From: Phoronis australis
Taxonomy: Eukaryota; Animalia; Phoronida
Direction of reading: 5' to 3'
Assembly (NCBI GenBank): GCA_002633005.1
Contig: NMRA01000366.1
Coordinates: 340,015 to 391,695, forward strand
Length of the DNA stretch: 51,681 nt
A program made the translations under genes and the position numbers. Below, one piece after another: positions 1-51,681 of this stretch. How positions within the stretch are numbered: position 1 is the first letter of the stretch; the number at the start of each line of letters is the position of its first letter. Below the pieces are notes generated by a model. It saw only the letters and a list, made by a program, of their open reading frames with translations. It had not been told where the DNA came from and ran no database searches.

Positions 1-59
1 CCCCCCATGCCAATCCCCCCTCAGAGGACCTGAATAAGTAATTTAACAAAATGACTTTA

Positions 60-791
60 AAAATAGCTGTTCCTTTTCAAAGGCTTTGTTCGTTGTCTCC
101 AATATTGAAAGTAGGCTTTGACAACAGATCTGCACTGGATGGGAAGATCTTGTTGGTTATCTGCAGTCAAATGCTAAAAACCAATTTTTGTCCGTTCAGG
201 GACGATGCAGAAGCGATGCATATCTCCTCTGCACGGTACAAGCCTTCAAACCTAAAAACCAAAGGTTACGCGAAAACTGACGTGATAGATTTCCATTTCA
301 ACGTGTAATAGATTTCCAGAAGACATATGATAGGGAGTAAACAAATACTAGTCTAATGCAATGGATATTTATCACTCACGTACCCTTTGCCATTGGGATT
401 GGATTGTAATCTTAACTCATTAAGCTGTATCGAGTTGACAGCATAAATACTCAGCATTGATTGATGTAACTGTCACTGATAAACTTTTAGAAATCATTCC
501 AAACAATAATAATGCTTTGATGTACGAAAAAACCCCGATTGCTACGTCAAGTATCGTATCACATATCACAACATACAAAGATTAACCAGACTCTGGCTGG
601 CGACTGACTGCCGCGAAGTCGACATCGGCGAGCGCCTCAGTTAACAGGCATTGGTAGAATAATCATGGAATAATCGTTAAAATAATCACAAACCTTACCT
701 TTGTATGAGGTCGTGCTTACTTCCTCTCATAGAAACACCCTTTTTACGCAATCTCAGATTTAGTTGGCATGGCTGCAAGCCATTTCACCAT
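60..791 (-). pseudogene. Decayed two-exon SAP-domain gene fragment, possibly transposon-borne
   Basis: LRKKGVSMRGSKHDLIQR|gtaag (exon ends 699) resembles a SAP motif; acceptor tttttag| at 251; the downstream exon has stops and frameshifts. Confidence 0.3.
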
Positions 792-3700
792 GTATTTAAA
801 GGGCTCGCGAAATCGAGGCTGTTAATCTATCACCACTAGTACACGCACGCCCTCTAGTTATTGTAGATTTTCCGAATAGCCCCATTGAACCCGCTTAATT
901 TTTGAGTGCTGAAAAAATAACTTTGTTCAGAAATTGTAACGCACGATTCCACATATTCAGCGATTGCCAAAGAATAAATCATCGTCATTTTGTTTCAATC
1001 GATCCATTAGTGAATACCAAATAGCGCGGGTCATAATAGTAATAAGACTGGATGGATCAACATCAACTGGCGTCCGGTTATACAATCTACCTTGGATATC
1101 ACTGTACTGGGGAAACTTGGTACCCCACGTGTTTACTGTGTGCAACATCGAAATTTCCATTTTGGTGCTCTCTAGCGTAGTGAGAGCAAGAAATTGACTT
1201 CCAATTGATATCCACTAAGATTTGGGTGGGCAGAATTCAATTACTACACAGTGGCTCATTGATATAAAAACAGAGGAATCAATTCCACTGTCAGCCCCTC
1301 CCATTGTTTGATTAGTTTAAGTTCTCTAATTTATTTCATCTTTTTGACACTGGCTGGGATTGAAATTCTCCCTCTTTATCACCAGCAGCCACTGGCTCTG
1401 CCGTGAATATATCTTTGCACTGGGAAATGTATGGAACAAGACATCCTTGCTCATCAATTGATATTTCGAAAAGTTTGCCTTTTTGCGTAAAGTGTTGGTA
1501 CATCTCACCGCACAGCAATAGGAATTTGCCAGCATTATAGCAGCAGGAAAAGTGTTAGAAAGCTGTTTATACCAGTAGGAAAGTCCGCTAACGGATGAGG
1601 CAAACAGCTTGATTCAGGCAAAGGTTGCATAATTGAAAATGACCTTTGGTCTTAGAAAAAAATTGGCTCTGTGTATGCCATTAAACAACAGGACGAAATG
1701 TATATTGCAATGTTGTGTTGTGGCATACTTAAGGCTATTTTGAACGATGCTTCAAAAGAAGATTAAATATCAGTGGTTTATTGAGTCAAAAATAACATCT
1801 ATGGACTCTATTCCGCCTGTGGTTTTAATCATAAAAATGTGTGTTAGCTTGCACAAAATTGAATCCAAACATTTTAAACTCATCATTGTGCAAAGCAGGT
1901 GTCCCACAGTAACAGTCCCATTTCCTCAACAGTGTTGAGTATTTCTTGTGTTTTATTCACTTCTTTGTTAATGTTTTCCATCACAGCTGAATGTTCTAAT
2001 TTCACGTTTTGCTTCATTTTCAAGAGTGAAGCTGTGAGAATGACCCGGCTGTTGCCCGTCACCACAAGTAAGCAAGATGCTCAAGATATTCTTCAACAAT
2101 TGTTGGACACCAAACTGAACTGTTCACAACCCAACCTTCATCATCTCCAGGATATTGTGTGCTCTCACAATAAACCTGTCTTCACAAGTTTAATGGACAT
2201 TTCCAGTGTCTGCCACAGTCAAAGAAGTGATTCTCAAACATAAACCTATACACTATACAGACCTGTATTGAGTGTAGTGCCTGCTATTTTGGAAGAAAGG
2301 ATTTAGACTCAGTTTCAGTTTCATGACAATGTATGAGTTTTGGGAAATTCTTATGTTGTTTTTTCTATTTTAAAAACAAACAACTAGACATGTTCCACTA
2401 AGAAATAAATATATGTGATATAATGTTTGTGTAGAAGTATCATCCATGTAGATCAACGCGATTGATTAAAAATCTATTCCAGTCATCCCAAGTACTGTGT
2501 TGTCATAGCAACTAATTCAAACAAAGATGCTCTCAGAGACAATTGCATGAAGCCAGTAGTTTTCAGTAATAGATGTGTCCTCAAAATTTAGGCTGCTCTA
2601 TCTAGAACAAAAATGAAAATGTGTGCGTTTGTACCTAGAGTTGAGAGGTGTGGTACTTTGTCGCAAAACGTGGCTGGGATGGATGCCTCTCTTCTGAGGT
2701 GACTCTTACTCACGATTGCACAACACTTCAGTACCTAGCGCCCACTTTTCCCATTTTCGAGATTGCATTGAGAACTGTTGTAGTGTGGCGCTAGTGTAGC
2801 AGGAGACTTGGGATACAACTTCATTTCAAAAGGTGCAATTGCTTCTATATGTTACACATGGCACTATAGGCAAAATGACAATTGAATGGAGCGCTGAACA
2901 AATGCTGTAAACTGGAAGGTGGGCTTGCTAAATCGTTGGTACTGTGGATCTGAGATCATCTTCGTGGCTGGTTTTAGGCATGATTATGTGTCTAAATATT
3001 GAGTTGTTTCCATGACACTTTTGACATAAATATACAGTACTGTTACCACCAGCAGATATATTAACGAAAAGGTGCGTTTTTCTTTGAAAACCCTTAATTT
3101 TGAGTCCTGCAGAAATATTTCGTAGCAGCAAAAGGGAGAATCCTGAGAAGTCTCCATCTTCACCAAAGAAACATTAAGAAGCAAGCGTGGGTTTTGTTTC
3201 CTACTGATTTTTACTAAACTGCGCCATTAAGTAGATGAAATGACTATGAAACAATTAGGATCACTCTGCCCAAGACCAGGGTACTGGCTCTTGAGTTTCT
3301 TTGGCCGGTTTCATGAAATTGAGTAGAATGGGGAGTTAGCTATGTTCCCTAATTTATTAGGACATTTGTAGCTGCTTGGTCTTCATCACTATGTCAAGTT
3401 TTAGCTTTGGTAAATATCCAGAGTAAATTAGACCTACGTTCCCGTGTTGGTGAAACAAAGGTTTTCAATAATTATTAAAAAATAAGTTAAGTAGATATAT
3501 GAGCTCACATTAAAGATAGAGTAATAAGAAAATGTGCCATAAATGAGTAAACAAAGTCAGCGTAAACAGAATATGACTGTGACATCGGGCTTATATATGG
3601 ATATTGGGGCATGCGCATTGAGTTTGCACGACTTATGACCAACGCAATACGTTGGTGACTCGGACATTTAAAGTTAATGTTCAAGCTTTCTTTACTCTTA

Positions 3701-4160
3701 GAAGACTAGTTTTGCAAAATTTTAACATAAAAATCGGCGTGTGCGTTCCAATTATCCCATATTTGATGCTACCAAATAATTAAATCTTTATAAATTTCCC
3801 ATTAACGTTTTCAACGGAAGTCATACTTTACGGCTTTATCGGAAAAATTTGTAATTATAGAACAAACCAGTTTGTTCCTAACCATCGACACACAATCACA
3901 CCCTGATTGGCAATTTTTAGCCGATTGTAACGTGTGTACTAACGAGTATTAACTGGTAACTCCTGCCGAAACGCCATTCACGTCTTGGAAGCCTATCGCT
4001 GATGTAAATTACGTAACCTTTTATTTCGTCACTTGTGACGACAAACTTGTGAATTGATGTTAAGCAAGACATCACTTATTGAGGGTAGGTCAGGGAACAG
4101 CGGAAACTAAACGTAGTGGAAAGTAGGCAGGCCGTACGGAATGGAATATCAGTTGCCATT

Positions 4161-4365
4161 ATGCGGCCACCGTCGTTTGCGATTGTTGTCGTTTTGACGG
4201 CTAGCTGTTCTGTAATTAGTGACAACGGCGTGATCTTCATGGGTGACGGTGCTAGTCACTGTGGGAATACGTACAAAGTACCACTGAACATCCAGTCTCA
4301 CCGGGAGATTGGCGAAAATGGTTCCCTGTCAACCTCGTGTACCCTCACAGCCTACACTGAGAAGG
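4161..4365 (+). CDS. CUB-LDLa-TM gene exon 1 (signal peptide, start of CUB)
   Basis: ATG at 4161, ends AAG G|GTAAAT. Confidence 0.8.
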
Positions 4366-7300
4366 GTAAATATGTCTGTGCTAAACAATGTTTTATATTA
4401 CTTGCTTTGACATTTCATGAGTGAACACAAAAAAATGATTGGAACAGGACCTGTACTTGCGGGGGTCTCGTTCGATACGTTTCAGTAAAATTCTTCAGTT
4501 ACACCTTTTTCACCCACTCACCAGTGCGTTTTTACTCGAGACCCCCTAGAACGCTCTATATCGATCATCAATGCCAAATCTGATCTGTTGTTATACTGGG
4601 CGAGGACCTTATGAACAAGTCTGCGTGTTTACGTAGACGAACATCTACTAAAAGTAAATTTTTAAGCCGTACAACTAAGCAGGCCTATATACTTTCTGAA
4701 AGTAGAAATCCTGCTGAATTTGATTTTTTACCAATCTGCCATTAACTGAGTAATGATGTCCTTTGAGCAAAATTTAGCAAAGAAGACAGGTGCATTTGTA
4801 ATAAAACAACGGCATAAATCGCATGATCAAATTTTATTTGACATAAATTCTCAAAATTAAATCTCATGGGACTGTTATAGTCTTTTAAATTAAGATTTCG
4901 TTTTCCTTATATGCAGCTTTTCGTATTTTTCCGTTATTTTTCTGAACAGGGCATATAGCGCATAGTATTTGGATCCCACCTGACAATTGTGAGACATTAC
5001 ATTAATCCCAAGTTACTTTTTGTCAAGTCCTTGAGGGTGTCCTTATCGGGTCATAAACAATGGAATGGAACTCGTCTAATTTACAAAAAAATCTAAACCT
5101 ATACTTTCGAGGAAATAACTTGTTATTCATCAAGAAACGTTCACTTACAATGACATCCGAAACGCTTTTGATAACCGTGAACGTGTCCACGTCGTTAGTG
5201 AAGAGATCCCTGCGTACACGCGGCAGGTGCTGTAGCCTCTAGATTTCACCGAGAAAGTTTTCTTGTTAACTTAGGTGGAAATTAAAGCTGCGTTTTGAAC
5301 AATTTATGTGGTTAAAACCGAAAATCTAATTTGACATTTTACTCTCGTACAAAAAGTCAGTCACGTGTTCTATTCCCGCTACTAATGTATGCATATAACA
5401 TCGAAATAATCAGCGACTCAAAAACGCTTCTGAGTTTATTGAGGTTGTACAGACCGAAATTCGCGTTCCAATTCAGACACCATGAAGCGTGCCGAGTAAA
5501 TCGAATGGTCGAGTTAATCGATTACTTCGACGTGAAATTCAACGCCGTCCACTCAGTGCACAAGCACCGAGTGACAGACAGCGAAGTTACACGTGTCATT
5601 TTCGTCCAAAACTGTTTTCTAGACTGACTGACGGTTTCGATGTTCTTCTGTTGGTAACAGAAATGATCCTGTCACGTACTGTTCATCCAAAGAGGCATTT
5701 TATTAGAGTAAAAGGCCCAATAGTAGTACGATTTTTAGCGGTTAAACAATGACCAGGCGGATTTAGGGGGGGGCCTTGGCTGCCGCAAGCAAAATGAAAT
5801 AGTAGCAATAGCGTGAAGCGTGAGGAAATATTGAGTTCACTAACTAGGACCGGTAGCGGGGTAGCGGATGAGGGGGGGGGGCCTCAGAGGTCGCGGTGGA
5901 ATTGTGTTCCGTTTTTGCTTCTTTTTTTTGTTTTGTTTTAGTCCACCGATAGATCTTGTGAACAGAAGGTCTACATACCCGGCCCCATTGCCGATGCCCC
6001 CCCTATATGGTATCCTAGATTCGCCATTGAAGTAACCATTAAACTTCCGTTTCATTTCTAAGTTTATAATATTGTTTCGTGGATTCTAGGGCACGGGATC
6101 TTGATGGTTGTTAACTTCATCAATATTAAGGCCACAGGCGCTGACAATTGTACACACTTTTTGAAAGTGACAAGGTCTTTAAAGACTGGCAAGACTGAAA
6201 GCCAGGTTTTGTGCGGTGCAAGAAAAGGTGAGAATTGTCCAACTGTCGCTCAACTAACGGAGCAGGCAAGACGTGATTTGCTGATTGTTAACTTAGCTAT
6301 GTTACCGTCGTGCTGTGGTAGCGGAACTGTTGAAGGCGCTTTTTGTCCGTTGTCAGGCTTTTAGTTTCCCCAACGTTAGTACGCCACATGAGGGATAAAA
6401 CGAATTCTTGTCTGCTGTATATGCTTAGAGGCATCTGCCCCCCTGTCCACACCGGCTACGCGGCGGGGCCCTTAACCGTGACGTCACCGTGGGAAACTGT
6501 GTCGACGGGGGTGGGGGGGGGGCGGGAGGTAAGCTCATAAGTGACGGCCAATGAAAATTATGATGCCCAGAGGCAACTCAGAATGATTTATAAAGCTCCC
6601 AGACATAGATTAAGAAACTCCGAGAAACCCTGCGATAGCATCCAGCAATCCAGGCACACGAGCTTAAGTACACTACTGCGCCTATTATATCATATCCAGA
6701 ACACGGCGCATACATGTACACCTTTGTAAAATGAGCAAAATCGAGATGCAGCTTTTTACTCAATTTGCGAGACACTTGACTTCTACGTCACAAAATGGAA
6801 CGCAAAAGCTCGTCATAAATACTTTTTAAACAATCCTAACGAAAATATAGGCTACCCATCTCGCAACATTTACGAGTTATTCACTTTAAAAACACCGTAA
6901 GGGAATTTCGAGAAAAACTCTTCTCCTGTGCTCTTCAAAGAGTGCGTGGTGCTGGAGTACATCGCGTACAATTGTGATGACCGTATTGTCCGGTGTGAGC
7001 GAGACCCCCATTAAGCGGCCATAACCTGTATAGTTTAACATCTGCTTGATCATGCTCGCGAATTTTCAAAATGCATAAACCAATAAATTTCGTACACCAT
7101 GTCGTGAACACATCCACTAAAACAAGAAACTGTAGGAACACCGCATTTATCCACCTTCACTCTTATCAGGCTTCTATTGTGAGTCAGCATGCGTGAATAA
7201 TTGGCTGATAAGCCACCTCTGGAACTACTTTGGGCTGAATGGATGACCAGGCCATAAAATGATAATTAGCCAAGACCAGTTACTATAATGCAACAAAGAA

Positions 7301-10300
7301 CAAGTAATAATGTCTTGCATCACCTAGCCTTGGTGGAAAGCTGTATACTGTATTGGCTCAAACAAACGCTTAGAAAAATTCATTTCACGGGGAGGGGACG
7401 CTTATTGTAGTGAGCCTACGGCAGTTGAAACCCGGTTTCCCAAACGGGTAAAATCGGAAGCTAGGATTCATCAAATTTACGCTCTGTGACGTATTTGTAG
7501 CCTATGACAGCCTTTCTACAAAATTGTGGTGCATTGCTATCAACTTCCGTTGTTAAATTACGATAATTTTTCAAAAAATTGTGCTCATCACAGGGCGAAA
7601 ACTTGCCGACTGATGCGTCGCTGAATCGCGATCGTCAATAGGAAAACTTGTACTCTTGAATAAAAATATAGTTTCGACTCAACAAATTACCTGAAATCTT
7701 CCTGATGTTTTACAATTTTTAAAGTTCCTGTGGAGTCCAGATTAATTGCGATTAAGTCCAAATGTGCGCTACATCGTACTCCACAACACGAGAAAAATCT
7801 CTGGATGAACACACATGTTGTTGTCACGTGACGTTTGTTTTGAAGGTCGTCTGCGTATGAGAGTGAGTGAGCGTGCGTGTGCGGGTCATCGACGATAGAC
7901 TTTTTTGTTACAAAAGGCGGAGGATTATGCAAGAAAATGGCGTTTACTAGATTGTTTTTCACTTAAACGGCTGTAACGTGCAAGGTGAGTGCGCTCGCAG
8001 AGTCACATCTCGGAAGTTTCCGGTTTGACGGATGACAAAGAACGATCTCAATGAAATTACACAAAGTCGTTTTAGAGCTTGTAATAGCTATACAAAACGT
8101 ATTTTGAGTATTAAAATGCATTTTTTCCAAAACCTAAATAACACACGGAGTAGTTCTACATTTATACAATCCTAACTTGGGTCCTATATTTTTGTATTCG
8201 TGCGCGCCGAATGAAAGTAATCGTGAGTGTTTCTGTGTTGCAAAATCTCTTATCCTGGGCCGATTTGAAAAATTCAAAGTTGTATTCGTATTTGTTTTCG
8301 CTCCTCTTTTCAAATATTACAGTAAAAACTACGTAAAATTCTCTCCATAAAAAGTACAGTTGTTAGGCTAGACTGTAATCAGCTGATCATATCCGCATGA
8401 GCGAAGTCAATTATCCTCGCTCGTGACTCGATGAATAGAGCAGCTTGGCGGCATCCCTTTGACCATGAGCCGAGCGCGTCTCAGCCAAGGTGGATAAATA
8501 CGGTCTACTTCAATTTTCCATACCCCGCCGTTTACCTTAAACACCGGGGTTAGAACCAATTTTATTTAGTGGGAATGTTCATAGCATGCAGCAGGCCTAC
8601 TGTTTTTGATTTTTAAAAATCGATGAACTAAAAATCACGAAGAGAAGCGACAGTGGGTATTGATATACTCGGAGGATTTACAAGCGCTGATCGTAATTAA
8701 TATCACATGGTTTATTCTTTTGGTACATGTATACAACTAAACTTACAATACGACAAATAAAAACAACACAGGGTGACCAAATTAGTTATCACTAGCTTTT
8801 ATGCCAGCGCTCATCGCCTAGTCGTGTCGAGCTATTTGATTCGAGTAGTAACACACTACTGGAATTTTGTGATAACGGGAATGTGCAAAATGATGTCGAA
8901 GACTATAAGGCTAGCTTCAAAGTCAATTCAAACATTCAAAAGCAACAGATGAGATGGGTCGGCGGGCAGCTCAGATAAATTCTAAGTTTAACTGAAAATC
9001 TGCCAGTTTTGACACCTTACAAGCTTAAAAATCATATTAAAGATGGCAATGCGGCAAGAAACAAAACAACTCTAGACTATAGTACTAAAAATAAAATGAC
9101 GAAAAACGGTATGAAACATTTAAAACCAACCGCTCGTTTGGGAAGTGCGGGCCCTTTGTCAAGATGAACCCAATTAAGTTGCCGTCACGTGTTCGTTATT
9201 TTTCAATGTTTAAAATGTACCAAAGCAAAACTGTACTTTCGACATTCTAGGCTGTACCTGCGCAAGTGCCAGAGAAAACCACTGATTTCGGTGTAATAAC
9301 AACCAACACTGTTGAGAAAGCAGTGCTAGCTAGCCATTACCTTTCTGTTTCATTAGCTGAATGCAAATGGCTTGCACTGAGAATAGGTATTATGAAAGTT
9401 GTCTGAGGGCAATCTCAGAGGTGACCACTGAGTGTAAGCAAGAAATTCTCCACATGCAACGAAGAAAAGCAGTCAACTAATTACAACGTGTTTGACGTAA
9501 AACTTCACTGAACATTCTACAGATTTCAGAGAAGCGTCGTACACGAATAAAATCACTCTAACGTTAGTTACCAACGGAGTTGTCCAGAGACCTGCTTTCG
9601 CCCTGAAATTAATTAAATTCAAACCCAAGGGAGACTCGGCGACATGTCCTCGGGGCACAGTCTCGTGCGACTTCGACAGGTAAGTTAAGCAATGCTGATA
9701 TTCACTCGACTAGAATGGTCTCATATGTTCAAAAGCAAGTTATGTCAAAAATTTGCTGCAAGTCTGAACTTGGTGATCTACTAGAAGTACTTCAAGTGAA
9801 ATGTCCCAGCTTTCGCGCATCACTGAAAACACCGGAATAAAAACTGTGAGCAGACAACAACTTGCGTAAATATAGGGTCCACGACGATAAAACTAATCAG
9901 TTCATTCAAACGTATGGATTTATACCGGCTAAAAAACACACAACCGATAAAATTGTTTTAAATAAATTCAGATTCCACCGGCCCATGCAGCGGACTTATC
10001 ATTTCTGAAAATTTTAGGACAAGTTGAAGGTTCAACTGATTTTAAGGGTACTTCGTGAAATCGTAGAGACGTAATCAGTAACATGAAAATGTGAGTATTT
10101 GGAAACACAATAAGCTCATGGCCGCAACAGGCACCATTGATTGAAGGCGTTTTTAGATATGCCACTGAGATAGGATCGATGGCGAAACAATCACAGCATT
10201 TCATCTTACTTAGCCCGTTGCGATAGCACAGGTAGATTTTGGGTACTGAAAACAACTACCCTACGACCAAGACAAATGTGAAAAATGCAGACGGTATCCT

Positions 10301-13300
10301 TTTTTTTTCTAACGTCAATCGCGGTTGGATGCCCTCCCAGCATCGCACAATTGGGTATGCCACTTATTAAACTCATGAGCTAACTGCGACTGACATGTAT
10401 GACCCATCGTTTCCTTTGTGGTTAACTTAACATTGATTTCAAATTGCGGTGCCCATGAAGTTTGAAAAAGATTACCTTTGTTAAAAATGAATTAATCGGT
10501 TATGACCAAGGATGACAGAAAATATGTGTTAGGTGGCAGCCCGCTGTGATGCAAACATTAGGATGTGATTTTGGCATTTATAACACTATTTTACAGGTGT
10601 TTGGAGAAACGATACACATGCGACAGTGTAAATCACTGTACTGACGCTTCTGATGAGGATGTAAGTAAACGAAATAAAACATGTCGAAGTTGGCGATGAT
10701 TGCTTCGAGCAACAAAGGCAACTCATGGGCGGGGCACAATAGGGGGCTGGGCTATAGCCTCCTCACTTTTTCTCAGTGCTGCGCCGCCCATGGTATATCG
10801 ACGGTGCACCACAGGGGGCTGGGGTGCTTTAGCCCCCCACTTTTTTCAGTACTGCGCCGCCTAGGCAACTATAATCTACAAATTGACATGTGTATAAACT
10901 CCCTCCAAGTTCCTTTAACCAATTGTGAACTTGCAGCTATAAAAACAAGCTCTACACACTGGCCAGTAAACCATTAGGCTCCCAATTTTGGCGAGTCTTT
11001 CGTGGCAGGCAAAGCATGTCACCAGAAACCAGAATTCTAACTTATTCCCGCTTCAGTCTCCACGCCACGATTATACAAGGCTTGGAATGACAAATGACAA
11101 AAGAGGAAAATTGTGCAGGACGTGATGTAGTGTTCCACGAATAGAGACTTGTGTGATAACAATATTTTGTGTGTTGTAAATTTTAACTGAAATCAACGTT
11201 TTTGCACGAATAAAAATTATTTTAAAAAGAGACGGAAAAAGAGGAAACTGGAAACCAAATCAGAGGAAATCGAAACCATAAGAGGAAAACCTAGAGGAGG
11301 AAAATTCCAAGCCCTGGTTATAGCTATCTTTACTTTAAATGTGAATTTTCTATTGAAGAAGTCACGTTGCGGACATGGCGTGCCAATAGTCAAAGAAAAA
11401 GAGGCCACGGAGAAGTTGATACTCGGTATTCCCAGCACCTCCTTCATTGCAGCCTGTGTGGGAGTTGTGGGCACCGCCATATTCATATTGTGCATGGCAC
11501 TGCTTCACAATCAGCAACAAGCCAAGGCGTGAGTTCAATAATTTGATCAAGAGTAGACCTAAAAATCGGAGTAAGTTGTTCAGGATGCTCCAGCACCTCG
11601 TTCGTACTTTACAAAGTTTTAGTGAGAAAGCCATTTGTTCTTGAAAAGCCATATTTGACTCATCAGAACCTAGTGTTATACAGATGTAACATACAGGTCA
11701 CTATGTACAGTGGTAATGAAACTCAAGGGTAATGATTTATACTTTCTGGCAGCCCTGGTTGATGATCAAATTAGAATTGGTTTTAGGGCTTCGTAAGTTC
11801 TGATAGTTCTTTACGGCCAGAGGTCGGGCTCTAAAAGTTGGCTCGCCACCTGGTGTCATTTTATGGACAGAACAACATCCCAAGGAATAACTTACTGCAA
11901 CTTCTTTGAAAGAACAAAAAACCCTTTCCATCGCAGTAATAAAGTAGTTGAGACTAGCGGTTGTAAATGATTTGAATCGAACCTTCAGTTCTAGGATCAT
12001 ACTGTACAGCAACTTTCATGAAAAATTGGATTTGTAAGAAAAGATGCAGTCCACCACAGCCATGGCCAACTTTGTAGGAAGTTCACTACCAGGAAGTATG
12101 CCTTCCTGTTACCCAGAAGGCAAATTCCAGTTACAGTTGAAGTGCATAAGATCACACAAGGTGCATTTTAGTAGGGATAGTCTAATCAATTTACTCAGAA
12201 TCAAAGCTAACGCTGTGATTACACATTGTACGGACTTCGTTACCGACAAGTAAGCTCAGGGACAGGAGAGCATTGGTTTATGCAAGTATGCCATGCAAAA
12301 TCTCGTTTTGCAAGTATAAGCTTACGACCTTGGTAGATATTGCAAAACGTAGACCACAAGTACTTGCGTTTACTCGAGTACCAGCTATTTTCAAGTATTT
12401 CTAACGCAACGTTTTATCACTATGAGCTTGGTTGGCCTATACCAGCACTCAAGGGTGAAGGTGCACGTCAAAACTTGCGTTTTGCAGTTAAATATACAGG
12501 CACCCCAACAATCAAAAGTGCCCCCACAGCATGTTCTTCAGTTGAAAGTGAGGGAAAATAGAGCTATAGAAAACCACATTATGTAATAACCCAATTTCAA
12601 CATTCTGATGATGTGGCGCCACAAGCACTACGTGTTACCCCAATTTCAAGCTGGGAAGCCATTACTTAAACGAGTTTGTTTTGATATTCTTGGCAATGTT
12701 CCAGTAATCTAACAAATCTGTGCTCAAAACATGATAGGTTTTGAGCGCGAGTCTGACCTCGGAGATTAGACGGCTGAGTTGTGCTTTTTATCCCCTCTAG
12801 GAGGAAACGACAACAGGACACTGAATCCCAATCACTGAACTCATTGTCAGCAACCCACGATGATAACAGAGAACAATCAAGAGGAGACATACGCCAGTCT
12901 TCTCGACGCCTATGTCAACAGCTTACGCCACATAACACAATCAATGACCAACAACATCGTTGTTCCTCACTAACTATTGGTCACCCAGAGCTCGAAGGTT
13001 GGAATACACCACACTGTGTGCACATAACGCCAGAAGATTTGGACACAGCACACTCCGTGCACATAACGCCAGACAATAACCTCCATAAACGTAGTGACCA
13101 CCCTCCAACCAAAGTTCACAGCTTCAACAGAAAAGAAACTCAATGGAGCTCAAACTTGTCAGGAAACACAGACACAAGGAGTGTGAATAGCATCCTAGGA
13201 TACCATAACAACAGCAAGCAGAGAACTCGCGACCTATTCACACAACACAGCCAACAGTCAACAAGAAGTCTTGGATCAACAAGGTCCATTCCGCTTCCCA

Positions 13301-13563
13301 CACTGAATTGGTCGCTAGAACCACAACATGGTCTGGCAACGCGTGACTTCATGAACCGGTCAACTCAGGACATAATTAAAGGTGGAAACAAGTCACAAAT
13401 TACCAAACTTAGAGACCTAGTTCACTTCAACTTATACGATGTTAGGACTCCACCCCCGGAATCTAAAACCACCCTCAAATCTTGCTCGTCTCTGCAGCAG
13501 CAGCAACAGCAGCACCAGCAGCAGCAGCACCAGCAGCAGCAGCAAAACTCACACGAATCATGA
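4161..13563 (+). CDS. Type-I membrane protein with signal peptide, CUB-like domain, LDLa module, TM helix and Q-rich cytoplasmic tail; join(4161-4365,6090-6227,9523-9679,10597-10660,11359-11528,12801-13563), ~498 aa
   Basis: Six GT-AG exons in consistent phases (1,1,2,0,2) total 1497 nt. N-terminus is hydrophobic (MRPPSFAIVVVLTASCSVIS). CUB-like pattern CG..C..C..LCG..TNKITLTLVTNG..FALK. LDLa CPRGTVSCDFDRCLEKRYTCDSVNHCTDASDEDKSRC. TM FIAACVGVVGTAIFILCMALL, then a basic RKR. Confidence 0.85.
5752..6029 (+). mobile_element. GGCGGATTTAGG-family MITE
   Basis: Ends CAGGCGGATTTAGG / CCTAGATTCGCCATTG; homologous to 29668-29946. Confidence 0.7.
6090..6227 (+). CDS. CUB-LDLa-TM gene exon 2 (CUB core)
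   Basis: ttctag|GG ... AAAG|gtgag; GHGILMVVNF...NCTHFLKV...VLCGARK. Confidence 0.85.
9523..9679 (+). CDS. CUB-LDLa-TM gene exon 3 (CUB end, LDLa start)
   Basis: ctacag|AT ... GACAG|gtaagt; DFREASYTNKITLTLVTNGVVQRPAFALKL...CPRGTVSCDFD. Confidence 0.85.
10597..10660 (+). CDS. CUB-LDLa-TM gene exon 4 (LDLa)
   Basis: ttacag|G ... GAT|gtaagt; CLEKRYTCDSVNHCTDASDED, the LDLa Ca-binding acidic motif. Confidence 0.9.
10724..10865 (+). mobile_element. Dimeric CATG-ended MITE, copy 1
   Basis: Two ~70-bp units CATGGGCGG..TGCGCCGCCCATG; 5-bp TSD CAACT/CAACT. Confidence 0.8.
11359..11528 (+). CDS. CUB-LDLa-TM gene exon 5 (transmembrane)
   Basis: NAGNAG acceptor (11359 or 11362), last LDLa Cys, hydrophobic helix, GC|gtgagt donor. 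Confidence 0.85.
12801..13563 (+). CDS. CUB-LDLa-TM gene exon 6 (S/T/Q/H-rich cytoplasmic tail with polyQ)
   Basis: cctctag|G acceptor is in phase with the 260-codon ORF 12781-13563; TGA stop. Confidence 0.8.
13495..13545 (+). repeat. Coding CAG microsatellite (QQQQQQHQQQQHQQQQQ)
   Basis: CAG run interrupted by CAA/CAC in the last exon of the CUB-LDLa gene. Confidence 0.9.
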
Positions 13564-13912
13564 GCAGACGACGTTTGCAACAGTTTACTATTAAAAATGT
13601 AAACACATTACAGACCATTTCTACGTAAACAACGATTAAAGTTAAAGAGCATCTTGCATCCCCACAACCACGTATTTTCGAAACATCAGTTGTTGGGATT
13701 TTCTCTTGAACCACTGGCAAGAAAGTCACACAGGATAAAATTAGGTGATGCAAGATGCCATGATTATACATCAAAATTATGACAATCTTTTGAATCACTT
13801 TTCAGCATCTTAAACGTTGGCTCACAAATGGTCCTTGTCAAATGAATCTTTCGTATGGCATTCCAATAACAACAGATATTGACTGTCTATCATATTAGAT
13901 CAACAGCTGCTA

Positions 13913-14038
13913 TCAGCCCTTTGACTTTTTGCCACTTTTAACTGCAGCACCTTTACCCCTGCACTTCATCTTGATGTCTTTCTCCCACTGTTTTCTATAC
14001 ATAGTGTAAAGTCTCATGGTAGCCTGGGCATCTTGAAC
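13913..14038 (-). CDS. REXO4: REXO4 last coding exon (ExoIII)
   Basis: tttag|[20 protein letters not shown]...KSKG*. Confidence 0.95.
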   Translation of the reverse strand, partial: VQDAQATMRLYTMYRKQWEKDIKMKCRGKGAAVKSGKKSKG

Positions 14039-17000
14039 CTAAACACAGAAACATGGTTGTAACGATATAAGTCGTGACGATTCCATCACTTTAATTATTT
14101 TTATGATTAGATGTCCTAAAATAAACCCAAAGAATAACCTAAAGTGTTCACCCAAATTAGGCGTAACTTAAGCACACAACTCAGCCAAGATAAATTGGCC
14201 AAAATTTATGTCAACATCTTTGCAAATCTTTTTATGGAATCTTGAAATCAAGCATGTTGAAGTGCGACAGAATCACATTCCCGTTTCATTTTTAGTGGCT
14301 TGGAGGGAGAAATGGAGCAAACAAGAGTACTGTGCAATGTTATGCAAAACAAGAGTACTGTGCAATGTTATGCAAACAAGAGTACTGTGCAATGTTATGC
14401 AAAACCAGCCTTTGAGGAAATGCAAATTGCAAAATCCCACACATAGCAGCTTACAGAGTCGTGCTCTCCTTCCTGAACTTTGACCCCAAGGACTTCCTCC
14501 GTTAACTTTTTTAAAGATGGGTTTCTACCCTGGAAAAGCCGTCGAAACGGTTTGTAACGTGACGTGTCTCGTATACTTTTCCTTGGATGATCTAGAAAGA
14601 GCACCTGAAATTACCAAAAAACAGGAAGTTGTGATCAAACAATGGGTCGTAGTTATCAAGCTTTCAACTTCTAATGACAATGGAGATTGCTGATATGCAG
14701 CCACTACGCGCATCCTAAAAGGCAAGAATTTCAGGGGAGCTAATTTTAAAATGCGAGAGTGTGCAACAACGAGTCTAAAATTGAGTGCAGTGCCAGTCAT
14801 ACGAAAATTGGCAAATGCAATATTCTAAATATTCTGAACATCAAAATAGTCCTAATTAAAAGTAAAATTAGCCGACATTTCAGCAGATGGATCTGTCCAG
14901 TAATTGACGTTAGTCATGTTGAACTTAAAGGGGAACTTGCACACTAATTCCTTATCTCTGTGATTGCTTGTTCAGATTTCATTAAAACATTTATTAAACA
15001 AAACAACTTCAAGTACAAAACACAGACATTGCACGACTAGCTGGGTTTTGTTTTTGTAGGCCCAAAATATTCACCACCTTCCACACAAGCATGTTACTCT
15101 GTTTACAATGGATACCAGATAAATCTAAATAAACAAATCTATTTACCCTAAAAATTTATATTCAGACCACGTCTTATCAAATAAATCGAGGCTTTAGTTT
15201 TTCTAGTTCAAAACATTGTTTTAAACCCTTTCTGAAAAGAAGAGTTTCATATTTATGCACGGCTTTTAGCCAGAAGAACAATCAGATTTGTTACCACATT
15301 TGCCTTTCCTATTTCATCAAAAACGACAACATTTAAATCTATAGGAAGGGTTACCCCATTTGTTTGCATAATAATTTCAGATAAATCACCCCAGAACTTT
15401 TTACCGACTGGACACTGGAATGTGAAATTGTTTCCGTTTCCTTTTCTCAGAAAGTAAATAGGTTTGAGTCTGTAACCACGACCTTACTCAGAAAGATATT
15501 AGTTACAATAATTCTATGAAGAATTTTCATCTGAAACCATCTGAGCCTGACATCATCAGGATTCAAAACACTCGAATACATGATTGATTTCCACAAGGAT
15601 TGTGTCTTGACAACATCAATTTTTTCCTCCCACTTGAAGAAACCACTAGGTTTATGATAGTTTTCTTTGTCAAAAATACTATAAAAATCACCTGAGCCTT
15701 TTTACATGTACTGTTATTGACAATTTGTACAAATGGAGGTGAAATGGGGCGCAAGGGTTGACAGTTAGTGAGAACCTCTAAAAACCGTGAACATGGACAT
15801 GAAGTTGTATTTCTTACTAAATTCATTATTAAGGTTCGGTAGCAGCCCTTCGTTAACATAAACTTTGTTGAAAACACGACTAAACTTTTTGTTTGAAAGC
15901 TTGATACTAAGTCGCTCATAGTGTTGGAACAATCTCCTTTCTTCTGGTGTGCAGCTATATAACAAAACACCGAGAGACATACAGTAACAAACAAATTAAA
16001 ACATTTAGCCATATTTTGAGACTGCATGTCTCATTATCAGGTAATAAGTGGAATGAACATATACATAGCGACTAAGTATCAAGCTTTCAAACAAAAAGTT
16101 TAGTCGTGTTTTCAATGAAATTCATTATATATAAAGAAATTTCCGGCCTCATCCAGCAAATCAGAAATGAATTGTATGCCTTCATTGTTGCACACTGAAT
16201 TACTATGGGCTTTGTCAAATTAGATAGAAACACAACATATAGCGGTAATCTGAAAATTGCCAAATGTTTTTAAGAATGAGTTTTGCGTAAAAAATTATCT
16301 GCCGTAAATTACTCAACTGTGTCCAGTAAGTATCGTGAAGTGGTGTTGGGGAATAACACTACATATTGAAGATTATGAGAGACTCATGGTACATCATTAG
16401 TGAAAAGGTCACCTATTTGCATTTTTTTGTTTTCCAACATCTAAGTAGTAGTTAAGTAGGCGTTAAAGGAGCATGCCACCCAAAAAAACAACCGATTTTG
16501 TATCAATAAAGATTGAGCAGTTCTACTCGATACCCGGCACGTGCGGTTGCGTTACCTGACACCTGACAGCAGACGGAGGTGTTGAAATTATCCAGTGACG
16601 TAATTGGTTTCACACGCAGTCTGTTCAGCAGTTCACAACACGGGTTAGTGGTGCAAGCTTATCCCTTGAATTAATAGTTTAACACCAATAAATCGTCTTC
16701 GATGTAAAACCCTTAAAAATACACCTAATTCTTATAACAATGTGTTGTTTTATTTCGCGGTTATGGATTTACTGGTTATTTGGACACACCATAGCCGACA
16801 AAGTTCGGCAGGCCAATTTACCAAGGTCCGTAGCAGGAGTTTGGGGTCTGTTAGGAGATAAATTCGATGTATTCTTCGCGAATTAGGTTTCCCCTTCCAC
16901 AGACCGCCAGGGCAAAGTTTACTTGTACAGTAACAATGATTTGAAAATAAAGATTCCCCTAACATGTGACAATAGCATATAAAATCGAGTAATTTTTTCA

Positions 17001-20000
17001 CAACAGCTATCTGTCAGCAAACACTGAATTAGCACACGCTCACAAGGCCTCGGTGTCCGGTCAATTACCTGTGTTGCCGGCATCAAAAGCCGGTAACGCA
17101 GTGGTTTATTCACTGTTGGTTTCTCAAAACATCTGCATTCACGAGCACTCCAAGCCATTACAAATTGTATCTAATGAGACAGACTTTGTTTCAGTTTCAT
17201 ATAAGCATTGGTTGGGATCACTTTAAGATGTGAATAATTAATTTTGAAACAGAACGCAGAATAATAAACGTCTACATGGCAACTCGCCCGGCGCCAATCC
17301 CAACTTAGTCGAGAGCTCATCCGACAAAGACTTCACGGGTCGGATCATTAGGTTTCACAGGCTATCAGTTCGAACCGGAATACACTGATCAAGAAATACT
17401 AGAGAGGCGCCATGAACATGCATAGGCAACGGAACGTATGGATAGTTCTTTTGTAAGCCAGAATTCGTCACAGAAATCACTGTCGGCGAAATACCAGCCC
17501 CAGACACGGAGATGTTTCACGGCCTCATACTTGCTATTAACAGCACACATTTCATTCTTCACTACTGCGAGCCACTTCCTATTAGCATTTCAGGCTCTCA
17601 AGAAAGTCGAAAAAACTATATACCTGCTTTCTTCGCAGCTTCATAGTTCGGATAAGCGGGAACCAATGCACCACAATAAAGCGGCATTCACTCAGCAGAC
17701 AAACCACTGACGTCGCTGCGTCGCTTCTCACCTTCCTCACAGGTTAACGCGACACCTCTCGGCAAGGTGAGATCGACCGTATAAGAGGCGATGTGGATAT
17801 AGACCGATTAAGACGGTAAAAAAGACTAATTAAATCGGGTGGCATTCTCCTTTAACCCAATGCTCAAGTTTTGGTAAGCACTCCCCTCGACTCCTTAAAT
17901 GCCAACTCCCTAACTTTTCAGTTCCCAATTTAAGCGGCCTGGGTGGTAACTCAGACAAGCACTATTATAGCGTTACAGAGGCTGACAGAAAAGGTAAAAC
18001 TGCCACAAGAAGGTACAACAGTATTCAGATCTACCTGAAACTCAATGTAAGTTGTTAACATGAACACACCTACCACATTCAATGACAATCATTAAGAAAC
18101 TTAGTAGATTTTGAGACAGGTACAAAACAGAAAACTTTCTCTTGGAGGCATAGCAGTCGATGTCATATGAAAATCAAGGTCAGCATATTCCTTAAAATTT
18201 CATGCCATTTCATATAACCAAAACTGAGCAAAACATTGTTAAACTTGCCACTAGGTGGCACAGCAGTACGCAAACTTGTCCTCGTCTGTCATCCCGATCA
18301 ATTTCACAAAGATCCTACAATAAGTCAAATGATTAAAAGATTACACTCTAGTTGACAAACACAAGTCATTACCTTTAAGTCATTGTGTATTGCATGGCCA
18401 ACCAGAATTCTGTCTTTTAACAGATCACTGACTTCTTTTTGGACAGTCTTGAATGGAAAACCTGGTAAGCAAAGTGTAACATTTAAAGTGTAACATTTAA
18501 AGAGTAACACTTTAAGTGTAACATTTAAAGACAGCGTAACACTTGAACCACAACCTGTATAATTTAGAGCCTGTCTTTCAGCTTTCAAATTTTAATAACC
18601 TCACAAGAGTGGAAATAAAATGAAGGCTTCAAAGCAGTTGACAAGTGTCAGTCAGCGAAGTAAATCTGCTAACGATTTGACCACTTACCATTCTATAAAA
18701 CTTGAGAACAACTGACACTTCTTATTTGAGAGCAGGCCCAATAAAGTGGCTTTTTGCAACGTATCATTTCATCACACTGTCAGTGCTTTCAAAGTTTAGA
18801 AGCCACTTCTCATCTGAGTATTTAGAAGAACACCGAGACCAGTTTTAAAGCAGAATGGGTCTAAATCAAAACTTACAGATTCTTAGATTGAGGATGGGTT
18901 TACATCAGCTTAAACATGTTCAGCTGTGCACTACAAACCAACATAAAGTATGACGCTTAAATAAACCTACGCAACAACTTTTGATTTAAGAGACCTTTAT
19001 CTCATCTTGATCAACTTACATTACAAATTAATTAGAAGACAAGAATACCATTATTTGCTTAAGACCACACCCATTATTGGCTTCAGACAACACCCATTAG
19101 TAGCTTCAGACCGCACCCATTATTAGCTTCAGACCACACCCATTATTAGCTTCAGACTGCACCCATTATTAGCTTCAGACAACACCCATTATTAGCTTCA
19201 GACTGCACCCATTATTAGCTTCAGACAACACCCATTATTAGCTTCAGACTACACCCATTATTAGCTTCAGACCACACCCATTATTAGCTTCAGACCACAC
19301 CCATTATTAGCTTCAGGCCAAACCCATTATTTGTTTCAGACTGCACCCATTATTAGCTTCAGACAACACCCATTATTAGCTTCAGACTACACCCATTATT
19401 AGCTTCAGACCACACCCATTATTAGCTTCAGACCACACCCATTATTAGCTTCAGGCCAAACCCATTATTTGTTTCAGACTGCACCCATTATTAGCTTCAG
19501 ACAACACCCATTATTAGCTTCAGACTGCACCCATTATTAGCTTCAGACAACACCCATTATTAGCTTCAGACCACACCCATTATTAGCTTCAGACCACACC
19601 CATTATTAGCTTCAGACCACACCCATTATTAGCTTCAGACTGCACCCATTATTAGCTTCAAGCCAAACCCATTATTAGTTTCAGACTGCACCCATTATTA
19701 GCTTCAGGCCACACCCATTATTAGTTTCAGACTGCACCCATTATTAGCTTTAGAACGCACCCATCATTAGCTTTAGAACACACCCATTATTACCTTCAGA
19801 CCACACCCATTATTAGCTTCAGACCACACCCATTATTAGCTTCAGACCACACAATTAGCTTCAGACCACACCCATTATTAGCGTATCCCAGGAGGTCAAT
19901 TTCAGTTACCAAAGCAGTATGGCTGTCTGGGGAATCTAGTGATATATTATAACTATTCAACTCAAGAAAAGGGTATGAAAGCGACGACATATTTGGAAAA

Positions 20001-23000
20001 GCAGATATGGCTGTGGTGAAACTTGGTTTTTAACGTCACAATATGGTTTATAGCAGAGATTAGTTATTTTAGGATGGACATTCTTTTGGAGCACTGAAAC
20101 TGATGAGAAACTGTTAAAAAATCCAGTCAGATTTTCTCTCTTAACAGTGAAGTTTCTCCACATGATAATCGAATATGCAGGTATACAGTTGCACTGACTC
20201 CTAATAACTGAAGCCGATTCACACAGAAGACGCAAAGAAAGTGCACCAGCCAGATACCACCGAATGCACGGAGTCAGGAAAGAGATGATCAACCACCAAG
20301 CTGGACCATCTGGCACTGGAGTACTTCTCAGCCATCCTTAGGAGGACCAGATGTCATGACGCCATCCGTCTGACACAGCCATCATCTAGAGGTCTAGATA
20401 TCATTACATCATTTGTATGGAGCTGGAAGCCTCCTCAGCCATCCTCTTGCAGAAATACACCTGCTAGGCTTCAAAGCCCTACTAGACAGCTGGACGACTG
20501 AGCCAGAAAATAAAGTCGCACAGCTCAAAGTTATATCGCCCATATTGCACCAGTCACAACAGACAAACTCGCCGTCCTAAATTCAAGACCACTAGAAAGA
20601 TGGCAAAATTAATCATGTCTGGAATTCTGGAAGTCATGTGGTACGATACAAGCAACATGTTTCAATATGTCTTTTACACTCTTGACAAGTCACCAGTCAG
20701 AAACGCCACTGAATTTGGTACCGCGATTAAAAAAACAACATAACATTCGTGTCAACAGGTTGAGGTAAACCACCCCTGGAGGAACGGTACAAACTTAGCA
20801 GCTGCGTAGATCTGTGATCGCTATCAATTGTTGCACTCACAGCGAACTAAGCATTAAACCCATGATAAAGCATCACAAAACAGCAATGCTTCTATTAACT
20901 TCCTAAATAAAAGAGTATTGCTCTGTTAAGCGTCCCGGTGTTCATTTGACAATGAACTTAGATCCTCTGTGCTTAACCCTTATCCTGCGCTAGGCGAGGT
21001 CAGCCCACATGCCAATTATCCTATTAAAATGCGTTGGGTGTACTCAATCGACTATAATAAGTTACAGCTGGGCTGCGCTAGGAGAGTGCACTCATCCCAG
21101 GACACTTGTGATTTTCATTCAGAAATTGTAAGAGCCCTGGAATGTTGTTTAGATATGTGACCATGAGCATTCCATACTTCACAACTTCCTCTACTGTTCT
21201 CCAATTTAAACCATATGGCTGTGATTACTAGTTTGGGAGATATTGGCAGGTTTATGTAAGTGTAGACACATAGTTTCATTAGATGGCTGGAGCCATACGG
21301 GAGAGGATGACAGTGGATTAGTTTACTTTCACCAAGGCTATGATAAAGACTTATATATGGTGAAATTCTCCATTAAATTCTGCACAAGTTTTGTATTGAC
21401 TTATTTTCTGGTAATTTAACATTTCCCCTTCAAATTTCCAATTTAAAATTGTTAGGTCATTTGTCTAGGTGACTTCCACAACAGCTTAGTGTAAAGCAGT
21501 AGTGGTGACCTACATAGCTCAGCACACAGGGAAAGTAGTCTGAATAGAGGCTCAGCAGGATAAGGGTTAAAGATGTTGCCTGGGCCCGATGTTCCCTGAG
21601 CGCGATATTCTCATGTATCAAGTTTCTCTGGCTTGATGATCTTTAGGCCCTTAGCCAGCTATTGCAACTAAATGGGTAGACGCGAAATTATGGATAGTGA
21701 ACACTTTAGCTTCTCCATAGTCAGGTTACAAACCATGCTCACGTAAACGCCTACCCTGTACTTTTGAAAATAAATTTCGGAAAATGTGCCCATGCAATGC
21801 TAGACTAATCGCCTATCCTTAACTTTCCCAAATGTTCACAAAAGCACCTACAGCTCAGGCTAGAGCCCACCTGTAATTTTCTTAACCAAAATGATTTTCA
21901 AAACTGTAAAGTCTCTGATGATGGAGCCCTTCTCAGCCATACTCTAGATGACCAAATGTCATCATATCCTCCGTTCAGGTGCTGGAGCACTACTCCACCA
22001 ACCTCTAGACACACAGATGTCATTACATCATTCATCTGGGGCTGGAGCCCTTCTCAGGCATCCTCTAGATAACCACATTTCATTACATCATCCATCTAGG
22101 TGCTGGAGCCCTCCTCAGGCATCCTCTAGATATCCACATTTCATTACATCATCCGTCTAGGTGCTGGAGCCCTCCTCAGCTATCATATAGACATCCAGAT
22201 GTCACGAAGTCAACAAAATATTCCCAACGGTACTGAATGTAAATTTCCTGCATTTCTTCATTTTATTACGGGAATAGATGAAACTAGAAATGGTTGCCAT
22301 TGTTCAACATTCATTAAAAGTATGTGGCGTGACTTACCTTTAGCCAGATGGCCAGGTGTTATACCACTGACCTTTGTCCTGTAATCGGTCACTTTCTCAG
22401 TAGGCTTCACATACTTATCATAGAGACACTGACCATACTGATTGACCACAGAGACTCGTGCCAGCATGTTGTCACGCCCCTCATAACCGGTACCCACCAT
22501 TTCACAGTCTATAGCCACATGCTTGGTTGGACTATAACAAGAGTACAATAGGACAAGAGTACAAGTTGGAGTACAAAAGTACAATAGTACATTGTTTTAG
22601 GTGTTAAAAGTGTTTCTGCTACTGTTTCAGCCATTTGTCTTCCACGCATTCAGTTAAGATCAACTGGAAGTTAAAATAATCTAATAAATAAATCCCTTTG
22701 TGGCTTAAACGACTTTCTCTATTTGAATCACTAACATCCAACAAAAAGTTGTAATAATCCCATCTTTGGTTAAAAAACCAAATGAACTTTGATTTAGAAC
22801 TCTTGCTGCTTAGAAAGAAATAACACACTTGACACTACTCTAGGAACATCAAATGACCCCTCAGAACAAGGCAACTTGATGAAACTGTTCTCACAAATAA
22901 CACACTCACACAAATAACACACTTTCACACATAACACACTCTCACACATAACACACTCTCACACATAACACACTCTCACACATAACACACTCTCACACAC

Positions 23001-25232
23001 AACACACTCTCACACACAACACACTCTCACACACAACACACTCTCACACATAACACATTCTCACACATAACACATTGTCACACATAACACACTCTTACAA
23101 ATAATAAACTCTCACAAATAACACACTTTCACAAATAACACACTCTCACATCTTTCAAAGCCCAAACATCAAACCTCATCAAAGTAAGGAAAAAGATGAA
23201 GTAAGTTTCTATACCAGTAGGTGGTCTACAACACAAGTCGGGTTTATAACAGCTTTAAATAAAGATTTGAGAGGCTGTACAATTAAGTTTATGGTGTTCA
23301 GAATAGTCTCACAACTTTGACATGTCAGCACCCCATGGCTATCGTTATAGTCTCACACCTTTGACGTGTCAGCACCCCATGACTATCGTTTTCAAGATGC
23401 GGAATCAAGTACTAACTGTCACAGCAAAATGAGAACCTTAAACAATCAGCAGAATCAGCAGTACTTTTTGTTCCATCATTCACAAAGTACGCTTTATCGG
23501 ACTTACCCTTGAAATGAGTCGGGCTTCACAAGTGTCTTTGTACTCTGGTCTTTCTCTTTTTTTAATGTGTCAATTAAAATGTCATCAACATCATCAAACC
23601 AAATGTCATTGTTCTTGACTTTTGCATTGTCTGTGTATTTCCTTAAAAATACACCACACACTCATGACAACTTGAACATTTAAGAAATACATGAGTAGCA
23701 TACAATCCTATGTACATTAACATATCAACAATTCACGGGCTTATGCATCACAGCCAATAAATTTAAGGCTAAACAGTAACACACTTTTTCAGAGACTGCA
23801 CATGCAGAGATGTAACTAGGATTACAGCTGCACAGGGGTGAAGATAATTGTGCCGTCTCTTTCGATTCCCAGCACTTTCGCTACCCTCCCCCTACAGTCG
23901 TTTGTTTTTCTCCCCATCAGTGCCGACCAAAACAAACTGACACACCCCCACCCTCACAGCCATGCCACTGATAAGAAATATCTGTGTTTAAGGACCACTT
24001 ATCTTCAATTCAAACTGATAAAAGATCGATTACTGCACCAACTATTAATTATTGCTTACTCATTACAATAACTAGCCACTATTAATTATTGCTTACTCAT
24101 TACAATAACTAGCCACTATTAATTATTGCTTACTCATTACAATAACTAGCCACTATTAATTATTGCTTACTCATTACAATAACTAGCCACTTTTAATTAT
24201 TGCTTACTCATTACAATAACTAGCCACTATTAATTATTGCTTACTCATTACAATAACTAGCCACTTTTTCTTACCTCTTAGATGGTACAGCAGAGGCCGT
24301 TCTGTCCTTAATGTGGGACTTTCTATGGCGAGTACCCTTTTTTGATTTTGTGGAATTGCTCTCTCCTTGATTCAATGTCTGCAAGTATTGCAAAATACAG
24401 GAACACGACAGATTTCAAACATCAAGTAATTGAAAGGTTACTAGTACTGGAATTCTGCCTCAAATTTCAATGTTGTGCCAAAACAACACAACTGCTCAGG
24501 CTATTAAATGAATTCGCCACTTAAAAAGTGATAATGAACATTATGTTTTCAAACCAAAACACAGCATTTGTGTAATTTGTTACTAAGAACACAAATCCTC
24601 AGTTACCTTAAGAGTCATTCCACTATTCATTGGTGTTCCCATGGCCAAAAAGGGAGCAGTCGCATACTTAATGAAACTAATGGGTTTTTGCAGTAAGCAA
24701 GGGCTACAACAGGTTAGAGATCATCTCAGCACAAGATCAGCCAGTCATTTCATTTGAATAAAACAAACACAGAAACATGACACCAATGTCAATTACACAA
24801 CTTCCCCGATAATTCACACATACCTAGTAAAGGCTGAGAGAACAATTTTGATATTAAGCATATATTTAGAAGAATTATTTTTTAGTGTAAATAAAATCTA
24901 AAGCACCAATTGCTTTCCCATAAAAGATAAAACAATTTAACAGCGAGCATGATGATACCAGTGTTGAAACATGGAAAAACAACAGATTCCTGCACACCAC
25001 TTTATCTTACTTGCACAAGTTGCTTCCAGTTTCCAGAAAGTTCATTGCGTTTGGATATTTTAAGAGTGGTAATAGTAGTGTTCTTGGAATCCGGCTTTAT
25101 TCTCTTTGTTGAAATAGAAGTAACGTCATCATTGGAAATGTTCTTTTTCTCTTCAACTTCTTTGTCCAGTTTCCTTTCCTTACATCTTAAAGAACTACTA
25201 TTTTCATCGGTGGCTTTCCGCTTCATGTTCAT
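13913..25232 (-). CDS. REXO4: RNA exonuclease 4 (DEDDh 3'-5' exonuclease); complement join(25232-25011,24378-24275,23641-23507,22531-22338,18461-18373,14604-14455,14038-13913), 339 aa
   Basis: Seven phase-consistent GT-AG exons total 1020 nt. ExoI AIDCEMVG, Exo[23 protein letters not shown], Exo[20 protein letters not shown]4-family N-terminal NWKQL and DIWFDDVD motifs are present. Confidence 0.95.
14317..14404. repeat. ~27-bp tandem repeat x3
   Basis: AAACAAGAGTACTGTGCAATGTTATGC repeated. Confidence 0.9.
14455..14604 (-). CDS. REXO4: REXO4 coding exon 6
   Basis: [17 protein letters not shown]...PSLKKL...QEGEHDS. Confidence 0.95.
14985..16200 (-). mobile_element. Decayed 3' end of an L1/Tx1-clade LINE ORF2
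   Basis: Minus strand [24 protein letters not shown]...[17 protein letters not shown]...NLIVLLAK resembles the zf-RVT region; [15 protein letters not shown] upstream; stops and frameshifts; AATAAA at the 3' end. Confidence 0.8.
15868..16115. mobile_element. 248-bp element with 49-bp inverted repeats, inside the LINE relic
   Basis: 15868-15916 and 16067-16115 are reverse complements (48/49 match). Confidence 0.65.
16467..17851 (-). mobile_element. Internally deleted Kolobok-like DNA transposon with a decayed THAP domain, in a REXO4 intron
   Basis: TTAA on both sides (16463-66, 17852-55). TIR AGGAGCATGCCACCC / GGGTGGCATTCTCCT (14/15 match). Minus-strand relic from 17687 [30 protein letters not shown] resembles THAP (C..C..W..RVCxxHF..DF). 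Confidence 0.8.
18373..18461 (-). CDS. REXO4: REXO4 coding exon 5 (ExoII)
   Basis: [27 protein letters not shown]. Confidence 0.95.
19047..19881. repeat. 23-bp minisatellite CACACCCATTATTAGCTTCAGAC, about 36 copies
   Basis: Direct tandem repeats without unique spacers. Confidence 0.95.
20977..21566. mobile_element. piggyBac-type MITE (590 bp)
   Basis: TTAA|CCCTTATCCTGC ... GCAGGATAAGGG|TTAA, perfect 12-bp TIR with CCC termini. Confidence 0.85.
21920..22205. repeat. Diverged ~61-bp tandem repeat (related copies at ~20300-20450)
   Basis: GGTGCTGGAGCCCTCCTCAG.CATCCTCTAGA..CATTACATCATC units. Confidence 0.75.
22338..22531 (-). CDS. REXO4: REXO4 coding exon 4 (ExoI)
   Basis: [15 protein letters not shown]...LARVSVVN...DYRTKVSGI. 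Confidence 0.95.
22889..23150. repeat. 17-bp minisatellite CACACTCTCACACATAA, about 15 copies
   Basis: Direct tandem repeats. Confidence 0.9.
23303..23390. repeat. 44-bp tandem duplication
   Basis: ATAGTCTCAC..GTCAGCACCCCATG.CTATCGTT x2. Confidence 0.85.
23507..23641 (-). CDS. REXO4: REXO4 coding exon 3
   Basis: Encodes [10 protein letters not shown]...LVKPDSFQG; ttttaag| acceptor and |gtaagt donor. Confidence 0.92.
24041..24265. repeat. 37-bp tandem repeat x6 (ACTATTAATTATTGCTTACTCATTACAATAACTAGCC)
   Basis: Near-perfect copies abutting a REXO4 donor site. Confidence 0.95.
24275..24378 (-). CDS. REXO4: REXO4 coding exon 2
   Basis: tgcag|ACA ... AAGAG|gtaag; phase 0 to 2. Confidence 0.85.
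25011..25232 (-). CDS. REXO4: REXO4 first coding exon
   Basis: Acceptor ttttcaag| (exon starts 25262), in-frame stop upstream of ATG 25232; K-rich, ends SGNWKQLVQ|gtaaga. Confidence 0.85.
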
Positions 25233-28200
25233 CACTTCAGCAATTCAATTAGGTGCGCCCACCTTGAAAACAAGACACAACTTTAAATTAACTCAGACTG
25301 ACAATGCAACAGGAAACATGATTCCCAAATTAATCAAAAATGTATTACGGATTTTGAATATAGTTCACTGAAATGAGACTACGCGTGCTTTGGAAACAAA
25401 ACTTAATTCAAAATGAAATAATATAATCATTGAAAGCTAGAATTGAAGGCTCCTCTTATATCTGAGCTTGAATTTCTTCTGATAATATTTATAAAAAAAT
25501 AGTTAGAACTTGGAAAATATAAGCATGGCTGAACACAGCAGTTTTTCTGAAAATAAATTTCTCCCAAACATATGCCACCAGCTCACAGTGAAACCTATCG
25601 CTTGACAAGAGACACAAGCCATATCCCAAATAGGGTCGGTGGTGTACTTAAGATAAATACTAGTATATTACAGCAGTGTGGTAAATTTATGAAGTGAATG
25701 TAGCAATACAGCCCTCGATTTGGCGACTTGAAGGTTGCCAATGCGACCTCAGATTGTGTTTGGTGCCACGAAGTCGCCACTGCGAGTATCAAAGTCAGAC
25801 AATAATTCAGCCTAAATTTATTTCAAATGTCTTGTTCCAAACTTTAAATTACTAACATATTTCCTAGATTCATTACCTTTGACTCACAGTTGGTCCGTTT
25901 ATTTAGAGAACCAGGCAAACAGTGAATAGCGGGCCCATTACTTAGTGGATGAAACTGGTTCTCCAAATCATTGACCGCTATATACGACCAGTGCCAAGCA
26001 TTATGACCATATGACCTTTTTTGTTCCAATGAACATATAAGACAGATCGGTAACCTTGTATTTCGTTTGGCGACCTGGGATTTTTGCCAGGTCGCCAAAT
26101 TTCCCTTAAAACGGAACTGCATTTTATTCTGAATAAATTCTGGATAGTTTTCCGTGAATTGTTGATTAATTTCACAAATAATTCAACAACAAAAAATTAA
26201 ACTTATATTCTCTAACGAAGCTCAAAAATTACCGGCTTGAAGCGTTGCTTAGTCTCGTGACATTTTTGGCGGGGGCAATCACTGTCCTGTGGTTGCGTGC
26301 AATCAAGTAGCGCATTTCATATCATCGGAATAAGAAATTTTAGTGTGAAATGTCGGGTCACCAGGAATACCTGTTTGAGCCGAGGCAACACAAAGTGATA
26401 CCCAGTCATGGTCATCGTCAGACGAAAATTTGCCGGTGCAACCAGTCCTTACACTGGTGTAAGTGTGCCGTGGGCAATGTGGACTCTAGCCAGCCAGCTG
26501 CCAGCCAATACTCAGCGCAGTTAACTTGAAGGGTTGGTAAGTTACCGACTATAGCTGTATGAAGACTATCGTACCACTGTGTGTTGAGCTCCTTTAACCC
26601 CGAAATTTCCAACAGCCGTTGACTACCCGGGTATAGTTGACTTATGCTAGTCACCTCCTCGTAAAACTTACGCTACATCAACATATAAAGCTAACGGACC
26701 GGCGGGGTTGCATGCAAAATCTGGTAGTCACCCAACACTCCCATTGTTCGTTGCAACCGTTTAAGTGGAAAACAATCAAATAAACGTCATTTGGTAGCAT
26801 AACTTGCTGCCTTTTTAACAAAGAAGTGTGTCATCCATTCAAAAACAGCACGCTCGTGACACGGCGCACGCGCTATTTCGTAAAAATATGAGACGTCTTT
26901 CAGGACATTATGACAGCTTTGCAGCACCAAAGTTGTTCTAAAATTCGGTTTGTTGGTATAAAAATACTAAAAACTTCTAACAAAATGAAACAAGTTCCTA
27001 TAATTTGTTATAACATGTACGCAACCTAGGTACCGTCTGCAACAAACACTTGATAAAAGAATCGGGGGGAAAAAACTGGTGAAGGTCAGGTGACGTAATC
27101 GCAAAAAGCCGACTCAAGAGAACACATCACAATTTTAGCAGCAGCCGATGAATGATCGCTAACTTTTCCAACACTGGTAAATACAGAAGTTAGTTTACTC
27201 TAGGAACCTGGTTCCTATGTTTACTCAAGGATGAGATTAGTTTTAATGACATTAAGTCAGATCGGCTATTGAAAACCTGTAGGCCTATATTTAGTATATA
27301 GCTTTGGGCCAAGGCTTGGGGAACCCGGCGATGGTATGCGGTGACCAACCCTTTAGAAGACACCTTTTTCGAAGAGTTTGAACAAGCAGGTGCCATACGA
27401 AAAGGCATGGCGAACCTTTTACAGCACTGTGGCAAACAATAAAAAATAAGGACGATTGATACAATGATAAATTACGGTGTAAACTCTTCAAAATATGACA
27501 TAAGCCATGAATGTGTAAAGCAGTCTATACCCCGCCATTCACGTCACTGACACATCAGCCGATCAGGGATCGCTTTCAGAATTCAGAGTTTTAACCATGA
27601 ATACGAATCGGCTTTTGTTTGGCACGCAAGTCAAGCAAATATGAGTTTTATTTGAATGTTACTGTTAAAACCGATTAACTGCAACATTATTTTGACTACA
27701 TTCCCCTCCTAATGTTAATTACTTGCCTGGCGTTCGTTTTTAAAACTGGTTTAACGACTAACGTAGGTTGAGTGAGATTGAGCCACCGAAAATTTTCAAA
27801 ACACCTGTGACTTTGTGAGTGTGACCTGGCTTAGAACCTTAGGTCCTTAGGCTTAGAAGTAAGATTTGAGAGGTGCGGGGACCCGGGATAGAGTAGTTTT
27901 CACTACAGCGTCATCAATACACGTACACTTCTGTGGTTGAACCCTAGGAATATCCAACCTTTAGAAAATCAAACGATTTGGGTACGCAGACCACTGTAAC
28001 TTGGACAACATGTTCAACGCTGCCTCACATGCGTGATACCGGAAGAGTTATATAAATATACTTCCAAAAGTGAAGAGTTATTCATAAACAAATGAGCAGC
28101 GTTAGACGAAACGCTTAGGCATCAGCCAGATAGTCTAGTCGACAAATGGCCCGTCGTGCACCCCCCGATCTTCAACTTCTAAGTTGAATTTTTAGAAAGG

Positions 28201-28515
28201 AAAATATGTGTTAAATCTGGTGTTAACAAACCGAAAAAATGTCCCTCGTATGTTTTTATGCAAACTAGTACCGCCCTGAGTACCCCGGATTTCATGAGTT
28301 GTGTTATTTCGCGATGTCGCCGACTTCATATAATTGAAAAAACTAAATGTTTGTGGGCCAAGCAATACATTAGAACAACAAGTAAGTAACACAAGCTATC
28401 TTGAACATGGTACAGATATAAATCACTCAACACATGGAGCAGAAGTACTGTGTAACACAGTAAGGACAGAAGGCGAGATCTACCCGATCTTTTTTGCCCG
28501 AAGCTGTCCGATGGC

Positions 28516-28581
28516 TAGGCAATGACCATCGCCTCTGTTGGCCTGTCTGTTCGGGCCAACAGATGCGATGGTCATTGCCTA
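28516..28581. repeat. 28-bp-stem hairpin
   Basis: TAGGCAATGACCATCGCCTCTGTTGGCC / GGCCAACAGATGCGATGGTCATTGCCTA, 1 mismatch, 10-nt loop. Confidence 0.85.
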
Positions 28582-29667
28582 TCCGAGGGCTTCGCCCTCA
28601 TTTACTCTCGCTGCGTGGGGCATGAAAATCTTCTATTTTTATCCCACGTTCAGGACGTTGATGTTGACCCATCCACTGAAAACAAACTGTGACATTGCAG
28701 TCCAAAACTTCAGAAAAAACACGTTGAATACAAACTAACATCGAACTTATACATGAATGGGTTGCTGACGCACTGCATATGGCAATCAGTGCGAATCCAA
28801 TGCTGGGGACAGGGAAAATAGAATTACATTCCAAATTAAAGCAGCTGTCGACACAGATGTACTGAAAGATCCCTATAAGAAAATTAATGAGGTCGAAGCT
28901 TATCTACTGACATCAAAGAACACTCTATCCTTATCCATTCTCCATTTATGAACATGGCGATTTTACAATCTCAAGCAATGTCAGAGGAACAGCAAGCGAA
29001 AAACTGCAACAACTTCATGAAATTCGGACAAACGTCTCTAACAGCCATATGATTCTCCACATATTGTACGCAGCCCGTGTGTGATTCGTTCTCTTCTTCC
29101 AAGTGAATTGGAAGAAAATGGGTTATCACAGAAAAAGCTATTAACATTTTACTGCCAAACTTCACCGCTTGGGAGACAGTGAAGGTCCAGAGGCACCAAG
29201 CTCCCAAGTGAACCGGTATTCGCCGCATCAACATCATGCACCATCGTGGTCATTTTCCCACTTGAGTGCATAGTCTGCAGCCGACTGAAACCATGCAAAG
29301 GATGGCAGCCATCTTCACAGGAACAGGTAATAACAGCTGAGCTAATACATGAATTAATGTATTAAGAGTCTTCTTTTTTATATTTTCATTTCATTTCTCA
29401 ACAAGCGTGTGAGGTATATCATTTTGTTGCCCAGTATCAATCTGAGAGCTGGCCAGATGATAATTGTTAAATCAGGATTGTTCTAAAACCTCCTCGACCA
29501 GCACCCCACTGACGACCCCCTCGACCGACGACCTCCTCGACCCACCGGCACGGCACACAACCTCCTCGACCCAGTTTAAACAAGCTCGATTCGATCTCAA
29601 CATAGAACCAGTGCTGACTAACAGGACCATCGAGTCTGGCCGTGAACTCGGCTGGCTTTTCTCTGTT

Positions 29668-29946
29668 TTGGCTGCCGCAAGCAATTAAATGTAACAGCAA
29701 CAGCGTGAAGCGTGAGGAAATATTGAGTTCCGGAACTACGACCACTGGCGACCCCAGACCGCGCCGGTATCGTGTTCCCCTTTTTTGTTTAGTCCACCGA
29801 TAAATTTTTCGAACAGCAGGTCGACATGCCCGGCTCCCGCAAAGTTTCGGGCCGCCTGTGTACATACAAGAAATAAAATCGCGCTTTGCCCAATTCTTCG
29901 GTGCAACATGTTGAGCCCCCCTTATGTTATCCTAGATCCGCCACTG
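29668..29946 (+). mobile_element. 5'-truncated GGCGGATTTAGG-family MITE
   Basis: Shares AGCGTGAAGCGTGAGGAAATATTGAGTTC and TTTAGTCCACCGATA with 5752-6029; ends CCTAGATCCGCCACTG. Confidence 0.7.
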
Positions 29947-31448
29947 CTTACTGATTGATTTCTTGCTCACCTATGTTTGTGAAGTGGACACAGAAGAGCA
30001 AAGTGGATAGTTGTATGGAAGTTTCACGGAAAACAATGAAAGTGACATGGAGTTTTAGAACACGTAATCAGTGACATCAACACCTAATGATTGTTCATAT
30101 TTCTGCAACCATTTCCCCATGTTTTTGTCTTGAGATATTTAAAACATTTGTTGAAATTTGGCTCTTTAAAGAGCTGATTATATAAAACTAAAAGTTGCAC
30201 ATTCAGTGTTTATATTGGCTTATGTACACTTTCAGTGTAGTATTGATCGTAAGTAACCGTATAATGCAAATTAGATGTAATGGATTATGAAGAAAATTAT
30301 TCCATCGTAATGGTTGACCCTCAAAATATCGGTTTTGACACTTGATTTATTCACTTGCGAGAATAAGAAAGTGAGATATCATCAAATAACGAAACATCGG
30401 TAAAGGCGGCAATAATTTGCATAAAAACGCACGTGGCCTCGGACACTTTTTCGGCTTGTTAACAATTTTTATGGTTTTCGCTCATATTTTGCTTTGCAAA
30501 AATGCAACTTAAAAGTCGAAGTCCCGAGGGTGCACGGGGTCCATTTTTTGACTCAACTAAGAGATTTTTATCTTTGGTAACCCACCAGCCACAGTTTTCT
30601 CGCTGGTTCCCTACGTGCCTAGCGGCACACAGGGAACCAGCGAGCCACATTTATAGACCATAAAGAAATCTGGACGTTCCTAAATTACCGACGGTCATTG
30701 AAATCAATCGAAAAAATTCTTATAGTTTAAGCTACTTAATCATATTTTCATTCTGACTAACGATCGTACAATGTGGTATCATCTAAATTCAAAACAAAAA
30801 CTCTCGCACCTACAAAACACCGAACCAACCCGAAAGATACGAAATCACGTTTAAAACGAGAACCTCGGGTATGATGGTATAACCTGGTTCCTGAGCCTCA
30901 CACGCTGACGTCACGGATAGCTATAGGGTCTGTGGAAGAGACTAGGGTATCGTGCAGGAAACCCGAGGACCGAAACACCACCGTGACACTTTCAAACATT
31001 GTTTGATTATGAATAAATCTTAAAAATAAATAAATAAATCTTGTTAAGTTGTGTTGTTTTAATTACTAAATTTTTTGAGTATTTTAGACAACTTGTGACG
31101 GATTGGCGTTCTACATTATTTTCAGTTCTGCTAAGTTGTGGTACGATATCATTTTGGCCAGTGCGTGAAGTATCGTTGCGTCACCTATCGGCCAGTTTTT
31201 TTCTCCACGTCTTCAGTCAACAGTTCTTCCACGAGGTTGTCACAACAAATTAATCAATAATCACGACACTCGAAAGTCGAAATCAGTAATGTTTTTGTTT
31301 TTCGTTCTTTTTTTTTGAAGAAAATATTTTTGAGAAAATATTGAATATTCTGAAATTAGCTGAATGATCACCGAGATAATCAATGAGATAAATTAAGTAG
31401 ATCATTGGAGATAACGTGTTGAGAGTATAGATTACATGGGGGTAAATG

Positions 31449-31595
31449 CATGAGCGGCGCAGCATTGAAAAAAGTGGGGGCCCACCCTCACCAGCCCCCC
31501 TGCGGTGCACCGCCCATAGACCATGGGCAGCGGAGCACTGAAAAAAGTGGGGCTATAGCCCCGCCCCCGCAGCCCCCTATGGTGCGCCGTCCATG
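31449..31595 (-). mobile_element. Dimeric CATG-ended MITE, copy 2
   Basis: Reverse-complement homolog of 10724-10865 and 41999-42143; TSD not clean. Confidence 0.8.
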
Positions 31596-32050
31596 GGTAT
31601 ATGTTGAAGAAATTCGCCCACAGACAAGTTGCACGAGTTTTACCGATAAAAATCAAATAACAAAGTCAATGTAAGTTACGTTTTATTATTGACAATTATT
31701 AACAAATAAAAAGCTACTGAAAAGTACTTGAAGATGCTTTAACTCAAAGTTTGAGGCTACTGACATCGGTCTCAGAAAATTTGAAAAATTGTCCGGGTGA
31801 CGTTCGTTTCCCATCCCCGGGGTTTCTATTTTAAAAGTCAGGGTTTGTGTTTTTCGGTTTAGCTGTTTTGAAGGTGCGGGAGTCTGTTTTTGACTCTGTG
31901 ATATGTGTTGTACCCCGGGGCTTCCTGTTTCCGGCGACGGGACACTCTGAATTTCGATGGTGAAACAAACGTGTAGCGGGAAGCTTACGGCGGTCTGGCC
32001 AATGAAAATTGCAGCCTCGTCCTCAAGCCTCAAGATGACGCTGATCAGAT

Positions 32051-33234
32051 CATGCGCGTACCCAGCCTTTAATATGGGAGGCTCGAATTTCTGACAATGT
32101 GGACCTTTTGATCTCAAAGGACTAAAAAAAAATAACCGGGGTACTGCCTTCATAACCATAGGCGGATTTAGGGGGGGCCGGACCCCCCTCCCCCCTTGGC
32201 TGCCGCAAAAAAATAAAACAGCAAGAGCGTAGGGAAATGTTGAGTTTATTAATTAATCCAGGTAATTAAAATTATACGGATGAAACAAGATTTAAATGTG
32301 TGCAGTTTAGTGTTGGGGGGGGGGGCTCAGATCCAATTTCAAGTGTCAAATTCAGAACACGGCGCATTCGTAACGGAACCATGGCTAAGTATAGGCTCTC
32401 TCGCGATATCCCAGGCGACCGGCAGTGACGTTGCGCACTACGACCCCGTTTGCGTCGTCTGCTCCACTGTGCTATGAAGAAAATTTTCTTCATTTTTTAA
32501 AGAAAATGGAATCTGAGTGACGATGAAAAAACAAAAGCTGTTGGTAAGATGTGAATTTTAATCGAAGCCTTAGTGAATCACTCAGAAACTCATAATTCTC
32601 TCTTTGTCAAACCTTAACTTAAGACGATTTCCAAAGCAATCCCGTCATTATTGCCAACACGAAAAACGGATTTGGTCTTTTGGGCATTTGAAGACTACTT
32701 TAAATACAACAAATTTGTTAAGAACCGGTTGCAAAAATATAAAACATGTAATAAGCATTACAAAATGAAGTAGGTTTCGCGCGCAAACGCTGTGGACCGC
32801 AAACAAGTAGGTCTCGTAATATCAGATCCTTAGGTAAGTTGTGGTGGTGTATTGGTGAAGCATTCGCGTTCCATTCGCTAGGTCGTGAGTTGTAGTCTGT
32901 GGAACGTGCGTTTTTTCCTGTTTGACACGTTCATTTTTGTGTTTTTTTTGTTTTTTTTTTTTGCTTTATTTTTCTTGGATAATACTTTAGCAATCAAGGA
33001 AAATGTTTGATTTTTAGAGGAAAAAACAGAAAAATTTCCCCCTCCCGACCTCCCCCCATTCGATGCTATACGCATCAACAATCGTGGTTGGCGCAAATGC
33101 TTACAGCCGGACAAAATGTTGGGCCCCCCTTGTGATATCCTAGATACGCCACTGATTAACTGTGAACTTTTGCCCACTTCGCCAAATCATGGGGGCTCGT
33201 TCGAGCCCCCCAAGCCCCCCTGGGTGCGAGCATG
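32051..33234 (+). mobile_element. CATGCGCGTACCCAG-family MITE hosting a nested element
   Basis: TIR CATGCGCGTACCCAG / CTGGGTGCGAGCATG; flanks CAGAT/CAGTT. Confidence 0.7.
32157..33154 (+). mobile_element. Nested CA(T/G)xGGCGGATTTAGG..CCTAGATCCGCCACTG-type non-autonomous element
   Basis: TIR-like ends; shares the TTGGCTGCCGCAA..GAAAT.TTGAGTT block with 5752-6029 and 29668-29946. Confidence 0.7.
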
Positions 33235-33793
33235 CAGTTTAGCCATTCGAGGCATGGTGAGAAGAAATCTGCTGCGCGCTGAATTGCTGCAGACAACTTT
33301 CATCGCTGAAAAGAGCGACAGAAGAAACCTTAAAACGCTTTCATCTCTGAATACTTTTAAGTATTTAAAAATACCAATTCATGAAGATTTTTATCCTTAC
33401 TTCTTTGATGTGATGAATTTGATTATTTTTTCCAGAAGGCGCCGGTGTCACGGGACTTATTCGGAAAACGAGCAGATGATATTGTTTTCCTTATTGTTTG
33501 AAATAAAAGGTGCTCGTGTATGCCTACTTATTGTCAATTTTGTTTTAATTGAAGCACCATAGACATTATCCTGGTTTTGAATTCAAATATATTTTCTTTC
33601 AGTGCAATAAAAAACATAAATTGCCGCATGAATACTGTTCATTCTAATTTTTTGTATACTTACAGCAAATTTCAAAGTTGATATAACTTAATCACTCGTA
33701 ATTTTTCGGCGATTTTCGTAAAAATATGTCGGAATTCTGACACGTTAATAGTTCTGACTCTCTAATGGTTAAACTGATCAGTACTTTAGTTAA

Positions 33794-34510
33794 AGGAGCA
33801 TGCCACCCAAAAAACAACCTAATTTGTGTCAATTTAGATCGAGTAGTTCCACTCCATTACAACACGTACGGTTGCGTTACCTGACACCTGACGGCAGACG
33901 GAGGTATTGAAATTATCCAATGACGTCAGCTGTTGACAACACGGGTTACTGGTGTCAGCTTATTGCTTGAAGTCATCGTTTAACACCAATAATTCACCAA
34001 ACTTCGAGCTAAACCCTTAAAAATACACAGAGTTCTTATAAAAACGTGTTGTTTTATTTCGCTGTTACGGATTTATTGGTATTTGAACACACCCTAGCTT
34101 ACAAAGTTCGGCAGGCCAACAAGGTCCGTAGCAGGAGATAAGTTCGAAGTATTTTCCGTGAGATACAGACAAGAAAACCTAGATCTGTGTTGTTTAGACT
34201 TATGATTTTATGAGTTCCTAAACACAAAACGCTGGTTATCCTGGCCAGTGGCTCGGAGCCGGGTTGACTGGTTATCCCCGGCCGGTCAGAGTGGCTCGGA
34301 AACTGATCAGACATCTCGAATTGAAACCAGCCAAAGTTCAGTGGAAACTAAACTTCCAGTCAAGAAAATACTATACTACTGAGCCAAAGTAATGTCCACG
34401 TGATTATGTTGGTGAATTAGCCACGAAACTGCAAATCTACTTACTTGTCGGGGGTCGCGAATTCAGGTTCCGCTTTGGCCCGCACAGCATCCGCCAGGGC
34501 AGAAGTTGTA
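33794..34510. mobile_element. Second, truncated copy of the same Kolobok-like element
   Basis: TTAA+AGGAGCATGCCACCC terminus and clear similarity to 16467-16920 (e.g. GGTTGCGTTACCTGACACCTGAC); no second TIR found. Confidence 0.75.
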
Positions 34511-34655
34511 CAATTGCGCAAGGTGTAAAGTTCTTGTATACAGTGATACATGGCGCATCATGGCAACACCACATGATATTGATATTGATATTAATATTGC
34601 CTGTTTTCAACTAAGTAGAGGCATTTTTAAACCAGAAATGGATATTTCAATAAAA

Positions 34656-34661
34656 TTTATT
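34656..34661 (-). terminator. Polyadenylation signal AATAAA of the TSP1 gene
   Basis: tttatt on the + strand about 85 nt beyond the stop codon. Confidence 0.6.
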
Positions 34662-34744
34662 AACTAAAAAATACAACTTGCAACAAATTGATCGGCGTTT
34701 ATCGACGGTAAAAGGGATCAATTTAAATAACAGTGCATGTCCAT

Positions 34745-34982
34745 TCATGGTTTGGGAATGGCACACGGGGGCTGATTTAGGCAATATTCCTTCTCGGTAT
34801 CTCCACCACCTTTGCAAAATGGTATTTTCTTGGGACATTGTCGCCTGCGAAATCGCGTTCCCAGGCTTCCACATGTTTTGGAGCACATTGTCCATTCCGT
34901 CCAAAACGTGTAATCTCGAATTTCGTCACAGTCCATTGGAACGTGGCATCTAGCGGTCTGATAAGGTAAACCCGTGCAGTGT
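34745..34982 (-). CDS. TSP1 gene last exon (end of TSR1, TSR2)
   Basis: ctccag|A; WTEWTMCSKTCG, RxRxRxC, TGA stop. Confidence 0.9.
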
Positions 34983-37273
34983 CTGGAGTGGAAATAAAAT
35001 ACTGAATCGAGTTCACTGCTTGAGTAGAAAATGTATACGGTATTGATATCGGCTAAGAAAGTATCCAACTTGTTTAAAAGCATCAGTTAACTGTGTCTTA
35101 AGCAGTGGCGGATCCAAGATTTTCGGAGGGGGGAGGGGGGACAGGACAGAGTATTTGCCCGGATTTTGCCCTTCAGAAATTCTCACCCCCGAACTGCCAA
35201 ATGGAATCTGGGATAATTTTAGGGGGCGCATGGCCCCCTTGGCCCCCCTCTAAATCCGCCACTGCTAATATACTCGAATATGAAGTGTTCGGTTTCTGAC
35301 GAGGATGTCAGACGTAACTAGATGCATATCTAGGGTGGGTCATTCGGGTGAAAGTGTTGACTGTACATACGGGCCCGTAATTATTAATCCGATATCCAAT
35401 GGGAAATATGTTAGTAGGTCACTTGAGCTCTGATGTAGTGTACGCTGGTAATTTGACATTCATATGCTTCGTTCATAATTTTACGCTCGAAATTTTGCGT
35501 GCGTAATTTTACAGTGCACGCTCATAATTTTACGCTCGTCCTTTGCGCATGTTAGTGTTCAGAAGGTAAAATGTCAGGTGCAAAGCATACAAGTTCAAAA
35601 GATTGAAAACATCGAGGACTGAGCGAGTTTTACTGCTAGCTGCCCTGGACATCTCAGACATTTGAAAGTAGTGCGTTTTAATACCACATATTGGGATGCT
35701 AAAAATGTTATCTAGCAATGCTTTGATTTCATTTGTTAAAATTGTCGTACTTTTCAATATTTAAGCGAAGTTGCATTCGCTTTACAAAATGCCGCGTGAG
35801 AACTGTTGAGGTGTGCAGTGCAGAACGAAAGGACAGTCTTTAAAATTTGATTACATCCGAATTGGTAGTTTTGCTACAAGTTTCTTAGCTAAGGACATCC
35901 TATAGATAGGGAGACAGAAGGAAAAACGAACCTCACTCATGGGCGTGCATGGTCCTTTAACGTTATCAGTTAAGGACGGTGCAACGTTTAAGTCTAGGCT
36001 CTCTCAGTTGAAAAGGACAAAACAGTTAAAATGGTCACAGTTTAGCACAGCCAAGCTATAATTATACATGAAATTGTAAACTTAATAGTACGACATTTAC
36101 GGCAAAACTGGGTAAGGTAAGACAAAGTAAGCCTTTTTTAGCCTTTTGCTTACGGGGGAGGGGGNGGGGGGGTGTAATCATCGCTTTAGTATCAACAAGT
36201 GACGTCCACTAGGAAACTATAGTTACAGCAAGCACGGGTACCTCAGTTACCTTGTTTCTGTGCATTCTCTGGACCTGTACTGTGTCGAAATGCCACCACA
36301 CGACAACGAACAATGGCTCCATGGAGACCAGCTCCTCCAATGTGGCTTACCCAGTATACTGGCAATTAACATGTAATGTGTCTTTCGACGAGGCTTCGTT
36401 GCTGGACGGCTCACAATTAAGGTGAGGAATAACAAAAGCAACCACAACACCACGCCTGGAACAGATAGGCTTGATTATACAGATTTCCTGTAGGGTGCCA
36501 TGATACAGTTAAAGGGGCAATAAGCATAGCTCCTGCAAAAAAAAACAACTTTCATTGTTCAAAAGTATTTATCGGCTTCAGATGAACTGTCATTTGTTAC
36601 TGCTTCGTATCAGGCTCGTGAAGTTTACTACGTCGGGTAATTAGGTTGAGCCGTCATCAGACTCAGGCTAGTGAATAGCGGTCAGGGACACTACATCTAG
36701 TGTTTTATTCGTTAACCAATTATATTGAATTAAACCAAGCAAAAGTCTGAGAATAGGATGACGTCACTTTAGAAGTGTAGTTTTAACAACAGATCATGCT
36801 TTATGGCCGCTTGAATAAAAAGTTTGTAACTCGAAGGTTGGAGAAGGAGTCTTTGACACGCATATACTACGGATTTACGGACTTGAATATGAAAAGAAAC
36901 AAAAAAACGATGTGTTATTTTCATGATTGCAGGTGCGGATGTTTTGTAGATTGGTAAAATGGGCAGCTTCCCTGCAGATAAAATTCAGGAACATGCTACT
37001 GCCAACCACTGACTAGAGAGCTATAGATATATAGGTTAGAGCTAGGTACTAGGCCCCCTATACGAGCGAGTAGTGTTCTTTAGTGAATCCTATGCGGCTG
37101 CGGCCACTTAGTGAGGGGGTAATGAGTGAAGCACTTTTGGGTGGAGAATGCAGTACCTCGGACAATAGCTTGTAATCATAGTCAATAATGGAGAGTCTGT
37201 CGAATTCAAACGGTTTTACAAGTATTAATCGTGTACATCGTGTTTTGGTAAATAACTCACTTCGAAAATACAT
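34745..37273 (-). CDS. Small secreted protein with two thrombospondin type-1 repeats; complement join(37273-37261,36455-36251,34982-34745), 151 aa
   Basis: Micro coding exon ATG TAT TTT CGA A|gtgagt splices in phase to give the signal peptide MYFRSVVLWLLLLFLTLIVS. TSR1 WRSWSPWSHCSLSCGG..QYRSREC. TSR2 WTEWTMCSKTCG..TRFRRRQC..C..EYC..C*. AATAAA lies about 85 nt after the stop. Confidence 0.85.
35103..35264. mobile_element. CAGTGGCGGAT-TIR MITE in the TSP1 gene intron
   Basis: CAGTGGCGGATCCA / TAAATCCGCCACTG terminal inverted repeats. Confidence 0.75.
36251..36455 (-). CDS. TSP1 gene exon (signal peptide plus TSR1)
   Basis: ttccag|GC ... ACAAG|gtaac; WxxWxxWxxCSxSCG motif. Confidence 0.9.
37261..37273 (-). 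CDS. TSP1 gene first coding micro-exon
   Basis: Nearby ATG plus strong phase-1 donor (GAA|GTGAGT) that completes the signal peptide. Confidence 0.7.
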
Positions 37274-39463
37274 TTTACTCCAATTATGGCCTTAATTTAA
37301 GTTGAGTAATTGACAGACGGTACTGATTGCAATCCGTTGTCAAGCACTGTAGTGATTCATGACGTCATGCTGACAAAACTAAGTATCGCTCTCATGGGCT
37401 CATTGTTAAAAAATAATTTTCTTTCATAAAAAATGCTCTTCAAGCAGCCAAAAATCTATTCAATTTCAAGAGCAAAGTCACAATGACGACCGAGTATCGT
37501 GGAGTACTATTTTATGCGGTATTAAACTCACGCTTGTTGTCAAAAAAATTCATTTAGGCCACTCAAAGTAATGAAACTAGTGTCAACATTTTCCATAGTG
37601 AAATTGGAACTAACTTCTGAGCTTCGACAGATTTTAGTGTCACGTGGTGACTTGCAAATGATGAGATTGGTTTGAAGAATTAACAAACTATCACTAGGTC
37701 TTTCCTAGCCCATTGATGATTCTGAATGAATAAAGGACAAGATAAAATCAATTTTATAACGATAAATGGCGTAAATTAAACTTTGTTTTGACTATCACGA
37801 GTATAATGTCAACACAATTGTGCTGTAGAAGAGATCGAGTCATTCAACCCGTTAAAAAGTGTTGTTTTGTCAGTCTTTTAACATTGTATGCAATTAAAAT
37901 CTTTATTGCAAAAATTTGAGGTGAACACACAACCTGCAGGACATGTCAATATACGCTCAGTTGAAAATACCAGGGTAAACAACTTTCGTAACGGCTTTAT
38001 ACCACAGCTAAAGACCGATGTGAATTCATTCGAGAAAACTAGGAAACGAAAAATAATTATAAAAAAACATGTACAAGGAGTTCACCGGATTCATTTATTG
38101 CAATTTTTTTTCAACACGAGTGTATTCACACTTGCACGAATTCGCCATTATGCCTGATAATGAGGTGTTGTCATCTTCAAACTACAATGCTTCTGCGCGT
38201 TTTCACGTTTGTGATGTTAAACTGAAGCTAACATAATTAAGTCATTAATTTGTGTCTTAAACGACAATGCCCAATACAACAATCATTTTATTTTTACAGT
38301 GCCACCAAAGTGTGCAAGCATTCAGAATAGAGTCCGAATACTCCATTACTGTAGCGTTTTTAACACGACAAGACACAGGGACCTTCTGCCTTGAGTTTTC
38401 ATTGTTAATTAGGATTTTAATTAACACGATTTTTGGCGTAACAGTAAATTACACAGTGTTATAGGCCTACTATACCCAGTCAAACCAATGTGTTAATTAG
38501 ATATCTACATATACGCTGAGGTTGGCCAATGTTACAAATAAACACAGAAAATCAGGAACCCTAGTAACTGGGCATAGAACCACAGGTCTCTAGATTGCCG
38601 GTCTAGTGCTCTGGTGCCATAGTCCTCATCTCGTGCGCCAGGCGAAACGTCGCTCATGGGATGTATGTGACACTGCATGGGCTAACAGTTTGCAAATAGT
38701 AATTGCACAGATGTCGAGTCCTCGGCTCATGGAGTAGCTCATAGTTTGAAGTCAGGGAAATACGGCGTCCCCGTCCCATAGCACAACAACCCATTGACAT
38801 CAGTGCTGCCGGCTTCATACTTATAAGTTCCTGGCAGTGCGTGCCTCGGCGACCCGGCAACGAAACTGAGTCGGTGCCACGCCCGGCGGTACCCCCACCG
38901 TTGCCAGACGTGTGTCACAAGGCTAAATTTGACGGAATCAGCGCTATCTAATCGTCACATTCATTCGCAGCTGCATGCAACTCCCACTATCCAGCGCTGC
39001 GAGCGAAGCCACTATTTCAGTACCGTGCTGGTGAGAACTGCCGCCCTTTTCTCAAGGACGGTCCTCATTGTGGTGTGAGCCTCAGTGAGAGTCAAGTCTA
39101 AGTTCCCACTCTTGAACTTTCAAAGACTCGTACGCAAAACAGGGGTTATGACCGCATTTATCTCATCCCGCAACCGAGTTACCTTCAATCTGTGACCGGA
39201 CGGCCGCGCGGCAATCAAGTCCATGAAAGCGCCACTAGATGACTAGAGCCCTCGACTGGGAAGACTTCATTCGCTCGGGATCTCCATCTGGGCTAAACGC
39301 GGGTGCACTGACGCTTTCTCGTCGGCACTGACATGAAAATCTTGTTAGCGTAGTAACAGACCTTCTCGGGACCAGTGCACCTTCGGACTAGGGCACATTC
39401 GGACGTAGTGAGCTGCTTTTCTTTGCCCGGCACATGAGCTGCCTCGCGGACGCAGCAGAGATG

Positions 39464-39470
39464 CTTTATA
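39464..39470 (-). promoter_or_regulatory. Possible TATA box (TATAAAG) for a minus-strand transcript, possibly the TSP1 gene
   Basis: Sits at the edge of a CpG-rich segment (~38600-39500); minus-strand donor AAG|GTAACT at 39183. Confidence 0.35.
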
Positions 39471-39700
39471 CGCCCTCCGCCAGAGGTCTCTTCCTTTTTG
39501 AAAAATCATTTGGTGTCCACGTCGTGTGCATTATTCTCACAACAGTTTTGGTTAACGGTGATACTAGTTAGTCTGTAAGCATATAATAATTATTGGATGT
39601 GTTCCTGTCTAAGTTGAACTCCTAATTCTAACTGCTGAATCTGCATAATGGGTGTTTCCTTTGGTTTTAGCTCGCAACAAGAGAGCATCGATTTAGTCAA

Positions 39701-39710
39701 CAAAATGGCG
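39701..39710 (+). promoter_or_regulatory. YY1-type motif CAAAATGGCG near the probable TSS of the ZNF gene
   Basis: Matches the AAAATGGCG consensus about 110 bp upstream of the SNAG ATG; followed by a plausible 57-nt 5'UTR intron (39751-39807). Confidence 0.45.
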
Positions 39711-39813
39711 TGCCTTCTCCGACACTGCGAAATGCTAAGGAAGGTCACAAGTGAGACTTGCGCTTGTTTAGTTTTACCAGAAACTCACAGACTTTGCTTG
39801 CTTGTAGATAGGC

Positions 39814-39886
39814 ATGCCTCGTTCATTTCTGAGAAAAGTTCAAAATGGAAAAAGCCAAGAGACCAACTCGAGGAATGAAAACAATG
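39814..39886 (+). CDS. ZNF gene first coding exon (SNAG-like motif)
   Basis: ATG CCT CGT TCA TTT CTG AGA AAA ... AAT G|gtgagt. Confidence 0.8.
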
Positions 39887-42800
39887 GTGAGTCAAGCTGG
39901 TGCATTTGTTCTCGTAGTCTCGATGTTCTTTTGTTATGAAACTGCCGCAGCGACACCAAACTAGTGAGGGTATCCCATGGACTTACCCATGTTATTCATT
40001 GCTGGCCGCTACAGATCCCGGTGGTTGTTTCTCTTGTATTTCATTTGTTTAATCTCGGTAACTTGGTCAAGCAAGAAAACTTAGCCATGGATACTCCATG
40101 ACATTTTTCATTTTTATTTCAGGAAATCATACTTTTTGCTTTGTACAGACATGCACTTCACGAGAGGCACTTTATAGACTCATGCCATACAGTTGTGGGG
40201 GGGGGGGACTTTTGATGCAGTTGTAAAAACCACCCATTTCTCTTTTAAAGAGTGAACTTACATTCGCACATGTATATATCTATGCCAAGTTAGTCTATGT
40301 TGTCTTGTCCAAGTATTTGTCATGACAAATTTGCATTGCATTACTTTTATTATTGTTTTACTTTATATGTTTTAACTGATAGCATAACATTCATCATTAT
40401 AAGTTATATTATTTAAGCTATAACTGAATGTAAGTGGTTTTTGGTTTTAGAAATTATGTTCAAGATTGTTACTTTTAAAATGGTGCATGTTGAACTGCAA
40501 TGATGCAGATGAGTCTAAAGAAGCACAAATCTACTTTAAATAATCTAAAATATAAATATATATACAAAATCTATGGTGGGATATGGGAGGAAGGGTTTGC
40601 TGAGGCAGTCATCAGCTCATTGAAAATGAATGCTTTGATATTTTTGAAATTTTTTATAGCCAGCTTTGTTTATATAAAAAACAAAAAATGTCACTTGTTC
40701 TTATGGCAGATGTACATATGAAAAAACCATGTGCCAACTAGCTTTAGTTTGTTTTATCATCACCAGAGAAATGCAAAGGATACCATGCGCTAACTAGTTT
40801 GTTTAGTCACCACCAGAGGTTTACAAAGGATATAGACCATGTGGTAATTAGCATTAGCTTGTTTAGTCACCACCAGAAATGTACAGAGGATATATGGCAC
40901 GCGTCAACTTACGTTAGTTTGTTAAGTTACCACCAGAGGTGTGCGGAAGATATAGACCATGTGCCAACTAGCGTTAGTTTATTTAATCACCACCAGAGAT
41001 GTATAGACCATGTGCCAACTAGTATTATTGTTTATTTACCGCCAGAGGTTCTGGTGTACATTCAGATGATATAGATAGATGATTGAACCACAATTTTGTG
41101 CATTTTTTCCAATTTTATTTGTTCAGTTTTTCTGCAATATTGTGTCATTGTGTTGAATTTTGACTTTTTTCTTTAAGATTACTTGACAGAAACTCCAGCG
41201 CAGATTGGGGAAAGGTTGGATCAGGTGAGAATATCTCTCGTCTTAATTTTTAGTCCTAACCTAATAACTGGTAAACCACTACAGAGTGCAATGTAGACAT
41301 TCTCTACTCTATATGGATACGTACTGTTCTGCAAATACTCAGGTGATGTCTTGTGAACACAGTTTTTGAAATAATATGTAGGGTGGCACATTTTTAAACG
41401 CAGTCAGGAAGGATAAAATCATTTCGTACCATTCCCCTGGATTGTTAAAGCCAAACAATTTCTAACATCACCATCTGATCTAGTATCATGTTTGATTAAA
41501 CTTGACAAACAAGCCTATTGTGTTTTACACAAGGCTTGGAATTTTCCGCGGAAACGCGGATTTCCGCTTTTTTCAAATGTTCTGTCCGCGAATTTTATTA
41601 TATTTCCGCATAAAAAAAATTGGATTTGATAAAATCTCCGTGGCAAATTTCTTTCGTACTGCGGTATTGCCGACGACTTTCACCTCGAAAAGCGGAAGTT
41701 GCTCTTTATGTTTCGGAGGAACGTAAATTGTCAACATTGCCGGGGCATCTGGGATAGCGTGGTGGATTCTTCAATGGCGTCTCGTGTGATTGTAAACAGC
41801 GGTGACAAATACTACGGCTCTGCAGCCAAAAATGTGTGGAAGTGGGAGTGCGGGAGCGGACGGACGAGCTAAAAAGACGCAGATGCACGCTTCTGGAGGT
41901 GGTACAGTTTTTTTTTTAGTTCTCCCAGTCTACATCGCCTATTTCAAGGCTGGGTGTGCGCATGTTTTGGGCCGTAAAAATTTCCGCTGTGCTAGTAACA
42001 TGGGCGGCACACCATAGGGGGCTGGGGGGCTATAGCCCCCCACTTTTTTCAGCGCTAGGACACACATGGTCTACAGGCCGTGTACCACAGGGGGGCTGAG
42101 GGGGCTTTAGCTCCCCACTTTTTTCAGTGCTGCACCGCCCATGAGTAATCGAGTCATAGCTTACAGTGTCAGCAGGTGAAAGTCTAATAATATTTCTTTG
42201 AAACTCAACCGTTTTTCTTCATCAGAATTTTTTTGGTGATAGTATTCCACACAGAACTCATCTTCATCACGACATTTGCTCAATGCCGTTTGAAAATAGT
42301 ATTTTTAAGTATGGGTTAAAGCATCTGGCGTTCTATTTACAACATATTTTCTGGATTACGAACACAGACAATGAGAGATCTGGACTATGTAAACATTGGT
42401 TTGCCAACTTTCTCCCCTTGCTATCGCTGTCAAACTGATAATGACACTTCTGTATCCGGACTAGCCAATCAGTGATGTCATGATACTAACCCCACACCGC
42501 GGGGTGTGCTGTTTACTTTACTTTTTGTTGTGTCTTTTGCCATAAGTTCAATGAACTGCTGTGAGCTCAACAACTCAATGTGTTCTGAACACTCTTAACC
42601 CCAGCACCTGCATTTGAGTGATGGGCGTTTGCGAGTTTTCCCAAAATTACTCGAACTTGATGAACTGGTTTACACTTACACCATACCCACCCTCACCCTT
42701 AGCAGTGTATGCCCACCCTCACCCTTAGCAGTGTTTGCCCACCCTCACCCTTAGCAGTGTATGCCCACCCTCACCCTTAGCAGTGTTTGCCCACCCTCAC

Positions 42801-45800
42801 CTTCAGCAGTGTATGCCCACAGGCCAGGAAAGTGTGAAGAATTTAGGTCAGTATGTGATGTAAGATAGAAGTACTCACTTTCAAAAGACCAGCTGTGATT
42901 TCTGTGTGGCAGCATAGATTATAGTACTATAGTCTATGCTGGCAGCCATACTTTATAGTACTATAGTCTATGCTGGCAGCCATACTTTATAGTACTATAG
43001 TCTATGCTGGCAGCCATACTTTATAGTACTATAGTCTATGCTGGCAGCCATACTTTATAGTACTATAGTCTATGCTGGCAGCCATACTTTTGAAACTACT
43101 AACAGTTGTGTCCTTGACACACCGGATAATAATAAAAAAATAATTGCAGGCGGTCTGATACACGTTGCACCAGATGTGCGCAGGCCTCGCATGTGGGCCC
43201 ATTGCACTGATCACCTGGAAATATTTTTATGCTTTAATGGTTAAACTGAGCTGAGGAGCTAGAAACCTGGCTCAAGGGTTTAGCAGTGTGACCTGGTGGG
43301 ACTCGAACCCACGACCTCGAGTAAAGAAAGCGGGCACTTGTCAATCAGGCCACACTGCCTCCTCCACCGGATAATATGAGTGAGAACAGTTTGGCTTAGG
43401 CTACTTCCTACACGCTCTCTGATTTTTTGGGTATTGGGGTATTCATGGGTGCACCTAATTTGCTAAATTGTCCAAAAAGGTCTGCCTCAGTGAAACAAAA
43501 AAATCCGAGTAAACGAGACAAAAGATCACAAAGTCCAGGAATTTGGCGCGGATGCACTATTGGCAGGCCTGAACCTAGTGGCCCCGTTTGGTCTTCATCG
43601 ATTTTTCAGTAAAAGGTCCTCATATCGAAGAATATGAGAACCCCTATATTTTAGGCTGGGTGCGCGCATGGTATTTACCCTCAATACTACACTTGTGAGG
43701 CACTGAGCTGGCAGTTGTACACTGTGTCATTATGATATTAAAAGGAGTTTTCTTTTTGTAATTGTGTCGCGAGTAAAGTTTTATTGTTGTACACTGAGTA
43801 GCAGAGCAGACGTAGAAAGCTTCAAAAAGCGATTGAGTTGCAAGTAAGCATTCACCACCTGTCCGACTCAGCTCAGAAGTGCTTAAACGGCCCTACAATA
43901 GAATTTTTTCTACCTTCGCAATTGAAGAGTCATGTTTGTGTTACCGGGTTTGTGGAAATTGTCCGGGAACAACAGACATGAAAACGTATTCCACTTTCTA
44001 CCATTTTATTAACAAAAGCGTGAATGTGCAATCCTTGTTGTAGGATAATGGAGTCTATGTTCAAGATGGAGAAAGTACAAGATTGGTTGAAGAAATGATG
44101 ATAGAGGAGACCAAGGACAAGGACAAGGACAAGGTTGGAAGCAGTGGTGATTGTGCAGAAACAAGACCAGCTAATTCTGAGCAATTGGAAACACTGACTC
44201 ATCAGAATGAAAATGTAGATATTGCTTTGGTATGTATTGTATTTACTGTCTTGTTGACCTGTTGTTACCTTAAAGATGTCTTCTGTTAACTGCCAACGAA
44301 GTCATCGGTTTAAAAAAGTAGCGTAAAATATGGATTTCCTATCATGTCTTCGTCCAGCAAGTGAGTTGGGAGTCTGCTCTAGACTAGTGTGTGAAAATAA
44401 GTTAGACTGAATTGAACTTTGTGAAATATTGCTTGTGGTCATCGAGGTTGTCATGACAAATGAACAATTGAAGCTGCACCGTGAAAGCTCTGACAAATAA
44501 ATAATTTTCTGTGGTGATCATAGATTATAAAACTTGTGTAGGGATAACCTTTGCTTGTTGCTGCATCTATTTAGAACCCGTAAACTGAGTGCCTATGTGA
44601 AGCATTCAACTCCAACGAAACAGATTGATCAACTTGGAGAACTTATGGGCAAGACTGTCATCACTTTGCGATGGGTTTGTTTTCAGGAGAGTGGGGAGTG
44701 TGTCCAAGATGAAGAAATGCCAAGTCAAGTAAAAGATTGTTTTCAGGAGAGTGGGGACTGTGTCCAAAGTGAAGAAATGTTCAGTCAATTAAAAGATGAA
44801 GGCACAGGAGCAGATGGGAAAGATGATGTCACAGAGAGTGTCAATGAAGGTGATGAAGAGATACCACCTGATTCTGAGGACCCAGAGGTATCAATTATTC
44901 AGTTCACACCAGAAATAATCAGACAATTCCCTGTCATAACAGCTGACTGGAAGTGTAATTTCCCATCATGGCAGCTACTATATGCTTAACTCCCTGTGAG
45001 AGTGGCTGGAGGGATGGATGTGTGGGGTGTAGTGGTGGGGCAAACTGAGTGAGAATGGCTGGAGGGATGGATGTTGGGGTGTAGTGATGGGGGAAACAGA
45101 GTTTTGTACAAAGGCATGTTTTGCACGTTAGCATAAAGTAATCAAATTGCATGAAGTTGAGTTTGTTATTGAATTTCAGGACTAAACTTGAATATTTGCA
45201 TACCAAAATATAAAAGTGAAATTGGATTCTAAACAAATGATCGCATACAGAATACGAGGCTTGAAATTTTCCGTGAAAATGCGGATTTCTGCTTTTTTCA
45301 AATGTTCTGTCCGCGTATTTTATTATATTTCCACGTAAAAAAAATCGGATTTGATATAAAATTTCCACTTCAAATTTCTTACTGCGGCGTTGCCGACGAC
45401 TTTCACCTTGAAAAGCGGAAGTTGCTCTTTATGTTTCGGAGGAACGTAAATTGTCATCATTGCTGGGCACCTTGGATAGCGTGGTTTTCTTCAATGGGGT
45501 CTCGTGAGATTGTAAATCGCGGTGACAAATACTACGGCTCTGCAGCCAAAATTGTGTGGAGGTGGGAGTCGCGGACGAGCTAAAAAGACGCAGACGCACG
45601 CTTCTGGAGGTGGTACCGGTTTTTTTTTAGTCCTCCCGATTTTTGTCGGCAAACGGTCCACATCGACTATTTCAAGGCTGGGTGCGCGCATGTTTTGGGT
45701 CGTAAAAATTTCCCCTTTTATTCTCATTGGTCATTTCAAGCCCTGAGAATTGCAAAAATGAGCTGAGTTGAATTATAACCAGATCCTGAGGCCACCAGTA

Positions 45801-48800
45801 CCTTTGTGATTAAGCAGAAGATTTCTGCACAAAATATGATGACGTGGTCTAATCACAGAGATCCAGACATGCAGGACACAGAAATACAACTACTTGTGTG
45901 ATCTTATCCTGCACACGTAAACTCGTTCTTGGCTACATGTCTTCACAGTTTGCAGCTACAAAGGTCTTGTGTTGCATTACAGAATAGAAGGCTGGAAATA
46001 CTAAAGATGGTGGAGAAGATCGTCACCTATGTCAACAATAAACAGGTCATCTACTATAAGTGTCCTATCTGTGGCAAACTGTTCAAGCAGCACTACTCTT
46101 TCGGCAGGCATATAGTTGTACACACAGGTAAGAAAACACTGGGATAGGAGGAGGCTGCTGCAGCAAAATGGTGTTAGTTTGTAATGCATGTGTCATCACG
46201 AATTCATTGAGGTCTCACCAATCAGTGATCTAACAGTCAGGAGCAACCGTCTGTGCTTTGTCTACCTACAAAGATTGGCTTTGAACCTCACTGTGTTGTG
46301 TTACTGTATCATTTATCTTTTAGAGATGTCCTACAAATTTACTTACCATTTTACAGGCGAGAGACGATTCAAATGTGATGAGTGTGGCAAGTTATTCCGT
46401 CAGTCCAGCACCCTCTGTAGGCACAGAGTTGTCCATAATGAAGAACGTAAATACAAGTGTCCCCAGTGCCCAGCTACATTTCGGTAAGTACTCAACAGTG
46501 CTTAGTAAAATCACATCAAGTCGTCTTATGTGCCTACATGCACATACAGTGTAGGTGGATATAAACCAACATCATCTGTGTCATTGTCTCTCTTCTTTCT
46601 GGAGTCCACAGCTGTATTTCCTTGACCTCTTGCAAGATTTTCAATAAATTTGGCAGATGTGTTCCTGTGAAGCTGGCGATGGATGGAGACAGAAGATGAC
46701 TTTTGGAAGGATCTTACTACCACTGCCCACAGGTGGCACTTTAATGTTGTTCACGTTTGCTCTGTACCTACCTAGTTACTTGACAGAGCTGTATGAAATT
46801 TTCCAGTTAGGCTTCTGTTGTCATGATGGCCACGCCTACCCAATACTGTACCACTGGCTGGATTTTCAAAAGAAACACAAACTACAAACTACTTATAAAT
46901 GTTATGTAAATTGCCATGATTATGGACATATCATGTTTATGCACCCACGTATATAGATGACGATGAATTATTTCGGACCGATCCGATTACTACTACTATA
47001 TCCCCTAGTGGCAGTTTTACTTTTTTTGCTGTTGCCTCTATATCTTCGGAGTTCATTTTCATGAAATTTGGGTTCTTTTAAGGAGACAGCGATGGCTTTC
47101 CATTTTCCGATGGCTTTTTTCAAATTTGAGAGTCAGTTTTTTTGACTTCCGCTTTTCTATCTGCCAAAACGCTTGAAGGACCATTGCGAAAATTGGCTGG
47201 TGTGTTGCTGATGAGGAAACTACACCTGACATTTCACAGGAGTTAGAGTACTCTGGCACCCCCTACAGGGTGAAATTTGCCAGATGTTTTGCCTATGGAG
47301 CTGACAACAGATGTCAAAATTTCAGACCAATCCAACTCCTGGTTTGCCCCCTGGTGGCAACTTTAATTTTTTACGTTTTCCTGTTGATCTAGTTCGGAGT
47401 TCATTGATGGATTTCTGTGAGATATAACAACTAGAAGGATGTGACGAAACTTTTTCTTTGGACAAATCCGACATATTTTGAGCCACCTGCTGGCTATTTT
47501 TATTATTTCAAGTTGGTTTTTTTTTGCCTGCTTCTTTACTTGCCAAATTTTGTATTGGTCTGGCAACTGTGGCAGCCTGTAGTGGTGATTTGGGCACTCA
47601 TGGATGTAGCTCCTTAATCCCATGTAGGATCTTTGCGTAGTTTTGCAAGTGTTCTCCTGTAATGTTGACAATGGCTGTCCACTACATTTATATGCTTCTA
47701 AGTCCTGCTGTGCCCCTTGTGGCATTTTTTTGTTTACATTTGCCTCTGTGTCTTAGAACTCTTAAATGGTTTTTCTTGAAATTTGGGAAATTTTTATAAT
47801 AAAGATGACAGCACCTTTCCACTTTTATGATGGATTCAACGTTTTCTGTACCACCCAGTGGCAATATGTGTTATTGCTTTCAGTCATTTTGTGTTGTCTT
47901 GTTATCTGTGAAACCTCTCAAGGATTGTTATGAAAATTGGCAGACGTGTTCCCTCTCACAAGAACAGAACTGTCATGCCCAACTGCTGTTGTGCCCCTAG
48001 TGGCAATTTTTGCATCTGCGGCTGTATTTCCTAAACCCTCTGACTCTTCATGGCACTTTTTCACATTTGCCTCTGTTTCTGTGCAACCTTAACTGTCTTT
48101 TGGCAGTTGGCATCTCAACCAGCTGGCACTCTATTGTGTTGGCTGGCAATGGAATAATTTTAATTGGGTTTTGGCTTCAATTTTCTCCTGTACTCAGTCC
48201 ATCATGGGATTTTTATGAAGACGGCTGACGATGACTTTCCGACAACTTTAAATACTGTGGCGCCTCCTAGTGGCAGTTTTGTATGTTTTTGCGCCCATGG
48301 CTATATCTCCTAAACGTTCAACAGGATCTTTATTAAATTTGAGCAAATTAAGATGACAACAGACGACGACGACTTTCAAACAGAGTGGACTAGCGGTGTG
48401 CCCCCAAGTGGCAATTATAGTCTTTTACGTTTACCTCTGTATCTTCAAAGGTCCTGAATGGATTTCCATAAGGTTTGGCAGATGGGTGTCTGTTAGTGAG
48501 GTGACATTATCCATTTGCTTTCGGATTGATTCAAGGTATTTTGCACCACTTAGTGGCCAATTTTATTGTTTTTTTGGTGTCCGCTCCTCTGTCGACCAAA
48601 ACACTATAAGGATTATTGTGGAAATTGGCATGTATGTTCCTAGATTTGGAGTAGTGAACGCCTCCTAGTGGCTGTTTTTATTATATTTGAGTCTGCTTTT
48701 ATCGAAACCACTCTTAGATTATTTTTTGAGTGGCACTGACTACTGTGGTGTCTCCGTAGTGCATATTTTGCATTAGTGGCTGTGGGTTTTAGTGGCAATT

Positions 48801-51154
48801 TGGCTTAAGTGTGTATCTTTGGAGATTTTAGGTGGATTTTCATGAACTTTGGCAAATTGCTTTGAAAGACGACAGCGCCCCAGTTTTGGATGGGTTCAAT
48901 GTATTTTGTGCCATCTAATGGCCATTTTTAGGGTACTAAATACTATCCCTAGAAGCACACCATTTGCAGTGCAGTCTTGGGTGCATTTGAACGCTCCGTG
49001 GTGCTCTTGTATTACATTTGCCCGCTCAGTTACACCACATGTGACTCGTGACCTCCATTGACCTTGACCTATTTTTTGCAGACGCTCGTCTACTTTAGAC
49101 AATCACAAGAAGACACACAGTGAAACAAAAGCCTTCGTCTGCAAAGAATGTAACATGGGGTTTCATCAAAAAGGCAATTTGACGACGCACATGCGTACTC
49201 ACACAGGTAAGTCATCACTGTTCTGTCAAGCTTCCTAACTGAGTAAACTAAAATCAAAGTTTTTGTGGGAATAGTGGTCGGTAAAAACAGGCAAAATGAC
49301 TTTGTGCACAAACTTTAAAATCTGTGTATATGTAAACAACGACATATTGATTGACTTTTCGGTGTATTGTCTATAACTTATTCTTTAGACAAAAGCCAAA
49401 AGTTCACAGTAGTCCAGTTAGGTGATGCAGGTGGAGAAACAGACTGTACAGGTAAAGGTCAAAGTGCATTGTGAGGGAAGAGACCTGAAATCAAAACAGT
49501 TGGAGCTCAAATGAACCAATGTTTCTATTGAGATAGCACTCAGCATGTTTCAAGCGTATAATCATGTTGAGAGCTATCTCAATAGAAACATTGGTTCATT
49601 TGAGTTACAACTGTTTTGATTTCTGGTCTCTTCCCTCATAATGCATTTTGACCTGTACCTGTACAGTCTGTTTATTCACCTTTGTCACCAGATTGGACTA
49701 TTGTGAACTTTTGTCTTGAGAATGTTTTATAGACAATAAACCGAAATGTCGATCAATATGTCGTTGTTTACATATGCGCTGATTTTAAAGTTCGTACTCA
49801 TATTTTGGCCAAACACAAATGTGACTTTGGTGTATGTTTTCACCATCAAGGTGTCTTGTGTCTAGTTATAAAAGCAGAAAACTGGCTGTCAACAATTTAT
49901 GAAAAAAGAGTTAGTCTTCAATGACGGGAAGTTTTGTCAGTTTATATTTAGCAGTTGTGTTTCAAAGCTAGACATTAGTAATGCGCAGCAATGTACTGAG
50001 GTATGCCACCAAATCAAGTGTACCAAACAGCTTCAGTCTGCAAGAATTGGTCAATGTTAAGCTGGACTTTTGCTCTTTCCTTAAAAAGGGTACTTGCATC
50101 TATCATCAGGCATGAAGTTTTTTAAGCCATCACAATGAACACACACAGCAGAGGACAAAAAAGATGATCAAAAATTTTCAAAACCCAATAATTTATACTC
50201 TACAAATACATGCCTGGATTGTGTATAAAAATGGAGTTTATTTCCGCTGTGACTTACTGTTTATCGATGAACATGCTCGCAAGCAATGCTTGACCTTGTA
50301 AATATCAAACACTGTTTACTGATTGTCTGTGTTTCCATTGTGCAGGAGAGAAGCCCTTCAAGTGTGACGACTGTTATAAATCATTTGGACAGAAGTCTAA
50401 TCTGACGAGTCATGTTGCGGCTGTACATAAGCTCTTGACATGTGACATGTGCCCGGAAACCTTTAAGCGGAAGAGGCCCCTGAATGCCCACAAAATGATC
50501 ATGCATCCCACAAGCAAACTGACCAAGAGTGACAAACTTAGAGAAAATGACAAAGTGTCATCAGCCAAGTCACAGGTACCCAAGTCAAGTTACAAGCCAG
50601 TTCCCTACAAGAAGCTGCAAGAGCTGCGAGAGAAATCGGCAGAAAATCCTCAAAAGAAAATGTACTTGCTGGTGAAGCAGGCAGGTGGAATGAAAATGAT
50701 GATCCCCATGGATATTGTGAAAGTGGTTATGATGGGTGGCAAGGGGAACTCTGACAATCCTATCCACCAAATACTTGACAGGAAGTCTGAAAATCCGAAC
50801 GAGGAGAGTAGTTCAGCAGCTGTTCCTTTCCCAGTGACACTAGAGAACGCTCAAGATGGAGGTCTTTCAGCCGTTGACTTCACTTCAGATGGTCCCAACA
50901 CAGTAGATAGTGCTGGCGTTTGCAAGTTGCCTGACGTAGTTGATGTTGAAACCGACACAGGGTCAAGCGAGGGTCAGCGTTCCACTGACATCCTCTCTTG
51001 TCAGCCTCGTATGACCATCCCTATTACAGAGGTTGTTGTGCCGGCTACAGTTGAAGATCATACTGAAGACAGTGAGACCAGCAGTATGTCAACATCTTGT
51101 GTTCCTTCTGTGTTATATAACCAGACTAACACACTGGAGTGTATACAACCTTAA
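39814..51154 (+). CDS. SNAG-motif six-finger C2H2 zinc-finger transcription factor (Gfi/Fezf-related); join(39814-39886,41178-41224,[43802-43843],44044-44229,44687-44887,45983-46127,46357-46483,49082-49206,50346-51154), ~570 aa (584 with the optional exon)
   Basis: Begins MPRSFLRK (SNAG consensus MPRSFLVK), then an acidic linker. Fingers: CPICGKLFKQHYSFGRH, CDECGKLFRQSSTLCRH, CPQCPATFRRSSTLDNH, CKECNMGFHQKGNLTTH, CDDCYKSFGQKSNLTSH, CDMCPETFKRKRPLNAH. All introns are GT-AG and in phase. Confidence 0.88.
40726..41048. repeat. Diverged 60-bp tandem repeat, 5-6 copies
   Basis: ACCATGTGCCAACTAGC.TTAGTTTGTTTAGTCACCACCAGAG units in 60-nt register. Confidence 0.85.
41178..41224 (+). CDS. ZNF gene coding exon 2
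   Basis: ttttttctttaag|AT ... CAG|gtgaga; bridges phase 1 to phase 0. Confidence 0.75.
41530..41987 (+). mobile_element. 3'-truncated copy of the 45255-45745 MITE
   Basis: Collinear and highly similar (e.g. GAAAAGCGGAAGTTGCTCTTTATGTTTCGG; GGTGACAAATACTACGGCTCTGCAGCC). Confidence 0.8.
41999..42143 (+). mobile_element. Dimeric CATG-ended MITE, copy 3
   Basis: Same two-unit structure; 5-bp TSD AGTAA/AGTAA. Confidence 0.85.
42686..42820. repeat. 26-bp minisatellite x5
   Basis: CCCACCCTCACCCTTAGCAGTGT(A/T)TG. Confidence 0.9.
42908..43090. repeat. 34-bp palindromic minisatellite x~5
   Basis: GGCAGCCATACTTTATAGTACTATAGTCTATGCT, preceded by a near-perfect palindrome. Confidence 0.9.
43132..43364 (-). 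mobile_element. Full-length tRNA-derived SINE
   Basis: Minus strand GGAGGCAGTG-TGGCCTGATTGA (A box) ... GGTTCGAGTCCC (B box), T/TTA-rich tail; 12-bp TSD CACCGGATAATA at 43120-43131 and 43365-43376. Confidence 0.85.
43444..43670 (-). mobile_element. CATGCGCG(C/T)ACCCAG-family MITE
   Basis: CATG termini, 5-bp TSD GTATT/GTATT; right end homologous to the left end of 32051-33234. Confidence 0.75.
43802..43843 (+). CDS. Candidate 42-nt symmetric exon (QSRRRKLQKAIELQ)
   Basis: tag|cag NAGNAG acceptor, CAA|gtaagc donor, phase 0-0, no stop; acceptor pyrimidine tract is weak. Confidence 0.45.
44044..44229 (+). CDS. ZNF gene acidic exon
   Basis: ttgtag|GAT ... TTG|gtatgt, 62 codons. Confidence 0.8.
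44687..44887 (+). CDS. ZNF gene acidic exon with 60-bp duplication
   Basis: ttttcag|GAG ... GAG|gtatca; a second in-frame acceptor at 44747. Confidence 0.8.
45255..45745 (+). mobile_element. hAT-like MITE (TIR CAGGGCTTGAAAT)
   Basis: CGAGGCTTGAAAT / ATTTCAAGCCCTG; flanks AGAATA/AGAATT; second copy at 41530-41987. Confidence 0.75.
45983..46127 (+). CDS. ZNF gene exon, finger 1
   Basis: YKCPICGKLFKQHYSFGRHIVVHTG|gtaag. Confidence 0.92.
46357..46483 (+). CDS. ZNF gene exon, finger 2 and first half of finger 3
   Basis: ERRFKCDECGKLFRQSSTLCRHRVVH..YKCPQCPATFR|gtaagt. Confidence 0.93.
46526..49010 (+). mobile_element. Helentron/HINE-like non-autonomous element with a diverged ~120-140-bp internal tandem array
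   Basis: 5' TTATG..CCTAC..GTAGG short IR and ATGCACCC (46939); 3' GGGTGCAT plus small hairpin and TTGT (48979-49010). Repeated unit GCCCCTAGTGGC..T-rich..TATCT..ATGAAATTTGG. Boundaries are approximate. Confidence 0.55.
49082..49206 (+). CDS. ZNF gene exon, end of finger 3 and finger 4
   Basis: tttgcag|RSSTLDNHKKTHSETKAFVCKECNMGFHQKGNLTTHMRTHTG|gtaag. Confidence 0.93.
49311..49792. repeat. Long foldback palindrome (~240-bp arms, short loop near 49549-49561)
   Basis: e.g. CTCAAATGAACCAATGTTTCTATTGAGATAGC vs GCTATCTCAATAGAAACATTGGTTCATTTGAG; TATGTAAACAACGACATATTGAT vs ATCAATATGTCGTTGTTTACATA. Confidence 0.92.
50346..51154 (+). CDS. ZNF gene last exon, fingers 5-6 and acidic C-terminal tail
   Basis: tgcag|GA GAG AAG CCC TTC (GEKPF linker), continuous with ORF 50435-51154. 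Confidence 0.92.
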
Positions 51155-51681
51155 GGGACTTATCATTCTTTAATTTACTGCTAGCCTTCACCCTAGCCAG
51201 TTTTTGACTTCACTACAGGTACATAAAATACAGTTGACAAATAGCTTTTGATGAAAGCGAAACTAAATTTGTTTCCATGTCACAAATGCTTTGACACTTC
51301 CTAATTTTCTAATACACCCATTGATATTGGAACGGTGAGTTACACGTATAGGTGTGCCCTTAATCCCAATGCCTTATTCATAGTTCAGCACACGGCATTT
51401 TAAGTCCTTTTCTTCAAGTTGCTATTTACGAATCTTCAGTTGAAAATTAACTTTTGATATCCACAACTCACCATGATAATAAAAATATTGAGAAAAGAGC
51501 CCTTTTGGAACCAAAGAAACTGTACCTTGCGTAGAACGTGGTTCCAAGAGGGATCTATTCTCTATATTTTTATCATTTAAATGGAACCCTGCAATATACA
51601 TAGTATTACCATGATAATAAAAGTTGATCTCAACTGGGCTCTTTCTCAGATTAGATGAGATTTCTGGGAAGACTTGTTATT

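What the first reader, a model, noticed from the sequence alone, without database searches (positions are those of the whole stretch)
39814..51154. SNAG-bearing six-finger factor that mixes Fezf-type and Gfi-type zinc fingers
Seen: the protein starts MPRSFLRK and has six C2H2 fingers. Known: the SNAG motif (MPRSFLVK) of Snail/Gfi1/Insm recruits LSD1 by mimicking the H3 tail, whereas Fezf proteins use an Eh1 motif. From my recollection of those sequences, fingers 1, 2 and 4 (HY..RH, FRQ.STLCRH, FHQKGN) match Fezf. Finger 3 (RSSTL) is shared by both families. Fingers 5-6 (Q.SNL..H, F.RK..L..H) and the SETK/TGEKP linkers look more like Gfi1. A long acidic tail after the fingers fits neither. Inference: a divergent, possibly undescribed SNAG-Fezf/Gfi paralog. 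The V-to-R change in SNAG may alter LSD1 binding.
Basis: partly seen in the sequence, partly recalled or inferred. Interest (0 to 1): 0.78.

Follow-up and report, generated by a model that had tools for sequence, protein, structure and literature searches.

The report
Divergent Fezf-like repressor keeping SNAG hook
This spliced, transcribed animal gene encodes a six-finger DNA-binding protein whose first four fingers match the brain-patterning factor Fezf and whose front end would hook the repressor enzyme LSD1; it is likely a drifted copy of a design already known from sea anemones and corals, not a Fezf-Gfi hybrid.

Summary
The gene is real. RNA reads and a spliced contig give nine exons and a 570-aa protein: SNAG start, acidic spacer, six C2H2 fingers, 215-aa tail. 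The SNAG exon reaches the finger exons through a 47-nt exon needed for the frame. Fingers 1-4 are Fezf-type in register: helix score 107, best of 1558 background runs 59. The 'Gfi mix' is not supported where testable: finger 5 ties between Gfi-1, Fezf and the consensus finger, and TGEKP is also in cnidarian Fezf. Gfi finger 6 could not be obtained. SNAG plus Fezf fingers is published: cnidarian Fezf and the 'Fezf-like' genes of Nematostella and sea urchin (PMC2942887); 4 fetched cnidarian Fezf start with SNAG. Trees keep the gene outside canonical Fezf: weakly its sister in 3 of 4 trees, among generic fingers in 1. V7R spares the residues listed as needed for LSD1 binding. No orthologue was found; organism and presence of a canonical Fezf are untested. 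The scan earlier met a related eight-finger SNAG family elsewhere. Verdict: likely a divergent SNAG-type Fezf-like repressor, a new member of a known kind.

The parts
39536..39574 (+). Non-coding first exon (5' end approximate); splices to 39808 or 39812
   Evidence: joints 10/2/0 and 15/6/0 reads in X2/X3/X4, contig X1; 6 molecules end at 39536 in X2
39814..39886 (+). First coding exon, SNAG motif MPRSFLRK at the true N-terminus
   Evidence: no other letter listed in these codons
41178..41224 (+). 47-nt coding exon that restores the frame
   Evidence: (30/27/2 reads in, 17/28/4 out)
44044..44229 (+). Acidic spacer exon
   Evidence: no Pfam family at E<=1
44687..44887 (+). Acidic spacer exon with an internal 20-aa duplication
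45983..46127 (+). Finger 1 (Fezf-type HY helix, altered at -1 and 3)
   Evidence: (1 of 1900 background fingers as good)
46357..46483 (+). Finger 2 (closest to Fezf, 15 of 22) and first half of finger 3
   Evidence: 0 of 1900
49082..49206 (+). Helix of finger 3 and finger 4 (Fezf-type HQKGN)
   Evidence: (helices 0 and 9 of 1900)
50346..51154 (+). Last coding exon: fingers 5 and 6 (no Fezf-diagnostic residue kept, shortened linker, Pro at helix position 3 of finger 6) and a 215-aa tail without known relatives
   Evidence: tail searches

Best explanation
The gene is spliced and transcribed and encodes a 570-aa six-finger protein that is likely a fast-evolving duplicate of the SNAG-type Fezf lineage and is predicted to act as a transcriptional repressor. 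Shown: exon structure, SNAG at the true N-terminus, Fezf-type fingers 1-4, no Eh1/Fezf-box-like motif. Inferred mechanism: after removal of Met1 the free Pro-Arg-Ser-Phe end would plug the histone-H3 pocket of LSD1 and bring the LSD1-CoREST-HDAC complex to DNA. Fingers 2-4 keep 10 of 12 base-contact residues (-1, 2, 3, 6) of Nematostella Fezf and would read a partly Fezf-like core. Fingers 1, 5 and 6 keep 2, 2 and 1 of 4, so the flanks of the site have likely changed; finger 6 may no longer read bases. The acidic spacer and the tail are likely disordered partner-binding or dose-tuning regions.
For: Transcript and frame. Best BLASTP hits of the finger array among 123 fetched proteins are the 7 Fezf proteins (49-50%, 171-176 bits; next 158 bits). 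Helix score of fingers 1-4 against Fezf 107, 0 of 1558 background runs as high, best 59; fingers 1-4 keep 7 of 17 Fezf-diagnostic residues against 0.87 expected. Sister to Fezf in 3 of 4 trees (64/39, 51/21, 30/4); nesting inside Eh1-type or SNAG-type canonical Fezf rejected (p-AU 0.004, 0.024). 4 of 7 fetched Fezf proteins start MPRSFLVK (the other 3 lack that N-terminus), and 6 of 73 Fezf loci have it upstream. PMC2942887 describes basal Fezf-like genes with SNAG and no Fezf box. P2, R3, S4, F5 and a basic residue 8 are kept; SNAI1 needs P2, R3, S4, F5, R8, K9 (PMC5066116); P1 and R2 of the mature peptide are crucial (PMC5453194).
Against: The largest tree (44 rows, LG+C20) puts the gene on a long branch among generic finger arrays, outside a Fezf + eight-finger-group clade supported 96/87. 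Support for sister-to-Fezf is never significant, and grouping with the eight-finger group is not rejected (p-AU 0.195). No full Gfi array was in any tree. Fingers 5-6 keep 0 of 9 Fezf-diagnostic residues and 116 of 1786 background runs match Fezf as well. Residue 9 is Val, not the Lys listed as needed in SNAI1 (it is Leu or Ser in the cnidarian Fezf). LSD1 binding, DNA site and repression were not tested.
Confidence: 0.7

Rival explanations
1. A chimera: fingers 1-4 come from Fezf, and the last exon (fingers 5-6 plus tail) was taken from another zinc-finger gene through the phase-1 intron in the linker after finger 4. The donor could be Gfi or any generic finger gene.
For: The loss of Fezf likeness falls exactly at the last intron: 7 of 17 diagnostic residues kept before it, 0 of 9 after. 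That intron position is in none of the spliced Fezf loci mapped among 80 loci. Cnidarian Fezf tails are 10-12 aa, this one 215 aa. Finger 5 shares 3 of 4 base-contact residues with Gfi-1 against 2 of 4 with Fezf.
Against: Finger number stays six. Fingers 5-6 still score above the background mean against Fezf (13 against -0.5, sd 8.1). Finger 5 is as close to the consensus finger as to Gfi-1, and the same helix occurs in unrelated proteins (Q.SNL 47 of 1900; P0026, P0072). Fezf outscores Gfi-1 on the finger-5 query, 50.1 against 40.2 bits (three-finger sums). No donor for the exon was found.
Confidence: 0.13
2. A survivor of an old branch that split before or near the Fezf/Gfi divergence and so keeps ancestral traits of both; it would still repress through SNAG-LSD1.
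For: It falls outside canonical Fezf in all 4 trees. Finger 3 ties between Gfi-1 and Fezf (8 of 14 each) and finger 5 ties too. The linker after finger 3 is unlike Fezf's; its type is rare (6 of 1900 linkers; the likeness to Gfi there is recalled, not shown by a call).
Against: An ancient conserved branch should have relatives in other phyla; none turned up (each of limited reach). Finger 4 is Fezf-type, not Gfi-type (9 against 6 of 14). The branch is long, which points to fast change. The rare linker type also occurs in unrelated ZNF236, ZNF510 and BTB-finger proteins.
Confidence: 0.1
3. It is the organism's only Fezf, fast-evolving, having kept SNAG instead of gaining the Fezf box.
For: Fezf is its nearest family. 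Amphioxus Fezf still has a SNAG remnant in its DNA (PMC2942887). No genome was held to look for a canonical copy.
Against: The 18 distinct six-finger Fezf arrays in hand are 98-114 of 114 identical to Nematostella Fezf; this gene has 63 of 114. The paper gives over 75% identity as typical. Nesting inside canonical Fezf is rejected.
Confidence: 0.07

Closest known systems
SNAG-bearing canonical Fezf of cnidarians (Nematostella XP_032228911.2 = P0120; Exaiptasia P0116; Porites P0106; coral cluster P0108)
   Same: SNAG at the N-terminus, 170-195 aa spacer, six C2H2 fingers, fingers 1-4 alike in register, TGEKP before finger 5, four residues between the His pair of finger 6
   Different: Only 49-50% identical over the array; fingers 5-6 not Fezf-diagnostic; Arg at SNAG position 7; acidic unrelated spacer; 215-aa tail against 10-12 aa; three introns in the array against none in the SNAG-bearing Fezf loci
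'Fezf-like' genes NveFezf3, NveFezf12, NveFezf30 and SpuFezli (PMC2942887)
   Same: SNAG present, Fezf box absent, placed outside canonical Fezf
Bilaterian Fezf/Earmuff (Eh1-like Fezf box)
   Same: Fingers 1-4
   Different: Fezf box absent here, SNAG present; grouping with the four Eh1-type rows rejected (p-AU 0.004)
Gfi1/Gfi1b/Senseless/PAG-3
   Same: SNAG plus six fingers (PMC2889900); RSSTL helix in finger 3; Q.SNL helix in finger 5
   Different: Finger 4 is Fezf-type; Fezf outscores Gfi-1 fingers 3-5 in 3 of 3 queries; Gfi fingers 1, 2 and 6 not obtained
Eight-finger SNAG group
   Same: SNAG-like start in P0104; related to Fezf in the trees
   Different: Different helices in every finger; 45-53 of 114 identical to this gene against 61-64 for Fezf

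Membership tests
SNAG-domain zinc-finger repressors | SNAG motif at the extreme N-terminus with Pro2, Arg3, Ser4, Phe5 | tested here: met
   residues from PMC5066116
SNAG-domain zinc-finger repressors | Basic residues at 8 and 9 as in SNAI1 | tested here: inconclusive
   Lys8 kept, Val9 not basic; cnidarian Fezf also lack a basic residue 9
SNAG-domain zinc-finger repressors | Binds LSD1 and represses | not testable with these tools
   needs a binding or reporter assay
Canonical Fezf | Six C2H2 fingers | tested here: met
Canonical Fezf | Over 75% identity across the finger array (PMC2942887) | tested here: not met
   49-50%; 63 of 114 core positions against 98-114 for 18 Fezf arrays
Canonical Fezf | Inside the Fezf clade | tested here: not met
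   Fezf is a clade without it in 4 of 4 trees (support 96/96 to 100/99); nesting rejected p-AU 0.004 and 0.024; long-branch caveat
Canonical Fezf (bilaterian) | Fezf box (Eh1-like motif) near the N-terminus | tested here: not met
   no match to a recalled Eh1-like pattern that hits 33 of 73 Fezf loci
Fezf-like (SNAG, no Fezf box, basal to Fezf) | SNAG present and Fezf box absent | tested here: met
Fezf-like (SNAG, no Fezf box, basal to Fezf) | Fezf-type fingers, branching outside canonical Fezf | tested here: inconclusive
   helix evidence strong for fingers 1-4; sister to Fezf in 3 of 4 trees with weak support, among generic arrays in 1
Fezf-like (SNAG, no Fezf box, basal to Fezf) | Orthology to NveFezf3/12/30 or SpuFezli | not testable with these tools
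   sequences not held
Gfi/Senseless/PAG-3 | Fingers 3-5 closer to Gfi-1 than to Fezf | tested here: not met
   Gfi-1 11.2, 42.2, 40.2 bits against Fezf 17.1-19.5, 56.4-60.3, 48.7-50.1; finger 4 6 against 9 of 14
Gfi/Senseless/PAG-3 | Fingers 1, 2 and 6 of Gfi type; place in a tree with full Gfi arrays | not testable with these tools
   no full Gfi sequence came
Eight-finger SNAG group (MNM-2-like) | Seven to eight fingers with the group's own helices | tested here: not met
   six fingers, different helices; the tree alone does not reject the grouping (p-AU 0.195)

The most novel reading that the evidence does not exclude
In a bilaterian (earlier unchecked notes suggest a mollusc), a Fezf duplicate kept and transcribes the ancestral SNAG hook that studied bilaterian Fezf genes traded for the Fezf box, and swapped its last exon for foreign fingers 5-6 and a new tail: an unnamed LSD1-recruiting repressor with Fezf's DNA-reading core and a new flank specificity, a living model of the state before the co-repressor switch.
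Probability: 0.15. Interest if true: 0.55.

Novelty: new member of a known kind. Interest (0 to 1): 0.3.

Why it matters
Fezf fingers are among the most invariant in animals (98-114 of 114 core positions in 18 arrays here), so a transcribed copy at about 50% with changed base-contact residues is a case of a conserved regulator freed to change its target site. If the host is a protostome, it would widen the known range of SNAG-bearing Fezf-like genes beyond cnidarians and sea urchin and allow a test of the proposed SNAG-to-Fezf-box co-repressor switch. The domain design itself is already published, and nothing here points to a new mechanism.

Tried and rejected
Direct join of 39886 to 44044: out of frame, and reads show the 47-nt exon between. 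An upstream in-frame start that would bury SNAG: excluded for both spliced leaders. Gfi origin of finger 5 and TGEKP: not supported. Orthologue searches that found nothing: last exon against longer proteins, 2 generic hits among 1718 candidates; finger-2 exon, no candidate; tail by HMMER against 1.84 billion representatives, 2 hits, both bacterial repeat proteins matching one short stretch many times, judged chance; 91 aa of the tail in metagenome contigs, 0 of 171 stretches confirmed; finger 2-3 profile in metagenome contigs, best 80 of 260 loci kept, 73 canonical Fezf and none an orthologue; ESM Atlas, generic finger clusters for one query and no usable hit for the tail; earlier findings by place, sequence and relatives, none. 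Only the best 120 of 588 hits were listed, so an orthologue or Gfi among the rest would be missed. SNAG exon against PDB: no hit at E<=10, too short. Intron positions as a family marker: the intron after finger 1 is shared with 8 Fezf loci but lies in the common linker site; the one in finger 3 is one codon away from that of 6 loci; the third is unshared: uninformative. Selection from the 15 printed coding differences of contig X1: 0 of 3 change the protein inside the array, 7 of 12 outside, p = 0.2: inconclusive. Synteny with the human GFI1B region (recalled: REXO4 and ADAMTS13 nearby): the neighbours are a REXO4-like exonuclease exon and TSP1 exons (148 of 168 frames scanned), but TSP1 alone does not identify ADAMTS13; dropped. 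No run holding the stretch was on record as RNA. A single-sequence fold of the last exon did not finish and is not used.
Full report
1. The observation. The window encodes a 570-aa protein on eight coding exons (39814-39886, 41178-41224, 44044-44229, 44687-44887, 45983-46127, 46357-46483, 49082-49206, 50346-51154), all introns GT-AG, one stop at the end. Reads of three RNA runs of one study (about a fifth of each run read) show five of the seven coding joints in the printed table, on the sense strand; a 2816-nt contig of a run from another study (RNA status a guess) covers all exons without introns, including the two joints not printed. The 47-nt second coding exon is needed for the frame. A non-coding exon ending at 39574 splices to 39808 or 39812, and both leaders hold an in-frame stop before the ATG, so MPRSFLRK is the true N-terminus. 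No other letter is listed in the SNAG codons, so Arg7 is not an assembly error.

2. What the fingers are. A profile search returned seven Fezf proteins among 120 listed hits, named for Nematostella and Exaiptasia, with coral members in their clusters. They are the best BLASTP matches of the array among 123 proteins: 49-50% identity, 171-176 bits, next 158. Finger by finger against Nematostella Fezf, the helices of fingers 1-4 are matched as well by 1, 0, 0 and 9 of 1900 background fingers, those of fingers 5 and 6 by 449 and 1151. Summed over fingers 1-4 the score is 107 against a best background of 59 in 1558 runs; for fingers 5-6, 116 of 1786 runs do as well. Residues invariant in 18 Fezf arrays and rare elsewhere: 7 of 17 kept in fingers 1-4 (0.87 expected), 0 of 9 in fingers 5-6. 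Base-contact residues (-1, 2, 3, 6) shared with Fezf are 2, 4, 3, 3, 2 and 1 of 4 (read).

3. The Gfi claim. Only Gfi-1 fingers 3-5 (PDB 2KMK) could be seen. Counted by eye from the conserved Phe: finger 3 ties (8 of 14 with each family), finger 4 favours Fezf (9 against 6 of 14), finger 5 ties (6 of 10 with Gfi-1, Fezf and the consensus finger 1MEY). Finger 5 does share one more base-contact residue with Gfi-1 than with Fezf, but that helix is the consensus one: Q.SNL is in 47 of 1900 background fingers and the identical helix is in unrelated KRAB-type proteins. With the same program, Fezf fingers 3-5 outscore Gfi-1 fingers 3-5 for 3 of 3 window queries; these are sums over three fingers. TGEKP stands before finger 5 in the cnidarian Fezf. 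The linker after finger 3 is unlike Fezf's and of a rare type (6 of 1900), also seen in unrelated proteins; its likeness to Gfi is recalled only. Gfi fingers 1, 2 and 6 were not obtained, so the finger-6 claim stays open.

4. Trees, for and against. No tree held a full Gfi array. With 44 rows under LG+C20 the gene is a long branch among generic arrays, outside a clade of Fezf and an eight-finger group supported 96/87: this is against my reading. With subsets under LG+G4 (7 of 18 Fezf, 5 of 5 eight-finger, 12 or 19 of 20 generic rows) it is sister to Fezf with support 64/39 (fingers 1-4), 51/21 and 30/4: not significant. Nesting within the Eh1-type or the SNAG-type Fezf rows is rejected (p-AU 0.004, 0.024); grouping with the eight-finger rows is not (0.195). 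The trees show that it is not canonical Fezf; the link to Fezf rests on the helix and diagnostic-site tests.

5. What is known. PMC2942887 (read: parts 1 and 3 of 5 of the text, passages, supplement list; figures not held) states that non-bilaterian Fezf carry SNAG, that studied bilaterians lost it for a Fezf box (amphioxus keeps an untranscribed remnant), and that 'Fezf-like' genes of Nematostella and sea urchin branch basally with SNAG and no Fezf box. The data agree: 4 of 7 fetched Fezf proteins start MPRSFLVK; of 73 Fezf loci 6 have SNAG upstream and 33 an Eh1-like motif in some frame, 1 both (many loci are cut short). The window protein has no Eh1-like motif (pattern recalled). PMC2889900 (passages) gives six fingers for both Fez and Gfi; PMC2688512 and PMC3342872 (passages) describe repeated loss of SNAG. 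Seven searches listed no paper on this gene; subscription journals, among them the two papers cited for the Fezf-like genes and SNAG evolution (seen only as references), are not held.

6. How it likely works. PMC5066116, PMC5453194 and PMC13316430 (passages) report that SNAG mimics the H3 tail in the LSD1 pocket, that P2, R3, S4, F5, R8 and K9 of SNAI1 are needed, and that a six-residue peptide still binds weakly. This protein keeps P2-F5 and Lys8. Position 7 is not on the list, and a SNAG-like start in Owenia has Cys there. No passage read (also PMC3715402 and bioRxiv 10.1101/410761) measures a change at position 7, so a shift in affinity is open. Inferred: fingers 2-4 bind a partly Fezf-like site, SNAG brings LSD1-CoREST-HDAC, targets are repressed; changes in fingers 1, 5 and 6 would give other targets than Fezf. 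The spacer and tail match no family and no relative.

7. An open point. Fingers 5-6 and the tail lie on one exon, behind an intron absent from the mapped Fezf loci, and Fezf likeness drops exactly there. Drift and exon swap both fit; no donor was found. The organism was not determined: no genome is held, and 'likely mollusc' comes from unchecked earlier notes. Whether a canonical Fezf and a Gfi exist beside it is untested.

8. Verdict. A real, expressed, divergent SNAG-type Fezf-like gene; new member of a known kind; interest 0.3.

Noticed in passing
window 38600-39445 (minus strand): Stranded reads show a transcript on the opposite strand that begins within about 100-150 bases of this gene's start: a head-to-head promoter. 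In run X4 it has depth 8-19 over most of this stretch while this gene has about 1-2 there.
   Followed up: no
window 34748-35086 and 36250-36474 (minus strand): Two exons with thrombospondin type-1 repeats; possibly the gene driven by the head-to-head promoter.
   Followed up: partly
window 22261-22596 (minus strand): RNase T-family exonuclease exon (PF00929), REXO4-like by recall.
   Followed up: partly
window 39461-39571: A 36-codon upstream frame lies in the longer leaders and ends just before the donor at 39574; two acceptors 4 nt apart (39808, 39812) are both used. Could tune translation.
   Followed up: partly
window 46600-48900: The intron that splits finger 3 is filled with degenerate repeats (up to 7 copies of a 33-nt unit, several CCTAGTGGC-like cores); reads from many other places of the genome pile on it.
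   Followed up: partly
window 41529-41988 and 45254-45716: Two copies, 85% alike, of a 460-nt dispersed repeat in different introns; a tRNA-like head typical of a SINE lies at 43288-43374 on the minus strand (relaxed ARAGORN).
   Followed up: no
window 44687-44806: A 60-nt internal duplication in the spacer exon gives two 20-aa copies and repeats the acceptor-like sequence inside the exon. Contig X1 also lacks 6 nt, in frame, in the exon before.
   Followed up: no
loci L001-L080: Canonical invertebrate Fezf genes in these loci carry introns inside the finger array at 11 different positions, in lineage-like sets, whereas PMC2942887 found introns there only in vertebrates and Ciona.
   Followed up: partly
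window 1329-1613 (minus strand): Weak THAP-domain match (E 3e-4, below the Pfam cut-off), perhaps a transposon remnant.
   Followed up: no
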